A stretch of 58,629 nucleotides of DNA, from positions 1 through 58,629 of IMG/VR virus record IMGVR_UViG_3300017652_000001; one strand, 5' to 3'. The position numbers and the translations under genes were made by a program. The stretch comes from a virus (taxonomy: Duplodnaviria > Caudoviricetes). The notes under the pieces are model-generated. The model was not told the DNA's origin. It searched no databases and saw only the letters and a program-made list of their open reading frames with translations. Below are positions 1 to 58,629 of the stretch, piece by piece. Positions within the stretch are counted from its first letter, which is position 1. Each line of letters opens with the position of its first letter.

Positions 1-17
1 CCGATGATCGACTGGAC
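1..17 (+). repeat. Left att core CCGATGATCGACTGGAC
   Basis: Identical to 58613-58629; encodes PMIDW(T) of the DusA N-terminal motif. Confidence 0.95.
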
Positions 18-48
18 CGATTCCCCTGGAAACGCTGGCTTGCAGCCG

Positions 49-168
49 TTTGTAGCACTTTTGTAGCCCTCAAGCTCTATGCAATTGCCGCAATTCTTTC
101 CACGCGGCCTCCCTGCGACCGTCGAGATAGTCCGCCAAGTCCTGAATATGGACGCCTTTGTAGCACTT
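49..168 (+). repeat. Putative integrase arm-type sites
   Basis: TTTGTAGCACTT at 49-60 and 157-168, TTTGTAGCCCT at 60-70; inverted copies near the right end. Confidence 0.55.
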
Positions 169-351
169 CTGGGAAGCCTCGACACGAACGACAGGAAGAA
201 CGATTTCTCCCAGCCCGACTTTCCGCAAGAACTTCTCCGGCGTCAGGTGGGTGAAGTAGTCCCGGCAGACATCATCAACCGAGATGATCGGCTTTCCGCC
301 ATATTGAGAAAGCAGCATTGAGGCGGTGGATAGCTTCTGCACTGTCATCAA
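70..351 (-). CDS. PrtN (pyocin activator)-family DNA-binding protein, probable excisionase
   Basis: LLSQYGGKPIISVDDVCRDYFTHL...KGVHIQDLADYLD signature; adjacent to att. Confidence 0.8.
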   Translation of the reverse strand: MMTVQKLSTASMLLSQYGGKPIISVDDVCRDYFTHLTPEKFLRKVGLGEIVLPVVRVEASQKCYKGVHIQDLADYLDGRREAAWKELRQLHRA

Positions 352-554
352 TCCCCGCTTCCCCCGCTATTCACATCGCGGTTGTCCACAGGGGCCTTTC
401 GGATCGCGTTTCGGCTCGTGACCATGGTGTAGCCGTCAGCGAAGCGTACGAGGCACGAGTTCATTGCCTTGGCGCGAACGAGGACTTCGCAAAGCTGATC
501 TTTGCGACCCTGCCTATTCCAGGCGTAACGATATGGAAGAGTGGCTGCCGTCAT
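348..554 (-). CDS. Hypothetical phage protein
   Basis: ORF coupled by overlaps in the leftward operon. Confidence 0.7.
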   Translation of the reverse strand: MTAATLPYRYAWNRQGRKDQLCEVLVRAKAMNSCLVRFADGYTMVTSRNAIRKAPVDNRDVNSGGSGD

Positions 555-880
555 TCGCCCTTCTCCTCGCGAAGTGCTGTGCAGCCGACACGGATCGCAA
601 ACACGGATACCGGTTCAGCGCCGAAATGCGGATGAGTGATTGTCCGTTGCGAGAAACCCCGCCAGGGAAGTTCAAGGGTTCGCTCCGGGTCGCCTCGCTT
701 CGGGTATCCCTTCGTGAGAACGATGGAGTCGAACTCGCGCCTGGCGACGTTCCCGGCTGGCGTCGGTGGATGATAGAGCCGCTTCGTCCAATAGTCGTTG
801 GCTAGACGGTATTCCTCGGTTTTCGTGCCATCACGAATGGCATCGAAATATTCGGCCTTGAGAGCAAGCTGTAGCTTCAT
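551..880 (-). CDS. ASCH/PUA-like domain protein
   Basis: LALKAEYFDAIRDGTKTEEYR (GxKxxExR) motif. Confidence 0.8.
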   Translation of the reverse strand: MKLQLALKAEYFDAIRDGTKTEEYRLANDYWTKRLYHPPTPAGNVARREFDSIVLTKGYPKRGDPERTLELPWRGFSQRTITHPHFGAEPVSVFAIRVGCTALREEKGE

Positions 881-1120
881 TCACGTCCCCTCCTGCTCTG
901 CAAGGCGACGGGCGCGGCGGAAGTCTTCAACCGTCAGATCGGCCAAATGGCAACCATAGGCCTGCACAATCCATATCCGGTCATCATCCGGATCATCGCG
1001 GCCGACTTCATCCTCCACGTCGGCTACTTGGGCGAATAGTTTCAGCGCTTCCCGCATTTCGGCGTTCTCGCGCTCAAGCTGCTCGATGCGGTCTTTGTCG
1101 CTCAGCATTTTGCCACCCAA
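881..1120 (-). CDS. Hypothetical coiled-coil protein
   Basis: Contiguous ORF in the operon; start uncertain. Confidence 0.6.
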   Translation of the reverse strand: MGGKMLSDKDRIEQLERENAEMREALKLFAQVADVEDEVGRDDPDDDRIWIVQAYGCHLADLTVEDFRRARRLAEQEGT

Positions 1121-1641
1121 TATTGCCCTGCTTGAATTCTTTGGATCGTCGTTCGATTTACGCCGAACTTAGACGCAAGGTCTCTCTGGGTGATGCTGCC
1201 GGCCATCTCGCGAATAGAGCATACTTGATCCCACGTCAGTTTTGCGCTCGGGGTACGCTCTCCTCGAAGGAGAGTACCGCACAAAATCTTGTCACGTTCA
1301 TTTTCTAATTTTGTGCCATAGGAGAGATTGGAAGCAGCATTGTTCCTGGAGTCGCCATCCAAGTGGCGAACCTCATAGCCAGCCGGCTGTTCACCTAGAA
1401 AAGCTCTGGCCACGATCCGGTGAACGGAGACGTATTTGCGGATATCGTCGCGACCGAAAGACAAGGTGACGGTTCTATACCCGGCCCTTTCCCACTGCGT
1501 AAGCAGACCGCCCTTGGTTCTTTGCCGTGGTACAGAGTAAACTTGTCCTAGATCGCTGACATAATATCTTTCTTCATTGCCAACGACAGGCCTCCACACT
1601 CCGCCAAATTCTGAGTGCAGGCGTCCGACGATATCGCTCAT
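1102..1641 (-). CDS. NUMOD4-HNH endonuclease with C-terminal HTH
   Basis: WRPVVG..YYVSDLGQV (NUMOD4); VHRIVARAF..VRHLDGDSRNNAASNL (HNH). Confidence 0.88.
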   Translation of the reverse strand: MSDIVGRLHSEFGGVWRPVVGNEERYYVSDLGQVYSVPRQRTKGGLLTQWERAGYRTVTLSFGRDDIRKYVSVHRIVARAFLGEQPAGYEVRHLDGDSRNNAASNLSYGTKLENERDKILCGTLLRGERTPSAKLTWDQVCSIREMAGSITQRDLASKFGVNRTTIQRIQAGQYWVAKC

Positions 1642-1871
1642 ATCTCATCCTTTCGCGGGGACGTGGCTGTTTGGATGCGAACATCTTCATGAACGAACGG
1701 TCCAGCAACGATGAAGCCGAAGAAGCGGCGATATCCAAAACTGATGCCAAAGACGCGGCTGATTTGACCATGCTGATAGCTGGCGTACTCGAAACCGTTG
1801 GCGTAGATTGATGGCAGTTTAGCCTTCATGTGCCAAGGCAATGCCGGCGCCCCAAAATGAACCTTCATCAC
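1638..1871 (-). CDS. Hypothetical protein
   Basis: 4-nt overlaps with both neighbours. Confidence 0.6.
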   Translation of the reverse strand: MMKVHFGAPALPWHMKAKLPSIYANGFEYASYQHGQISRVFGISFGYRRFFGFIVAGPFVHEDVRIQTATSPRKDEI

Positions 1872-2701
1872 TCAGTCTCCTTTCGCGGGGAGGGGGTGGG
1901 TGGCGACGGAAGGGGTTGCCAATAGGTCGCTACGCCGCACAGGCCATGCCAAGTCCAGCCGCCGCCATTGTGATCGATCCAATGTGCCTCATGAGCCGCA
2001 GCCCATCCTTCCGAAAACGGATCTTCGCTAAAACGCGCATGGGCATGGACGAACCAGATCAAGATGCGAGTGCCATCCCTCGGGGCAGTTTCGATCGGCA
2101 GCCATCCTCCTTGACGGAGGCGGATGATCTCGGCAGCTGGCATTCCGAAGATGCGGAAAAGCTTGTGGCGCTGATCGTCGGAAAGATCACGGAAGAACCA
2201 AAGACTGAGTTTTCGACCAGCCGCATCAGCCGTCACATGTGGTTGGGGCGACGCTGCAGCCTCCGCCTTTCCTTTCTCGTATCCCTTCTGAAACGAGATC
2301 TGTGCCGCGTCCCATGCGCGCGCCTTATCGACCTCATCCACATTCGATGGGGGTGATGGGGAGGGGGCGGCACTGATCATCGCCTCGTAGACCGCGGCGA
2401 TTTCGATGTTCTCAGTATCGACGCCATCAGCCGACAGCCTGCGCCAGCCGGCGTTCTGCATTTCAAGCGTCGGCACTTTCGGGGCCAAGACCAAGTCGCT
2501 AGCCTCCCCAGCAGAGGGGGCGGTGAGGGCGGCTCGAGAGGTGCGGAGATCACGCAGGGCGCTATCCCACCTTTGCTGTGCGCCCTGCATGCTTGCCTTA
2601 TCTCGTGTCGAAACACTGTCTGACTGAGACATGTTGAAACAGATGTTCGACATCTGCGTGCCGACGTTGATAAGTGCGTCTATCTGTTCATCCGTGATCA
2701 T
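1868..2701 (-). CDS. Mosaic hypothetical protein with DUF551-like C-terminus
   Basis: WLPIETAPRDGTRIL...ATYWQPLPSPP; start at MITDEQ (ATGA overlap). Confidence 0.7.
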   Translation of the reverse strand: MITDEQIDALINVGTQMSNICFNMSQSDSVSTRDKASMQGAQQRWDSALRDLRTSRAALTAPSAGEASDLVLAPKVPTLEMQNAGWRRLSADGVDTENIEIAAVYEAMISAAPSPSPPSNVDEVDKARAWDAAQISFQKGYEKGKAEAAASPQPHVTADAAGRKLSLWFFRDLSDDQRHKLFRIFGMPAAEIIRLRQGGWLPIETAPRDGTRILIWFVHAHARFSEDPFSEGWAAAHEAHWIDHNGGGWTWHGLCGVATYWQPLPSPPTPSPRKETE

Positions 2702-2958
2702 GCGTTCGGCTCCACGACTGGGAATTCCCCTTCTTCGCCGACGCGATCGACCATGATACCGCCGTCGCCGACGTAACCGCACGATAGGCATCGGTGATTG
2801 CCGATAGCCATGAAATGACCGCGCTGATGGGACGCGCCACATTCGCATATCCATCGGCGGGGAAGATAGCCGGTGGCAAGGTCAAGCCGCTCGGCCTCCA
2901 AGGTTTGGATCGCGATTTCGGCGTTGATTTCAGGGTCAGGATGATAGGTGGCGTTCAT
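2698..2958 (-). CDS. Small Zn-ribbon protein
   Basis: CECG...H...CLSC; start at MNATY. Confidence 0.65.
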   Translation of the reverse strand: MNATYHPDPEINAEIAIQTLEAERLDLATGYLPRRWICECGASHQRGHFMAIGNHRCLSCGYVGDGGIMVDRVGEEGEFPVVEPNA

Positions 2959-3377
2959 AATAAATCCCTCGACGGTAGACGGCCGGCAGTCGCCAAGCCT
3001 GAAAGAATGCGGGAGGTCGCGCGCTCGGTCGCTTCGGCCTCGTCGTAGTCGCTGAAAATGCCCCAGAGCGTGTTTGCCAACTCGTGCGGGTTGATGCCGA
3101 CCGAATCCCAGAAGTCGATCTCGTTCATGGAATGCTGGCGAGCGTGCTCGTCGCTGCACAGAGGAAGGGCGAACCGATCAGGGGCCTTCGTTCCCTTCGC
3201 GCGACCGTAATGGCCGTACCAAGGCATGGCGAAGGAGACATGGGCAGCCTGTACATCGTTGCGGCCTGTGACGACGCACGGGAGCGAATGCAGCCATGCG
3301 AGATATGGAGGCCGCTTTGCCGGTCTGCGCTTCGGCGGTGGTTCTGGGGTCTCATAAGCAACGCGGAAAGCCATCAC
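2955..3377 (-). CDS. DUF968-like putative HNHc nuclease
   Basis: YLAWLHSLPCVVTG..AAH..ALPLCSDEHARQH. Confidence 0.75.
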   Translation of the reverse strand: MMAFRVAYETPEPPPKRRPAKRPPYLAWLHSLPCVVTGRNDVQAAHVSFAMPWYGHYGRAKGTKAPDRFALPLCSDEHARQHSMNEIDFWDSVGINPHELANTLWGIFSDYDEAEATERATSRILSGLATAGRLPSRDLL

Positions 3378-3622
3378 CTTACCCCCATCATCTTCGCGAG
3401 GGCCCTGAGAAGTGACGTGTGACGCTCCAGGCTCATGCCGCTGTGTGCCGGCGTTGGATCGGCGATAGGCGCCGCAAGCCGGTCATCGTTCGCGCCGACG
3501 AGCTCGACCCCCCACTTCTTCGCGAACCGGCGACGACGAGATTCTAGAACAGAGGAAAACGGATCGGGTGCCTTTTCAGGAGCGCGGCGGGTATAGCTGC
3601 TGACGGATATGATTTTGGTCAT
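3374..3622 (-). CDS. Hypothetical protein
   Basis: ATGA-coupled ORF starting MTKIISV. Confidence 0.65.
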   Translation of the reverse strand: MTKIISVSSYTRRAPEKAPDPFSSVLESRRRRFAKKWGVELVGANDDRLAAPIADPTPAHSGMSLERHTSLLRALAKMMGVR

Positions 3623-4122
3623 GCCGCCCTCCCTTGCTCTTCCGGCTCGGCCCCGATCAGAGCGGAGCACCAGTCAAGAACCTTTTCCTTGCTGTCCTGA
3701 AACGTCTTCTTGTCCATGGACCGGTAATCCTGGCTCATGGCGTGGTAGACGGTGACGATGGAATCCTTGACCGCGACGAGTTGATACGTGTCGTAAGGAC
3801 GGATTGCTGCCGCCAGCCGTTCAGCCTCCGCGGCCGATTTGCAGGCGTGCTGCGTCATGGTGTGGAAGCCGGTCCGGATCAGTGCGTATTTCCGAAAATG
3901 CTCCTCAGTCGGGAACTGTTCGGAAAGATGCTCTGGCAGGCTTTGCCAGAGGTCGTGCAGCGTGGCGAAATAATGCGCGTGGGTTGCGCTTGACCGAACG
4001 TGAACCTCGTCAAGAGTATATGTCTCGCCTACGACGAAGCGCTCATCGCATTTCCGCGCCCAATGCCGGTTGACAGGCTTGAACTCTTCGCCGGTCCAGA
4101 TGAAGGGAAGGGGCTGGCTCAT
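3619..4122 (-). CDS. NinB/DUF1367-like recombination accessory protein
   Basis: RSxxxHxxYFA motif, C-terminal SMDKKTFQ; directly downstream of the annealase. Confidence 0.55.
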   Translation of the reverse strand: MSQPLPFIWTGEEFKPVNRHWARKCDERFVVGETYTLDEVHVRSSATHAHYFATLHDLWQSLPEHLSEQFPTEEHFRKYALIRTGFHTMTQHACKSAAEAERLAAAIRPYDTYQLVAVKDSIVTVYHAMSQDYRSMDKKTFQDSKEKVLDWCSALIGAEPEEQGRAA

Positions 4123-4124
4123 GG

Positions 4125-5081
4125 TCAGCCTGCCATCATCGGATGATTGCGAATGGCATCGTCAACAACCGGCGCCCGCTGCTTCATCTTTGCTTCGATC
4201 ATTTTCTTGATCTCATGAGCATCACCAGGGTGGCGAGCCCAGAAGACCTGAAGGCTAGCCCGGTTCGCATCCTGCCAGCGCGCGACCTTGTCGGACGGAA
4301 GATCCCGGATGAACTCCGCGACGCGATCGACCATCTGACCGTCCGGAACGTTTTCGAGAGCGAACCCGTCTTCCCACCAGATCGTCACGGCGTTGCTGCC
4401 TCCGACCGCGCGGAGCCGGTTATCTTGCTGCTCCTGAGCGACAATCTCGGTGGCCGTCAGGTCGAGAACCTTGGCTCGATCCATCTCGGCTTCATCGTAG
4501 AGGCCGGTGAACTGTTCCGGCCAGCCGGCGCGCAACGCCTGCATCTCGGCGCACTTGGCAATCATGAGCCGCGGCATCCGGCACCAGTTGCCGGAGTCGT
4601 CCAGCGTCTGCTTACCGGTCTTGTAGCTCTTGCCGGTTTGATCGTTCATCGCCCATTCGTCCTTGATCGGCGCGAACTCGTCCCAAAATGCCTGCCCGGC
4701 GACCTCGTACCATTCCCCGCTTTTCGGATCCTGCTTCCAAAGATAAGTGGTGGCGGAAACGATGCCCTGAGGGTTCAAGGGTGAGCGGGCATCCTTATCG
4801 ATCTCATAGGACGGCGGCTTGCTGGCCGGCCGGTAGTCGCCGCAACGCTGCGCAATGACGCGCTGGCCGTCACGGCTGATGATGATGGTCATCTTCCGTT
4901 TGGCTGCATTGCCCTTCGAAAAGACCATAGGAATGATCTGGCCAAGGAACGGGTCCAAACCTTTCGCCCTGGCAACCTCCATGAAGAGGTTGAACTCCTC
5001 GTCGTTGCAGTCCTTGGCGATCGTCTGTTTGACGAGCGTAAGCTGGCGCGGGGATAGGTCGAATTTTGTGATAGCGTTCAT
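4125..5081 (-). CDS. bet: RecT/Bet single-strand annealing protein
   Basis: EFNLFMEVARAKGLDPF..QI and W..MPRLMIAKCAEMQALRAGWPEQFTGLYDEAEM motifs. Confidence 0.88.
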   Translation of the reverse strand: MNAITKFDLSPRQLTLVKQTIAKDCNDEEFNLFMEVARAKGLDPFLGQIIPMVFSKGNAAKRKMTIIISRDGQRVIAQRCGDYRPASKPPSYEIDKDARSPLNPQGIVSATTYLWKQDPKSGEWYEVAGQAFWDEFAPIKDEWAMNDQTGKSYKTGKQTLDDSGNWCRMPRLMIAKCAEMQALRAGWPEQFTGLYDEAEMDRAKVLDLTATEIVAQEQQDNRLRAVGGSNAVTIWWEDGFALENVPDGQMVDRVAEFIRDLPSDKVARWQDANRASLQVFWARHPGDAHEIKKMIEAKMKQRAPVVDDAIRNHPMMAG

Positions 5082-5602
5082 TATCGCCTCCGGACAGTCA
5101 GGGAGAGAGAACCGTTGTCGAGCGTGGCGCCGGGGATTTCCTCCCTAGCCTTGAGGGCTTCGGCCAGCGCCTTCTTGTCGAGCTTCGGAGCGGGTCGCTT
5201 CTGTTCGATCCAGAAGCGGGCCGGGATATCGGCTTCGTTGGTCACGACCAAACCCGGCTGGCGGCGAGACAGGGAAATCGTTGCCGTGGGAAGGCGCATG
5301 GTCTGCTGATCTGTGGCGACCAACGCTTGTTCGATCAGGGCGCGGATACGTTCGGCTCTTGCTTCAGCAGCCTTGCGGCGCGTCTCGAAAGCCTGTTCCT
5401 TCGCCTTCAAACCGGCTATGATGACTTCGCATTCATCGATTTCCGATAATGCGGCGTCGATGGCTTCTGTAAGCCCGGTTTCGCCTTCGACAGTGTCGGC
5501 AACCAGTTCTTTGTCATCCTCGCCATCTTCGAAGAGAGACCGGATAAGCTTCTTCGCGGCCTCAGTCTGGCGAAGCACGTTGTGCTCAACGTCCTGCGAC
5601 AT
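5081..5602 (-). CDS. Siphovirus Gp157-family protein
   Basis: Coiled coil plus C-terminal IPARFW..PKLDKKALAEALK..IPGATL. Confidence 0.85.
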   Translation of the reverse strand: MSQDVEHNVLRQTEAAKKLIRSLFEDGEDDKELVADTVEGETGLTEAIDAALSEIDECEVIIAGLKAKEQAFETRRKAAEARAERIRALIEQALVATDQQTMRLPTATISLSRRQPGLVVTNEADIPARFWIEQKRPAPKLDKKALAEALKAREEIPGATLDNGSLSLTVRRR

Positions 5603-5804
5603 GGCTAATCTCCTGATGAATTCTCGCCTGCCGCTCCATTTCCGGAGCCCCGAACAAGACGAATGAAACGGCTACGGTGCAGAGCACGAGGACGAGAGCC
5701 ACGGCCTGATTGATTTGCCCGATCATCTCGGCCCGCTTTGCTTCCATGCGGGCGTTGATCTCGCGGGCGCGGTCGAGGGCGGAGAGGGCGTCATGCATGT
5801 CCAT
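5586..5804 (-). CDS. Small membrane protein
   Basis: One hydrophobic segment; in operon. Confidence 0.65.
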   Translation of the reverse strand: MDMHDALSALDRAREINARMEAKRAEMIGQINQAVALVLVLCTVAVSFVLFGAPEMERQARIHQEISHVAGR

Positions 5805-6000
5805 GAGCGGGCACCTCCTGCTTAAGCCGGTCGTAGACCTTCTTGGTGCAGAACATGACGCGGCCCTTCACCGCGACCGTCTCGTCATCGACGGTGATCT
5901 TGTCGCCTGTGCGCTCGTCGGTAACGACGGTCCCGGCGTCAACCTCCATGACGTGGAAGCCGGCAAACGCCTCAGCGAAGTATTCCGAAGGATGCTTCAT
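5791..6000 (-). CDS. Hypothetical protein
   Basis: Start MKHPSEY with AGGAG RBS. Confidence 0.65.
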   Translation of the reverse strand: MKHPSEYFAEAFAGFHVMEVDAGTVVTDERTGDKITVDDETVAVKGRVMFCTKKVYDRLKQEVPAHGHA

Positions 6001-6428
6001 GGCGTCGGCTCCTTGGCGAGAGCGGCGCGGATGACTTGGAGCGCATGAACGATCCCCTGATGTCGGCCCATCAATTCGTTCGCCCGCTTGTGACCTAGAT
6101 GTTCGGCATTTCCGAACTTCCCGGCGTGCGCCTTCGCGGCCCATCCGAGACATTCCGGCTTCTGGAACTGATCGAGGGACTGGCAGTATGCCTGGTCGGC
6201 TTCCTTGCTTAACGCGTCCAGCGCGGCTTTGATCTCCGCATCCCTTTCCGCCAGCGCAGACGTGTGGGAGGCGAGGGCGGACATTGCTTCAACGCCACGA
6301 AGTAGAAAGTCGGCCAATGCGGCGCTGTCACACATCGCGACGGTCTTGACGGTATGCCCAGTGGAGGGCCCGCAGGCCTGTATTCTGTGTTCGGCAGTCT
6401 GGATTATGTCGAAGTCGAAGTAGCTCAC
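5997..6428 (-). CDS. Hypothetical protein
   Basis: GTG start overlapping the upstream stop, GGAGG RBS. Confidence 0.6.
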   Translation of the reverse strand: MSYFDFDIIQTAEHRIQACGPSTGHTVKTVAMCDSAALADFLLRGVEAMSALASHTSALAERDAEIKAALDALSKEADQAYCQSLDQFQKPECLGWAAKAHAGKFGNAEHLGHKRANELMGRHQGIVHALQVIRAALAKEPTP

Positions 6429-6823
6429 TTCCCCTCCTCCTGTCCTTTGGAGAGGGGGAGGGATTCGGCGCTGGCGATGGATGACCGGAAAGACACCATC
6501 GTTTCGCACAGCCGATTGAAATCGTCTGGCTTTGCTGCCTTGTGATCGGCGGCAATCTCGTTTCCGTTCATCCAATCGCAAAGTGCTTCGACGGCTTTAA
6601 GAAACGCTCTACCGTTTTCCAAAAGATCAGGAGCGGCGGCGATCAGTCTGGCGTTGGCTTCACACTCTCGCTCTGTGCGGCCATGAACTGTCGCGACGAT
6701 TGATCCATTGTCGTCACCGACTACGCTGCAGCGGAAGGTTTTTCCTACTTGCACTATGTTCAGGTGCTTCATCGTAGTGCGGGACGGCAGCCACGGCCCC
6801 GGCGTGTGCTTCATCTCAGACAT
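6425..6823 (-). CDS. Conserved phage hypothetical protein
   Basis: KHTPGPW...ANARLIAAAPDLLE motif common in temperate phages. Confidence 0.75.
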   Translation of the reverse strand: MSEMKHTPGPWLPSRTTMKHLNIVQVGKTFRCSVVGDDNGSIVATVHGRTERECEANARLIAAAPDLLENGRAFLKAVEALCDWMNGNEIAADHKAAKPDDFNRLCETMVSFRSSIASAESLPLSKGQEEGK

Positions 6824-7172
6824 TTGCCGCCCCTGCATGTTCGCGACGGTCGGCGGCGACGGGAAGCGATCGAGGCTTCTGCGGAATGACCTCGTATTCG
6901 TGGAAGCCGGTAAGCTTCACGCTGTAGGTCTGGTAATGCGCCGGAGAGCGAAGATCGGCGTACCCGCAGTCAACAGCGATCGCGTGAACCGCATGCTCAA
7001 TCTTGTTGATGTGGAAGGCCTGCCAGTTCAGGTCTACATTGGCCTTCTGCGATGCCTTCGGGCCTTCGGCGTGAAGCGCCTTGTCGGAAAGCTTCTGCAT
7101 CTTTCGACGCTCGTCCCGGAGGTTCTTCACCGCGTCGTACAGGCGTTCGATATCTTCGAGGGGAGCCACCAT
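6816..7172 (-). CDS. Hypothetical protein
   Basis: Coupled ORF starting MVAPLED. Confidence 0.6.
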   Translation of the reverse strand: MVAPLEDIERLYDAVKNLRDERRKMQKLSDKALHAEGPKASQKANVDLNWQAFHINKIEHAVHAIAVDCGYADLRSPAHYQTYSVKLTGFHEYEVIPQKPRSLPVAADRREHAGAANV

Positions 7173-7600
7173 CACAACCACCCCATAGCCTGATGGTCGC
7201 GGCGCTCGTCGTGGAGACGGTCGGGATCGGGCCGGGCTGGTGCTGCGGCTTCGAGATCGTCCTTCCACAGCGCCCACGCCTTGCTGTTCTTGACGTAGGC
7301 CGGGAAGGTGTCTTCGTCGTCCAGTTCGACGCCCATGCGGCTGTCGAGGTCATAGAGATACTGGCGAGCGCAGAACTCGGTGATATCTTCCGACTTCCAC
7401 GTCTCGGTATCGACGCGAAGGACCGTCACGATTTCGTCGTCGGCCAACTCATCGAGGACTTCCGCAATCGACATGGACTTTCCGAAGAACGAGCTTTCGC
7501 GGAGGTACTGGCGCTTGATGCGCGCACTGCAGACGACCGCGACGAGCGTTTCGTTTGCTTCAATCGGATGCTTGCGGTTTTCCATTTCGGTATTCCCCAT
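7172..7600 (-). CDS. Hypothetical protein
   Basis: Acidic 142-aa ORF in the operon. Confidence 0.65.
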   Translation of the reverse strand: MGNTEMENRKHPIEANETLVAVVCSARIKRQYLRESSFFGKSMSIAEVLDELADDEIVTVLRVDTETWKSEDITEFCARQYLYDLDSRMGVELDDEDTFPAYVKNSKAWALWKDDLEAAAPARPDPDRLHDERRDHQAMGWL

Positions 7601-7648
7601 CCTTGCGGGCCACGCGAATATTCAGGCCCGCCGTAATCGTTGGTGTGG

Positions 7649-7861
7649 TTAGTCTCGGAAGTAGACGGGTCGGTAGCGAACGATGTCGCAGGAGCCGCCG
7701 TTGTGGTACCAAGAGCTTTGATGCCGGTACGGAGATGCCCAGTAACCGGCTGGACCGCGATTGGCCGTCCCGTCTCGGCGCTCGATCTCGATTACGAGAT
7801 GTTCATCCACGGGGCAGTCTTGGCCGTTTGGCGCGACCCACTCGCCGAATTCAAAGGCCAT
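7649..7861 (-). CDS. Hypothetical protein
   Basis: W..NGQDCPVD...W.H.G..CDIVRYR pattern seen in phage early genes. Confidence 0.6.
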   Translation of the reverse strand: MAFEFGEWVAPNGQDCPVDEHLVIEIERRDGTANRGPAGYWASPYRHQSSWYHNGGSCDIVRYRPVYFRD

Positions 7862-7862
7862 C

Positions 7863-8021
7863 TCAGAGCATCCCTTGAAGGCGAAGCTTCTGAGCTTCGT
7901 ATTGCTCGATAAGGTCGGCGTCCTGAAACTGCGGCTGGTAAGAGCGAGCACGGTCAAGAACGCGGTCGCATTCGATAATCGCCTCGACAATTCTGCGCTT
8001 CTGTTCCTGCGTCATCCCCAT
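7863..8021 (-). CDS. First gene of the leftward early operon, hypothetical
   Basis: GAGGA RBS upstream; 52 aa. Confidence 0.55.
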   Translation of the reverse strand: MGMTQEQKRRIVEAIIECDRVLDRARSYQPQFQDADLIEQYEAQKLRLQGML

Positions 8022-8122
8022 TTCCTCAGTTGCGCGGTCTCCCGCTGGCGCCGGCCGGTTTCTCTTGCGAGGTGTTCGGCGGCTGATGAGCGCCAGATCA
8101 GCCGGGGCTTCTTCGTGGCGCT

Positions 8123-8203
8123 GTTGTCTCTGTGGCAACCAAGTTGTCACATTGCCAACACGAAAGCAATAGGCCAACGAAAAAAAGTTGTCGTATAGAC
8201 AAC
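8123..8203. promoter_or_regulatory. OL-like operators (three 17-bp palindromes) at the leftward promoter
   Basis: GTTGTC-N5-GGCAAC 8123-8139, GTTGTC-N5-GCCAAC 8143-8159, GTTGTC-N5-GACAAC 8187-8203; same consensus as the cI-cro sites. Confidence 0.85.
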
Positions 8204-8219
8204 CATAAATCGCCGCGCT

Positions 8220-8256
8220 AAAAGAAAGAGCGCCGCCCGCGAGGACGACGCTCTTC
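8220..8256 (-). terminator. Rho-independent terminator
   Basis: Minus-strand hairpin AAGAGCGTCGTCC-TCGC-GGGCGGCGCTCTT followed by TCTTTT. Confidence 0.7.
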
Positions 8257-8314
8257 ATTTTCGGACAAGCTACGCTAGATAGCGGTCAAGGTCGAAGGGA
8301 GACTCTTTATGACG

Positions 8315-8773
8315 TCACTGGCGATCCTGGCTATTCGCGTAATACGGCCGTTTGCGTTTTCGCTTCGGCTTCACGGCCACCTGAACCGCTGCGTTCTTCG
8401 GGAGGTTCTTTTTGAAGACCTGTCCATTCGGGACGTGCTGGGGCTTGGCCGCACTTCTGATCTGCTCGTAGGCCATACCGACGCGGGTTTTCAGGCTGTC
8501 GAGCCCACCATCCCTGCAGGCGACATTGCGATTGACGATAACCGCCCAGCAGTTCGTAATCGAATCGTCATCGAGGGAATGTCTCAGACGGTCCACTAAC
8601 TGCTGGGGGCTTTCATTCGTCCGGATCACGAACGCCATATGCCGCTTGTCGTGCATGGCCGGGAACATCGGCTTGTTGATGGCCCGTTTGATTTTCGTAA
8701 GGGCTTGAACGCAATACTCGGCATCGAACTTCAGAAAAATCTGAAGGAGAACAACATTTTCACTCTTGATCAT
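8315..8773 (-). CDS. Hypothetical protein with basic C-terminal tail
   Basis: 152-aa ORF in the immunity region with its own terminator. Confidence 0.7.
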   Translation of the reverse strand: MIKSENVVLLQIFLKFDAEYCVQALTKIKRAINKPMFPAMHDKRHMAFVIRTNESPQQLVDRLRHSLDDDSITNCWAVIVNRNVACRDGGLDSLKTRVGMAYEQIRSAAKPQHVPNGQVFKKNLPKNAAVQVAVKPKRKRKRPYYANSQDRQ

Positions 8774-9003
8774 CGGGATAATGCTTTCGATGGCAATGCG
8801 CAGAAAGCGATAACCCGCTTGACAGACTCGCCCGGATCGGGCTTATAAAAGCTGCTAGCAAAATTATCACCTCTGCCACGAGGTTGATTTCAATGGGCCG
8901 GTTTGAGTGCGTGAACACTCTGCCGGCCCGTTCCGTTTGTGGAATCAAGTAACCACAACCATTATCTTTCCTCGATTCATGACTCCTAATCAAGTTCCGG
9001 CTT

Positions 9004-9029
9004 GTTCTTTTGTTGTTCATTGCCTGTTC
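9004..9029. promoter_or_regulatory. Tandem alphaproteobacterial LexA (SOS) boxes
   Basis: GTTC-ttttgtt-GTTC-attgcct-GTTC, two exact GTTC-N7-GTTC matches. Confidence 0.65.
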
Positions 9030-9048
9030 TGCTGTGAATCGCAGGCAC

Positions 9049-9109
9049 AAAAAAGCCCGCTCACAGCGGGCTGGGGGGGGGCAAAAAGAAACCCGCCGGA
9101 GCGGGTCTC
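9049..9109 (-). terminator. Two tandem terminators after bstA
   Basis: Minus-strand hairpins ACCCGC-TCCG-GCGGGT+TTCTTTTT and AGCCCGCT-GTG-AGCGGGCT+TTTTT. Confidence 0.8.
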
Positions 9110-9117
9110 AATGGTGC

Positions 9118-10035
9118 CTACTTCGAAGCAATAGCTTTAGGTTTGAAGGCGCTGATGGCTTTAGTGGCTATCGCGGGCTTCACCTTCCCGAGCTTTGCTT
9201 GGTTCTGGAGATAATCCGGCAAATGGACCTCGATGTAGGTCTTGCGAAACCATTTACGGAATTCGCCCAGCGCCTCATCAGGATAGCAGTAAGGGGTTTG
9301 AGGGTTTGAAAGTGCCTGCGGAAAATAAACAGGGTAGTCGTGCGAATACTGCTGACGCTCCCCGTACAGCACTTCAAGGCTCTCAGCCTTCCAATGCTTT
9401 GCCCATCGCTGTCCGACGCTGATATCCGGAACGATATGCGGACCTACATCAATGCCCGCATTGATCATCGGAACGATCATGCCAGCAATTTCCTGGTAGA
9501 TGCTGAAGTATCCCGCAGGAACCGCATTGGCCACCAAACTAACACGGTCATGGAATTGCTGCCATGCAAGACTGACTTTCCCATCCGGATTGTACCCGAC
9601 CTGCGCATAAACGAAATCTGTGAACCCCTTCTTGGCAAGGGTTCTATAGCTATTGGTGGCGTGCGCGTTTCCGGAAACTTCGAACGCATAATATTCCAGC
9701 GTGGCCATGCATACGTGCGCTGGTATGGCATGGTGGATGGTGCCATTCTTCTTCACTGCGTGGAAGAACACCGTGTCATCAAAACCTTGCGCCCTGATCA
9801 GGTCACGGATTTTCTGCTCTCGACCTTTGGCAGGGGATTGTCCCCAATCGTTCGTGAGCTTGACAAGCGTAGTGTGGTCAATGCCGCACATGCGCGCCAG
9901 TCCGCGCAGGGTTAGGAAGGGTGTCCCGTCTCCGAGAACGCCCATGCCCACCCCATCGATCTCCGCCTCAACGACGATCTCAAGATCGAACGTGAGTTGA
10001 TAGGGGGTGGTGGTCAAATTGTCTTCTGATGTCAT
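9118..10035 (-). CDS. bstA: BstA-family abortive-infection protein
   Basis: 305 aa; EIDGVGMGVLGDGTPFLTLRGLARMCG, VCMATLEYYAF, PAGYFSIYQEIA, VPDISVG..W, YFPQA.SNP..YP..ALGEFRKW motifs; lies downstream of cI as in BTP1. Confidence 0.85.
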   Translation of the reverse strand: MTSEDNLTTTPYQLTFDLEIVVEAEIDGVGMGVLGDGTPFLTLRGLARMCGIDHTTLVKLTNDWGQSPAKGREQKIRDLIRAQGFDDTVFFHAVKKNGTIHHAIPAHVCMATLEYYAFEVSGNAHATNSYRTLAKKGFTDFVYAQVGYNPDGKVSLAWQQFHDRVSLVANAVPAGYFSIYQEIAGMIVPMINAGIDVGPHIVPDISVGQRWAKHWKAESLEVLYGERQQYSHDYPVYFPQALSNPQTPYCYPDEALGEFRKWFRKTYIEVHLPDYLQNQAKLGKVKPAIATKAISAFKPKAIASK

Positions 10036-10068
10036 TTTATCTAGCCTTTTCATGTGGTTGAGGTGGTG
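10006..10068 (-). promoter_or_regulatory. Candidate aba (anti-BstA) element
   Basis: 63-bp segment spanning the bstA ATG, bounded by CACCACC direct repeats. Confidence 0.65.
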
Positions 10069-10149
10069 CCCAACAAGGCTAGAAATCTTCCTCAAAAGCA
10101 TTATCTTGAGGGTGTGTAGCAGATCTAGCCAAGTCGCTGATCTACTAGC

Positions 10150-10190
10150 GAAAGCCGCTTACCTTGGCCGGGAGCGGCTTTTCGTTTTTG
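10150..10190. terminator. Probable bidirectional terminator
   Basis: AAAGCCGCT...AGCGGCTTT stem with a T-run on the + strand. Confidence 0.6.
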
Positions 10191-10266
10191 ATCAACACCA
10201 ATATAACTGATCATTAATCATTTAACCAGTGGGGTCTCGGAGGCGCTCATCGAAGCGATCGGGCCG

Positions 10267-10467
10267 TCAATGCGTCGTTCCTCCACGCCTGGCTATGTAC
10301 TGCGCATTCAGCAGATCAACGAGGTCGTCGGCCTCTTCCATCTCGCATCTCGTCAACCATGTCCCATTCACCTCAACTGCAACGCCGGTAAATATGTCGT
10401 AGACCGTCCAGAACTCGTCATGTTCGTTCTTGCGCATGTCGTAGCGGTTATCGGGCTTCTCGCTCAA
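10267..10467 (-). CDS. Small hypothetical protein (paralogue B)
   Basis: RYDMRK..WTVYDIFTG..V.VNG....EEADDLVDLLN. Confidence 0.75.
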   Translation of the reverse strand: MSEKPDNRYDMRKNEHDEFWTVYDIFTGVAVEVNGTWLTRCEMEEADDLVDLLNAQYIARRGGTTH

Positions 10468-10658
10468 TGCACCGTCTCCTCATCCGGCGGCAAATGCCCT
10501 GAGTTCAAATGATCGAGGTAGATATCCGCCTCGTCGAGCTTCAGCTTGGCATATGGCTTGCCATCGACGAAGACAGTTCGGCCGGTCTCGGTGTCGAATA
10601 TCTCGTAAGTGTCGAAGCCGTCCTTGCGGAGATCGTAGCGCTGAGCAGGCATCGTCAC
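10464..10658 (-). CDS. Small hypothetical protein (paralogue A)
   Basis: RYDLRK..YEIFDTETG..V.VDG....DEADIYLDHLN. Confidence 0.75.
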   Translation of the reverse strand: MTMPAQRYDLRKDGFDTYEIFDTETGRTVFVDGKPYAKLKLDEADIYLDHLNSGHLPPDEETVH

Positions 10659-10673
10659 GCCTCCCGGTGAGCC

Positions 10674-10928
10674 CTATTTCCTGTCGAGGACTTTAGCGAT
10701 CGTAGCGAGCGCGGCAAGAGCGTCGGAGCGGCTCTTTTCATCCTTGGAAAGGATATCGTTCAGGAGCGCCTTAAGGCCTTGGAGTGGAGACGGTTCGAAT
10801 GATCGCTCAAGCCGGTCCAATATCTCCGCGTTCATGCTCCTGCCGCTATCCACAGCCGCATGCTTCAGCTTCTTTTGCAATTCGACCGAGAGGCGCAAGT
10901 TATGTCTGGGATCTTCTGGCTTGGGCAT
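10674..10928 (-). CDS. Arc-family ribbon-helix-helix regulator
   Basis: DPRHNLRLSVELQKKLKHAAVDSGRSMNAEILDRLERSF. Confidence 0.9.
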   Translation of the reverse strand: MPKPEDPRHNLRLSVELQKKLKHAAVDSGRSMNAEILDRLERSFEPSPLQGLKALLNDILSKDEKSRSDALAALATIAKVLDRK

Positions 10929-11026
10929 GATTGCCTTATCGCCAAATTAATCCCTTCTGAGAATGGTACAAGTGTGGTGGATATGTGCCATAGATGTGCC
11001 TCTAAATTAGAGGTCAAAAATATGGG

Positions 11027-11059
11027 TTGACGAGAAGGTGAATTGTTCCTTTTATGTTC
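11027..11059 (+). promoter_or_regulatory. Putative SOS-regulated promoter
   Basis: TTGACG -35 at 11027-11032; LexA box GTTC-cttttat-GTTC at 11045-11059 over the -10 region. Confidence 0.7.
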
Positions 11060-11102
11060 TCCGGGGTATCAAGAAGAAAAAACAGGGCAACCGGGGGAAA
11101 TC

Positions 11103-11324
11103 GTGGGGAATAGCAGGCGTCAGTTTCTAAAGGGCATCGGCCCGGCTGCAATTGCAGCGTCCATTTCATCAAAAGCAAAAGCCGACGAGATCGAGGACAA
11201 GTGCGAGTATCATGCGCGATGTCTTGCGGAGGCTATGAAGGCCAAGTATGGAGGCACTTGGCATCATTCGATCAGCCACGAGTCAAAGGCGGCCATGATT
11301 TTTATGAAATCAGCCGGCCTTTAG
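11103..11324 (+). CDS. Small protein with Tat-like signal, convergent with cI
   Basis: GTG start; SRRQFLK followed by an Ala-rich stretch and AKA; 15-nt 3' overlap with cI. Confidence 0.6.
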   Translation: MGNSRRQFLKGIGPAAIAASISSKAKADEIEDKCEYHARCLAEAMKAKYGGTWHHSISHESKAAMIFMKSAGL

Positions 11325-11648
11325 AAGTGTCTCAATAAAGAAGAATGCTTGCCGGCGCTGCTCTGGGGTTGCTTTCCGGAGCAATTCATCGGCGCTAGGC
11401 ATGCTAGGGTCTCGGAAGAGGTCGGCGGGGCTATCCAGTCCGAGCGCCTCAGCCAGAGCCGCCTGCACGTCCATCGTCATGCCCCGCTGGTTTCTTTCCC
11501 ATCGGCTGATTTGGTCTTTACCTGTAGGCTTCCCGTCCTCGCCGATAGGAAGCCGGTCGGCGAGCTGCTGCTGCGTAAGGCGCTTCGCCTCGCGCCATTC
11601 GCGCAAATAGTGCCGCACGGGCTTAGATGGGCCGATTCTTGTAACCAT
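11310..11648 (-). CDS. cI: CI-like XRE repressor lacking an S24 peptidase domain
   Basis: LREWREAKRLTQQQLADRL...ISRWER HTH; 112 aa; divergent from cro across the operators. Confidence 0.85.
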   Translation of the reverse strand: MVTRIGPSKPVRHYLREWREAKRLTQQQLADRLPIGEDGKPTGKDQISRWERNQRGMTMDVQAALAEALGLDSPADLFRDPSMPSADELLRKATPEQRRQAFFFIETLLKAG

Positions 11649-11660
11649 TTCCTTATCGTA

Positions 11661-11744
11661 GTTGCCAATTAGCCAACAGTAGACAGCCGTAGAGCCAACA
11701 TTTTATGGGTTGGCCTCTTGCCAACTGGTTGTCTATATGCCAAC
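11661..11744. promoter_or_regulatory. OR-like operators (three 17-bp palindromes)
   Basis: GTTGCC-N5-GCCAAC 11661-11677, GTTGGC-N5-GCCAAC 11709-11725, GTTGTC-N5-GCCAAC 11728-11744. Confidence 0.87.
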
Positions 11745-11752
11745 ATCGAAAA

Positions 11753-11983
11753 ATGAATAACGAGCACGCACTGACAATTTGGCGAAAAGAAAACGGGAAG
11801 TCGCAGGACGATGTAGCCCGCGATCTAGGTGTTACCCGATGGATGATAAACCGCCTTGAGAATGGAAAGCGGAATCCGTCCCTGTCTCTCGCCTTGAAGC
11901 TCCAGTCTTTGACTGGTGGCACTGTCAGACCGGAAGACTTCGGACCCGCCAAACACCCCGAGCCCGCAGGAGCCGCCAGGTGA
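11753..11983 (+). CDS. cro: Cro-like HTH regulator
   Basis: SQDDVARDLGVTRWMINRLENGKRNPS..TGGTVRPEDF. Confidence 0.85.
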   Translation: MNNEHALTIWRKENGKSQDDVARDLGVTRWMINRLENGKRNPSLSLALKLQSLTGGTVRPEDFGPAKHPEPAGAAR

Positions 11984-12462
11984 TGGTAAATATCCCGCAG
12001 AATATTGGCGATAAAATTCGGTACGAGCCGGATAGCGGACTTTTCTTCTTCAAGGAGAGCGCAGGCGGTCGTTCGGCTGGGCAGCGCACTGCTGTTGCAG
12101 CTCTCAAGGGCGGTTACAGGATCTATTTTTGCAGACGAATGTATCTCGCGCATCGAGTGGCTTGGTTCCTTATGACCGGCAAGCAGCCCCCTGCGATGAT
12201 CGACCACAAGGACGGCAACCCATTCAACAATCGGTGGGAAAATCTTCGGGCCGCGAATAACTCTCAGAATCAAATGAACCGCCGGGTCCGTCGTGGCGGA
12301 TTGAAGGGTGTAACGCTCCACAATTGCGGACGCTACCAAGCGTCGATCTGCAAGAATGGTGAGCGGCACTATCTTGGTCTGTTCCCAACTGAGGCCGAAG
12401 CGCACGCAGTCTACACGGAAAAGGCAAAAGAACTTTTCGGCGAATTCGCGAGGTTCGCATAA
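11980..12462 (+). CDS. HNH-AP2 endonuclease
   Basis: AHRVAW..IDHKDGNPFNNRWENLR plus AP2 motif YLGLFPTEAEAHAVY...GEFA. Confidence 0.88.
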   Translation: MMVNIPQNIGDKIRYEPDSGLFFFKESAGGRSAGQRTAVAALKGGYRIYFCRRMYLAHRVAWFLMTGKQPPAMIDHKDGNPFNNRWENLRAANNSQNQMNRRVRRGGLKGVTLHNCGRYQASICKNGERHYLGLFPTEAEAHAVYTEKAKELFGEFARFA

Positions 12463-12942
12463 ATGCTTTCCTCCAAAGCCCTCAAGGAAATCGTCGCCGA
12501 AGCCCGCCCGATCATCGAGCGCTATTACGCTTCGGCGCGCGAACTCAATGCCATCTTCATGGCGGCTTGGCGTACAGGAAAGATTGACGAGATCTGGGCC
12601 GACTATCGCGCCACCGACCCAAGCCTCTACCTGCACTACTACATCCGCGCTCGCGGCATGGGCGACATCAAGATCGGCAAGAGCAATCAGGTTCGTGTCC
12701 GCGTCAAGTCTCTCTTCACCGGCGCATCGCGTGGCCTCGATCTCATCGCATGCTATCCCGCGAAGATCGGCCATGAAGGCGAGATGAAAGAGGAATTCGC
12801 GCACCTTCGCCTCTGCGGCGAGTGGTTCCGCGCCGGTCCTGAACTGATCACCCACTTGCAGATCATTGGCGTCGATACCGATGCTTTCACCGATGTCGTG
12901 CCGGCGCACTTCTACCGTCAGTTTCCCGAGAGGTTGATGTAA
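12463..12942 (+). CDS. GIY-YIG (T5orf172/MUG113-like) domain protein
   Basis: YYIRA..IKIGKS..R...E..F..LRLCGEWF. Confidence 0.75.
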   Translation: MLSSKALKEIVAEARPIIERYYASARELNAIFMAAWRTGKIDEIWADYRATDPSLYLHYYIRARGMGDIKIGKSNQVRVRVKSLFTGASRGLDLIACYPAKIGHEGEMKEEFAHLRLCGEWFRAGPELITHLQIIGVDTDAFTDVVPAHFYRQFPERLM

Positions 12943-13890
12943 ATGTCCGATCAACACGGCGTCGCCCGCGACCAACTCCGCGCATTTGTCAGCCGGATAG
13001 AACGGTTGGAAGAAGAAAAGAAGACCATCGCCGACGATATAAAGGATGTCTACGGCGAAGCGAAAGCCATGGGCTTCGACACCAAGATTTTGAAGCAAGT
13101 CATCGCTCTTCGCAAGAAGGACGATCAGGAGCGGACTGAGGAAGAAATCATCCGCGATATGTACCTCGCGGCCCTGGGTATGATCCCTGATTTCGAAGCT
13201 GAGCGCGAACCGGCGCCTGTCTCGAAGACGAATAAATCGCCAGCAATGGCCCTCCAATCCCCGCGCAAGGCGGCGGAGGCGGCATCCGAGAGGACCGCAA
13301 CCCCATTCACAGCTTCGGACGATACCCCCATCGTACCCCCTTCGCCTGCAGTGCGCGAAGTCGAAGAAAGCGCTGCGTCCAATTCGCCGGAAACGGCAGA
13401 TGAGACGCAACACCCTGTATCCAGCACGGCCGACGCGAATGCGCGAACAGGCGGCGACGATAGCATGGTGCGCGTGGCGAGGACGGAAGCTGCCGCCGTG
13501 ACGGATCGGAGAGACGATCACCTCGATACCCCATCGGAAGACGGCGCAATCGCTGCAGTGAACCCACGAGTGGGACTGGCGGACGCCATTGGCGTCGAAC
13601 CGTCGTCTTCCGCACCCATCGCTCCGGCCTCTCAAGGCGAAGCCGAAGCCCCCAGCGCCGAGCGCGTAACTCCCCATAGATCGGGCAGCGCCGCCGCCAA
13701 CGCAGGAGGCAGCCATGTAGACGTTCAAATTTCTGCCGCAACACATCAGGCCGGCGCTCTCGTCAAACCTGCGCCGGCCAAATCTCCGCTGCGTCCTCAT
13801 TGCCTGAACCCTGGCGAGGGCTGCGGCGGGTACGGAACGAACCATTGCCACCGTTGCAGGGTCGCGATGCGGGAAGGGGAAGCGGCATGA
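12943..13890 (+). CDS. gapR: GapR/DUF2312 domain protein with long low-complexity extension and Cys-rich C-terminus
   Basis: [52 protein letters not shown]. Confidence 0.85.
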
Positions 13891-14261
13891 GTTGCTTTTG
13901 CGATTACGACCCGCCGGAATTCTACTGCCGCTCTACCCCGAAGGCGAAGAAGAAGCATTATTGCTTCGAGTGCCGCGGCATCATCGCCGCTGGCGAGACC
14001 TACGAATATGTCAGCGGGAAGTGGGAAGGTTACTTCTCTGCTTTCAAGACATGCATTCGCTGCGTCGACCTTCGGACGTGGGTGAAAAACAACGTGCCTT
14101 GCTTGTGCTGGGCTCACGGAAACCTCTGGGAAGATCTGTTCGATACGGTGGAGGATGCTCAGCGTCGCGCCGGTTCTGAGGCGCCGGGGTTGCTATTCGG
14201 CTTCTATCGTCGTCGCGAAATGATCAGCCGGCACAATGCCGCGACGAGGGCTGCAGCATGA
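13887..14261 (+). CDS. Cys-rich (Zn-binding) hypothetical protein
   Basis: [11 protein letters not shown]...I..GETY...KTCIRC. Confidence 0.75.
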
Positions 14262-14437
14262 CAAAAGCAGCCTTCGAAAAGATCGCGTCTGCTCTACGGG
14301 ACATTCCCGCACGTCGATATCGCACCATCACCTTCACCCCTGACGGCACGGTCATCATCACCTGTGCAGAAACCGGGAAATCCGCATCTGGTCAAAATCT
14401 CCAACAGGCTGAAGCCAATTTCAGGAGGCTCGCATGA
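14258..14437 (+). CDS. 59-aa hypothetical protein (not in the ORF track)
   Basis: [15 protein letters not shown]...; ATGA overlaps at both ends. Confidence 0.6.
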   Translation: MTKAAFEKIASALRDIPARRYRTITFTPDGTVIITCAETGKSASGQNLQQAEANFRRLA

Positions 14438-14628
14438 CACAGTTTCTCTCAGGCGCATTGGCCGGCTTCCTCGTCGGCGGCTTTGTCGGGGTTATCACCT
14501 CCGCTCTTCTATTCGCAGCCAAGGGTGACGCATACGCCCAGGCGCGGTCCGACGAAGAGCAGATGGAAGCCCTCATCGCCAACCGTATCGAACATGAGAT
14601 CGTGGCCGGCGCGCGTCTCCTGAATTGA
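14434..14628 (+). CDS. Small membrane protein
   Basis: AGGAGG RBS; N-terminal TM helix. Confidence 0.7.
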   Translation: MTQFLSGALAGFLVGGFVGVITSALLFAAKGDAYAQARSDEEQMEALIANRIEHEIVAGARLLN

Positions 14629-14928
14629 CGTGGGCGGGGACCCCCAACCACCACGTCACGGCTCCGGGTCGGATTGCTCCTCCTCCCAAGACCGATCCGG
14701 AGCCAGCACATTAAGACGGACAGCATCATTCGCCAAACGCAAGACGACGGCTTGAGTGACTGATCCGAGACTTTGAAACGGGGCTGGTGACGACGAGGGA
14801 TCGTCACCAGCGGCAGGACCGGCGGCGGTTTTGGTCCTGCGGGAAGGAAATGGAATTACGGCATCCAGGCGGCGTCCTGAGCCGGAGAGGGAGGCGGGCC
14901 GATTGGCGTCGGCTTCGTTTCCCTCTCC
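14626..14928 (+). ncRNA. Hairpin array including a cuckoo/alpha-r14-like CCUCCUCCC stem-loop
   Basis: Five stems; the 13-bp stem 14660-14704 carries CCTCCTCCC at 14679-14687. Confidence 0.5.
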
Positions 14929-14998
14929 ATCAATATCGGTACTGCGCATCTGAAGTCTCCATAGAACGAGATGATGTTTAGCGCAGGAGAGTTCCAAG

Positions 14999-15400
14999 GT
15001 GTTGGAAAAGAGCCCCGAGAATTTGGAGCATTACTCCAAGAGGCAAAAGAAAATGAGTGATTGCGTATTAGCACAGACAATGATGCGGGAGGCTTTCCCG
15101 CGTGATTTTCATGGTGGTTACAAGGCTGCGGTTTATGCGGCCTACAGATTTATTTCTCCGCGCGTGAGCAAACAGTTCACGTTGCGTAGGGCGAGCGCAA
15201 TTTGGAATGGCGAGGCTCGCCGGATCGACATGGAAGAAGCGGCGGCGCTTCGAGAAGCACTTATCGAGGAAGCGAAGAATGAAACAGAACGACTCCGCGC
15301 CCGTCTGGCTGCGCTGGATGAGAAAATTGCCGCTTTCGACGCGGTCACGGCTCGCCAAGCGGTGGAGAAGGATCGCAGCTCTCAGGACCACCTGGGCTGA
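14999..15400 (+). CDS. Hypothetical protein (CII-like position; alternative start 15053)
   Basis: Helical ORF with a coiled-coil C-terminus. Confidence 0.7.
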   Translation: MLEKSPENLEHYSKRQKKMSDCVLAQTMMREAFPRDFHGGYKAAVYAAYRFISPRVSKQFTLRRASAIWNGEARRIDMEEAAALREALIEEAKNETERLRARLAALDEKIAAFDAVTARQAVEKDRSSQDHLG

Positions 15401-16315
15401 ATGGATTTTGCGGGACCGGGACGAATGATGCAGCAGCTTTCGATGTTCGACTTGATGATGCCGCCACCGCCAGCAGCGATCCCGGCAACTCGCGTCTTGA
15501 GCAACGCCGAACGGAAGAGAATGTCTGCTTGGCAGATAGAGCAGTTCGAAAATCAAAACGCTCGATATGCGTTTCGGACCAGCCTTCCTTCCTACGACGC
15601 CGGGCTTTTGACCAGAGCGTGGGCTGAACTGACCGCCTATGACGCCGCGGTACGAGCAGCGGATTACGACGGGATGGTTGGTGCGGGAAATCGCCTGAGA
15701 GCGATCGGTGAGCACGCCTTTGGCCTGTCAGAAGCAGAAGAGAAAAGTCTAGCCGCGCCGAAAGGGAGCGCACGATTCGACTGCCTTCATACTGCATGGA
15801 TGTGGATGGCAAATGCGACGGCGGCGAATGATGGCGATGTGCCGATGTTCGGCCAGAAAGGTCATCTGGAGCTTGAGATAGTCGGTTGCCGTGCCGATTT
15901 CTCCTATGACGGTCTGTTTGGGATATGCGGTGGCGCAGCTCGTGTCATCGATCGGGATAAGCTCTTCTTCTCCGAGACAGGTTTCCACTCCTTTCAGGTG
16001 TGCCCGCGGGATTACGTCATCGCCGCCGGTAAACTCGATTGCAAAGGATGGCTTGAGCGCGTCTGCACAGCCCAGCTCACGGAGGGCGGCAAGAAGAAGG
16101 CGAAGCTGACGAGAGCTTGGCCGAGCTACGCCTTGCAATGGCGGCAATCCCGTGAGTTCGCGGAGAGCGTCAATCGCGCCGAGACTTGGACGCAATGGGG
16201 ACCGGAAAAGCACGCCGAACATTGGGCGAACCACGACACGAGACAGGCTGCGGCGCTCGATCGCATGGCCGCAGAAGGCATCGACCCGGACGAAGTCTGG
16301 AGAACGCGCCGATGA
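15401..16315 (+). CDS. KlcB-like protein
   Basis: VPMFGQKG..E..G.R...A..ID.DK.FFSETGFHSF resembles the IncP KlcB core (recognised from memory). Confidence 0.55.
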   Translation: MDFAGPGRMMQQLSMFDLMMPPPPAAIPATRVLSNAERKRMSAWQIEQFENQNARYAFRTSLPSYDAGLLTRAWAELTAYDAAVRAADYDGMVGAGNRLRAIGEHAFGLSEAEEKSLAAPKGSARFDCLHTAWMWMANATAANDGDVPMFGQKGHLELEIVGCRADFSYDGLFGICGGAARVIDRDKLFFSETGFHSFQVCPRDYVIAAGKLDCKGWLERVCTAQLTEGGKKKAKLTRAWPSYALQWRQSREFAESVNRAETWTQWGPEKHAEHWANHDTRQAAALDRMAAEGIDPDEVWRTRR

Positions 16316-16485
16316 CCGAATCCGAACTTCTCTCCGAAGAAATAGCGGAACTCGAAGCCGAGATCATGCGCCTCAAGGGCAGCATGAACCGCGCAGATAA
16401 CGGCGTGAAGCTGCATAGGCTCCGTGTCGCCAACCGCACATTGGAACGCCTGAAGGCGATCTCCAAGAGGGAGGCAGCAGCGTGA
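16312..16485 (+). CDS. Small coiled-coil protein
   Basis: Coupled ORF starting MTESELL. Confidence 0.6.
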   Translation: MTESELLSEEIAELEAEIMRLKGSMNRADNGVKLHRLRVANRTLERLKAISKREAAA

Positions 16486-17387
16486 AAGAAAATCTCGACG
16501 TTCGGCCTTCCCGAAAGCTACCTGACATGGAACCAACGCGCCCATTACTGCGGTGGCACGGCGGAAAGTGGATACTCGCTCCTTGGATTATTTCGTTCTT
16601 TCCCGACCATCGCGTCTATTGCGAGCCGTTTGGAGGCGCCGCCAGCGTTCTTGTCCGAAAGCCGAGGTCTTATGCGGAAATATACAATGACCTAGATGAT
16701 GATGTTGTGAATCTGTTCCGTGTGCTCCGTAGCAGCCGCTACGGCGAATTGACACACAACATCATTCATACGCCCTTCGCCAGGTCGGAATTTCGAGCAG
16801 CTTACGAGGAGACTGACGATCCCGTCGAAAGGGCGCGGCGTCTCATCATTAGATCATTTATGGGATTCGGATCAGACGGCCATAACGGCGCTCGTATGAC
16901 CGGGTTTCGGGCGAATTCAAATCGCTCGGGCACCACGCCAGCGCATGATTGGGCCAACTATAGCGAAGGGCTGGAGCTAATCATTTGGCGACTCGAAGGG
17001 GTCGTAATCGAAAACCGTCCGGCGATCGAAGTCATGGCTCAGTGTGACGGACCTGAAACTCTCCATTATGTAGACCCGCCATATGTTTGGGAAACCCGTT
17101 CCAAGGCAAAAAACTCAAGCAAGAAGAACTACCGACACGAATTAAGCAACGAGGATCATGAAAAGCTGCTCAGCTTTTTGGATGGTCTTAGAGGCATGGT
17201 CGTCCTGTCTGGCTATCCTCATCCTATTTACGATGAGGCGTTGGGACATTGGGAACGTCACGAGCGAAAGGCCCTCGCCGATGGCGCGCGGGAGCGCACT
17301 GAGGTTCTGTGGCTAAATCCCGCAGCCTCAAAGGCCAATGCTACCCGTACCGCGCAGATGCATCTTTTCGCAGGGAGCGCGGCATGA
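16482..17387 (+). CDS. Dam-like (D12 class) N6-adenine DNA methyltransferase
   Basis: WHGGKW, YCEPFGGAASV, YND, YVDPPY motifs. Confidence 0.92.
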   Translation: MKENLDVRPSRKLPDMEPTRPLLRWHGGKWILAPWIISFFPDHRVYCEPFGGAASVLVRKPRSYAEIYNDLDDDVVNLFRVLRSSRYGELTHNIIHTPFARSEFRAAYEETDDPVERARRLIIRSFMGFGSDGHNGARMTGFRANSNRSGTTPAHDWANYSEGLELIIWRLEGVVIENRPAIEVMAQCDGPETLHYVDPPYVWETRSKAKNSSKKNYRHELSNEDHEKLLSFLDGLRGMVVLSGYPHPIYDEALGHWERHERKALADGARERTEVLWLNPAASKANATRTAQMHLFAGSAA

Positions 17388-18022
17388 GCCAGAACACTTC
17401 CTCCGCCGTGATGCAACAGCGCAGCGAACCGCACGATAGCCTGGATGATTTCCCGACGCCGCCGTGGGCCACACGGGCGCTTTGCGAATGGCTTGCTCAC
17501 CAGCAGAGCCAGCCGCTTGATATGTTCCGTTGCCGGGAGCCGGCGGCGAACCGTGGGCACATGGTCTCTCCTCTTCGGGAATATTTCAAGACAGTCGAAG
17601 CGGCTGACGTTCATGATTATGGGGCTGGCTTCCCGGTCAAGGATTATCTCTTCGGCATCGACCCGCCGACGGTCGACTGGACAATAACAAACCCACCCTT
17701 CCGTCTTGCAGAGCAATTCATCGAGCGCGCTTTGGCGACGAGCATTCAGGGCGTTGCGATGATTGTGCGCTCTGCCTTCCTTGAGGGCGTCGGTAGGTAT
17801 GATCGTCTGTTTTCGCAGACCCCACCTTCGCACGTTCGCCAGTTCTCCGAGCGCGTCGTCATGCACAAAGGACGCCTTGCGCCGGAAGGATCGACGGCGA
17901 CTGCTTACTGCTGGCTTGTCTGGATGGGTGGTCATCACACCAATTTCAGTTGGTTCCCGCCGTGCCGGAAGAGGCTTGAGCGACCTGAAGACTATGCAGC
18001 CTATCGCGAGGTGGCAGCATGA
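17384..18022 (+). CDS. Amino-DNA methyltransferase (NPPF)
   Basis: DDFPTPPWAT, EPAANRGHM, TITNPPF. Confidence 0.85.
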   Translation: MSQNTSSAVMQQRSEPHDSLDDFPTPPWATRALCEWLAHQQSQPLDMFRCREPAANRGHMVSPLREYFKTVEAADVHDYGAGFPVKDYLFGIDPPTVDWTITNPPFRLAEQFIERALATSIQGVAMIVRSAFLEGVGRYDRLFSQTPPSHVRQFSERVVMHKGRLAPEGSTATAYCWLVWMGGHHTNFSWFPPCRKRLERPEDYAAYREVAA

Positions 18023-18276
18023 CCCCCTCCGAATCCCACACCCTCACCCCCTCAATGCGCTCCCGTATCCTCTATATGTGGGATAGCGGAACGGACACAT
18101 ACGATATCGCTGAAGCGCTAGGGCTTCCTCACGAAAGCATCGTCTACAACGCCATCTATTACCACAAGCATAAATTGGCGAAGGCAGAAGAGGCCAGGGA
18201 GAAGCAGCGCAGATATGCCCGTGAATATCAGCGCCGCCAGCGCGAGGAACTACGCAAGGCGAGGGCTGAGCGATGA
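18019..18276 (+). CDS. Small HTH protein
   Basis: GTDTYDIAEALGL..ESIVYN. Confidence 0.65.
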   Translation: MTPSESHTLTPSMRSRILYMWDSGTDTYDIAEALGLPHESIVYNAIYYHKHKLAKAEEAREKQRRYAREYQRRQREELRKARAER

Positions 18277-18647
18277 CCGAAATCCTGTCCCGCCAGCAGT
18301 ACCACGAAGCCATCGCCAAGCCGAAGCGCGGGAACAAGTACAAATCCGTCCGCACGCTATTCGACGGGCAATGGTTCGATAGCAAGCGCGAGGCGGAAGT
18401 CTACGGCGAACTGAAGCTCCTTGAGCGAGCCGGCCGGATCTCCGGTTTCGAGCGCCAGCGCAAATTCAACCTGATCGTCAACGGCGAGATCATCGGAAGC
18501 TACCGCGCCGACTTTGCCTTCATAGACCACGACAAGGACAGCCGATTCCGAGTGGTCGATGTGAAAGGCGTGATCACTCGAGACTTCCGGCGCGTCCAGA
18601 AGATCATCAAGGCTATTTATGGCATCAACGTTGAGGTGTGGAGATGA
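18273..18647 (+). CDS. DUF1064 PD-(D/E)XK endonuclease
   Basis: NKYK...DG..FDSKREA...YRADF...VVDVKG. Confidence 0.85.
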   Translation: MTEILSRQQYHEAIAKPKRGNKYKSVRTLFDGQWFDSKREAEVYGELKLLERAGRISGFERQRKFNLIVNGEIIGSYRADFAFIDHDKDSRFRVVDVKGVITRDFRRVQKIIKAIYGINVEVWR

Positions 18648-19267
18648 TGGAAGATGACGACGCCAAGCCAATTTTTGATGCGGCATTCTCCGCGATACGC
18701 GACATAGCTGACGAGTTCGTCGGTGGTCTAAATAGCTTCAAGCGACTGAACGATTTCTTCAAAAATGAGACTTCGCATCTGCCGCCATTTGTGATCGCCC
18801 GAATCGGTTCAGCCGTCGAAGACTTCCACAAAATTTGTGAGAGCCACATCGAGATTGTCGCATTGGTTAAGATGATGGCGCTCAATGTCTCGGACGCTGG
18901 GCAGATGCCATCCTACCCATTCGCCACGTCTAAGCGCGAAAAGACAGATTTCGTAACCATCACACCTCAGGTCGAGATCGGTCCATATCGGGCTGATTTC
19001 GTAGTTGATACTCCGAGCGGGCAGGCCTTCTTGGTCGAGTGCGATGGTCGTGACTTCCACACGCTGGAGGTCGACGCCCAACGTGACGAGGACATTGAGC
19101 GTCGGTTTGGGATGAAGACTTATCGCCTAACGGGCCGAGAAATTTGGAACTCAGATGAGTGGCTTCCGATGTTTGGCAGGTGGTGCCGCGGTAAATTTTT
19201 CGACCGAAGCAAAGATCTATGGATGCAGGAATGGGAGCATAGGACCAGGAGGGATTGGGGCAAATGA
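18644..19267 (+). CDS. DUF559/Vsr-like endonuclease domain protein
   Basis: PQVEIGPYRADF...VECDGRDFH...D..RD...RLTGREI. Confidence 0.75.
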   Translation: MMEDDDAKPIFDAAFSAIRDIADEFVGGLNSFKRLNDFFKNETSHLPPFVIARIGSAVEDFHKICESHIEIVALVKMMALNVSDAGQMPSYPFATSKREKTDFVTITPQVEIGPYRADFVVDTPSGQAFLVECDGRDFHTLEVDAQRDEDIERRFGMKTYRLTGREIWNSDEWLPMFGRWCRGKFFDRSKDLWMQEWEHRTRRDWGK

Positions 19268-20091
19268 GCCGCATCCGCTCTATCCACCCTGGCATCTGGA
19301 CAGACGAGGCTTTCATGTCTTTGTCGGCTTATGCCCGCCTCCTTCTCATGGGAATTTGGACAGAAGCATTCGATGACGGGGTTTTCGAGTGGAAGCCACT
19401 GACACTGAAAGCCCGCATCTTTCCCGTCGATACCGTCGATGTGAACGAATTGCTTCTGGAACTTGTCGAGTTCGGCCTAATCGCCCGCCTTGACGCACAT
19501 CCAAAGCGCCCGGGTGCAATCCGCAATTTCCAGCGTTACCAGCGTCCTAAGAAGCCAAATAGTTCTGGGATGCTGCCTGAAGAATGGCTCGATTTTGTAG
19601 GGGCAAAGGCGACCCCTGAGACTTCTGATGACGACAGTCCCGGACCAGTTCGGAACCAGTACGGAACTGATGTGGAAAATTCGCGGCAGATGGAGGATGG
19701 AGGATGGAGGATGATATCCTCAGTTCCTTCGGATCAAATTGAAAAAGAAACACGCGAGCGCGACGAATTTTCGAATTGGTTTTCCTCCTGGCCATCAGCG
19801 GCGAGCGATGACGACGACGATGCTTTCGCAGCATGGCGTGAGTTGAGCGATGCCGACCGTTCCGAAGCCGTTTCTAAGTCGGCGGCATACGTCGAGGCAG
19901 CGAAGGGCGGCGGTCGCACAGCAATCTGCTCCGCAGCCAAGTACCTCCGCAAACGCATGTGGACCCGGCTCGCGAAGCTGAAGCCTCCCGACAAGCCACC
20001 TCCCAAGCCGATCAGCCATCTCAGCAAATTCCAAACCCGAGAAGAATACATCGCTGCCGAAAAGGCGCGTTCCGAAAGGAGCTTCAGATGA
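19264..20091 (+). CDS. Replication initiator protein
   Basis: RIRSIHPGIWTDEAF..LS..ARLL..GIWTEA.D.G N-terminus; internal repeats. Confidence 0.75.
   Translation: MSRIRSIHPGIWTDEAFMSLSAYARLLLMGIWTEAFDDGVFEWKPLTLKARIFPVDTVDVNELLLELVEFGLIARLDAHPKRPGAIRNFQRYQRPKKPNSSGMLPEEWLDFVGAKATPETSDDDSPGPVRNQYGTDVENSRQMEDGGWRMISSVPSDQIEKETRERDEFSNWFSSWPSAASDDDDDAFAAWRELSDADRSEAVSKSAAYVEAAKGGGRTAICSAAKYLRKRMWTRLAKLKPPDKPPPKPISHLSKFQTREEYIAAEKARSERSFR
19641..19713 (+). repeat. Iteron-like repeats, candidate origin
   Basis: CGGACCAGTT/CGGAACCAGTA/CGGAACTGATG/TGGAAAAT followed by (GATGGAG)x3. Confidence 0.5.
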
Positions 20092-20711
20092 TCGCAGTTC
20101 GAGAGTTCACCAGCGGAGCCGAATGCATCGCCCATGCCCAGGCGGTACGAGAGCGCATCCTGAAAGCCAAGTTCCGTCAGAAAACTTCACCTGATGTCAC
20201 GACGGCAGTCACATTTCCGAAGCCGATCAAGGCGGCGCAGATTCCGCTTTGGCGCCAGTTTGAATTTGATTTCGACGCCCATGTCATCGCCTACCGAATC
20301 TACCTCAACATGATGGAACGGTTCGCGATAAACCCAAGCGATTTCGTCTTTGAGCCGCCCAAAAAGCCGGTGACTGAAATCATCGATGAAGTTCTTGCGA
20401 GGTATCCCGGATACACGCTTGAGGATCTTCGGGGATCGCGCCGGGGACGTGATGTCGTAGCACCTCGTCAGCTCGCAATGTACGAAGTCTACACCCAGCG
20501 GAAAGACCTGTCATTGCCGTGGATCGGGCGCTTCTTCGGAGGCCGGGATCACACGACGGTCTTGAACGCCGTTCGCCGGGTGAAAGCGCAACGCGGCGAG
20601 TTCGATCCTCAATATCTCAGGAAAAGAAACGCCGCGGCAGAGCGATACCGCCAGAAGGCAAAGGCGCTCAAGGCCGCTGCGGCATCCGAACCCATGGAGG
20701 CAATACGATGA
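20088..20711 (+). CDS. DnaA C-terminal HTH domain protein
   Basis: R..DVVAPRQLAMY...SLPWIGRFFGGRDHTTVLNAVR. Confidence 0.85.
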   Translation: MIAVREFTSGAECIAHAQAVRERILKAKFRQKTSPDVTTAVTFPKPIKAAQIPLWRQFEFDFDAHVIAYRIYLNMMERFAINPSDFVFEPPKKPVTEIIDEVLARYPGYTLEDLRGSRRGRDVVAPRQLAMYEVYTQRKDLSLPWIGRFFGGRDHTTVLNAVRRVKAQRGEFDPQYLRKRNAAAERYRQKAKALKAAAASEPMEAIR

Positions 20712-20926
20712 GCGAGAAAGAAAATACCCCAGCGCCCGTGCAGCATGTGGTGGGGGCCTGCGAAATATTCGACTGGCTCGAAACGGAGGTTTCGGCGATC
20801 GATACTTTGTATCGAGGCTCACCCACTTATGAGCACGATGCGGGCTGGATGAAAGATGAGGTAATGAGACTTCTTGTCCATGGGCGGAAGGCTTTTGACG
20901 CATCCTCTGCGGAGGATGGCAAGTGA
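20708..20926 (+). CDS. Hypothetical protein
   Basis: GGAGG RBS; coupled to neighbours. Confidence 0.65.
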   Translation: MSEKENTPAPVQHVVGACEIFDWLETEVSAIDTLYRGSPTYEHDAGWMKDEVMRLLVHGRKAFDASSAEDGK

Positions 20927-21549
20927 TCGCAGCGCTCTTCGTTGAAACAGACGGATGCTATTTCGACCAGGACGGCGTTGACCCGTGGGACTTGCCGCGG
21001 GATGCTCGCCAGTATTCCGGCCCCCATCCTGTCGTCGCGCACCCCCCCTGCCAGCGCTGGGGCAGGTTCGCGACGGGATCGACCCGGAAGCCTGCTCAGT
21101 ATCGCATTGGCGAGGATGGGGGCTGCTTCGCCGCGGCACTGACGGCCGTTCGGAATTACGGCGGCGTGCTGGAGCATCCGAAAGACAGCCTCGCTTGGGA
21201 CTACTTCGGCATCATGCGACCCGGCGCCGCCGGATGGACCCGAGCCGACAGCTTCGGCGGATGGACCTGCCAGGTGGAACAAGGGCACTACGGTCACTTT
21301 TCCCGCAAGCCCACCTGGCTCTACGCGGTCGGCATCGAGCCTCCGAGCCTCATATGGGGCAAATCAGAACAGCGCCTGCCGGCATACGCGATCGAGCGCT
21401 ACGGCTACGAGAAAGCGCGCCGGATCGGCGTGATGGCTGCCGTGGGCGGCAAGGACAAGACCAAAATTCGCAACGCTACGCCGCCGCAGTTTCGCGACCT
21501 GCTGCTGTCGATCGCGCGCACGGCCTATCAGCGGAGGAAGGCAGCATGA
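20923..21549 (+). CDS. Minimal C5-cytosine methyltransferase-like protein
   Basis: AHPPCQ (motif IV-like), VLEHP (ENV-like), Q.HYGH..RKPTWL. Confidence 0.6.
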   Translation: MIAALFVETDGCYFDQDGVDPWDLPRDARQYSGPHPVVAHPPCQRWGRFATGSTRKPAQYRIGEDGGCFAAALTAVRNYGGVLEHPKDSLAWDYFGIMRPGAAGWTRADSFGGWTCQVEQGHYGHFSRKPTWLYAVGIEPPSLIWGKSEQRLPAYAIERYGYEKARRIGVMAAVGGKDKTKIRNATPPQFRDLLLSIARTAYQRRKAA

Positions 21550-21574
21550 CCAGGAACGCCACCGTCGCTTCCCG

Positions 21575-21745
21575 TCAGCGGAAGTATTCCCTCTTGGTGA
21601 TGATGTGGAACTGGGGGTGCCCAGCATCATCGGTTTCTCGCTGGACCATTACATCAATCGTGTGTTCAGGAAAGTTGCTCTGCTCGTGGGCAAGGCGGCT
21701 CTCGTATGCGTGGCGAAGCTCGGCTCCGGTCAATCGTCTTCTCAT
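21575..21745 (-). CDS. 56-aa antisense-oriented protein (not in the ORF track)
   Basis: AGGAG RBS 21755-21759, TATAAT 21779-21784; MRRRLTGAELRHAYE... Confidence 0.6.
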   Translation of the reverse strand: MRRRLTGAELRHAYESRLAHEQSNFPEHTIDVMVQRETDDAGHPQFHIITKREYFR

Positions 21746-21877
21746 GTCGAAGAACTCCTATGGGGTGAGTGAGACTAAATTATACGCCTCCGCCGGACCG
21801 CTTTCCACGGGGGTACGCACCCCCGCGCCTGCATCGAGGGCGCTGGGAACTCACACTCCAGACGAAGAGGCAGGGCG

Positions 21878-22099
21878 ATGAGCGATCTCACACATTTTCA
21901 CGGCCTGACGAAGGAAGAATGGTGCCGGCGGCTTGACGAGTACCACGAGCGGCTTCTGGCGACGATCGAAGGTTTCGAAGGGTATGGCCCCGGCTCTGTC
22001 ATTGCGAATACCGGTTGGGACGCATGGTCCGGCTATTTCTCCGATGGCTACAGCCCGACCGAAGCGCTCGATGAAGATCGGACGTATTGGGAAGAGTGA
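21878..22099 (+). CDS. Hypothetical protein
   Basis: Acidic ORF ending DGYSPTEALDEDRTYW. Confidence 0.65.
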   Translation: MSDLTHFHGLTKEEWCRRLDEYHERLLATIEGFEGYGPGSVIANTGWDAWSGYFSDGYSPTEALDEDRTYWEE

Positions 22100-22142
22100 A
22101 TTTCGATAGTCGCGGCGGCGGCTCTTATACGAGGGAATGAGA

Positions 22143-22691
22143 ATGACCAAGGCACACGAGGCGGCGACGAAATTCCACTGGTACGCTCTTCGCGTTCCGC
22201 CGCAGAAGGAATTCGCGGCACAGATGATCCTGAGGAAGAAGGGGCTTGCGACCTTCCTGCCGGTGCATCGCTCATGGCGCAGACGAAACAAGTACACGAA
22301 AATCAAGGAGCTTCGACAATTCCCGCTCATGCCTCGATACGTGTTCACCGGCTTTCCGAAACGGATCCCGATCTGGTTCGATGTCTTTGCTCTTCCGCTT
22401 ATCACTGGTGTCGTTGGCGTGAACGGCACCCCTCGTCTGCTGGATGAAGCGGCCATGGAAAGGATCATGGGAGCATACGAAAACGCGATCGACGCACCGA
22501 AGGAGCAGAAGTGGATGCCGACCCACAATGAGTTCGCCGTAGGCGATACCGCCCAGGTGATGGGAGGTCCCTTTGACGGCCTCAAGGTTCCGGTGGTCGA
22601 GATCAACGGCGCTTATGCAAAAGTGTTGATTTCTCTATTCAACGCCAAAACAGCAATGAATATCCCGCTTGAACAGCTGTATGCGGCGTGA
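22143..22691 (+). CDS. NusG-paralogue late antiterminator
   Basis: WYALRVPPQKE, PLMPRYVF and KOW motif FAVGDTAQVMGGPFDG; at the Q position. Confidence 0.9.
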   Translation: MTKAHEAATKFHWYALRVPPQKEFAAQMILRKKGLATFLPVHRSWRRRNKYTKIKELRQFPLMPRYVFTGFPKRIPIWFDVFALPLITGVVGVNGTPRLLDEAAMERIMGAYENAIDAPKEQKWMPTHNEFAVGDTAQVMGGPFDGLKVPVVEINGAYAKVLISLFNAKTAMNIPLEQLYAA

Positions 22692-22827
22692 TATCTATTG
22701 CGGCAGGGCGACTTCGGCTGATTTGTCACGGCGGCAGACGACGGAATCCAGAGAAACCAGACGCGTTTCTTCCACTTGGAAAGCCGTGCCTGTTTTTCAA
22801 AGCCCAACAAGCCGCATAGGCAGAGAT

Positions 22828-23124
22828 CGGGAAGGCGGCGCATGAACGTGATGCGCAGAAGCTTTGGCTAAGCTGGATAAGGCCTACGGGTTCCAGAGTC
22901 GTTGAGCGACGGCCGGTTTAGCGCCCGGCCCTTCCCGCACATATCGGTAGGTGTCCCTGGCATGGTGGGCGCCGGAACGTCATGCGGAGCTGGTTACGCC
23001 AGCAGATGCCGGTAACGGTCCTGCCGAACCCCATTCAACGGCAAGCCAAGGCTTGTTCGTTCTCAAGACCCGAAAGGGCAGGAGGGTTGATCGCCTCCTT
23101 TATCCGTAAGCCTGTAGGCTTCGT
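22828..23124 (+). ncRNA. Array of multibranched, tRNA-sized structured RNA domains in the late leader
   Basis: Closing stems CGGGAAGG/CCTTCCCG and TCGGTAGG/CCTGCCGA plus a third domain with CCC-GAAA-GGG. Confidence 0.5.
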
Positions 23125-23142
23125 CAAACTATCATCAAACTC

Positions 23143-23170
23143 AGCCCCGTCAGCACTGACGGGGCTTTAT
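23143..23170 (+). terminator. Terminator-like hairpin before the late genes
   Basis: AGCCCCGTCA-GCAC-TGACGGGGCT followed by TTAT. Confidence 0.7.
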
Positions 23171-23187
23171 CGATTCAGGAGAGAGCG

Positions 23188-23469
23188 ATGATCTGGATGA
23201 TGTTGCCTTTCGCCATGATCGGCGTTGGCGTTGTTGTCTTCGTTAGCTGTCTCCTTATCGGAGAGGTTATCAGGGCGCTTCGCCAATCCAAACGAATCGC
23301 GGCAATCGCAATCCGTCACGCAAGTGGCGAACGGCGAAGGATCACGTGCAGGGAATGGCTGTTCTCGTTCCGCAGGGAGCTTTTCAGCAGCTATACCAGT
23401 TTGCGCGTCGGTTTTATTGATGTCCCGCGCAATCCAAGCTGCCCATTCCGTGCGCGTCTTCCATTCTGA
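23188..23469 (+). CDS. Membrane protein
   Basis: AGGAG RBS; N-terminal TM helix. Confidence 0.65.
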   Translation: MIWMMLPFAMIGVGVVVFVSCLLIGEVIRALRQSKRIAAIAIRHASGERRRITCREWLFSFRRELFSSYTSLRVGFIDVPRNPSCPFRARLPF

Positions 23470-23490
23470 CCGCCGAACCAGAGGCAGATC

Positions 23491-23688
23491 ATGAGCTACC
23501 AGATCCCCTACGAAGCTGAGTTCGAATGCCCTAAAGGGCACCGGTTCAAAGCAGACGCCGTGCCGGGCCGTATGGATGCAGAGGCACGGTGCCGCGAATG
23601 CTGGAACGACTGGATCCGGCTCAATGTGCCAAACGGCAAGCAAACCACCGAGGCGAAGGCTGTCCCGCAGGGTGTCGCTCTGCTATAA
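23491..23688 (+). CDS. Small Zn-ribbon protein
   Basis: CPKGH...CREC. Confidence 0.65.
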   Translation: MSYQIPYEAEFECPKGHRFKADAVPGRMDAEARCRECWNDWIRLNVPNGKQTTEAKAVPQGVALL

Positions 23689-23710
23689 CCACCGCCCACC
23701 GTAAGGAAGG

Positions 23711-24031
23711 CTAGAGGCCTGCTGCTTTACGCAGATCATCGTTCATCCGGCTCTGCCAGCCTTTCCCGGTGGCTTTGTAGTGATCGATGACATCGGGATC
23801 GAGACGAAGAGACACATGCCGGCGCGGATTATCGACCGGCGGCCGGCCGCGCTTCGCCTTCTCCCGGTCGATGCTGGCGGCGAGATCGGGGAACACTTCG
23901 CGGAACGGCCTAGCCTGGGCCAATTCCTCGTCGGTTGCTTCCGGGTTATCCGGGTCGGATGCGATAGCCTTTTGAATTTCGGCCTCTTCCTCTTTGGTGA
24001 GGGGCCGTTTCGATGAAAACTTAGTAGCCAT
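23711..24031 (-). CDS. brnA: BrnA antitoxin
   Basis: RGRPP...VSLRLDPDVIDHYKATGKGWQSRMNDDLR. Confidence 0.92.
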   Translation of the reverse strand: MATKFSSKRPLTKEEEAEIQKAIASDPDNPEATDEELAQARPFREVFPDLAASIDREKAKRGRPPVDNPRRHVSLRLDPDVIDHYKATGKGWQSRMNDDLRKAAGL

Positions 24032-24278
24032 GGACTTTCCTTTCCTTGCTGCTCGCCGGCCGCATTGAAATGACGGAGATGGCTTCTGAGCCAAGCGGCT
24101 TAAAGATCACGGCAACGATGAGCATGCCCCTGAATTCGCCGATGGCCTTGGACCGGCCATCCCTGGAAGGGATGATGGTCGAGGCTTCGAAGAAGTCCAT
24201 ATCGAGATCGGCGAAATCCAAGCCGAAGTGCTTCTCGATATTGGTCAGGCGCTTGGTTTCGTCATAGGTGATCTTCAT
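24021..24278 (-). CDS. brnT: BrnT toxin
   Basis: ITYDETKRLTNIEKH.GLDF...R.KAIG...VISMRPASSKER. Confidence 0.92.
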   Translation of the reverse strand: MKITYDETKRLTNIEKHFGLDFADLDMDFFEASTIIPSRDGRSKAIGEFRGMLIVAVIFKPLGSEAISVISMRPASSKERKVHGY

Positions 24279-24284
24279 GGAAAT

Positions 24285-24348
24285 TGTGTAGCACATTTAA
24301 TGGGTGCAGCCAAGAATAAAAGTGCTACAGAAATATTTTTTGTACCAC
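24285..24348. promoter_or_regulatory. brnTA promoter/operator repeats
   Basis: TGTAGCAC 24287-24294, GTGCTACA 24322-24329, TGTACCAC 24341-24348. Confidence 0.55.
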
Positions 24349-24444
24349 GAAAATTCCGAAATGGTTCGGATAGGCGGCTGCGGCCGTCGCTTTCAGCCCC
24401 GCACCTGCGGCTTCTTCAACCTGAAACCTTGAAAGGAACTGACC

Positions 24445-25023
24445 ATGCCTGGTCTTTACACTTCTGGCGTGCCGCAGCTTGGTATCATCACCGGCGCGGA
24501 AAAGCTTGCTCTCGATACCGGTCTTGCTGCGGGCGCAGCGTCCCCGCAGGCGATCGCCATGACCGTTGCCCAGCTTGCCGCGTCTGTCGCCTATTACGGC
24601 AATACGCTCAGCAAGACGCCTGTCTCCGGTACGCGTTACTATATCGCGGTCGATATCGACACGCCGACCACGATCACCGGCGTTGCCGCTCTTGTCGGCG
24701 CGACGGGTGGAACTGACAAGTTCATTTTCGAACTGCATGACGCCGCCGGCACGCTGGTTGCGACGAGCGACACGTCCGGCGTCACTGTCGGGACGGCTTC
24801 GACCTGGCAGCGCATCCCCTTCACGTCGCCATACGTTGCGCAGAAGGGGCGCTACTACATCGCCGTTCAGCTCAACGGCACCACTGCGCGCCTTGCGGTC
24901 TATAACGCCCCGACGTTCCCGCTTCCGACTGGCTCTGCGACTGGCACGTTCGGCACGGGGGCAGCAATCACCCCGCCGACGACCTACACCCAGGGTGTCG
25001 GACCCGTCGCGGTCCTGTACTGA
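24445..25023 (+). CDS. Probable head decoration/virion protein
   Basis: T/G/A-rich beta protein, strong RBS, at the Dec position upstream of terS. Confidence 0.55.
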   Translation: MPGLYTSGVPQLGIITGAEKLALDTGLAAGAASPQAIAMTVAQLAASVAYYGNTLSKTPVSGTRYYIAVDIDTPTTITGVAALVGATGGTDKFIFELHDAAGTLVATSDTSGVTVGTASTWQRIPFTSPYVAQKGRYYIAVQLNGTTARLAVYNAPTFPLPTGSATGTFGTGAAITPPTTYTQGVGPVAVLY

Positions 25024-25086
25024 CCACAGCAATAGGCGCGCATCTTTTATGATGCGCGTCCTCTCTTCATCTGGAAAGGGTCTGTC

Positions 25087-25404
25087 ATGTCCGTATTGAT
25101 CTACACGATCCAGCCAGGGTACCGGCTCGTTACCGGCGGCGATCTCAACCAGATGATCGAGGCCATCAATGCGGCCTTCGCAGAATCCATAAATGTCGAC
25201 ACGATCGGTCAGCCAAATGGCGTCGCGACATTGGATGCGAACGGCGTTCTGACGGCAGAGCAAGTGCCGGAGCCGACCGTTGTCACCCGCGGCGGCGTCC
25301 TTCAGCAGCCGGCTATCCCAGATTTAACGGGAGATCCGTTGGAAGCCGACTTCAATGGTTTGCTAGCCGCGCTAAGGGCGGCTGGCGTGTTGGCCTCATC
25401 ATAA
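25087..25404 (+). CDS. Head-fibre-like protein
   Basis: [13 protein letters not shown] and [27 protein letters not shown] motifs. Confidence 0.65.
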
Positions 25405-25414
25405 AGGGAAGCCC

Positions 25415-25945
25415 ATGGCGGCTCCAAAAGGCAACAGGTTTTGGGAGGTACGCAGTTCCCACGGCCGAAAACCAATATTCCCTACCGCAGATGATTTGTG
25501 GAATGCGGCCAGCGAGTATTTCGCATGGGTGGAAGACAACCCTCTATGGGAAGACAGAGTCACCTCCTTCCAAGGAGTAAACACCCACGAGCCGATCGCA
25601 AAAATGCGTGCGATGACAATCGGCGGTCTTTGCATCTTCCTCGATATCGCCCGCCAGTCTTGGGAAGAGTACAAAAAACGGGAAGGCTTTTTGGAAGTCA
25701 CACGCGCGATAGAAGAAATTATCCGAGATCAAAAGTTTTCCGGCGCGGCTGCTGATCTTCTGAATGCAAACATTATAGCCCGTGATCTCGGCCTCGCTGA
25801 CAAGTCGGAGTTGACCGGCAAAGACGGCGGCTCGATCAAGACAGAAACAACAACGAAGCTGGATCTGAGCGAACTCACGGATGAACAGCTCGAAGCTTAT
25901 CGAATTATCGCTGCCGCCACTGCTGGAGATCGAAAGGGAGATTGA
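25415..25945 (+). CDS. terS: Terminase small subunit (P22 gp3-like)
   Basis: [18 protein letters not shown]...[22 protein letters not shown] closely resembles P22 gp3. Confidence 0.93.
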
Positions 25946-27383
25946 GCGGCGCACATATTCGCGTTCGCTATCTGCTTTTGCCAAGGAATGCTGGCACGTT
26001 CTGGAGCCGGCCACCCAACTGAAATGGGGATGGCCTCTTGACGCTATATGTCAGCATCTCGAAGCCGTCACGAACGGAGAGATTACTCGGCTCCTGATGA
26101 ACGTCCCCCCAGGCTCGATGAAGAGCCTGCTGACAGGCGTCATATGGCCGGCATGGGAGTGGACGCGTTTCCCGCATCTTAGATATCTCGGCACATCACA
26201 TAAGCAGGAGCTTGCTGTCCGCGATAACATGAAATGCCGGCGTCTCATACAGTCGCGCTGGTATCAGGAGCGATGGCCGGTCGTCCTGACGGGCGACCAA
26301 AACGCCAAGACAAAGTTCGAGAACGCAAACACCGGCTTCCGCGAAGCGATGGCGTTCACGTCGATGACGGGCTCTCGTGGAAACCGGGTCATTCTGGATG
26401 ATCCGCTTTCGGCAGACGACGCTAACTCCGAAGCTGCTTTGAAATCGGCAGAAATTACATTTCGAGAATCTTTGCCAACCCGCGTGAACGATGAGAAATC
26501 GGCGATCGTGGTCATTATGCAGAGGCTTCACGAGAAGGATACCTCTGGCATTATCCTTACAGAAGGGCTTGATTACGTCCATCTGTGTCTGCCGATGGAA
26601 TTTGAGCCGGAGCGCAGATGTGAAACGCGCATCGGCTTTATTGACCCGCGGACGAAAGACGGTGAATTGCTCTTCTCTGAACGGTTCCCGCCGTCTCAGG
26701 TCACCGAGCTTAAGGTGACAATGGGTGCTTATGCCGTCGCCGGCCAGTTTCAGCAGCGCCCCGTTCCTCGTGAAGGCGGCATGTTCAAGCGTGAGTGGTT
26801 CGCAGGGAAAATCGTGAAGCATGCCCAACCGGGGACAGTCTGGGTTCGACATTGGGACTTGGCGGCGACGAGAAGTGCAACCGCAGCCCGCACGGCGGGT
26901 GTCAAACTCGGTAGGCAGCCCGACGATACATATGTCGTAGGGCACGTCGCCCTCACTCAGGACGAAGGACACGCTGTCAGGCAGCTCATCAGTTTCACTG
27001 CGGAAATGGATGGGGCCGGGGTCCGTATCAGCCTTCCGCAAGACCCCGGGCAGGCCGGCAAGGTGCAGGCTCAAGATTATGTCAAGATGCTGGCGGGCTA
27101 CCGCGTCACGGCTCAACCGGAGACGGGGGACAAAGTGACCAGAGCCGACCCGTTCGCCAGCCAGTGCCAAGCCGGGAACGTCTTCCTTATAGAGGGGGGC
27201 TGGAACGAGACTTATCTTGATGAGCTGTGCATGTTCCCGGGCGGCACATTCAAGGATCAGGTCGATGCTTCATCGGGTGCCTTCGGCAAATTGCTGGAGG
27301 CGCGTGAAAAGCCGGAAATTACGCTCCCTCGCGAGCGCCCGAAACTGAAACTCAACACTCCCGGCCAAAGCTGGATGGGGTAA
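25881..27383 (+). CDS. terL: Terminase large subunit
   Basis: NVPPGSMKS Walker A, ILDDP Walker B, QRLH..D, WDLA, DQVDA. Confidence 0.93.
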
Positions 27384-27386
27384 TTC

Positions 27387-29519
27387 ATGGCTTCCAAGAA
27401 AGATAAGGCTTCCGAAGATGAGAAAATCGTCACGGAAGCCAAGGAGCGCTTTACCCGCTGCGAGGAGTGGGAATCCGACAGCCGGCGGAAGTTCATCGAG
27501 GATCTGAAATTTGCTAATGGCGATCCGGATAACGGATGGCAGTGGGATGCGGCGATCACCACCAATCGCATCAATGACGGCAAGCCGTGCCTGACGATCA
27601 ACAAGACGCGGCAGCATAATCTCATCATCACCAACGACGCGAAGCAGAACAAGCCGGGCGTCAATATCAAGCCCGTTGGTGACGGCGCGAGCTATGATGC
27701 GGCCCAGGTCTTCGAAGGCGTCGTTCGGCATGTCGAATATCTGTCGAACGCAGAGCAGGCCTATGACACGGCCTCGATGTTTCAGGTGCAAGGCGGGATT
27801 GGTTATTGGCGCGTCGTCACCGATTACGTGAGCGATGACAGTTTTGATCAGGACATTTTCATCCGGCGGGTGAAAAACCCGATGTGCGTCTACCTCGACC
27901 CGGATATCACTCAGGTAGACGGCTCCGATGCTCGCTTCGGGTTCATCTTCGAAGATGTCGATGCTGATCAGTTCAAGAAGGAATACCCGGAAGAATCTGA
28001 ATATCTCGCTGATGCCAGCTTTGGTGTCGGTGGGTCATGGGCCGGCAGGGACAAGGTCCGTGTCTGCGAATATTACCGGATGGAGGACAGGAAGGATCGT
28101 TTGCTCGCCTTCGCTATTCCCGAAGGCTATGAGCGTGCCGGTGATCAAATCGTTGTCCGCGAAAGCCAGATGACGGATGATCAGAAAGCCGTCTACGAAC
28201 TGGTCAAGGATGTAGAGGGTGCCGTTGTCTCGCGCGACATCATCACCGATGAGATCATGTGGTACAAGATCGCCGGCAATCGGGTGATCGATAGCCGCCC
28301 ATGGCCGGGGAAGTACATCCCGATCGTCCGTATAGTAGGCGAAGAGACGATCATCGAGGGCAAGCTTGACCGCAAGGGGCATACCCGAGCGATGAAAGAC
28401 GCCCAACGGATGTATAACTATTGGGCATCGGAGGCGACTGCCCAGGTGGCGTTGCAGACGAAGACGCCGTATGTGGCGCCCGCTGAAGCTATCGAAGGCT
28501 TCGAAGAATATTGGCAGAAGGCCAATACCTCGAATACCGCCGTGCTTCCCTGGAATAACTGGACCGAAGACGGGAAGGAAGTCACGCGCCCACTACGGGA
28601 ACAGCCGCCACAGATGGCTGCTGCCTACATGCAAGGAATGCATATCTGCGAAAACCAGATGATGATGTCCTCCGGACAATATCAATCGCAGTTCGGCGAG
28701 AATGAGAATGCCACATCGGGCAAGGCTATCAACGAACGGCAGCGCCAAGGCGACACGGCCACGTATCACTTCATCGACGGGCTTTCGGTCGGCATTCGGT
28801 TCACTGGCATGATCCTGATCGATCTCATCCCGAAGATCTACGACACGGAACGGGTGATCCGCATCCTCGCCAAGGACGGCACCGAAAGCCATGTGCAGGT
28901 CAATCCGAAGGCGGAAGCGGCGTATCAATCGGCTGGCACGATGCCATCGGACGAACAACACGACGATGTTTCCCGCACCGTCGTGGCGATATTCAACCCG
29001 AACGTCGGGCGCTACGAGGTCGAGAGCGATATAGGGCCGGGCTATGCCACGCGTCGCCAGGAAGCGTTCAACGCCATGACGCAGATCGCGGCGCAGAACG
29101 AGAACTTTATGCAGGTTGCGGGGGACTTGTTGTGGAAATCTGCGGATTTCCCGCTTGCCGATGAATTGGCCGAGCGCTGGTCCCGTATCATCCCGAAGAA
29201 CATCACGGGTGAGGCACCGGCACCGGAAGTTCAGCAGATGCAGCAGACAATCGAGCAACTGCAGAACACGATCGTCGAGCTCAACAAGAAGCTGACCGAC
29301 AAAGATGGTGACCTGAACGTCAAGGAATACGATGCAACGACGCGCCGTATCTCTGCAATTGGCAATTCTGGTCCCGCCATTACGCCGGAGCAGATCGCGC
29401 CGGTATTCCATCAGCTTCTCATGCAGATGCTCTCCAACGGCTCGCCTGAGCAACCACAGGCCGGATTTGAGCAGGCGCCGGAGCCGCGCCCGATGATGCC
29501 GCAGCAAGGGATGATGTGA
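27387..29519 (+). CDS. Portal protein (P22 gp1-like)
   Basis: 710 aa; PCLTINK, KDAQRMYNY, SGKAINERQRQG. Confidence 0.9.
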   Translation: MASKKDKASEDEKIVTEAKERFTRCEEWESDSRRKFIEDLKFANGDPDNGWQWDAAITTNRINDGKPCLTINKTRQHNLIITNDAKQNKPGVNIKPVGDGASYDAAQVFEGVVRHVEYLSNAEQAYDTASMFQVQGGIGYWRVVTDYVSDDSFDQDIFIRRVKNPMCVYLDPDITQVDGSDARFGFIFEDVDADQFKKEYPEESEYLADASFGVGGSWAGRDKVRVCEYYRMEDRKDRLLAFAIPEGYERAGDQIVVRESQMTDDQKAVYELVKDVEGAVVSRDIITDEIMWYKIAGNRVIDSRPWPGKYIPIVRIVGEETIIEGKLDRKGHTRAMKDAQRMYNYWASEATAQVALQTKTPYVAPAEAIEGFEEYWQKANTSNTAVLPWNNWTEDGKEVTRPLREQPPQMAAAYMQGMHICENQMMMSSGQYQSQFGENENATSGKAINERQRQGDTATYHFIDGLSVGIRFTGMILIDLIPKIYDTERVIRILAKDGTESHVQVNPKAEAAYQSAGTMPSDEQHDDVSRTVVAIFNPNVGRYEVESDIGPGYATRRQEAFNAMTQIAAQNENFMQVAGDLLWKSADFPLADELAERWSRIIPKNITGEAPAPEVQQMQQTIEQLQNTIVELNKKLTDKDGDLNVKEYDATTRRISAIGNSGPAITPEQIAPVFHQLLMQMLSNGSPEQPQAGFEQAPEPRPMMPQQGMM

Positions 29520-29824
29520 TGCTCTTGAATATCCGCACCGGAGAGGTCCCGGAACTCGTAAAGAAGACCGCACAGGAAGTCGCAGGCGCATTCTACGACA
29601 TGAACCGCTCCGAACGGTTCCGTCAGTATGCCGGCACTCAGGACGCATTTGTGGCTGCGGCGTGGAAGGATCACATTCAGACCGCAGTCGATCTCCTTGC
29701 CCAACTGCTCGCGATGCCTGGCACTTCAGACCATGAGCGAGAAGCCATCTATGACGCGCTGACCGAGTTCTCAGGGCGCAGCACCGAACGCACTCCAAGT
29801 CTTTCCATGAGGAGCCTGCAATGA
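29516..29824 (+). CDS. Hypothetical protein
   Basis: Coupled to the portal gene. Confidence 0.7.
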   Translation: MMLLNIRTGEVPELVKKTAQEVAGAFYDMNRSERFRQYAGTQDAFVAAAWKDHIQTAVDLLAQLLAMPGTSDHEREAIYDALTEFSGRSTERTPSLSMRSLQ

Positions 29825-30033
29825 CCTCGCACAAGTCAAAATCCAAGCCGCAAGTCACCTCATCGATCGACACGATGCGTGCCGATGAGAAGCGTTGGCG
29901 CACCGAAGATGCGATGCGGACGCTCATGCGTGCAGATGATCTGAAAAAGGACAAAGCCCTTATGCGCGATGTTCAGAAGATGGCCGCCGAGCAGGCCAAG
30001 AAGATGAACGGTCTTTGCGGAAAGGCGAAATAA
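29821..30033 (+). CDS. Hypothetical protein
   Basis: GAGGAG RBS; WRTEDAMRTLMRA. Confidence 0.7.
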   Translation: MTSHKSKSKPQVTSSIDTMRADEKRWRTEDAMRTLMRADDLKKDKALMRDVQKMAAEQAKKMNGLCGKAK

Positions 30034-30360
30034 ATGGCAACCGTCGCTGTCACTCTCTCCGCCGTCAGTAATCGGGCAAATAGCGGCCTGAATGCCGTCA
30101 TGCCGGCCCTTGATGCGTCGGCTTATGGTTCCGATGACCTCACATCGAGCGGAACATCTCAACAGGTTGATAGCGTCGTGTGTCCAGGGGATGGGCGGCA
30201 ATATTTCTGGACAGTAACCGCAGCCGGCGGCAATGTCTGGGTGACATTCGGCGTCAACCCGACCGCAGCGGCTGGGACGACATGGCTCGTCATTGATGGA
30301 ACCACACGAGATTTCGCCGCCGAAGCTGGCCAGATGGCCGCAGTGATCGACGCCGCCTGA
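30034..30360 (+). CDS. Probable small virion protein
   Basis: Beta-rich, VWVTFGVNPTA motif. Confidence 0.65.
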   Translation: MATVAVTLSAVSNRANSGLNAVMPALDASAYGSDDLTSSGTSQQVDSVVCPGDGRQYFWTVTAAGGNVWVTFGVNPTAAAGTTWLVIDGTTRDFAAEAGQMAAVIDAA

Positions 30361-30501
30361 TGTTTGCTGGCCTCAATATCATCCGCGCCCTCGCATCCCA
30401 GCGCCGCAATCCACAACCGAAGGACAATGGCTTGGAAGACGTTCAGCGCCTCGCCTACGATCCTGAGCAGTGGCCCCATTGCATGGAGGCCGCAGTCAGT
30501 T

Positions 30502-30548
30502 CCCGACACGGCGGGTAACCGTGGCACCGTACCTGTGCGGAACATAGG
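30502..30548 (+). promoter_or_regulatory. Tandem compact H-type pseudoknots before the scaffold gene
   Basis: CCCG/CGGG with CACGG/CCGTG; CCG/CGG with CCTGTG/CATAGG. Confidence 0.55.
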
Positions 30549-30568
30549 GCTTCAAGACATGGTGACAC

Positions 30569-31420
30569 ATGGCAAATGAACTTGCGGGGACGCAGCCCCT
30601 GCCGGAAGGCGATACTGCGGCAAATCCGGGAAACAGCAATGCACCGGAGCAGGCGAATAACGAACAGCATTCTGACGCCGGACTTGGTAACGAGGCCGAA
30701 GAAATCGAAGGATCGGCCGAAGGAGGCGAGGGCGAAGCCGGAACCGAAGGGGCCGGCGAAGAAGATACCCAGGAACAGCCGAAGCCCAAGAAAAGGCTGA
30801 CCTGGGAAATGAAGCGAATCCACGAGGAGACGAACAAGCGGCGAGAAGCAGAACGCGAGCTTGAACGGATTCGCGAGGAAAATGAGCGTCTTCGTGCTGG
30901 AGGATCGGAACAGCAGCGTGGCAATGATCAGCCGGACGACGACACCCGCGTCAACCAACGCGCACAACAGATCGTCCAGCAGCGTGAATATGAGGCGCGT
31001 GTGCGCTCGTGGGCCGACGCCGGGGTGAAGGATTTCGGTGCGGACGACTTCAACGCATCGTGCAACCTCATCGCCGGCTTCATGGATGACCGCCAGCAGC
31101 ACCAATTCATGGCCATCCTGACCGACCCCGATATCGTCGAGGACGGCCACAAGGTCATCATGGCACTCGCTGATAATCCGGAGGAAGCCGAGCGCATCCT
31201 TGGGCTCTCACCGGTCAAGCAGGCTCTTGCACTGTCGAAGATATCGGCGAAGGCCAATAAGCCGAATACGCCGGCGCCAAAACCCATCTCCAAGGCTCCC
31301 GCGCCTGTAACGCCTATCGGCGGGAAGACACAGGCTGCAACTCGGCTCGACGATCCCGAAGTCCCGATGGACAAGTTTGCGGACGAGTTTCTAAAAACGA
31401 TGGCCAACCGCGGCCGATAA
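30569..31420 (+). CDS. Scaffolding protein
   Basis: Acidic N-terminus, coiled coil, SKAPAPVTPIGG; between portal and coat. Confidence 0.85.
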   Translation: MANELAGTQPLPEGDTAANPGNSNAPEQANNEQHSDAGLGNEAEEIEGSAEGGEGEAGTEGAGEEDTQEQPKPKKRLTWEMKRIHEETNKRREAERELERIREENERLRAGGSEQQRGNDQPDDDTRVNQRAQQIVQQREYEARVRSWADAGVKDFGADDFNASCNLIAGFMDDRQQHQFMAILTDPDIVEDGHKVIMALADNPEEAERILGLSPVKQALALSKISAKANKPNTPAPKPISKAPAPVTPIGGKTQAATRLDDPEVPMDKFADEFLKTMANRGR

Positions 31421-31429
31421 CCAGATCTA

Positions 31430-31670
31430 CGGCAACCCCATCAGGCGCGGGATTGCCGCTTACCTCGCTGCACCTGACTTCGCCAGCACAGCGCCGGAGA
31501 CCAAACCGCGCCGTGCAAACTGACCGGACTTGAACGGTAAACCTCAAGGCTCCTTCGGCAACTGGTCCGATATCCAGGCATCCGCCCAGCTCCTTAATCG
31601 CGGTCACGGGCTCCGCAAGCACCTCGCAGTGAAAGGCTGCGATCCATCCCCCTTTTGCTCAAAGGAGCCC
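31430..31670 (+). promoter_or_regulatory. Structured coat-gene leader (pseudoknots and anti-SD)
   Basis: ACCG/CGGT with CTTGA/TCAAG; TCGG/CCGA with CTGG/CCAG; GGGCTCC 31608-31614 complements GGAGCCC 31664-31670. Confidence 0.5.
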
Positions 31671-31674
31671 AACT

Positions 31675-32892
31675 ATGTCGAATACGATCCTCACGATCGA
31701 CATGATCACCCGCGCCGCTGTTTCGCTCTTCAAGAACAGCAACATGTTCATCAAGAACATCAACACGCAGTACGATAGCCAGTTTGCCGTCGATGGCGCG
31801 AAGATCGGCGACACGCTGCGCATCCGCCTCCCGAATGACTTCGTCGTCCGTACCGGCACGGCATTGTCCGCTCAGGACACTTCGGAAAAATACACCTCCC
31901 TGCCGCTCCAGACCCAGAAGGGTGTTGACGTGGCCTTCAGCTCTGCGGAACGCACCCTGAAGCTGGATGACTATTCCGAGCGCGTCCTTATGCCGATGAT
32001 GAATAACCTGGCTGGCGGTATTGCCTCAGACATCATGTCTGGCGTCGAAACCGGCGTCTGCAACTTCGTCTCCAACGTCGATGGTTCGGGCAATATCATC
32101 AACCCGACTTCCGATACGGTTCTGTCGGCAGGCGCCTATCTCTCCGACAACTCTGCCCCGACATCGCCGGGTTGGAAGACCGTCCTCGACCCGTGGACCG
32201 AAGCCAAACTGGTGAACAGCCTCTCCGGCCTGTTCAACCCGACGCCGGAGATTTCGGCTCAGTACCGCACCGGGAAGATCAAGAACGCCCTTGGCTTCGA
32301 CTTCTTCATGGACCAGACCGTCATCAAGCATGTCACCGGCTCCTTCTCTGCCGGCGGCGCGATGTCGAGTGCTGGTCAGACTGGCGGCTCGATCACCGTC
32401 TCGGCGATCACCGGCACGTTGAAGAAGGGAGACATCATCACGATCGATGGCGTTTATGCCGTCAACCGTGTGACGAAGCTCACCACTGGCAAGCTGCGTC
32501 AGTTCGTCGTCCTGGCAGATGTCGCAGACGGGGGCACCACGATCAGCGTTTATCCGGAGCTCGTTCCTCCGGTGAACGGCAATGCGGTCCAGTACCAGAC
32601 CGTCGATTCCTCTCCGGCCAATGCGGCTCAGGTTCGTCTCGTCAACAAGCCGAGCGAAATCTACCGCAAGAACGTCTCCTACGCGCCGGAAGCGATTACC
32701 CTGGCAACTGCCGACCTCGTGCTGCCGAAGGGGGTCCACGAAGCCGCACGTCGCGAATATGACGGCATCTCGATCCGCATGATCACCGACTACGTTATCG
32801 GCACGGACCAGCTCGCGACCCGTCTCGATGTGATCTACGGCTACAAGTTCATCCGTCCTGAATGGACCGTGGCTACCGCCGACAAGATCTGA
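31675..32892 (+). CDS. Major capsid protein (P22 gp5 family)
   Basis: MSNTILTIDMITR..AKIGDTLRIRLP...RLDVIYG..RPEW. Confidence 0.93.
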   Translation: MSNTILTIDMITRAAVSLFKNSNMFIKNINTQYDSQFAVDGAKIGDTLRIRLPNDFVVRTGTALSAQDTSEKYTSLPLQTQKGVDVAFSSAERTLKLDDYSERVLMPMMNNLAGGIASDIMSGVETGVCNFVSNVDGSGNIINPTSDTVLSAGAYLSDNSAPTSPGWKTVLDPWTEAKLVNSLSGLFNPTPEISAQYRTGKIKNALGFDFFMDQTVIKHVTGSFSAGGAMSSAGQTGGSITVSAITGTLKKGDIITIDGVYAVNRVTKLTTGKLRQFVVLADVADGGTTISVYPELVPPVNGNAVQYQTVDSSPANAAQVRLVNKPSEIYRKNVSYAPEAITLATADLVLPKGVHEAARREYDGISIRMITDYVIGTDQLATRLDVIYGYKFIRPEWTVATADKI

Positions 32893-32900
32893 CCCTGATC

Positions 32901-32928
32901 GGGGCGGCTTCGGCTGCCCCTTTCTCTT
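32901..32928 (+). terminator. Terminator after the coat gene
   Basis: GGGGCGGC-TTCG-GCTGCCCC followed by TTTCTCTT. Confidence 0.85.
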
Positions 32929-32947
32929 CCGTGGAAAGGAACCTCCA

Positions 32948-33181
32948 ATGGAATACCCGAAGGCCATCTATCATCCCAAGGATGATAAGCGGTACCAGAT
33001 CGCCAACAGTGCGGAACAGGAAGAGCAAATCCTTGAGGCTTGGGGCGTGAAGTCCGCACCGAAGATCGTTCTTTCTGCGGCGGCACCGTCTGTCGCGCCG
33101 GTTGCTCCTGTTGAACCAAACCGGGCACCCAAGCCGAAGGTCGCGCGAGGGCGCAAGCCGAAGGCTGTTGAGGCCAAGTAA
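32948..33181 (+). CDS. Hypothetical protein
   Basis: EYPK.IY...EQEE..L..WG motif typical of genes after the coat gene. Confidence 0.7.
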   Translation: MEYPKAIYHPKDDKRYQIANSAEQEEQILEAWGVKSAPKIVLSAAAPSVAPVAPVEPNRAPKPKVARGRKPKAVEAK

Positions 33182-33906
33182 TGACCACGGCGCGCGCACT
33201 GATCACATTGGCGATGAAGGATGCCGGGGTGCTTGGAGTTGGGCAGACGCCTCTTGCCGAAGATATGAATGACGCGCTCACCAATCTCAACGCCATGATG
33301 GCTCAATGGGCGCGTCGCCGCTGGCTGGTCTACAGTCTTCAGGACGTGGCGTTCCAGGCGACCGGGGCAATATCGTATTCTCTCGGGGCAGCCGGCGACA
33401 TCGATATCCCGCGAGTGGATTCTATCGCATCGGCTTATTTCCGGCAGACCGTCGGTGCGCCCGGTAACATGGTCGATTACCCTCTGACCATTCTCAACGC
33501 GCGTGAGGATTATAACAACATCGCCCTTAAGGGGATGTCATCGTTCCCGAGCGTGCTGTTCTATGATTCTGGGTGGCCTTTAGGGCAGCTCTTCATTTGG
33601 CCCGTGCCGAGTGAAATCTATGAAATCCATATCTCGGTAAAAACGCCGCTCCAGAACTTCGCCACACTCAATGACGAGGTTTCGTTGCCGCCGGAGTACG
33701 AAGAGGCGCTCCGGCTAAATCTCGCTGTGCGCCTCCGTGTGTCGTACCGCCTTCCGTTCGATCCGCAATTGAATGGATTGGCGAAGATAGCGACGAACAC
33801 GGTCAAGAACAGCAACACGCAAATCCCGCTGATGCAGTTCCCATCTGACCTACCGCGCAACGTTGGCGGCCGTTACAACATCTTTTCAGATCGCAATGGT
33901 GGCTGA
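33181..33906 (+). CDS. Head-tail adaptor (P22 gp4-like)
   Basis: LIT.A.KDAGV...DAL..LN.MMAQW...LPPEYEEAL..NLAVRL. Confidence 0.8.
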   Translation: MTTARALITLAMKDAGVLGVGQTPLAEDMNDALTNLNAMMAQWARRRWLVYSLQDVAFQATGAISYSLGAAGDIDIPRVDSIASAYFRQTVGAPGNMVDYPLTILNAREDYNNIALKGMSSFPSVLFYDSGWPLGQLFIWPVPSEIYEIHISVKTPLQNFATLNDEVSLPPEYEEALRLNLAVRLRVSYRLPFDPQLNGLAKIATNTVKNSNTQIPLMQFPSDLPRNVGGRYNIFSDRNGG

Positions 33907-35864
33907 TGGCTCGGCTTTCTCTTCTCGGTGGTGCCTACCAGGCGCGTAGCCTGATTGCATCTGCCCAGCGATGCGTCAATCTGTATCCTGAGAAAAATCC
34001 GAAGGAATCTTCGCCTCCTGTCCCTGTTACGCATTACCTGACGCCGGGGTTGCGCAAGGTGTCTCAATCTCCGACCGTGGGGCGCGTCAGGGCAATGTAT
34101 CGCGCGACAAACGGTGACCTCTATCTCGTCGTCAACACGGTCGTTTATTTCGTCGCAAACGATTATTCGTGGGATGCGCTGGGGAGCGTGCCGCCGGGTC
34201 CGACCCCGTTGTCTTTTTCGGACAATGGATTGGTGATTGTCCTCGTGGATGGCGCGCTCGGTTATGCGATCGACATGGAAACGCGGGATTTCGGGGCAAT
34301 CACGGACCCTAATTTCTACGGCGCGGTGAAGGTCGATTATCTCGATACCTATTTCATCCTCAACCGGCCTGATACGACACAATTCTATATCTCGCTCTCG
34401 AATGCAACGTTCGACATGCTCACGGGGACCGTGGGCGGCGTGTATGAAGGAGCAATCGTCACCGGCGGTTCCGGCTATACGAATGGTTCATTCACCGCTG
34501 TTCCGCTTTCTGGCGGGGAGGGGACCGGCATCACTGTCGATTTGACTATTGCCGGCGGGACTGTCACCGTGGCATCGATCAACGGTGAGGGAAGCGGATA
34601 TCAGAACGGCGATATTCTCTCCACTTCATCGACGGCAATCGGTAGTGGCGGCGTTACGACCGGCTCAATCACCAATGCAGGTTCGGCCTACACTGACGGG
34701 ACTTATACCAACGTTTCCTTGACTGGCGGGGCCGGCACAGGCGCGCAGGCGACCGTCATTGTCTCGGGCGGCGAGGTTACGACAGTTACGATCATGGCCA
34801 AGGGCAATAGCTATGCGGCGACAAACGTCCTCTCCGCAAGCGCGGCCAGCATCGGCGGGACCGGTTCAGGGTTTCAATATACCGTCTCTGCCGTCGCCTC
34901 CGGGTTCAGCTATCGGGTTGATCAAGTGCACGGCGCAGCGTTCGACCCGCTCGATATCGCCGGCAAAACCGGGTCGGCAGACAATATCGTCACGCTCGCA
35001 GCGATCCATGGCGAATTATGGCTCATCGGCGAGCTGACATCGGAAATATGGGCCAACACCGGGGCGGCCGACTTCACGTTCGGCCGCATCCAGGGCGCGT
35101 TCGTAGACCACGGATGTGCAGCCCCTTATTCCCTGGCGAAGCAAGACGTTTTTCTGTTCTGGCTGACGCAGGATCGCGAGGGGAACGCTGTCATCGTCAA
35201 GTCTGCTGGTTATGGTGTTCAACGGATATCGACCCACGCTATCGAGCAGGACATTCAGACATACGCGATAATCGAAGATGCTATCGGATACTGCCATCAG
35301 AACGAGGGTCACGCCTTTTACGTTCTGACATTCCCGTCCGCCAACAAGACATGGGTTTACGAGCTATCGACCGGCCAATGGCATGAGCGGGGTTCGGTCG
35401 ATAGTAACGGCGTGATCATCCGTCATCGAGCGAATGCCTTCGCATTTGCCTATGGAAAGGGACACGTCGGGGACTTTCAGAACGGGGCTCTCTACGTCTA
35501 CGATCAGAATTTCTACTTGGACGGAGATCAGCCGATCCCGCGCATCCGGACGTTCCCGCATGTCGTCGGAAATGGCAATCGTATCGAGTTCACGGTCTTC
35601 ACCGCGGATATCGAAGTCGGGCAGACCGGAGGCATCCCCGCCGCCGACCCCCCGATGATATCGCTTCGGTGGAGCAACGACCGCGGGGCCACGTTCGGAA
35701 ACCCTGTGATGCAACCGATGGGCGCGACAGGGCAATATCTCGTCTCGCCGCAATGGCGCCGGCTCGGCATGGCCCGTGACCGGGTTTTTGAACTCTCGTG
35801 GTCGGCACCGGTCAAGACCAGCCTCAACGGTGCATGGATCGGAAACGAGGGGGCTGAAACGTGA
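33906..35864 (+). CDS. Tail hub/DNA stabilization protein (P22 gp10-like) with inserted repeats
   Basis: CVNLYPE, TPGL, RISTHAIE, GHAFYVL.FP..TWVY, WRRLGMARDRVF. Confidence 0.85.
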   Translation: MARLSLLGGAYQARSLIASAQRCVNLYPEKNPKESSPPVPVTHYLTPGLRKVSQSPTVGRVRAMYRATNGDLYLVVNTVVYFVANDYSWDALGSVPPGPTPLSFSDNGLVIVLVDGALGYAIDMETRDFGAITDPNFYGAVKVDYLDTYFILNRPDTTQFYISLSNATFDMLTGTVGGVYEGAIVTGGSGYTNGSFTAVPLSGGEGTGITVDLTIAGGTVTVASINGEGSGYQNGDILSTSSTAIGSGGVTTGSITNAGSAYTDGTYTNVSLTGGAGTGAQATVIVSGGEVTTVTIMAKGNSYAATNVLSASAASIGGTGSGFQYTVSAVASGFSYRVDQVHGAAFDPLDIAGKTGSADNIVTLAAIHGELWLIGELTSEIWANTGAADFTFGRIQGAFVDHGCAAPYSLAKQDVFLFWLTQDREGNAVIVKSAGYGVQRISTHAIEQDIQTYAIIEDAIGYCHQNEGHAFYVLTFPSANKTWVYELSTGQWHERGSVDSNGVIIRHRANAFAFAYGKGHVGDFQNGALYVYDQNFYLDGDQPIPRIRTFPHVVGNGNRIEFTVFTADIEVGQTGGIPAADPPMISLRWSNDRGATFGNPVMQPMGATGQYLVSPQWRRLGMARDRVFELSWSAPVKTSLNGAWIGNEGAET

Positions 35865-36190
35865 CCACGCCGATCGTTCCATCTTCCTTTCAGCCGATAT
35901 CCGGCGGCGGTGGTATCGTCACCACAGTATGGCAACGGTTCTTCAATGCGCTGGTGGCGCCGCCGAGCGCCGTCGAGGCCGTGCAGGTATCTGGCAGCCC
36001 CGTGACCTACAAAGCCGCTCAACGGGGCACTCTGGCTGTTACCGGTGGGACCGTGACCAGCATTTCATTCTCAAGGGCGCGCGCCACCATCGATATCCCC
36101 GGAGGCGCACCGCTGATCCCAATGGCGAACGACGATGAGGTGATAATCACCTATTCCGTCGCGCCAACCATCTCATTCGTCCCCATGTGA
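35861..36190 (+). CDS. Small tail-associated protein
   Basis: WQRFFNAL followed by a beta-rich domain. Confidence 0.65.
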   Translation: MTTPIVPSSFQPISGGGGIVTTVWQRFFNALVAPPSAVEAVQVSGSPVTYKAAQRGTLAVTGGTVTSISFSRARATIDIPGGAPLIPMANDDEVIITYSVAPTISFVPM

Positions 36191-36196
36191 GGTTTC

Positions 36197-36754
36197 ATGA
36201 AGTATTTCCAGCAGCTCGCGGCCGGCATCAATGTCACGCCGCTGATGAACGCATTGCAGCGCCAGCCGGAATTGTGGGACGCGAACCCGATCCGAACGAA
36301 GCACCCCGGCACGGCACATGCGGAAGTTTCAGACATCCTCGTCCGCTTCAACGATGTGGAGGAATATCTTCGCACCGGCGATCCGAGCGCCATTGTAGAT
36401 GACCGCGAGGCGATCGCCTATCCCGCGTGGGAGAAGCTTCCCCATATGCGGCCGATCATCTTCGACCTGATGCGGACCGTTGAGGCGACCCGGTTGGGCC
36501 GCGTGGTCATCACGAAACTGCCTCCGGGCAAGGAGATAACCCCCCACGTCGATCAGGGCTCCCCGGCCGAATACTACCGGCGCTTCCAAGTCGCGCTGCA
36601 GTCATTACCAGGCGCCTTGTTCACGATCGGAGATGAGACTGTAAACTTCCGGACTGGTGACGTCTGGATGATCGACAACCGGACGGTCCATGGGGTTGTA
36701 AATAACTCCGCGGACGACCGGATCGTCATGATCGTGGATCTGAGGTGCGAATGA
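36197..36754 (+). CDS. Aspartyl/asparaginyl beta-hydroxylase-like 2OG-Fe(II) oxygenase
   Basis: LPPGKEITPHVD (HxD), GDVWMIDNRTVHGVVN, DRIVMIVD. Confidence 0.85.
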   Translation: MKYFQQLAAGINVTPLMNALQRQPELWDANPIRTKHPGTAHAEVSDILVRFNDVEEYLRTGDPSAIVDDREAIAYPAWEKLPHMRPIIFDLMRTVEATRLGRVVITKLPPGKEITPHVDQGSPAEYYRRFQVALQSLPGALFTIGDETVNFRTGDVWMIDNRTVHGVVNNSADDRIVMIVDLRCE

Positions 36755-37224
36755 TGCTGACCGCTCAGATCGAGGAACTCGACCCTGTTTCGCTTGAAGA
36801 GATCAAGCCGCTCCTGCCGACGCATTACGACGAGCTTTCGGAACACAAGCTGGCAGGCATCCCGCTCGATCCGCAGTTTGACCTCTACCTTGCCCGGGCA
36901 GCGGCAGGACAGGTGCTGTATGTCACCCTGCGGGATCAGGGCGAGTTGATCGGCTATCTCGTCTCGTTCGTCGCCCCGGGCATGCATTATCGCTCCTGCC
37001 TGACCGCGACGGCCGACATCTTCTTCGTCAAGCCTAATCGGCGCGGCGCGGAAGGTGGCATCCTCCTCGGCAGCGCTTGGATCAAGGAATGCCGGCGGCG
37101 CGGTGTCCAACTCATGCAGATCGGCATGAAGGTCCGCCACGCCGTGCACGCCCGTCGCATGCTGGAGGCCTGCGGCTTCGAAGAGACCGAAGTCATGTTC
37201 TGGCAGTTTCTGAACAAGGAATAA
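36751..37224 (+). CDS. GNAT-fold acetyltransferase-like protein
   Basis: LIGY...DIFFVKPNRRG..GG..L...CRRRGV...GF. Confidence 0.75.
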   Translation: MMLTAQIEELDPVSLEEIKPLLPTHYDELSEHKLAGIPLDPQFDLYLARAAAGQVLYVTLRDQGELIGYLVSFVAPGMHYRSCLTATADIFFVKPNRRGAEGGILLGSAWIKECRRRGVQLMQIGMKVRHAVHARRMLEACGFEETEVMFWQFLNKE

Positions 37225-37228
37225 GCTG

Positions 37229-37861
37229 ATGGTCGCAACAGCCATTATCGGAAGCGCCGTCGTCGGTGCCGGGGCCTCGATCGCGGGTTCGAAAGCGCAG
37301 GCTGGCGCCACGAAAAAGGCGTCCGACTCCCAGATGGCGATGTACCAGCAGACCCGCGCGGATTTGCTGCCCTACAACGAGGCCGGACAATCGGCGTTGA
37401 AGACGCTGAATAATCGCCTGACGGAACTGACGTCGCCTATTAAAATGGACCAAGCAACTCTTGAAAAAACACCGGGTTACCAGTTCAACTTACAGCAAGG
37501 TTTGAAGTCTACGCAGAACAGCGCGGCGGCGCGGGGGCTTGGCAACTCCGGGGCGGCGCTCAAGGGCGCTGCGTCCTACGCTACCGGGTTGGCGGACTCG
37601 ACTTATCAGAACCAGTTCAACAACGCCGTCACCAATCAGACAAACGCCTATAATCGTCTCATGGGCCTCGTCCAATCGGGTCAGAATGCTGCGGCGCAGA
37701 CCGGCTCCTATGGGACGCAAACGGCTCAGTCGATCGGTCAGAACACAATAGCGGGCGGCACGGCCCAGGCCGCCGGATACACGGGCGCAGCGAACGCCAT
37801 CAGTGGCGGCGTGAACAACTATCTCACATACAATGCGCTAAAGGGGATGTACGGTGGCTGA
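37229..37861 (+). CDS. DNA ejection protein (gp7-like)
   Basis: A/G/Q-rich; PY..AG, PGYQF.LQQG, SAAARG...SGAALK. Confidence 0.8.
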   Translation: MVATAIIGSAVVGAGASIAGSKAQAGATKKASDSQMAMYQQTRADLLPYNEAGQSALKTLNNRLTELTSPIKMDQATLEKTPGYQFNLQQGLKSTQNSAAARGLGNSGAALKGAASYATGLADSTYQNQFNNAVTNQTNAYNRLMGLVQSGQNAAAQTGSYGTQTAQSIGQNTIAGGTAQAAGYTGAANAISGGVNNYLTYNALKGMYGG

Positions 37862-39227
37862 AATCGACACGTCGTTCTATCCTAAGGCACCACAGAACTC
37901 GCTCATCGACACGTTGAGCACGGTTGCGACCATCAAAAACTTGGGTGAGCAGAACAAGCTCCTTCAAGGCCAGCAGAAGCGGCAGGATATCGACATCGAT
38001 CAGGCGAAGATCGACCTCGCGCACAAGCAGTACGAGGGGCTTGCCAATCTCGTCGGTTCGATCGCCCAGGACCCACGCGCCGGCACTGCGGAAGGACCGT
38101 CTCTCGTCCAGCAATACGCCGACAATGCGGTGAAGCAAGGTTTTATTACGCCGGAAGCCGCCCAGACGGCGCTTGCCACGATGCCGCAGGACCCTGCACA
38201 GATTCCACAGTGGCTGCAAACTATGAATGTCACAATCCTGGAGGGAGCCAATCGCTTCGGTCAGATTTATGGCTCGCCGAGCACGATCTCTGACAACAGC
38301 CGCATTCAGCCGGTAACGGTCAGCCCAATCACGGGAATGCGACCTATCGGGGCTCCGGTGGATATCACTGTATCGCCTGAAACCCGCGCCGATCTCGTCC
38401 AGACCACGGATGCCCAGGGCCGCACTGTACTCGTGCCGAAGGGCAATATCCTTACCCAAGCCGGCGTCAATCCGATGACAGCCCAGCCGGCAGAAAATCA
38501 GCTTGTCGCGCCCCCGGCCTCCGTCGAACGCCGCGCATTGCCGCCGGTTCAGCCAACCCAGAATCCGGCCGGCGGCGTCGTCACCAGCCCGTCTGCCGGC
38601 GAAATCCAGGCACAGACAGTTCTCGGGCAGGCCGGCGGTCAACAATATGCGGAAGACGTCGCACGCGAACGATCATTCCAGCAGGACGTTCTTCCTCTCC
38701 AGAAAGCATTGGCCGGCCTTGAGCGTCTTGGCCCAACCGGTACCGGCCCCGGCACGGAGACGCTGAACGAGGCAAAGTCGTTTCTCACGTCCATGGGCAT
38801 CATCGCGCCGGATCAGGATTTGAAGGATTTCGATGAAGTTCGGAAATATCTGGTTCAGTACGCCCGTGGTGCTGGTGACACCGGCACCAATGACAAATTA
38901 GCCGCGGCCTTTGCGGGAAACCCGAGCCTTGGCATCTCCAATGCGGCGTCGGTAGATGTCGTGAAGACGGCTCTATCTCTGCGCCGATTGCAGAACGCTC
39001 AGACACGCGCGTTCGATGCATCCGGTCAGTCTCCGGCAGAATATGGCAAATGGTCCGCCGAGTTCAATTCGACACAGGACCCTGTCGCCTATGGTTTCGA
39101 CCTCATGGATGGCGAGCAGCGCCTTAAATATTTCAAAGGTCTCGATCAGGCCGGAAAGAGCAAGTTCATGAGGTCCCTCAAGACGGCTCAGGGGCTCGGC
39201 ATCGTCGCCCCTCCGAGTGTGGAATAA
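37854..39227 (+). CDS. DNA ejection protein (gp20 position)
   Basis: Position and Q/P-rich helical composition. Confidence 0.7.
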   Translation: MAEIDTSFYPKAPQNSLIDTLSTVATIKNLGEQNKLLQGQQKRQDIDIDQAKIDLAHKQYEGLANLVGSIAQDPRAGTAEGPSLVQQYADNAVKQGFITPEAAQTALATMPQDPAQIPQWLQTMNVTILEGANRFGQIYGSPSTISDNSRIQPVTVSPITGMRPIGAPVDITVSPETRADLVQTTDAQGRTVLVPKGNILTQAGVNPMTAQPAENQLVAPPASVERRALPPVQPTQNPAGGVVTSPSAGEIQAQTVLGQAGGQQYAEDVARERSFQQDVLPLQKALAGLERLGPTGTGPGTETLNEAKSFLTSMGIIAPDQDLKDFDEVRKYLVQYARGAGDTGTNDKLAAAFAGNPSLGISNAASVDVVKTALSLRRLQNAQTRAFDASGQSPAEYGKWSAEFNSTQDPVAYGFDLMDGEQRLKYFKGLDQAGKSKFMRSLKTAQGLGIVAPPSVE

Positions 39228-39230
39228 TCA

Positions 39231-42200
39231 ATGGCTGGGAAGTTCGAAACGGTCGGCAATTTCGTCGCACGCGGAGCGGGCAAAGTAGACCCGGCCCTCG
39301 TTGATATTCTGCGCCAGGCGGCCGAAGCGACCGGGCTCAATGTCGAGGCCTATTCCGGCTATCGCCCAGGCGATAAGCGCCAGCACGGCCACGGCAAAGC
39401 CACGGATATCCGGATCATCGGAGACGACGGAAAGCCGCTGCCGAATTACCAGACACCTGAAACCTTCGGGGCGTACGAGACGCTTGCCCAGGCCGCCCGC
39501 AAAATCCAGATGGAGCAGTATCCGCAGCTCGACAAGCAGTTCCGGTGGGGAGGCTATTTCTCCGGCGGCAAGGGCAAGTATGGGGCAATGGACCTCATGC
39601 ACTTCGACCTTGGCGGCTCCGACAAACTCGGCATGGCTGGTGGCAGTTGGGAGAAGGGTCTGACGGAACAGCAGGCCGCGCTATTCCCCGGCGTCAAAAG
39701 CGCCGGAGCGCTCGCTTTCGCAGGTGAGGCCCCGCGTCAATCTGCTGGCGCCGTTGATGCAGTCAATGCGCTCGCTGACGACCAACCGCGGCTACAGACG
39801 AACGCACTTGCTCAGAACACGCAGTATGTGCCGCCTCCGTTCAGTGGGCAGCGGCCGACATTCGCCCCGCTGTTCAACAACGAGCCTATTCAGCCGGCCC
39901 AGATCGCTCCGGCTCAGAAACAGATTCGACAGCCCACCACAGCACCGCAGTCGAATGACGATGATCTGATGAAGGCATGGGGTCTGTCGAGCGAGAACGC
40001 CACCTCTGCGTCCTCTGTAGATAGCAGCAATGACGATGCACTTATGAAGGCGTGGGGGCTCGACAAGACGGACGTAGCACCGGCTGCGGCATTACCAAAA
40101 GCTGATGTGGAGGCTCCAGTTGCGGCAGCGCCGATAGGCTTGAATGACGCGGTTCGGTCGGTTGCGACCGGGGTCCCCGTCATCGGTGGTCTGCTGAACA
40201 AAGCGAATGCCGCGACAAATGCACTGATCGCACCAGTCGTCAATCCGTTGCTCTCGGAAGGGAACCAGCTCAAGGGCGAGACTTGGGAGGAGCGATACGC
40301 AAATTCGCTGGCCGAGCAAGAGGGTATGGACACCGCCTATGCGGCGCAGCACCCAATCGCGAGCACGGTAGGTAACCTCGCCGGTGGAATTGCAGCAACA
40401 ATCCCCATGGTCGCCGCTGCGCCTGCATTGATGGGAGCCTCACGTACTGCGTCACTCGGCACGAATATGTTGATGGGAGGCGCAACTGGCGCGGCCATTG
40501 GCGGGGCTGATAGCGCCGTCCGTTCTGGCGGAGACCTTGGAGAAACCATTCGAGGAGCCGAACTAGGCGGCGCATTTGGACTTGGCGCACCTGTCGCCGG
40601 AAAAGTGATCGGGGCGACTGCGAACAAATTGGTTGAGGGCTATCGCTCGATGACGCCTTCAGGTGCAGCCGCGAACAATCTCTCTGCGGCAATCTCGGAA
40701 TCGCGAACCACGCCGGGAGCTATCGCGAACGAACTCGCAAGCAATCCGCGCTTGGCGCCGATGGATGTCGATCCGAATTTGCAGCAGATGGCGATGAATT
40801 TGGCTGCAAGACCTGGCGCGCCACGGTCTATCCTCTATGAGGCAGCACAGCAGCGAGCCGGTGGCGCAAAGGGTGCCGTCAATGAAGCCTTTGATCAGGC
40901 TCTTGGCGAATCCCCTGACACAGTCAAAATCCTTTCCAGCCTCCGCGAGAAGCAACAAGCTTCCGTGCTAAAGCCGGAGCAGGTGCGCGCCACACTCGAC
41001 AAGACCATGGGAGAGGCTGCCGATCCTCAATCGGCGCTTGATAAATTCATCAGCCAGCGATCGACCGAAAGCCTGCCGCTCTATGAGAAGGCATTCGAAG
41101 GCGGGAGTATGGCCCCCTTGGAAAAACAATTCGAGGGCGTCTTCGCGGAGGCCACGGAATCGGTATCGAAGGCATCCAAGGAGCTGGCGGCCGCACGTCA
41201 GCGGCAGACCCTTGCGCGGGCTCAGGAATCCAGAGCGGGGAATGACGTCTATTCTTCAAGTGGCGCACTTTCCGCCGTGCGAGATGCGGACGCGGCGACA
41301 TCTGCGGCAGAGAAAAATCTAGCAGCCGCCACGGCGCAAAAGGAAAGCGCTCTTAGCCGTCTGCGCCAGGCTCAGCAGGACGGTACGGCAAATGCGCCAG
41401 GTGCCGTCTGGAGCCCGCGCATTCAGCAGTTTCTCGATGATCCTATCACGCAGTCTGGATTGGCAAGAGGAGTTAAAATACAGCGGCTTGAGTCACTTGC
41501 TGAAGGTAAAGTTTTCAACCCCACGGAGTACGCGATTACAGGCGTAGACGCAGCCGGGAACCCGGTCGTCGGCAGCGTCCCGAATATGCGGACGCTGAAT
41601 GTCGTCAAGAAGGGCCTCGATGAAATGGTCGAGGCGGCGAAAAATCCAACGACAGGCAGACTGTCGGAGGAGGGCGTGGCCATTGATAAGGTTCGCCGAG
41701 CCTTTTTGAGCGAACTGGATTCGATCAATTCGGATTACGCCGCAGCGCGCGGGGCCTGGGCTGGGCCATCCAAAGCCAGAGAGGCTTTCACTAAGGGCCT
41801 TGGGCTGTTCAGCAATGGAACCGGAAAGGCGGCGCTCGGGAACACGCCAGAACAGATTTCGACATGGATCAAGAAGGCTTCTCCCGACGAACTGGCAGCT
41901 CTGAAGCTTGGCGCCCGTTCGTCGCTTGAGCAGCAGATGGCAAACTCGGCCAATCAGATCGACCGTATCGCGAAACTCACAGACATCGAGGCCAATCAGA
42001 AAAAGCTTGCGGCCCTAATCGGTGACAAGGAAGCAAAGCAGATCATCGACGGGATGAAGGCGCAATTCACTGATCCTGTCGGGGATGCATTCTCGCGGGG
42101 TCTCGATATCCTGCGGACCCGTACTGGATCTGCTGGGCTTGAGGATCGTCCGGAGTTTTGGAAACAGTGGTTTGACGGCGCGACCGCCGCCGAGAAAGAA

Positions 42201-42809
42201 GCCGCAAAGCAGGGCGCGCGGGTCGCGATCGATACGCAGATCAACGCCGTCCGTTCAGCGGCTGCGAAAGGGGCTTCTATCCCCGATGTCGGCTTCAACC
42301 GTGATCGCCTCGAAATCCTGCTTGGCAAAGCAGAGACCGACAAGCTGGCTCAAGTCCTCAAGGACGAACAGCGCATTGCCCAGACCAATGCAAAGCTTTT
42401 CGCAGGGTCTCAGACTGCGCCTCGCGCCGTTGTGAACAAGTTGACTGAGGTAACGCAGGTGACGCCTGGCATAAGCTTGACTACGCCAATGGCGATCGGT
42501 GGCGGCTATAGTTTGGGCGGCCTCCCCGGGGCAGCGGCAGGGGCCTCTCTCTCGCTTGGCCGAATGGGTATCCAAAAAGGCTTTCAGGTTCGTGATGTCG
42601 TCAGAAACAAGCTGATGGCGGAAGCGATCAGCAGTGGCGCAGGTCTTGAAAATGCTCTTGCATCTGTCGGGGCTGGAAATCGGGTAGGGTCCAAATTGCA
42701 AGGGAGCAGTAGCCGACTTCTCTCGGCGACTGGCCCAGCGGTAAACCCGTTGATCCTCGGTCAGGAACGGAGGAGGCCCCTAGAGATCACGGTCAAGCCG
42801 CGTCGTTGA
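39231..42809 (+). CDS. Large ejection protein (gp16 position) with N-terminal M15-like peptidase
   Basis: 1192 aa; SGYR..H..G.ATD...RWGG...DLMHFD. Confidence 0.75.
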   Translation: MAGKFETVGNFVARGAGKVDPALVDILRQAAEATGLNVEAYSGYRPGDKRQHGHGKATDIRIIGDDGKPLPNYQTPETFGAYETLAQAARKIQMEQYPQLDKQFRWGGYFSGGKGKYGAMDLMHFDLGGSDKLGMAGGSWEKGLTEQQAALFPGVKSAGALAFAGEAPRQSAGAVDAVNALADDQPRLQTNALAQNTQYVPPPFSGQRPTFAPLFNNEPIQPAQIAPAQKQIRQPTTAPQSNDDDLMKAWGLSSENATSASSVDSSNDDALMKAWGLDKTDVAPAAALPKADVEAPVAAAPIGLNDAVRSVATGVPVIGGLLNKANAATNALIAPVVNPLLSEGNQLKGETWEERYANSLAEQEGMDTAYAAQHPIASTVGNLAGGIAATIPMVAAAPALMGASRTASLGTNMLMGGATGAAIGGADSAVRSGGDLGETIRGAELGGAFGLGAPVAGKVIGATANKLVEGYRSMTPSGAAANNLSAAISESRTTPGAIANELASNPRLAPMDVDPNLQQMAMNLAARPGAPRSILYEAAQQRAGGAKGAVNEAFDQALGESPDTVKILSSLREKQQASVLKPEQVRATLDKTMGEAADPQSALDKFISQRSTESLPLYEKAFEGGSMAPLEKQFEGVFAEATESVSKASKELAAARQRQTLARAQESRAGNDVYSSSGALSAVRDADAATSAAEKNLAAATAQKESALSRLRQAQQDGTANAPGAVWSPRIQQFLDDPITQSGLARGVKIQRLESLAEGKVFNPTEYAITGVDAAGNPVVGSVPNMRTLNVVKKGLDEMVEAAKNPTTGRLSEEGVAIDKVRRAFLSELDSINSDYAAARGAWAGPSKAREAFTKGLGLFSNGTGKAALGNTPEQISTWIKKASPDELAALKLGARSSLEQQMANSANQIDRIAKLTDIEANQKKLAALIGDKEAKQIIDGMKAQFTDPVGDAFSRGLDILRTRTGSAGLEDRPEFWKQWFDGATAAEKEAAKQGARVAIDTQINAVRSAAAKGASIPDVGFNRDRLEILLGKAETDKLAQVLKDEQRIAQTNAKLFAGSQTAPRAVVNKLTEVTQVTPGISLTTPMAIGGGYSLGGLPGAAAGASLSLGRMGIQKGFQVRDVVRNKLMAEAISSGAGLENALASVGAGNRVGSKLQGSSSRLLSATGPAVNPLILGQERRRPLEITVKPRR

Positions 42810-43022
42810 GCGGTCATGGGGAATCCACGTGCCTTTTGACGGCTCAATAATTCGAAAGGCACCAAGCCTTTCGCCAAGCCAAATCATCAAGGCGATAGTG
42901 AGCGCGCCAGCAAAATAACCATGGCCGAAGTCATCGCTGATACCGACCACCATGAATTCGACCAAGCGGTAGAATCCATACATCACTAGGATGCAGAAGG
43001 TGATGTAGATAAGCCTGAGCAA
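42780..43022 (-). CDS. Two-TM membrane protein (moron)
   Basis: Opposite strand to the late genes; two hydrophobic helices. Confidence 0.65.
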   Translation of the reverse strand: MLRLIYITFCILVMYGFYRLVEFMVVGISDDFGHGYFAGALTIALMIWLGERLGAFRIIEPSKGTWIPHDRSTTRLDRDL

Positions 43023-43029
43023 ATTAACC

Positions 43030-43368
43030 TCAATAACAAGTGGTATTTATCATTACCCCGTTTCGCATTGAGGTGCAATTGAGCGGGCGCTGAACTGGTG
43101 GCTGATAGACTTGTAAAGGCTGTGGCGTCGGGCGGCTCATGAGATAGGCGGCGGCCAGTTGGCGCCGTTGGGCGTCCTCGTTTCTAGCCTGTGCGTATAG
43201 CGTCTCACGGCAGTGGATATATTCCGGCGTGCCGGCCTTGGCCCCGAACGATTGGCATTTCTGATCCTGATCGGCATCAGCCTTTGCGCGTCGAAGGGCC
43301 ATATCCATTTCTGCCGTTTGGCATCCGGTCAGAAGCATTAACACCGAAATCAAAGCAAATCGAAACAT
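43030..43368 (-). CDS. Lipoprotein (moron)
   Basis: MFRFALISVLMLLTGC lipobox; CQSFGAK.GT.EY..C. Confidence 0.75.
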   Translation of the reverse strand: MFRFALISVLMLLTGCQTAEMDMALRRAKADADQDQKCQSFGAKAGTPEYIHCRETLYAQARNEDAQRRQLAAAYLMSRPTPQPLQVYQPPVQRPLNCTSMRNGVMINTTCY

Positions 43369-43430
43369 GGCATCCCCCGACAATCATGCCGGGAGATTAC
43401 GGTAACTCACTCAAAAGTCGAGAGAAGAAG

Positions 43431-44627
43431 ATGGCAACTATCCTGCCTTTGGGCGAAACCACGTTCTTTGACGCGAATGGCGATCCTCTCGCGTTCGGCA
43501 CTGTCGAATTCTATGTGCCGAACTCGACTGTCATGAAGGACACCTTTCAAGATAGTGACCAATCGACGCTAAATACAAACCCGGTTGTTCTCGATTCCGC
43601 CGGACGAGCTATCATTTTCGGTTCCGGATCGTACCGACAGGTGGTCAAGGACGTTTTCGGGAACCTGATCTGGGACAGGACCACCGGCGAACCCAGCGCG
43701 GGGATCGTATCGGCAGGCGGGACCAGCGGCGGCACGGATAATGCTCAAACCCTCACGGCGGGAACATTCGATGGCGAAGATGGCTCGACTATCCAGTTCG
43801 TAGCAGGCCTGAGCAACACGGGGCCGATGACCCTCTCTATCGGTGGGGGCGCCCCGATCTCCGTCCTTAAGAATGGCCCTAGCGGCCCGGATGAACTGGC
43901 CGAAGGCGATATCGTCACCGGGAATATCTATTCCGTCGCTTATAGCTCGGTACAGGCATCGTTTCAGTTGCTCACAAGTATCCCGCCGACGTTCTCGATC
44001 GCATCAGAGGCAGGCGCAAAAGCGGGCACGAACAACTCCGATCTGATGACACCTCTGAGGGCCCGTCAAGCGAGAGAGCAGGCGCGCGTTGATCTGGCCA
44101 GCGGGGCGACGGTCGATCTCGGGTCGGTATCGAGCCAATCAATACGGATTACTGGCACAACGCAGATTACGTCGTTCGGAGGGAGCGCGGAAGCCGGCGC
44201 GAGGAAGACGCTATATTTCGCCGGGGCTCTCACCCTCCGACATAACGCGACATCGCTCATTCTGCCGAATGGCGGGTCGAACATCGTCACGTCTGCGGGA
44301 GATACTTGTGAGGCGCTGTGCCTTGGGTCTGGGAATTGGGTTGTGTCGAGTTATCAGGACACGTCCTTCGCTACGCTCGAAACCCTATTGACCCACCTGA
44401 TCTACACCGGCACGAGCCCATCAAATACAAACTTTCCGATCGGGACATATCTTACTGTTTATGTCACTACATTTCGAGCCAGAAATGCAACGACAAATAT
44501 CTACATCGGCACTGACGGCACCAGCCTTTATGCAGCGGATATCGGACGAGGCGCGCAATTGGCTGGCCTGTGGAGTGCGCGGGGGAATGCCGGAGACGGC
44601 CGACAACATTTTCAGAGGATCACTTGA
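43431..44627 (+). CDS. Tail fibre/adaptor protein
   Basis: FFDANGDPLA.G...NTNPVVLDSAGRA head-binding-like N-terminus; MTPLR motif. Confidence 0.8.
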   Translation: MATILPLGETTFFDANGDPLAFGTVEFYVPNSTVMKDTFQDSDQSTLNTNPVVLDSAGRAIIFGSGSYRQVVKDVFGNLIWDRTTGEPSAGIVSAGGTSGGTDNAQTLTAGTFDGEDGSTIQFVAGLSNTGPMTLSIGGGAPISVLKNGPSGPDELAEGDIVTGNIYSVAYSSVQASFQLLTSIPPTFSIASEAGAKAGTNNSDLMTPLRARQAREQARVDLASGATVDLGSVSSQSIRITGTTQITSFGGSAEAGARKTLYFAGALTLRHNATSLILPNGGSNIVTSAGDTCEALCLGSGNWVVSSYQDTSFATLETLLTHLIYTGTSPSNTNFPIGTYLTVYVTTFRARNATTNIYIGTDGTSLYAADIGRGAQLAGLWSARGNAGDGRQHFQRIT

Positions 44628-44824
44628 TGATCTCTGTAGATATTAACTCTGTCATCCCCACCGACGAGACTGGCGTCTGGATAGTGAACATAACCTTTTC
44701 CAACTCCGATGGGGCTCGTCAGACCGTTGATTACTGCCTTCGCGATGATGACCCATTCGGGTTGTCTCCGTCGCTCATGAAGCGAATCTTTGGCGCCGAA
44801 GAGCGCCAGTCGCCACCAGCATAA
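44627..44824 (+). CDS. Small tail-fibre-associated protein
   Basis: TGATG coupling; YCLRDDDPFGLSP. Confidence 0.55.
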   Translation: MISVDINSVIPTDETGVWIVNITFSNSDGARQTVDYCLRDDDPFGLSPSLMKRIFGAEERQSPPA

Positions 44825-44887
44825 CCCCCATCCAACAATTCATCGATTGCGACAAGGTGACATTTCCCGTCCCTTGATGGAGCCCCC

Positions 44888-47374
44888 ATGCCTGATATTT
44901 CCGAAAAATTCTGGACCGAACAAGACGACCGGAACACCGAGAGCCAACCGAACGGCTGGCCCGGGAACATGCCGGCTCAGATCGATACGGTCGGCCGGAT
45001 GATGATGGGGGCCGTCAAGCGGTCGTGGCGTCGATCGAACCCATATTACCAGACGACGGGGACGAATGACGATTACGTCGTTGAGCCGGATGTGTCCTTT
45101 CCGCGCTTCAACGATTTCGAAGTTCTTCGACTGCGGGTCGACCGCGCCAACACTACTACGGCGCCAACGCTGCAGTTCGGCGAATGGCCGCTTGGGCAGA
45201 TCCGCAAGGTCTCGTCAACCGGCGTGATAGACCTCGCCCCCGGGGACATCGTAGCGGGGGCTGATCATCAATTCTGGTATGATGGCTTACAGTTCATCCT
45301 CGCCAATCCCGGCACACTTGATCCAGGCATTGATGCCAATCTCATGCATCGATCTGCCAATCTGGCCGACGTCGAAGACGTGGAGGAAGCGCGTGACAAT
45401 CTTGGACTAGGTACGGCCGCCACGGCGAACGCTGATGAATTTGCCACTGCGGCTCAAGGAGCCCTTGCCGATACCGCCCTTCAGGTCGTCACCGATGCCG
45501 ATCTCGCCGCCCCTGCGAATATCACTTACCTGAACCAGACCGAAACCACGTTGGATTTCTACGGCGGAGACGTGGTGGAGATGTTCAGCGTCTCGCCTGC
45601 CCGAAAGTTCTCCATCGGAGCGGGGAATATCGAATTCGATGAAGTGTTCTCCATCCCAGCCGGCGCACAGTTGAGCATCGAAAACGGGGCGATATTCATC
45701 CCGACATTCGAGCCTGTCGGCACTGCAAGGGCTACCCCACTGATTACGCTCGGCGCTGGCGTCTGCGCCAACTACCTCAAGATGCAGTTGGACACAGGGA
45801 TCAACACCATCCGTAAGGGGCTCCAGGTCGGCGATAACAGCCAGATCGGCTATATCGAATGCACATCCGCCGACTTGAACAACAACCGGACAGAATCAGG
45901 GTCGACCGACCTAATCTCTGGCGCTGTCATCATCACCGGTCAACACGTCCGCATCGACCAAATGGTTCTTTCACGTTTCGATCGCGGGTGGACAGTTGTC
46001 GACAGCACTGACGTTCAGATCGGACATATTCGTAATCTCGAAACGCTGATGGGCGGATACGTTCATGGCACTCGTGATCTTCATGTTTCCGGTGGTTACT
46101 CAACTGGCGCAAGTGTAGCCGATGCCGCTACTTTGAGCCGAGGGCCAATGACGCCTGGCTTGAATTCCCTTGTCTTGGCCGGGTGTTCCGATAGCTCATT
46201 CTCCAACTGGTATTCGTTCGACATTTTGGAGCATGCGGTACGTGTCGGCGGCGTAGCATCCGGAACGACTGTGCCGAATCACCGGATTGGGTTCATCAAT
46301 CACCAGCATTATCGCCCCTACGGATGCGGGTTTAAATGCGACGACGGGGACACGTTTAATATAAAGCGCATCCTTATACAGGGGCTCTACACAGAGGACG
46401 TTGGGCACGACAACTGGTTCGGGAGCCCGGGTTATCAAAATTGGTCGTCCGGAGGCGTCAACAACCCAGCTTCCGACAACGACGGCAATAAGGCCGGGTG
46501 TGCTATCCGCAACTCCCAATATGTAACTTTGCAAGGCTATTCCAACAAGAGCAGTCAATATGCGAACAGCGGTTATTTTGGCCTATGGATTGAGCGCTCG
46601 AACTATGTCCAGGGATCAAACATCGATGTTGAGAAGGCTCTCCATGAAGGGGTCGTTGTTCAATCGGGCGGCTCTACGTCGCCTGACCGTATTGAGCTTC
46701 GTGGTGTTGCTGCCCGTGACAATGGTGGTTCCGGCGTAAAACTGGATGCTACGCCGGCCAATACGACATGGCGCGGGACGCAGGTCATAGGCATCGATAG
46801 CCAACTGAATGCGGGCTACGGTGTCGAGATCACCGCTAGGCAGGACGGAGCGTCACCCTATGCCACCCTCACTTCTCGCATAGAAGGATGGGTTCGCGGC
46901 AACACCCTTGGCGGGATATCGCTCAACGCCAACGTAGCGGCTGATCCTGACTTTGTGGACGATACAGAAGAGACGGGGACGTTCACGCCGAGCATTACAT
47001 TCGCGACCCCTGGTGACCTGGCTCTTACGGCCGTGACTGCAAGCGGTAGATGGACGAGAAAAGGCCGCAGGGTTTATGTGGAGCTTTCCTATACTGGAAC
47101 GCCGACATACACGACTGCCTCAGGCGATTTCCGGCTTACAGGACTGCCATTCGCAGCGGCAGGCGGCCTAAGCACCTTCAACATCCAAGGCTCTGGCGTA
47201 TTTACGTGGCCTGCCAGCCGCACTCAGGTGTTTGTGCTTCCTATTTCTGGACAAACATACTGCAACGTTCGCGGTCTCGGCACTAACATCGCCAATTCTA
47301 CGGCATTCGCTGTCTCCGAAGTCCCAAGCGGGACGGCCGTAACCCTGAATTTTGCAGGCGAGTATCGCATCTGA
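44888..47374 (+). CDS. Tailspike with probable parallel beta-helix (polysaccharide depolymerase-like)
   Basis: NLADV....ARDNLGLGTAAT neck, N/G/I-rich repeats, C-terminal EETGTFTP..GRWTRKGRRVYV..GLPF. Confidence 0.8.
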   Translation: MPDISEKFWTEQDDRNTESQPNGWPGNMPAQIDTVGRMMMGAVKRSWRRSNPYYQTTGTNDDYVVEPDVSFPRFNDFEVLRLRVDRANTTTAPTLQFGEWPLGQIRKVSSTGVIDLAPGDIVAGADHQFWYDGLQFILANPGTLDPGIDANLMHRSANLADVEDVEEARDNLGLGTAATANADEFATAAQGALADTALQVVTDADLAAPANITYLNQTETTLDFYGGDVVEMFSVSPARKFSIGAGNIEFDEVFSIPAGAQLSIENGAIFIPTFEPVGTARATPLITLGAGVCANYLKMQLDTGINTIRKGLQVGDNSQIGYIECTSADLNNNRTESGSTDLISGAVIITGQHVRIDQMVLSRFDRGWTVVDSTDVQIGHIRNLETLMGGYVHGTRDLHVSGGYSTGASVADAATLSRGPMTPGLNSLVLAGCSDSSFSNWYSFDILEHAVRVGGVASGTTVPNHRIGFINHQHYRPYGCGFKCDDGDTFNIKRILIQGLYTEDVGHDNWFGSPGYQNWSSGGVNNPASDNDGNKAGCAIRNSQYVTLQGYSNKSSQYANSGYFGLWIERSNYVQGSNIDVEKALHEGVVVQSGGSTSPDRIELRGVAARDNGGSGVKLDATPANTTWRGTQVIGIDSQLNAGYGVEITARQDGASPYATLTSRIEGWVRGNTLGGISLNANVAADPDFVDDTEETGTFTPSITFATPGDLALTAVTASGRWTRKGRRVYVELSYTGTPTYTTASGDFRLTGLPFAAAGGLSTFNIQGSGVFTWPASRTQVFVLPISGQTYCNVRGLGTNIANSTAFAVSEVPSGTAVTLNFAGEYRI

Positions 47375-47578
47375 TCAGTGCCCTTTTAACGTCCTCACGA
47401 CGCCGAGGGACGCATTCATGAGTGCGGCGGCGTCCTTCTGGTCTGCCGCAGCCTCAATCCACTGCTCAACCGTTTCCTTGGGCACGCCTTGTCTTTCAGC
47501 GATGCTGGCGACGATCCGTTCCACGGCTGCAATCCGGAGGTGAAGGAAAAGGAAGGCGTTGTCTTCTGGTCTAGGCAA
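47375..47578 (-). CDS. Small hypothetical protein
   Basis: TTG start with GGAG RBS; divergent from the GT gene. Confidence 0.5.
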   Translation of the reverse strand: MPRPEDNAFLFLHLRIAAVERIVASIAERQGVPKETVEQWIEAAADQKDAAALMNASLGVVRTLKGH

Positions 47579-47634
47579 GTTTCAGCATCTCCTATATAGG
47601 GTCTCTTTCAGCGGAATAGCGGGTCTGGAGGAGT

Positions 47635-48510
47635 ATGGCAACGTGGGCAGTCGTGACTACGGTACGCGCACCGGAGCATCACGTTAAAAGGTTCATCAAG
47701 CACTATCTCGATGCTGGCGCGCGCCGTATCTACATCTTTTTTGATGACCCGGATTTTGCCTTCCCACAGAACGACGACAGGTTGAAGCAAGTCGTCTGTG
47801 ACGGGGAATATTGGAAGAACGGTCGGCCGGGCTCGATCGAGGATAGGCAGAGGTTTAATGCTCGCCGCGCCCTGAAATGGTCCGATTCCGATTGGCTTTT
47901 CCATTGTGACGCCGACGAGCTTGTGACCGGTCATGGGCCGATATCGGCTGCCTTGGCAACGGTCCCAGGGAATGTCGCCTCTGTTCTGGTGCCCCCGTAT
48001 GAGGCTGTTTACGTTCACGAGCCAAGCCAGCAAGATGCATTCGACACGCGCTATTTCAAGCGCCCGATGAAAGTAGAGACGGGATATCACCCGATCGTCT
48101 GGGAATGCTTCGGCCCCTTAAGCCGAATGACGACGGGAGGATTTTGGGGACACCTGAGAGGGAAGTCCTTCTACCGTAAGGCATTTTGCGATTTCATCCC
48201 GATCCATCGGTTCGAGGAATCGATCAACGGGCACCTCGTCAGCTATGAGGTGCCGGGGATGAAATTGCTCCATTTCGACACCCTGACCTTCATCGACTGG
48301 AAGGAAAAGAGCCTGAGACGGCTTGACGGCGCGGTTCTGGCGAAGGAAATGGGAGGGCGTCGCGAGCAGCAGATCGAGGCCGTCAGAAACGCGAGAGACA
48401 AATGGGGCGAGTGGGGTCTTCACGATCTTTACCGTCGGATGGCGGTTTTCGATGGCGATCTTATGCGAAAGGCGATTGAGGCGGGTTTCGTAGTAGAGGT
48501 TGATCGGTAA
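47635..48510 (+). CDS. GT-A fold glycosyltransferase (GT2/GT92-like)
   Basis: FIKHYL..GA..IYIFFDDP, RQ..N, WLFHCDADE, GH..GKS, LLHFD; GGAGGAG RBS. Confidence 0.85.
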   Translation: MATWAVVTTVRAPEHHVKRFIKHYLDAGARRIYIFFDDPDFAFPQNDDRLKQVVCDGEYWKNGRPGSIEDRQRFNARRALKWSDSDWLFHCDADELVTGHGPISAALATVPGNVASVLVPPYEAVYVHEPSQQDAFDTRYFKRPMKVETGYHPIVWECFGPLSRMTTGGFWGHLRGKSFYRKAFCDFIPIHRFEESINGHLVSYEVPGMKLLHFDTLTFIDWKEKSLRRLDGAVLAKEMGGRREQQIEAVRNARDKWGEWGLHDLYRRMAVFDGDLMRKAIEAGFVVEVDR

Positions 48511-49196
48511 TGCGTTTACCACTGAAAGCAATGAATGGCGAGGAACTAGCCTGGACACTCCTCCGCGACAGAGGGTTCCGGGTTCATTGGGGGCAGTCGG
48601 GGGAAGATGCTGTTCTTGAGCGGGTGTTTGATCGCAAGAAGAACGGCTTCTACGTGGATATCGGGTGTCACCACCCCAGGGAGTTGTCGAACACCTACGT
48701 CCTTCACCGGTTCTATGACTGGAGCGGGATCAACGTCGATGCCAGCCCGGAATCCATTCGTCTCTTCAACGAGGCGCGACCGAAGGATATCAACATCAAC
48801 ACGCTGATTGGCGAGGGTAAAGAAGAGGTCGAATTCGTCCTTTTCAAGGATCTCGCCAGAAGCACCGCCGATGCGGCGACGATCAACGACCTGAAGCGTC
48901 GGGGCTTTGCGATCGTATCCACCACCAAAATGCGGCCTCGCACACTCAAGTCCATTCTTGACGAGCATGTAAAACGGGGTCAGGAAATCGATCTTCTGAG
49001 CGTCGATATCGAGAGCTTCGATCTTGCTGCGCTCAAAACGTCCGACTGGTCGAAATACCGCCCGAAGGTCGTATGCGTCGAGGACCATGCTTTCAAGCAT
49101 CAGGACGGCGAAACCGAGATCAGGGCATACATGCGGAGCATCGATTACAAGATCGCCTCGCATTGCTTCGATACCTCGATCTATTCGAGGGGTTAA
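48510..49196 (+). CDS. FkbM-family SAM methyltransferase
   Basis: QSGED, GFYVDIGCHHP..SNT, WSGINVD, IDLLSVDIE, RPKVVCVE. Confidence 0.9.
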   Translation: MRLPLKAMNGEELAWTLLRDRGFRVHWGQSGEDAVLERVFDRKKNGFYVDIGCHHPRELSNTYVLHRFYDWSGINVDASPESIRLFNEARPKDININTLIGEGKEEVEFVLFKDLARSTADAATINDLKRRGFAIVSTTKMRPRTLKSILDEHVKRGQEIDLLSVDIESFDLAALKTSDWSKYRPKVVCVEDHAFKHQDGETEIRAYMRSIDYKIASHCFDTSIYSRG

Positions 49197-49200
49197 CCAA

Positions 49201-49614
49201 ATGCCTAAATACATCCCGCTTCAGACCGGCTTGAACGTAGACGCCTCGAAAATGTCGCTTGCCGGCACGCGCCAAAAGGGCTTCGCATTTTTCGCTGATT
49301 ACGCGGATTCTGAAGCGGGATCGATTATCCGGGTGTCATTCCAGAAGACGTTTATCTTCAAGGTCGCCGTCAGCGTCGATACGCCGTATGAGGAAAAGAC
49401 ACCGATCGAAGGGCTCGTGAAAAACCACTTCGGATACATGATGTGGCATTCCTTCTTCTGGGAAATCCATAAGGAGTCCATCGAAAGCGCTGACGAGAAG
49501 CTGCGGCATTACAGGTTCGTTACACCTGAGAGCTGCCTGGATATCATCGCGAGCACAGACCCATATATCCGGCCGATCATCACTGGTTCTGTCGCCCAAC
49601 CGGTACAGCAGTAA
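49201..49614 (+). CDS. Hypothetical protein
   Basis: GAGGG RBS; third gene of the GT operon. Confidence 0.65.
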   Translation: MPKYIPLQTGLNVDASKMSLAGTRQKGFAFFADYADSEAGSIIRVSFQKTFIFKVAVSVDTPYEEKTPIEGLVKNHFGYMMWHSFFWEIHKESIESADEKLRHYRFVTPESCLDIIASTDPYIRPIITGSVAQPVQQ

Positions 49615-50350
49615 AGATCAGTAGGCCGACGAACAGCGTGATTGCGCTGACCCAGGCGAGATAGGCGAGGTCGCCGCCATCAGAGCCGATCTGCTTGTAG
49701 AAGCCTTCGCGGAAAATGATGATGATCTGTGTTATCGGGTTATCGAGAATGAAGTCTCGATAGGGTGAAGGCAGTGACATGGGGATATAAAAGACCCCGG
49801 AGATCATGAACAGCGGCCTTGACGCGATTTCGAAGACCTTTTCGTAAATGGGGAAACGGACGAATAGCACGATATTCGCCAGCGATATTCCCAACGCGAA
49901 ACACCAAGCGAGGAAGGTGGATTCCAGCACTGGGGCCCAATTCACCTCAAGAGGGTAACGGTCAAACGAAGCGGTCCCCCAAATAATGACAATGGCCACG
50001 ACGGTTGATGTGAGGGCCTGAAGCCAGAACCTCGCAATGACCGCATCGATTGGAGCGACCTTCGGGTAAAGCATCAGGCTCTTATTGGAGCCAATGGCGG
50101 ACGTAACATACAGGTGCATGCCTCTGTACATGTTGAACGGCACCCACCCGGTCGCGAAGAAGAGCAGAAAATTATCGCCAAGCGCGGGAGTTCTGGCAAC
50201 TCCGCCGGCGACGAAACTCATGATCGCTATATAGCCTACCGGCTCAAGGATGGCCCAAAGATAGCCTCCTGACGTTCTGCTATATCGCGTCGCCATTTCT
50301 CGCAGCAGGAAGGCAGCGACGGTGCGGGCGTGGGCTTTCAGGTGATACAC
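49580..50350 (-). CDS. kpsM: Capsular polysaccharide ABC exporter permease (KpsM/RkpT-like)
   Basis: AFLLREMATRY...GGYLWAILEP, YPKVAPIDAVIAR, RPLFMISGVFY..LP, NPI..I..FREGFY; six TM segments. Confidence 0.9.
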   Translation of the reverse strand: MYHLKAHARTVAAFLLREMATRYSRTSGGYLWAILEPVGYIAIMSFVAGGVARTPALGDNFLLFFATGWVPFNMYRGMHLYVTSAIGSNKSLMLYPKVAPIDAVIARFWLQALTSTVVAIVIIWGTASFDRYPLEVNWAPVLESTFLAWCFALGISLANIVLFVRFPIYEKVFEIASRPLFMISGVFYIPMSLPSPYRDFILDNPITQIIIIFREGFYKQIGSDGGDLAYLAWVSAITLFVGLLIFTAVPVGRQNQ

Positions 50351-50356
50351 GGTAAT

Positions 50357-50485
50357 TCATCCTTCTTTAGGATGATCTGGCGCGGCACGCGAGTCCTTAT
50401 CCTCGGTTTTTGCAGCCAGTAGAGACTCCAAGAGCTTGAGGTTTTTTGGCTTTTTCTTCTGATCTTCATTATTTTGTATGGCCAC
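50357..50485 (-). CDS. 42-aa charged peptide upstream of kpsM (not in the ORF track)
   Basis: AAGGA RBS, GTG start; MAIQNNEDQKKKPKNLKLLESLLAAK...; stop 6 nt before kpsM. Confidence 0.45.
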   Translation of the reverse strand: MAIQNNEDQKKKPKNLKLLESLLAAKTEDKDSRAAPDHPKEG

Positions 50486-50568
50486 GGCTGTTTCCTTTCC
50501 GGTCTCGGCCGGCCCACAAAAACCGGACAGACGCCCATCGTCAAGCGGTAAGCGTTCTTATGCAACCC

Positions 50569-50616
50569 TTGATCGATCTATGAAACGAAACTAAGATCCT
50601 CCTCACAATGGAGGAT
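50569..50616 (+). promoter_or_regulatory. Sigma70-like promoter with overlapping palindrome
   Basis: TTGATC-N17-TAAGAT; ATCCTCC-N7-GGAGGAT at 50596-50616. Confidence 0.55.
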
Positions 50617-50619
50617 TGC

Positions 50620-50958
50620 ATGCTGGAAAAAATCGGCACGCCTGGGAATGAAAGCCTTTCTCGCCCTCAATACACCACCATCGCCAACGTCAAGAAGTTA
50701 CTGGAGATAAACGGGGACCCGATTATTGCGGATAGGCTTCTGAAGGTCGGCGGAACCATGGACCTCGATGATTATCATTGGACATTTGCTGGGTCGCGCT
50801 CCATGAAAGCCGTGCGTCACAGATATATGACGCCGGAGCAAGAAGAGGCGAAGCAGGTGAAGATGGTTGTCGATACATTCATCAACGGAATCAAGCGGTG
50901 GGAGGTTCTTGTCGAGAACCGCATCTATCGAAAACTCGCGGATGTTTATGCTGAATGA
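50620..50958 (+). CDS. Hypothetical protein
   Basis: GGAGG RBS; 112 aa. Confidence 0.7.
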   Translation: MLEKIGTPGNESLSRPQYTTIANVKKLLEINGDPIIADRLLKVGGTMDLDDYHWTFAGSRSMKAVRHRYMTPEQEEAKQVKMVVDTFINGIKRWEVLVENRIYRKLADVYAE

Positions 50959-51164
50959 GTGAAGGTCGGTTCAGCCTCAAGATCACTCCCGGCCCCGGCG
51001 GTCTCTTCTGCGCCGTAAAGGTGACCGGGATGGCGGCCGATGAAGCCCTTACCGAAAGCGTCCCGATCGGCCGTTTAGATGATGAGATAGAAAACCTGAT
51101 CTCAGAACTCAACGAACTTAGACGGCGAGCGCGAGAATTCACGGACGCGCTTAAGCCGCACTAA
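50955..51164 (+). CDS. Hypothetical protein
   Basis: ATGA coupling; C-terminal coiled coil. Confidence 0.65.
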   Translation: MSEGRFSLKITPGPGGLFCAVKVTGMAADEALTESVPIGRLDDEIENLISELNELRRRAREFTDALKPH

Positions 51165-51167
51165 TAC

Positions 51168-51192
51168 AGCCCCGCTTCGGCGGGGTTTTCCT
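51168..51192 (+). terminator. Rho-independent terminator
   Basis: AGCCCCGC-TTCG-GCGGGGTT followed by TTCCT. Confidence 0.85.
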
Positions 51193-51292
51193 TTGCGCGG
51201 CGTAACCGCGCCGTTCCTTCATCAACATCGGAGAAACCTATGACCCGACGCATCCGTGCGGCGGCGCTCCTGCATGCGCGGGAGGCTGGCCT

Positions 51293-52246
51293 ATGATCAC
51301 GCAAACCGATCTGCGCAAGATCAGCAAGAGCAAGTCGCCAAAGACGAACCTGCTCGATGCGATCACCGCGATTGCCGATCAGTTCAAGCCTCACCAGTTC
51401 GCGCACGTCCTGGCACAGGTGATGCACGAAAGCGGCGGCCTGTTCTATGATCGGGAGGTGTGGGGGCCGACAGAGGCCCAGAAGCGCTATGAAGGTCGCA
51501 AGGATCTCGGCAACACCCAGAAGGGCGACGGTTCGAAATTCCGCGGCTATGGACCGATGCAGGTCACCGGCCGCGCCAATGTCACCGAGTTCTTCAACTG
51601 GTGCAAAAAGCGCGGGCTCAATCCTCCGAGCTTCGTCGAGAAGCCTGAACTGATCGCCACGTCGCCGTGGGCCGGCTGGTCCGTCGTCTGGTATTGGTCG
51701 ACGCGGAACCTCAACCAGTATGCCGACGCCAACGATATCGAGATGATCACCCGCAAGGTGAACGGTGGCCTCACCGGCTACGAGGACAGGCTGAGCTATT
51801 ACGACCGATCGGCGCTCGTCATGCTCGGATACGATCCGACAGACATCCGCGGGTTCCAGTCATGTGCTGGCCTCGCTGTCGATGGAGTGAGCGGCCCGCA
51901 GACGAGGGCAGCGATGCACCGGCAGCTTGTCGCGCTCGTGCCGGCGGAAGCTTCGCGGCCAGAGGTAAAGGCTGCTCCTGTGGTCGAAGAGACGACTGTC
52001 GAAGTCCCGAAGCCCGTCGTTCCGGAGAAGGTCGAAAAGGAAGTCCGCAGCAAGACAAACTGGATCACCGGCATATTCGGAACCGGCGGCGCTGCAACTG
52101 CCATTGCCACCTGGCTCGCCGGCATGGACCGGGATGCCTTGATCCTGATGGGCATCATCTTCGTCGTGTCAATGGCCACCATCCTGATCGGCGGGGAATG
52201 GATCGTGCGGCGGGTGAAGTCGATCCGCCGGGAAATCGAGGCGTGA
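51293..52246 (+). CDS. Endolysin: GH19 domain, PG-binding motif and C-terminal TM helices
   Basis: AQVMHESGG, GDGSKFRGYGPMQVTGRAN, ITRKVNGG, GLAVDGVSGPQT. Confidence 0.9.
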   Translation: MITQTDLRKISKSKSPKTNLLDAITAIADQFKPHQFAHVLAQVMHESGGLFYDREVWGPTEAQKRYEGRKDLGNTQKGDGSKFRGYGPMQVTGRANVTEFFNWCKKRGLNPPSFVEKPELIATSPWAGWSVVWYWSTRNLNQYADANDIEMITRKVNGGLTGYEDRLSYYDRSALVMLGYDPTDIRGFQSCAGLAVDGVSGPQTRAAMHRQLVALVPAEASRPEVKAAPVVEETTVEVPKPVVPEKVEKEVRSKTNWITGIFGTGGAATAIATWLAGMDRDALILMGIIFVVSMATILIGGEWIVRRVKSIRREIEA

Positions 52247-52247
52247 G

Positions 52248-52499
52248 ATGTTCGGCCTCTTCGATTACCTCAAGCTTGGGGCAGGGGCCATCGTCGGCGC
52301 TGCCCTGATGACGACTCCCGCCTACTTCTACGGCAAGAGCGCAGAACGCCAAGCGGCCAAGATCGAGGAAGCGAAAAACGCCCTCGAACGCATTCAAACC
52401 CTGGAGAAGAACAATGCGAACTTCCGTGCTCTATCGGATCGCGACCGTTGCCTTGTGTTCATGCGTGATAGCGGCCTGCCAGAGCAAGAGTGCGACTGA
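52248..52499 (+). CDS. i-spanin (Rz-like)
   Basis: N-terminal TM, coiled coil, C-terminal Cys; follows the endolysin. Confidence 0.7.
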   Translation: MFGLFDYLKLGAGAIVGAALMTTPAYFYGKSAERQAAKIEEAKNALERIQTLEKNNANFRALSDRDRCLVFMRDSGLPEQECD

Positions 52500-52632
52500 C
52501 GGTTCCGGTTATCAGATCGTCCGCTTCTCTGATGCTGTCGCCGCCCGTGCTGCTTCGCAGGACGCGACGGCCGGACCGGCGATCTCGTCCAACAATGATC
52601 AGTGCCGGCGCGATGTCGGCTGCCGCAAGTGA
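52414..52632 (+). CDS. o-spanin lipoprotein (Rz1-like)
   Basis: Overlaps the i-spanin; IAAC lipobox; two C-terminal Cys. Confidence 0.7.
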   Translation: MRTSVLYRIATVALCSCVIAACQSKSATDGSGYQIVRFSDAVAARAASQDATAGPAISSNNDQCRRDVGCRK

Positions 52633-52641
52633 GGCCCGCTG

Positions 52642-54285
52642 ATGCGCTTGTCCCTCGATATCTCCCTCTCCGGCATGCTCACCATGAACAAGGGCGGTGG
52701 GGGCGGCATTCCGTCATGGGTGCCGAAAGACGGTTCCGGCGTCCCCGCCATTCTTGTCCTCGACCAGGCGAATGATCGCGGCTGGTACAGCAGCGCTGCT
52801 TATTCGACAGAGGCAGCGGCGCTAGCGGCAGTTGATGGATCCGCATCGGGGATCGCCAGGACTGTCGGGAATTATGTCCCGACGGATGCCGCCGAGCTTT
52901 TGCCCAACGGCGATTTCTCCGCAGGGATTGGCGATTGGACCGGCTTGAACGGCGCGGCCGGTACTGTCGTGGATGGTGCCTTGCAGATGGTCGGGGATGG
53001 TAGCACGGCCAACCCGACTGTGCGTTCCGGGGCAGCGGCTACGGTGCAGGGACACTATTATGTCGGACGTGCAGATTATAAGAAAGGTACGTCTCTCGGC
53101 AGTCCTCTGATCATCATCAGTCGCGCCTCTACTATGTCGCCGCTCAGCAACAGCATGCCGGCTACGAGCTCGACCGAGTACGTCTCAGGGATTCGCGGCT
53201 TCGGCGGTGAAGGTGCATCGGCCTATATGGGCTTGCGCACGGTAAGCGCTAGCAACGGAACTTCTTTTGCCGATGGCTTCTCGTTGATGGAGGGTTCCGC
53301 CTTCGCAGGATTCAAGCCTTCCGAGTTCGCCGCCATTATCAACTTCCGAATGCCTGTCTCGCTGCCTGCCTCGGCTAAGGTGCTGTTCTCCTTCGACGAC
53401 AGCGGCGCCCGCAATCGTTACCGGGCTGCTCTGAATGCTGACGGCACCATGTCGTTGATCCTGACCAGTAACGGCGTAGATCGTGCCACCTATACAGTTC
53501 CGGCCGACCTGCTGCCCGTCGATACGGATCACAAGTTGCACATCACGTCCAACGGATTGATGGCTAGCGGCTCAGATCGCTTCCTAGCCGCGCTTGATGA
53601 CGTCAATCTCTTCGGTAGCCAAGGCGGCTTCACGCCCCCCGGCTGCGGGTGGGTGCGTATCGGAGCCTCGCCGACCGCTGGCGAGGAATGGACCGGGCAG
53701 ATCTACAATGCCGCCATATTCGATCACGCGGTTGTGCCAGAGTATTTCCTGTGGGCTGTCGGTGACAGCTACGTTGCGGGAGTTGCTGGAGCAAGCGTTG
53801 AGGGTGGCATCGAGGCATCATCCTCCCGGCAGGTGATATCGACCGGTGCCGGCGGTAGCACTATATCCACTCAGCTTGCTAACATGCAGGCCAGGCCGGA
53901 CCTATCTGGCAACCCCCTTGTCTTTTGGGATGGAGATGCCAACGGGGCCAATCTTGCGGCTGACCAGACCGTGTTCGAGGCCATGGCTGCTATCAGCTCG
54001 AAGCACATCTTCGTCGGATCGGGCCGTCGCGCCAACAACACGGATATCGCCGCAGCGACGAACGAACGGAATGACTGGCTCTCGTCTCGCTTCGGCGATC
54101 GGTATCTCGACCCACACCCGACCCTTTATGCGCTGTCGGATGGATCGGCCGGCGACATAGCCGCCGTCGCCGCTCAGCAAATCCCGCCTTCCTGTCTGCA
54201 AGGCGACGGAACGCATCTGACGCCGACCGCTATGACGGCTGTAGGTGCGGCGATCGTGGCGAAGGTTGCCGCGCTCGGGTTCTGA
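52642..54285 (+). CDS. Carbohydrate-binding-like domains plus SGNH/GDSL hydrolase domain
   Basis: ELLPNGDFS..W (CBM-like), LamG-like middle, VGDSY...GAGG...N...DGTH. Confidence 0.7.
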   Translation: MRLSLDISLSGMLTMNKGGGGGIPSWVPKDGSGVPAILVLDQANDRGWYSSAAYSTEAAALAAVDGSASGIARTVGNYVPTDAAELLPNGDFSAGIGDWTGLNGAAGTVVDGALQMVGDGSTANPTVRSGAAATVQGHYYVGRADYKKGTSLGSPLIIISRASTMSPLSNSMPATSSTEYVSGIRGFGGEGASAYMGLRTVSASNGTSFADGFSLMEGSAFAGFKPSEFAAIINFRMPVSLPASAKVLFSFDDSGARNRYRAALNADGTMSLILTSNGVDRATYTVPADLLPVDTDHKLHITSNGLMASGSDRFLAALDDVNLFGSQGGFTPPGCGWVRIGASPTAGEEWTGQIYNAAIFDHAVVPEYFLWAVGDSYVAGVAGASVEGGIEASSSRQVISTGAGGSTISTQLANMQARPDLSGNPLVFWDGDANGANLAADQTVFEAMAAISSKHIFVGSGRRANNTDIAAATNERNDWLSSRFGDRYLDPHPTLYALSDGSAGDIAAVAAQQIPPSCLQGDGTHLTPTAMTAVGAAIVAKVAALGF

Positions 54286-54303
54286 CCAAGCACTTGGCGA
54301 TCC

Positions 54304-54531
54304 TTATTTGTCCGCGTGTCCTGCCGCCGCGATTTCGTAAAGCGCATCAAAAGCCTGCGCCACGCTACCTGCGGCCAGTGCGGCGTCTGGATAAGTGCCG
54401 AGCAGACAGCGCAACTCCTCTTCGGCCAACCCGAGCAGATAGGAGAGAAGTCCTGTGCCAGATTCCCTTCCGGCTAAAAGGCGGCACGCTTCGATATGCT
54501 TCTGGATCGTCGTCAAATTGCTCATGTTCAA
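54304..54531 (-). CDS. Hypothetical protein
   Basis: LLSYLLGLAEEE helix; RBS upstream. Confidence 0.55.
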   Translation of the reverse strand: MNMSNLTTIQKHIEACRLLAGRESGTGLLSYLLGLAEEELRCLLGTYPDAALAAGSVAQAFDALYEIAAAGHADK

Positions 54532-54874
54532 CCCCCGTCATAGTATTTTGCTACCATGAGGTGGTGGCGGGTTTGATCCTGCTGTTTTGAGGGGAAAAGC
54601 GGTAATCCACAGTGAAGTTTTCGCCCCAGCGCTCCATTCATAAAGGATGGGATAAGCGGCGGCCGGAGCGTCCACACATCCCCGGCCGCTTCTACTCGCA
54701 AACAAGTATCTCACCACGTGCACATGAGCGGCCTGACCTTACGGACGGATGCCGGCTGGTCAACCCTGGGATATCGTCTCATGAAGTTCCGCCACACCGA
54801 GCCGTTCAAGGTCGCGTGCATCGCGGCCTTCGTGCTGATCACCGTCGCTTCATGGTTCTGGTAGGAGGGGCGCA

Positions 54875-55141
54875 TTGGAAAGCCTTCCCGGCGAAGTAGC
54901 TACATGGCTGCTCAATCAGGGCCCGCTCGGGTTCACCACCCTCATGGGCTTCGCTCTCTACGTCTATGAACGCTATGCCCGTCAGAAGGACCGCGAGGCC
55001 TACGACACGGCTCTCAAGGCCGCGCAGGCAGAGCATATCGAAACCTTGAAAACTGTCACGCCGCTGGCCCAGAAGTTCACCGACACGATGGATGTCATCC
55101 TGCCGCTCGCCATGGCGCAGCTAAACAGGAGGTCGGAATGA
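54875..55141 (+). CDS. Holin-like single-TM protein
   Basis: AGGAGG RBS, TTG start, QGPLG-TM-coiled coil. Confidence 0.6.
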   Translation: MESLPGEVATWLLNQGPLGFTTLMGFALYVYERYARQKDREAYDTALKAAQAEHIETLKTVTPLAQKFTDTMDVILPLAMAQLNRRSE

Positions 55142-55329
55142 GCCTGTTTTCATGGTGGAGCCGGCCGAAACACGAGCCGGTCGGCTTGGACCCGCAGACA
55201 GAGAATGAAAAGCGGGAACTCAAGGGAGATCTCGCCCAACGGGTGATGACATTCGAGCGGAGGCGGAATCGGGTGCATAACATCGCAGTGCAGGCAGTGC
55301 AGAGCATGAGAGAGGAACACGGTCGATGA
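55138..55329 (+). CDS. Hypothetical protein
   Basis: AGGAGG RBS; coupled to neighbours. Confidence 0.7.
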   Translation: MSLFSWWSRPKHEPVGLDPQTENEKRELKGDLAQRVMTFERRRNRVHNIAVQAVQSMREEHGR

Positions 55330-55802
55330 AGCGGCTCAAGACAAGCATAGCCGCGTGGTCGGCTCTTTTCGCGGTCGTCGGCTTCTGGATATCCAACCAG
55401 TTGCTATCTTATGATCGCATGCTGGAGGTATCGTCGAGCCTCGTCTTCGGTGTCGCCTTTACGGTACTTATTCGCTGGGCCGGCGATGCCTATCGGTCTC
55501 TTCGCGCCGGCCGGGAAGGATCAGAGTTCCTGATCGTGTCGGTCTTCTCGATCGTGCTGATCATCTTCCTTCAGCGTGTTTGGGTGATCGTCCTCCGGAT
55601 CTACGACAGGGCTGATTGGTTGGTGAGCTCGCCGGTGAGCTCGTTCATCGCCTGGATGATGGCGTGGGCCTGCACGCTTGCCCTTATCGCTCCCGATATC
55701 GAGAATGGAGCTATCCCCAGCCGGAGCCGCATCCTGATCGGCGTGGCGCTCTTTGTCGCCGGCCTGATGTCCGGCATCAGCATTGCGCTGTCGCTCAGCT
55801 AA
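55326..55802 (+). CDS. Multi-TM membrane protein
   Basis: About five hydrophobic helices. Confidence 0.75.
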   Translation: MKRLKTSIAAWSALFAVVGFWISNQLLSYDRMLEVSSSLVFGVAFTVLIRWAGDAYRSLRAGREGSEFLIVSVFSIVLIIFLQRVWVIVLRIYDRADWLVSSPVSSFIAWMMAWACTLALIAPDIENGAIPSRSRILIGVALFVAGLMSGISIALSLS

Positions 55803-55888
55803 AGCAACCGCATCACCATCGCCGCGAGCTGAAGCAGGATGAAAGCCGCGACGATCAAGAGCAGAACCCGTCCCGGCAGAAGGTGCAT
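55799..55888 (-). CDS. 29-aa hydrophobic peptide
   Basis: AAGGA RBS; MHLLPGRVLLLIVAAFILLQLAAMVMRLL. Confidence 0.4.
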   Translation of the reverse strand: MHLLPGRVLLLIVAAFILLQLAAMVMRLL

Positions 55889-55890
55889 GG

Positions 55891-56064
55891 CTAGTCCTTG
55901 TTGAACGGCTTATGGAGGTAGTGTTCCGAGCAATGCCAGACCGGCCGCTCTGCCTTCGATCGTGCATAGCCGAACCCGCCCCACTTCGTGCATCCCGGAT
56001 GCTCGCACCAATGCTCCGCCTCGTTAGGAGCGGCGGGATGGGTTGAAGTCCGATCGTCTATCAT
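55891..56064 (-). CDS. 57-aa Cys/His protein (not in the ORF track)
   Basis: HWCEHPGCTKWGGFGY...WHCSEH; ATGA-coupled. Confidence 0.7.
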   Translation of the reverse strand: MIDDRTSTHPAAPNEAEHWCEHPGCTKWGGFGYARSKAERPVWHCSEHYLHKPFNKD

Positions 56065-56408
56065 GGCGATATGTGCCCCTTCTGCCTTCCCTCCCGGGTC
56101 GCTAAACCAAGGGCGACGGATTTCACACGGTCAGACATTCCAGGCCAATCTCCCCGCAGCATCCGATCATAACAGTCCTCAGCCGCTTTTGCGGCCAACC
56201 TTGCCGTCTCTGCTGCGCCCCCAGCAGGACAAAGGGCGGGACCGTGGCGGCTTTCCGATAGCCCAGCGAACCAGAGCCAGTTCCCCATGTGATGAGCATA
56301 AATACGGCCGACCGTCCATTCCCCGTCAAATCCGGTGAAGTGGTCTTTCGTGTCCGGCCAGGTGAGGCGCCACCGATAGCGGGGCTTAGGTTCATCTTCT
56401 GATGACAT
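56061..56408 (-). CDS. Hypothetical protein
   Basis: PRYRWRLTW...DG...GRI...W.W; GAGGA RBS. Confidence 0.7.
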   Translation of the reverse strand: MSSEDEPKPRYRWRLTWPDTKDHFTGFDGEWTVGRIYAHHMGNWLWFAGLSESRHGPALCPAGGAAETARLAAKAAEDCYDRMLRGDWPGMSDRVKSVALGLATREGRQKGHISP

Positions 56409-56507
56409 GCGGAATCGTCCTCGTTCGAGACCGGCCGCATCGGTCATATGTTGATCAGGCCCGCCACCTACGGGTGAGGGGATAGATTCCGCATATGGTC
56501 TCCTCAG

Positions 56508-56759
56508 TCAAGCGACCTCGGCAGAGGATTTTCTACGCCAAGGGAAATCCATGCCCTGCACCATGTGACAGGGGGAGCACATATATTCATTTCTGTTGTC
56601 ACGGAACAAAATCACCCCGTCGAGATAGAAGTGAGTGCCGCCGCCGTTGAATATAGGTTTTTGAACCCTGTAAACGGGCTTCCCGCACCGGCAGCATTGG
56701 CCCGCTACATCGCTCGTAGCATATCGGTCTGAAACGGAACCAAAGACATTTTCATTCAT
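56508..56759 (-). CDS. Small Zn-binding protein
   Basis: CCRCG...CSPC; GGAGG RBS. Confidence 0.65.
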   Translation of the reverse strand: MNENVFGSVSDRYATSDVAGQCCRCGKPVYRVQKPIFNGGGTHFYLDGVILFRDNRNEYMCSPCHMVQGMDFPWRRKSSAEVA

Positions 56760-57081
56760 CGCAGATGACCTCCTCCCGGCTATATGTCCAAGTCGTCGTC
56801 GGGATCGTCACCGGGACACTTGTCGCAGTGATATGAAGATTTTCGCATCCTGAGATCAAGAGCGCAGGCTTATCCATATACTCCGCAACGATATTGTATC
56901 TTCCGAACGCCTCTATAACGACCACGTCGCATTGGAAGCAAAAGTCACCGAAACGGTTTTCTATTTCGAGAGGGGTAACCTCGAACATCCATTCCGGAAC
57001 GGCTTCACCTCTCTTGAAGGTGGCAACTATCACCGGCCGCGAAACATTATCCATGTCGGTTCTCCAGGCATGCGGATGCAT
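56752..57081 (-). CDS. Hypothetical protein
   Basis: In the run of genes downstream of int; start uncertain. Confidence 0.6.
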   Translation of the reverse strand: MHPHAWRTDMDNVSRPVIVATFKRGEAVPEWMFEVTPLEIENRFGDFCFQCDVVVIEAFGRYNIVAEYMDKPALLISGCENLHITATSVPVTIPTTTWTYSREEVICDE

Positions 57082-57093
57082 GCAGTTAAGCCA

Positions 57094-57321
57094 TTAAACC
57101 TCCCTGGTCCCGGGTTTCTTCAATACCCCGGCACACGCATCTTTCGCGTCTTCCAGCGAATTTCCCTCGAATATGAGCTTACCGTCTCGATAAGCTTCGA
57201 ACCGTGGGGAAAATGGAGAGTCATCAATAATCAGGTAGGTACCGCAGGCGCTCACACAATCCCGGTATCCTCTTGCTATCGGCTTGTCGATCCATTCAAT
57301 CATGCTGTTGCTCATCTCCAC
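57094..57321 (-). CDS. Hypothetical protein
   Basis: AGGAG RBS; follows int. Confidence 0.65.
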   Translation of the reverse strand: MEMSNSMIEWIDKPIARGYRDCVSACGTYLIIDDSPFSPRFEAYRDGKLIFEGNSLEDAKDACAGVLKKPGTREV

Positions 57322-57336
57322 ATCTCCTATAGGCCC

Positions 57337-58446
57337 CTAGAGGGGGTTCTTCAGCGGGTTCCATTTCCAGTTTTCGTATTTGTCGCCCGTCTGCCGAATA
57401 TGGGCGTATCGTTTCAGGCTCGCCCATGACCGATGCCCCGAGACGGTGGCGACATGCGGGATATCCATTCCTATTTCGAATAGTCTGCTTACACCCTCAT
57501 GCCGCAAATCGTGGAAATGAAGATCCACCACGCCGACGACCGGGCAAGCGCGCGTGAAATTGGCGCTTGCGGTTCGGTGATTGTACGGGAAAATCAGTTC
57601 TCCCGCTTTCGGCATTGAATCGATAACCGCCATGGCCTCCGCCGGCAAATCGCACCATACATCATTGCCGATCTTCTGCCCTGGGTGCTTCATGTCGCGC
57701 ACGAGGATTCGCTTGTTCTCCGGCTGGTAGTCTTCCCAGCGAAGGATAGTGATTTCCTCCTGCCGCCGCGTCGAGAACAAGGCAAACAGGATTAGCTTAT
57801 CCATCGGCATAGAGTTCGGCATACGCTCATTGCGCTCGGTGAAATGCTTCATGAGCTTGTCCAATTCCGCCAGGGTAGGGCGACGATCCCGGCTCTCGCT
57901 CTTGCTGATGACGCCCATACGGCTGTTGACGGTAAAGGCATCCCTGAACGCCTGCTGGTCAAGATTGTAGCCCCACATAGGCCGCGCTACGGCAAACACC
58001 GCGCCAAGGTGAGACATGTAGTTCCCGACCGTCTGAGGTTTCCTTGGCGTCCACTCCTCGTCCTCTGCTGCTACCCAGCCCTTTTGCATATCATCTGCAA
58101 AGCTGGACACATCCGCGCTCGTGATCTCCCCGCACTTCATCGCAGCGATCGGATGCTTTTTGATCAGGTCAAGGCATTGCGCCTTAGTCCGGCCGATCTC
58201 CTTGCGGGATTCCCCCACGTACTTTCCTATCGCCTCTGCCAGCGTCACGTCTGGCTTTTTGAGCGCGTCCAGAGCCCCGGGCTCGGCAAGCTGCGTCTCG
58301 CGCTTCCGTAGCCATTGCGAAGCCGCTTGCTTCCTTTCGAATGTCTGCGCCTCAGTGTGCACGATAACTCCGTCTCGCTTTATGCGTATCTGTGCGGTAT
58401 AACCTTTTGAGCCGTCCTTGCGCTTCCGCTCTGTGATGGTCCCCAT
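57337..58446 (-). CDS. int: DusA-associated tyrosine integrase
   Basis: STRRQEEI, K, FHDLRHEG.SRLFE, SGHRSW.SLKRY catalytic residues; MGTITERKRKDG..YTAQIR N-terminus. Confidence 0.95.
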   Translation of the reverse strand: MGTITERKRKDGSKGYTAQIRIKRDGVIVHTEAQTFERKQAASQWLRKRETQLAEPGALDALKKPDVTLAEAIGKYVGESRKEIGRTKAQCLDLIKKHPIAAMKCGEITSADVSSFADDMQKGWVAAEDEEWTPRKPQTVGNYMSHLGAVFAVARPMWGYNLDQQAFRDAFTVNSRMGVISKSESRDRRPTLAELDKLMKHFTERNERMPNSMPMDKLILFALFSTRRQEEITILRWEDYQPENKRILVRDMKHPGQKIGNDVWCDLPAEAMAVIDSMPKAGELIFPYNHRTASANFTRACPVVGVVDLHFHDLRHEGVSRLFEIGMDIPHVATVSGHRSWASLKRYAHIRQTGDKYENWKWNPLKNPL

Positions 58447-58450
58447 GTCA

Positions 58451-58487
58451 GTGCTACATTGCTCCCCTCGATGCTACGCCGTAGCAT
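58451..58487. repeat. Putative arm-type sites at the right end
   Basis: GTGCTACA 58451-58458, ATGCTACG 58471-58478, CGTAGCAT 58480-58487. Confidence 0.5.
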
Positions 58488-58555
58488 CCACGCCTCAGAA
58501 ATGAGAGTCAACGGGCGGCGACAGGATAAAATAAGAGGAAACGAGACAGCCGGAA

Positions 58556-58629
58556 ATGCCTGCATCGCAAGGGAAATCCTTATATTCCAACGGCAAGATA
58601 TTTGCCGTGGCCCCGATGATCGACTGGAC
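58556..58629 (+). CDS. dusA: Phage-supplied replacement 5' end of tRNA-dihydrouridine synthase A (runs off the window)
   Basis: MPASQGKSLYSNGKIFAVAPMIDW(T); FAVAPMxDWT is the DusA N-terminal motif. Confidence 0.85.
   Translation, partial: MPASQGKSLYSNGKIFAVAPMIDW
58613..58629 (+). repeat. Right att core
   Basis: Identical to 1-17. Confidence 0.95.

What the first reader, a model, noticed from the sequence alone, without database searches (positions are those of the whole stretch)
47635..50485. Capsule-remodelling moron: GT, FkbM methyltransferase and an orphan KpsM permease beside the tailspike
Seen: directly after the beta-helix tailspike lie a GT-A glycosyltransferase, an FkbM methyltransferase and an unknown ORF, converging on an intact KpsM/RkpT-like permease; I recognise no KpsT ATPase, KpsE or KpsD in the prophage. 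Known: KpsM works only with KpsT/E/D, rhizobial K-antigen can be a phage receptor (phage 16-3), and classical serotype conversion uses gtrABC, oac or wzy/iap. Inference: the phage KpsM joins the host exporter, either blocking it or allowing export of a glycosylated/O-methylated capsule, so the receptor is hidden from its own tailspike. This would be capsule conversion at the export step and might also affect plant interaction.
Basis: partly seen in the sequence, partly recalled or inferred. Interest (0 to 1): 0.82.

Follow-up and report, generated by a model that had tools for sequence, protein, structure and literature searches.

The report
Prophage capsule cassette with lone KpsM
A rhizobial prophage carries sugar-modifying enzymes and a capsule-export channel protein that lacks its motor, and related prophages show the same layout, which suggests that these phages change their host's capsule by plugging into its own export machine.

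Summary
A P22-like prophage carries four genes between its tail-spike-like gene and its lysis genes: a GT-A glycosyltransferase (47635-48510), an FkbM methyltransferase (48510-49196), an ORFan (49201-49614), and a convergent, intact KpsM-type permease (49580-50350, minus strand). The record has no KpsT, KpsD or credible KpsE. The beta-helix call for the tail spike was not confirmed.

The lone KpsM is neither a one-off nor a recent copy of a host gene. Its best relative is 55% identical. It falls in a well-supported clade of KpsT-unlinked KpsM paralogues of Rhizobiaceae, the kind called rkpT2 in Sinorhizobium. Six other prophage contexts carry a lone KpsM. Five hold it between tail-fibre and lysis genes, each with different glycan enzymes; the sixth holds it beside the integrase. 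None has KpsT. All 8 solo-KpsM-carrying genomes checked have KpsT elsewhere, 3 of them lysogens. One prophage lineage shows purifying selection.

Best reading (about 0.5): a capsule (K-antigen) conversion cassette whose permease works with the host's KpsT/KpsE/KpsD. Expression, the product and the receptor are untested. This is a new variant of lysogenic conversion.

The parts
44888..47374 (+). Tail-spike-like receptor-binding protein (828 aa), mosaic
   Evidence: PHROG tail-fibre hits to residues 148-207. N-terminal residues 1-175 are 64% identical to a related P22-like phage, L181. Residues 228-828 are 62-63% identical to tail proteins of two other phages, L084 and L085. Beta-helix not confirmed.
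47375..47578 (-). Possible small gene (67 aa), function unknown
   Evidence: Coding-like GC by codon position, 0.66/0.43/0.66. No Pfam family. Only a 15.5-bit PADLOC match.
47635..48510 (+). GT-A fold glycosyltransferase (291 aa)
   Evidence: PF13704. AF2 pLDDT 84.4. Foldseek hits to SunS, GalS1 and TarP with TM 0.34-0.48. D92, D94 and E95 (the D-x-D-E stretch) are invariant in the 8-sequence family alignment. Strong GGAGGA ribosome site before the ATG.
48510..49196 (+). FkbM-family methyltransferase (228 aa)
   Evidence: PF05050 at 73.7 bits. TIGR01444 only 21.8 bits against a 37.7 cut-off. Its start overlaps the GT stop.
49201..49614 (+). ORFan (137 aa), probably a real protein of unknown function
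   Evidence: Only itself among 5.8 billion proteins. Coding-like GC3 of 0.68, against 0.47 for the opposite-strand ORF. The Atlas model has pTM 0.79 and resembles unnamed 125-158 aa bacterial proteins. No Pfam, PHROG or PADLOC hit.
49580..50350 (-). KpsM-type ABC-2 permease without an ATPase gene (256 aa, GTG start)
   Evidence: It keeps 55 of the 59 columns that are >=90% conserved in 89 relatives, including R17, E18, R22, R107, R178 and R214. It differs uniquely at G24S and P27S. It lies in the unpaired clade with support 100/97. AAGGA sits 10 nt before the GTG.
50351..50607 (.). 257-nt divergent intergenic region (GC 0.486), the inferred site of the kpsM and orf116 promoters
   Evidence: No promoter match above chance. 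This part is inference only.
50608..51164 (+). orf116 and orf69, two small unknown genes with overlapping stop and start
   Evidence: No family in Pfam, NCBIfam, PHROGs or PADLOC.
51168..51187 (+). Terminator-like hairpin (8-bp stem, 6 GC pairs, then a T-rich tail) just after orf69
   Evidence: The total number of such sites in the region equals chance, so its placement is the only argument.
51293..52499 (+). Lysis genes: endolysin (317 aa) and an Rz-like gene (83 aa), the right-hand border of the cassette
   Evidence: phrog_14712 at E 4.9e-104, with phrog_9506 and phrog_181 (endolysin). phrog_12535 for the 83-aa gene.

Best explanation
This is a lysogenic-conversion cassette for an ABC-transporter-dependent capsule (rhizobial K-antigen/KPS type). 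The phage supplies enzymes that add or alter sugars: a GT-A glycosyltransferase, an FkbM O-methyltransferase, and perhaps the ORFan. It also supplies its own KpsM-type channel subunit. With no ATPase, periplasmic adaptor or outer-membrane pore of its own, the phage KpsM must use the host's KpsT (RkpS), KpsE (RkpR) and KpsD. It may form its own dimer on host KpsT or mix with the host KpsM. The lysogen would then display a changed or additional polymer. That would alter adsorption of this phage and of competing phages, and possibly recognition by plants.

Shown: the gene content, the intactness of the genes, the lack of partner genes, recurrence in other prophages, phylogenetic placement, and the presence of KpsT in genomes that carry such solo KpsM genes.

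Inferred: partnership with host KpsT/E/D, expression in the lysogen, the polymer affected, and the effect on adsorption.
For: (1) Recurrence.
- A profile scan of IMG/VR gave 7 loci with a KpsM relative, of 108 pattern matches. These are 4 distinct elements: L077; L078, L079 and L080; L081 and L082; L083.
- The genome scan added L017 and L015.
- In 5 of these 6 contexts, KpsM sits between tail-fibre/tail-spike genes and an endolysin, beside glycan enzymes that differ each time:
  - L077: DUF6270 plus a heparinase II/III-like protein.
  - L078: a polysialyltransferase-like PF07388 protein.
  - L081: CST-I/GT8 and GT29/GT1.
  - L017: Stealth plus a rhamnosyltransferase.
  - L015: GT8.

- In L083 the gene lies next to the integrase.

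(2) No KpsT.
- No ABC-ATPase-like ORF lies within 6 kb in the 7 viral loci (motif test).
- 0 of 5 whole viral records searched has a KpsT homologue.
- The window has none.

(3) The partner exists in the hosts.
- 8 of 8 genomes that carry a solo KpsM have a KpsT elsewhere.
- They include the lysogens of L017, L015 and L083/L063.

(4) Phylogeny (careful ML tree, 95 rows).
- KpsT-adjacent KpsMs form one clade: 45 paired plus 3 solo of 48 rows, support 99/93.
- All 6 phage rows lie outside it.
- The window sits in a 20-row clade (100/97) of 10 'near', 8 solo and 2 phage copies.
- The 'near' members lie in kpsM1-kpsT-(448-aa gene)-kpsM2 arrays. That argues that this kind of KpsM works with the same KpsT.

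(5) Constraint.
- Prophage copies L078, L079 and L080 differ by 5-9 synonymous and 0-2 non-synonymous changes (dN 0.003, dS 0.027-0.048).
- The window protein keeps 55 of 59 highly conserved columns.

(6) All three recognisable genes look intact and are tightly coupled.

(7) Precedent.
- In S. meliloti, swapping the variable transferase genes next to rkpT2 changed the KPS and gave phage resistance (PMC5429615, abstract and passages).
Against: - No expression data: no RNA run holds this DNA.
- No promoter-like site scores above chance.
- GT-FkbM-ORFan lie on the late-gene strand with no terminator after the tail-spike gene, so they could be late genes. kpsM lies on the other strand, so co-expression is not assured.
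- KpsMT is reported to have broad substrate specificity and to recognise the conserved Kdo-lipid end (PMC11041684, abstract and passages). The need for a dedicated permease is therefore unexplained.
- The window KpsM has a long branch (0.84). It has unique changes at two otherwise near-invariant positions, G24S and P27S, of 90 sequences. These could mean altered or lost function.
- None of the window's cargo genes has a relative near any other unpaired KpsM: 0 hits among 2484 ORFs. None lies near the GT's own relatives in 80 metagenome loci. The particular combination is therefore seen only once.
- The host genome of this prophage was not available, so its KpsT/E/D and its own KpsM are unknown.
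- ATPase detection in most loci was by a sequence-motif test. It was checked with Pfam only in L004 and L022.
Confidence: 0.5

Rival explanations
1. Exporter poisoning. The phage KpsM binds host KpsT/KpsE unproductively or forms dead mixed dimers. This shuts down capsule export, so the receptor disappears (superinfection exclusion). The enzymes would be unrelated cargo.
For: The window KpsM carries unique substitutions at two near-invariant positions next to the N-terminal interface helix: G24S and P27S, each unique among 90 sequences. It has a long branch. It has no ATPase of its own.
Against: In 5 of 6 other prophage contexts the solo KpsM travels with biosynthetic enzymes, which a pure blocker would not need. 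Chromosomal members of the same clade sit inside kpsM-kpsT-kpsE-type arrays. 55 of 59 conserved columns are kept, including all six arginine/glutamate positions checked. A blocker could be much more degenerate.
Confidence: 0.12
2. Two unrelated morons. GT plus FkbM modify LPS O-antigen or another glycan, as in classical serotype conversion. The KpsM is a separate gene with a different or no role, for example a hitch-hiker captured with flanking DNA from an rkp-3-like region.
For: The enzymes and kpsM are on opposite strands and converge. KpsMT is broadly permissive, so enzymes alone could suffice. The cargo genes have different phyletic neighbours from kpsM: the GT's relatives include Roseobacter-group proteins (Yoonia, Pacificoceanicola), and no co-occurrence was found.
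Against: Repeated, independent pairing of a solo KpsM with glycan enzymes in the same slot of different phage types. Purifying selection on prophage copies. Intact length and conserved residues. No transposase or repeat signature of a recent capture was seen in the ORF and Pfam scans of the region.
Confidence: 0.18
3. Lytic-cycle function. The cassette is expressed late. It modifies the envelope of the dying cell or its debris so that released virions are not trapped, rather than converting the lysogen.
For: GT-FkbM-ORFan follow the tail-spike gene on the late strand without a predicted terminator. Capsule limiting re-adsorption of released virions has been described for an E. coli prophage (bioRxiv 10.64898/2026.09.09.750276; abstract only).
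Against: kpsM is on the opposite strand and cannot be part of the late transcript. Building and exporting a polymer takes time and an intact envelope. There is no direct evidence.
Confidence: 0.08

Closest known systems
rkpT2 and the variable transferase region of the Sinorhizobium meliloti rkp-3 locus (PMC5429615, abstract and passages; PMC4053727, table passages)
   Same: Both involve a second KpsM-type permease that is not next to the ATPase gene and that flanks strain-specific methyl-, glycosyl- and phospho-transferase genes. Exchange of those genes changes KPS and phage sensitivity. I saw the same architecture in L022: rkpT1-rkpS-rkpR-epimerase-Capsule_synth, with the second KpsM on the opposite strand.
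   Different: That locus lies on a megaplasmid or chromosome, not in a phage. The window protein is only 41-46% identical to the Sinorhizobium copies and lies in a different unpaired clade, the Neorhizobium/Rhizobium type. The function of rkpT2 itself is not reported in the passages I read of the four papers that hold the term.
Classical serotype-conversion morons of P22-like phages (gtrABC of P22, oac of Sf6; recalled, not checked here)
   Same: Both are surface-glycan-modifying genes placed next to the tail-spike gene of a temperate podovirus, presumed to hide the phage's own receptor.
   Different: Those act on O-antigen made by the Wzx/Wzy pathway, through bactoprenol-linked glucose or acetylation. 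None includes a subunit of a polymer exporter.
Prophage-driven capsule change: Acinetobacter baumannii prophages (PMC13228068, title and start of abstract only) and K1 capsule O-acetylation by prophage CUS-3 (recalled)
   Same: A prophage alters the capsular polysaccharide of its lysogen.
   Different: As far as I saw or recall, those supply enzymes only. I read only the title and the start of the abstract of the Acinetobacter paper. Here an export-channel subunit of the ABC pathway comes with the enzymes.
KpsMT-KpsE capsule exporter (PDB 8tsh; PMC11041684)
   Same: This is the only solved relative (E 9.3e-25 over residues 11-246). The N-terminal interface-helix region is conserved, and R22 aligns with Arg35 of the structure.
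   Different: No linked KpsT. The equivalog score is not reached (84.9 of 300 bits). The positions aligned with Arg94 and Arg187 are Tyr81 and Glu174. Tyr or Phe at 81 is shared by the whole rhizobial family, and an invariant Arg178 lies four residues after 174.
TarP, the prophage-encoded wall-teichoic-acid glycosyltransferase of Staphylococcus aureus (PDB 6h1j and others)
   Same: It is a structural neighbour of the window GT in the Foldseek list. It is a GT-A enzyme carried by a prophage that re-decorates a surface polymer; the prophage origin is recalled.
   Different: TM-scores are only about 0.34-0.36 with 10-12% identity. The polymer and host are different.

Membership tests
KpsM (permease of ABC-transporter-dependent capsule export) | ABC-2 membrane domain over the whole length | tested here: met
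   PF01061 at 30.8 bits against a 26.9 cut-off, residues 14-218.
KpsM (permease of ABC-transporter-dependent capsule export) | Closer to KpsM than to the O-antigen or teichoic-acid permeases (Wzm, TarG) | tested here: met
   The only PDB sequence at E<=0.01 is KpsM 8tsh_C. The best NCBIfam models are KpsM, then VexB.
KpsM (permease of ABC-transporter-dependent capsule export) | Reaches the curated equivalog score of NF050053 | tested here: not met
   84.9 bits against a 300-bit cut-off. It is a family-level relative, not an equivalog of the enterobacterial protein.
KpsM (permease of ABC-transporter-dependent capsule export) | Encoded next to its ATPase KpsT | tested here: not met
   No PF00005 in the whole record; the control rang in 14 of 14 genomes.
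KpsM (permease of ABC-transporter-dependent capsule export) | N-terminal interface helix plus six membrane helices | tested here: inconclusive
   An alignment with two short gaps (2 residues each) to 8tsh_C covers residues 11-246. A simple hydropathy scan finds four clearly hydrophobic stretches. No topology predictor or model was run.
KpsT-unlinked KpsM paralogues of Rhizobiaceae (rkpT2 type) | Falls outside the clade of KpsT-adjacent KpsMs and inside a clade of unlinked copies | tested here: met
   Careful ML tree of 95 rows. The paired clade has support 99/93. The window lies in a 20-row unpaired clade with support 100/97. The window branch is long (0.84).
KpsT-unlinked KpsM paralogues of Rhizobiaceae (rkpT2 type) | Flanks variable polysaccharide-synthesis genes | tested here: met
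   Window: GT and FkbM. Relatives.
KpsT-unlinked KpsM paralogues of Rhizobiaceae (rkpT2 type) | Orthology to the gene named rkpT2 in S. meliloti | tested here: inconclusive
   The S. meliloti GR4 stretch fetched (L184) held only rkpT1-rkpS-rkpR. The Sinorhizobium unpaired copies form a separate clade from the window's.
Lysogenic (serotype/capsule) conversion moron | Accessory genes for surface-glycan modification inside a temperate phage, outside the core modules | tested here: met
   P22-like portal, coat, gp3 and integrase. The cassette lies between the tail spike and the lysis genes. No PHROG family for any of the four genes.
Lysogenic (serotype/capsule) conversion moron | Expressed from the prophage | not testable with these tools
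   No RNA run listed. Promoter scan at chance level.
Lysogenic (serotype/capsule) conversion moron | Changes the surface polymer and phage adsorption | not testable with these tools
   Needs the lysogen and a cured strain.
GT-A glycosyltransferase (Glyco_tranf_2_4) | GT-A fold with an acidic D-x-D motif | tested here: met
   PF13704. The model and its Foldseek neighbours. D92, D94 and E95 are invariant in 8 of 8 aligned sequences.
FkbM methyltransferase | Pfam Methyltransf_21 domain; TIGR01444 subfamily score | tested here: met
   PF05050 at 73.7 bits against a 22.7 cut-off. TIGR01444 reaches only 21.8 bits against 37.7, so the subfamily level is not met.

The most novel reading that the evidence does not exclude
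Unlinked KpsM paralogues are exchangeable, fast-evolving substrate-selecting subunits that re-programme one shared KpsT/KpsE/KpsD machine. Temperate phages of Rhizobiaceae exploit this. They carry 'plug-in' capsule cassettes, a KpsM plus whatever enzymes define a new polymer, in the slot next to their receptor-binding proteins. Lysogeny then installs a second, phage-specified capsule rather than merely decorating the host's. This would make the permease, not only the biosynthetic genes, a determinant of capsule type. That runs against the current view of KpsMT as polymer-blind. It would also let phages shift both phage sensitivity and legume recognition.
Probability: 0.25. Interest if true: 0.85.

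Novelty: new variant of a known kind. Interest (0 to 1): 0.66.

Why it matters
In ABC-type capsule loci, the export genes are seen as the constant, polymer-blind part and the synthesis genes as the variable part. Here a channel subunit of the exporter is itself mobile and highly divergent: 40-78% identity between cassettes, against near-identity within a cassette type. It travels with variable synthesis genes on at least seven prophage contexts of two tail types.

If the phage permease really works with the host ATPase, three things follow. It would be the first case I could find of lysogenic conversion that includes part of a capsule exporter. It would give a function to the unexplained second KpsM (rkpT2) of rhizobia. 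It would also make the question of permease specificity directly testable with small, portable gene sets.

Rhizobial K-antigens affect both phage adsorption and nodulation. Such prophages could therefore change which phages and which plants a strain can deal with.

Tried and rejected
- **Known phages.** Megablast of 43000-55000 found one 228-nt match. tblastn of KpsM found 4 unverified faecal 'Bacteriophage sp.' scaffolds at 22-24% identity. In the one I could read clearly (L179), the permease is followed by an ABC-ATPase-like ORF, an ordinary paired operon. L180 was unclear. These are not comparable cases.
- **Single-protein scans of IMG/VR.** Scans with KpsM and with the GT found nothing. 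Only the profile scan did.
- **Source of the cargo.**
  - 17 window proteins against 74 genome loci: only KpsM matched, plus one endolysin in L008.
  - Window ORFs in 47300-51250 against 2484 ORFs near unpaired KpsMs: no hit apart from kpsM itself.
  - 80 metagenome loci with GT relatives: no FkbM, ORFan or KpsM relative.
- **The small protein family beside many unpaired KpsMs (A2).** It is not related to the window's ORFan or to orf116 (hhalign probability 0.1-0.3%).
- **Tail spike.** No Pfam family, no PDB relative, and the AF2 model failed at pLDDT 38, so no fold search was made.
- **orf547.** The GDS-type esterase motif I saw by eye has no Pfam support and no PDB relative.
- **KpsE-like match at 50207-50488.** 13 bits, through a stop, in the kpsM frame: rejected as noise.
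- **Defence-system models.** Nothing beyond a 15.5-bit hit for orf67.
- **RNA evidence.** No RNA holder listed.
- **Reads laid.** Runs X2, X4 and X5 hold the same sequence at low depth. The 'half of the words' rows are thin coverage, not a cassette-less variant.
- **Related phage L181.** It ends inside its tail-spike gene, so no cassette-free relative could be compared.
- **Complex prediction.** Not used. The true host KpsT is unknown, and a KpsM-KpsT pair would pass by likeness to 8tsh.


Full report
**What the window is.** The 58,629-base window is a whole IMG/VR virus record rated 100% complete by CheckV. It is a P22-like temperate phage. It has a gp3-type small terminase, a large terminase, a P22 portal (E 2.6e-159) and a P22 coat protein. 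It also has RecT, a D12 methylase and a tyrosine integrase at the right end. It has no tRNA gene. The only DNA match among known phages is 228 bases of a Rhizobium phage.

**The observation.** After the 828-aa tail protein (44888-47374) come three tightly coupled plus-strand genes.
- A glycosyltransferase (47635-48510; PF13704).
- An FkbM methyltransferase (48510-49196; PF05050), whose start overlaps the GT stop.
- A 137-aa ORF (49201-49614), starting five bases after the FkbM stop.

These converge on, and overlap by 35 nt, a 256-aa minus-strand ABC-2 permease (49580-50350). A 257-nt AT-richer gap follows. Then come two small unknown genes, a hairpin that looks like a terminator, and the endolysin and Rz-like genes.

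The GT is a real GT-A enzyme by fold. Its model has pLDDT 84.4, and its Foldseek neighbours are SunS, the GT92 enzyme GalS1 and TarP. It keeps the invariant D-x-D-E residues of its family.

The ORFan has no relative in 5.8 billion proteins. Its codon-position GC pattern is that of a gene, unlike the ORF on the opposite strand. The Atlas model folds confidently and resembles unnamed bacterial proteins.

The permease is of the capsule type. Its best NCBIfam model is KpsM, at 84.9 bits against an equivalog cut-off of 300. Its only solved relative is KpsM of the KpsMT-KpsE complex (E 9.3e-25).

The record has no ABC ATPase and no KpsD-type domain. A KpsE query gives only noise. Independent contigs from another run bridge both borders of the cassette without a single difference, so it is not a chimera.

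The one part of the observation I could not confirm is the beta-helix. The tail protein has no Pfam family and no solved relative, and its model failed. It is nevertheless built like a tail spike. Its first 175 residues match a related P22-like phage, and residues 228-828 match tail proteins of two unrelated phages.

**Is the lone KpsM a one-off capture?** No.
- The best relative anywhere is 55% identical, from Neorhizobium petrolearium.
- In an even sample of 401 genomes of the family, 42 had a match at E<=1e-20. Thirteen of these had 39% identity or more, none above 54%, and 6 of the 13 carried two such copies. The 42 include one unpublished genome, G081, a weak 31% row. No other claim rests on it.
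- A profile scan of species-representative genomes returned 74 loci. From these and the viral loci I extracted 93 KpsM ORFs. Three hits without a clean ORF (L051, L065, L071) were dropped.

Each ORF was labelled by its distance to an ABC-ATPase-like ORF. This was a motif test, checked with Pfam only in L004 and L022. After dropping four duplicate loci (L063, L079, L080, L082), I added the window and five outgroup proteins and built a careful ML tree of 95 rows.
- KpsT-adjacent copies form one clade: 45 paired plus 3 solo of 48 rows, support 99/93.
- All other copies, including all six phage rows, fall into three further clades.
- The window lies in a 20-row clade (100/97) with 10 'near', 8 solo and 2 phage rows.

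The 'near' copies sit in arrays kpsM1-kpsT-(448-aa gene)-kpsM2 in Neorhizobium and Rhizobium. In Sinorhizobium the architecture matches what the literature calls rkpT1-rkpS-rkpR ... rkpZ2-rkpT2 (PMC5429615 passages). The S. meliloti GR4 copy next to rkpS is 90% identical to my 'paired' S. medicae row and 46% identical to the window protein.

A KpsT-less second KpsM is therefore a known, if unexplained, feature of rhizobial genomes. What I did not find described is its presence on phages.

**Recurrence on phages.** The profile scan of IMG/VR gave seven loci, which are four distinct elements. The genome loci added two more prophages, L017 and L015.

| Element | Layout |
|---|---|
| L077 | tail fibres (one with a GDSL domain), DUF6270, KpsM, heparinase II/III-like protein, endolysin |
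| L078 (also L079, L080) | tail fibres, polysialyltransferase-like protein, KpsM flanked by two paralogous unknowns, GH108 endolysin |
| L081 (also L082) | GDSL tail protein, CST-I/GT8 and GT29/GT1 transferases, KpsM, endolysin |
| L017 | tail fibre, tail spike, Stealth protein, rhamnosyltransferase, small ORF, KpsM, lysozyme |
| L015 | tail fibres (one with a sialate-esterase-like domain), LamG protein, GT8, small ORF, KpsM, lysozyme |
| L083 (same as L063) | phosphoribosyltransferase, KpsM, HNH endonuclease, integrase |

Sources for the table.

- None has an ATPase-like ORF within 6 kb (for the viral loci).
- None of the five whole viral records searched has a KpsT homologue.
- Two further chromosomal solo copies lie in integrase-bearing islands with FkbM, GT1, acetyltransferase or KpsC/S-like genes (L018, L014).
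- One lies next to an endolysin homologue (L008).
- One lies in a Kdo/KpsC/S capsule locus (L076).
- One lies among housekeeping genes (L003).
- Every genome checked that holds a solo copy has a KpsT elsewhere: 8 of 8, including the hosts of prophages L017, L015 and L063.

**Constraint and divergence.**
- Among the near-identical prophages L078, L079 and L080, kpsM differs by 5-9 synonymous and 0-2 non-synonymous changes. The numbers are small but point to purifying selection.
- Between cassettes with different cargo, the KpsMs are only 40-78% identical. Copies with the same cargo are nearly identical.
- The window protein keeps 55 of the 59 columns that are at least 90% conserved in its 89 relatives. 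These include Arg22, which aligns with the lipid-binding Arg35 of the solved KpsM.
- It is alone among 90 sequences in having Ser for Gly24 and Ser for Pro27, just after the interface helix.

**How it most likely works.** The simplest reading that fits all of this is a conversion cassette. Phage enzymes change or build a KPS-type polymer. The phage's own KpsM, working on the host's KpsT with KpsE and KpsD, takes part in exporting it. The changed surface then alters adsorption.

The steps from 'works with host KpsT' onward are inference. They rest on three things: the operon context of clade relatives, the universal presence of KpsT in the carrier genomes, and the S. meliloti precedent, in which swapping the transferases next to rkpT2 changed KPS and gave phage resistance.

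The main difficulty is the finding that KpsMT is broadly permissive and recognises the conserved Kdo-lipid end (PMC11041684). Either the rhizobial second KpsM recognises a different anchor or linker, or it has another role. The strand arrangement is also a difficulty, because it leaves co-expression of the enzymes and the permease open. The rivals are exporter poisoning, two unrelated morons, and a lytic-cycle role. Each is set out under rival explanations with its test.

**What is known and what is new.** Lysogenic conversion of O-antigens is known (recalled). Prophage-driven capsule change is also known (PMC13228068, title and start of abstract seen; K1/CUS-3 recalled). So is rkpT2 as a gene name.

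Five full-text searches found no paper that describes a phage-borne KpsM or RkpT:
- rkpT / rkpS / K antigen / Sinorhizobium.
- kpsM / prophage / lysogenic conversion / capsule.
- rkpT2.
- prophage / capsular polysaccharide / ABC transporter permease / rhizobi / tail fiber.
- Sinorhizobium / prophage / moron / glycosyltransferase.

The sinorhizobial prophage survey I opened mentions only an LPS glycosyltransferase (PMC5537653, term search). The library lacks most subscription journals, so this is absence in what was searched, not proof.

I rate it a new variant of a known kind, of solid interest. The window's own gene combination is unique, and the pattern it belongs to is recurrent and testable.

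**Limits.**
- The host genome was not available.
- There is no expression data.
- ATPase calls in most loci rest on a motif test.
- Prophage boundaries in IMG/VR records are predictions.
- The dN/dS counts are small.
- The window's branch in the tree is long.

Noticed in passing
L017:10833-11219, L014:10859-11224, L018:10789-11160, L081:9575-9979, L015:10783-11193, L020:11635-12063, L037:6272-6655, L008:12674-13060, L042:9396-9770, L067:11858-12226(-), L061:10817-11284(-): A family of small proteins (about 120-155 aa, 21-39% identical to each other) lies next to or near unpaired KpsM genes in 11 loci, often directly downstream. It has no Pfam family except one weak Phage_ABA_S match. The window has no member.
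   Followed up: partly
window 52642-54285: A 547-aa protein lies after the lysis genes. It has a weak LamG-like match (24.1 bits, below the cut-off) and, by eye, a GDS-type esterase motif that Pfam does not support. It may be a second receptor-binding or polysaccharide-esterase protein. Tail proteins with GDSL or SASA esterase domains flank the KpsM cassettes of L077, L081 and L015.
   Followed up: partly
window 44888-47374: The tail-spike gene is a mosaic. Residues 1-175 match a related P22-like phage (L181, 64%). Residues 228-828 match tail proteins of two otherwise unrelated phages (L084 and L085, 62-63%). In those two phages the gene is followed by an unknown minus-strand gene instead of a KpsM cassette.
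   Followed up: partly
window 50608-51187: orf116 and orf69 overlap stop to start and end at a GC-rich hairpin with a T-rich tail. They look like a separate small moron unit between kpsM and the endolysin gene. No family in any library.
   Followed up: no
window 36197-36754: An aspartyl/asparaginyl beta-hydroxylase-like cupin (PF05118, E 5.3e-14) sits inside the virion-structural module. This is unusual for a P22-like phage.
   Followed up: no
window 23711-24094 (-): A BrnA-type antitoxin gene (PF14384, E 9.2e-25). A 91-aa ORF upstream (24021-24296) could be its toxin partner but was not examined.
   Followed up: no
window 70-351 (-), 1102-1641 (-), 16482-17387 (+): A PrtN-type activator, an HNH/NUMOD4 endonuclease and a D12 adenine methyltransferase lie in the early regions.
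   Followed up: no
L078:8872-9783(-) and L078:10727-11602(-): Two paralogous unknown proteins (52% identical, about 300 aa) flank the prophage KpsM on both sides. No Pfam or PHROG family.
   Followed up: no
window 49580-50350 (-), residues 24 and 27: The window KpsM alone among 90 family members has Ser at the invariant Gly24 and Ser at the near-invariant Pro27, in the T-R-Y/F-G-x-x-P-G-G-Y stretch. The meaning is unknown.
   Followed up: partly
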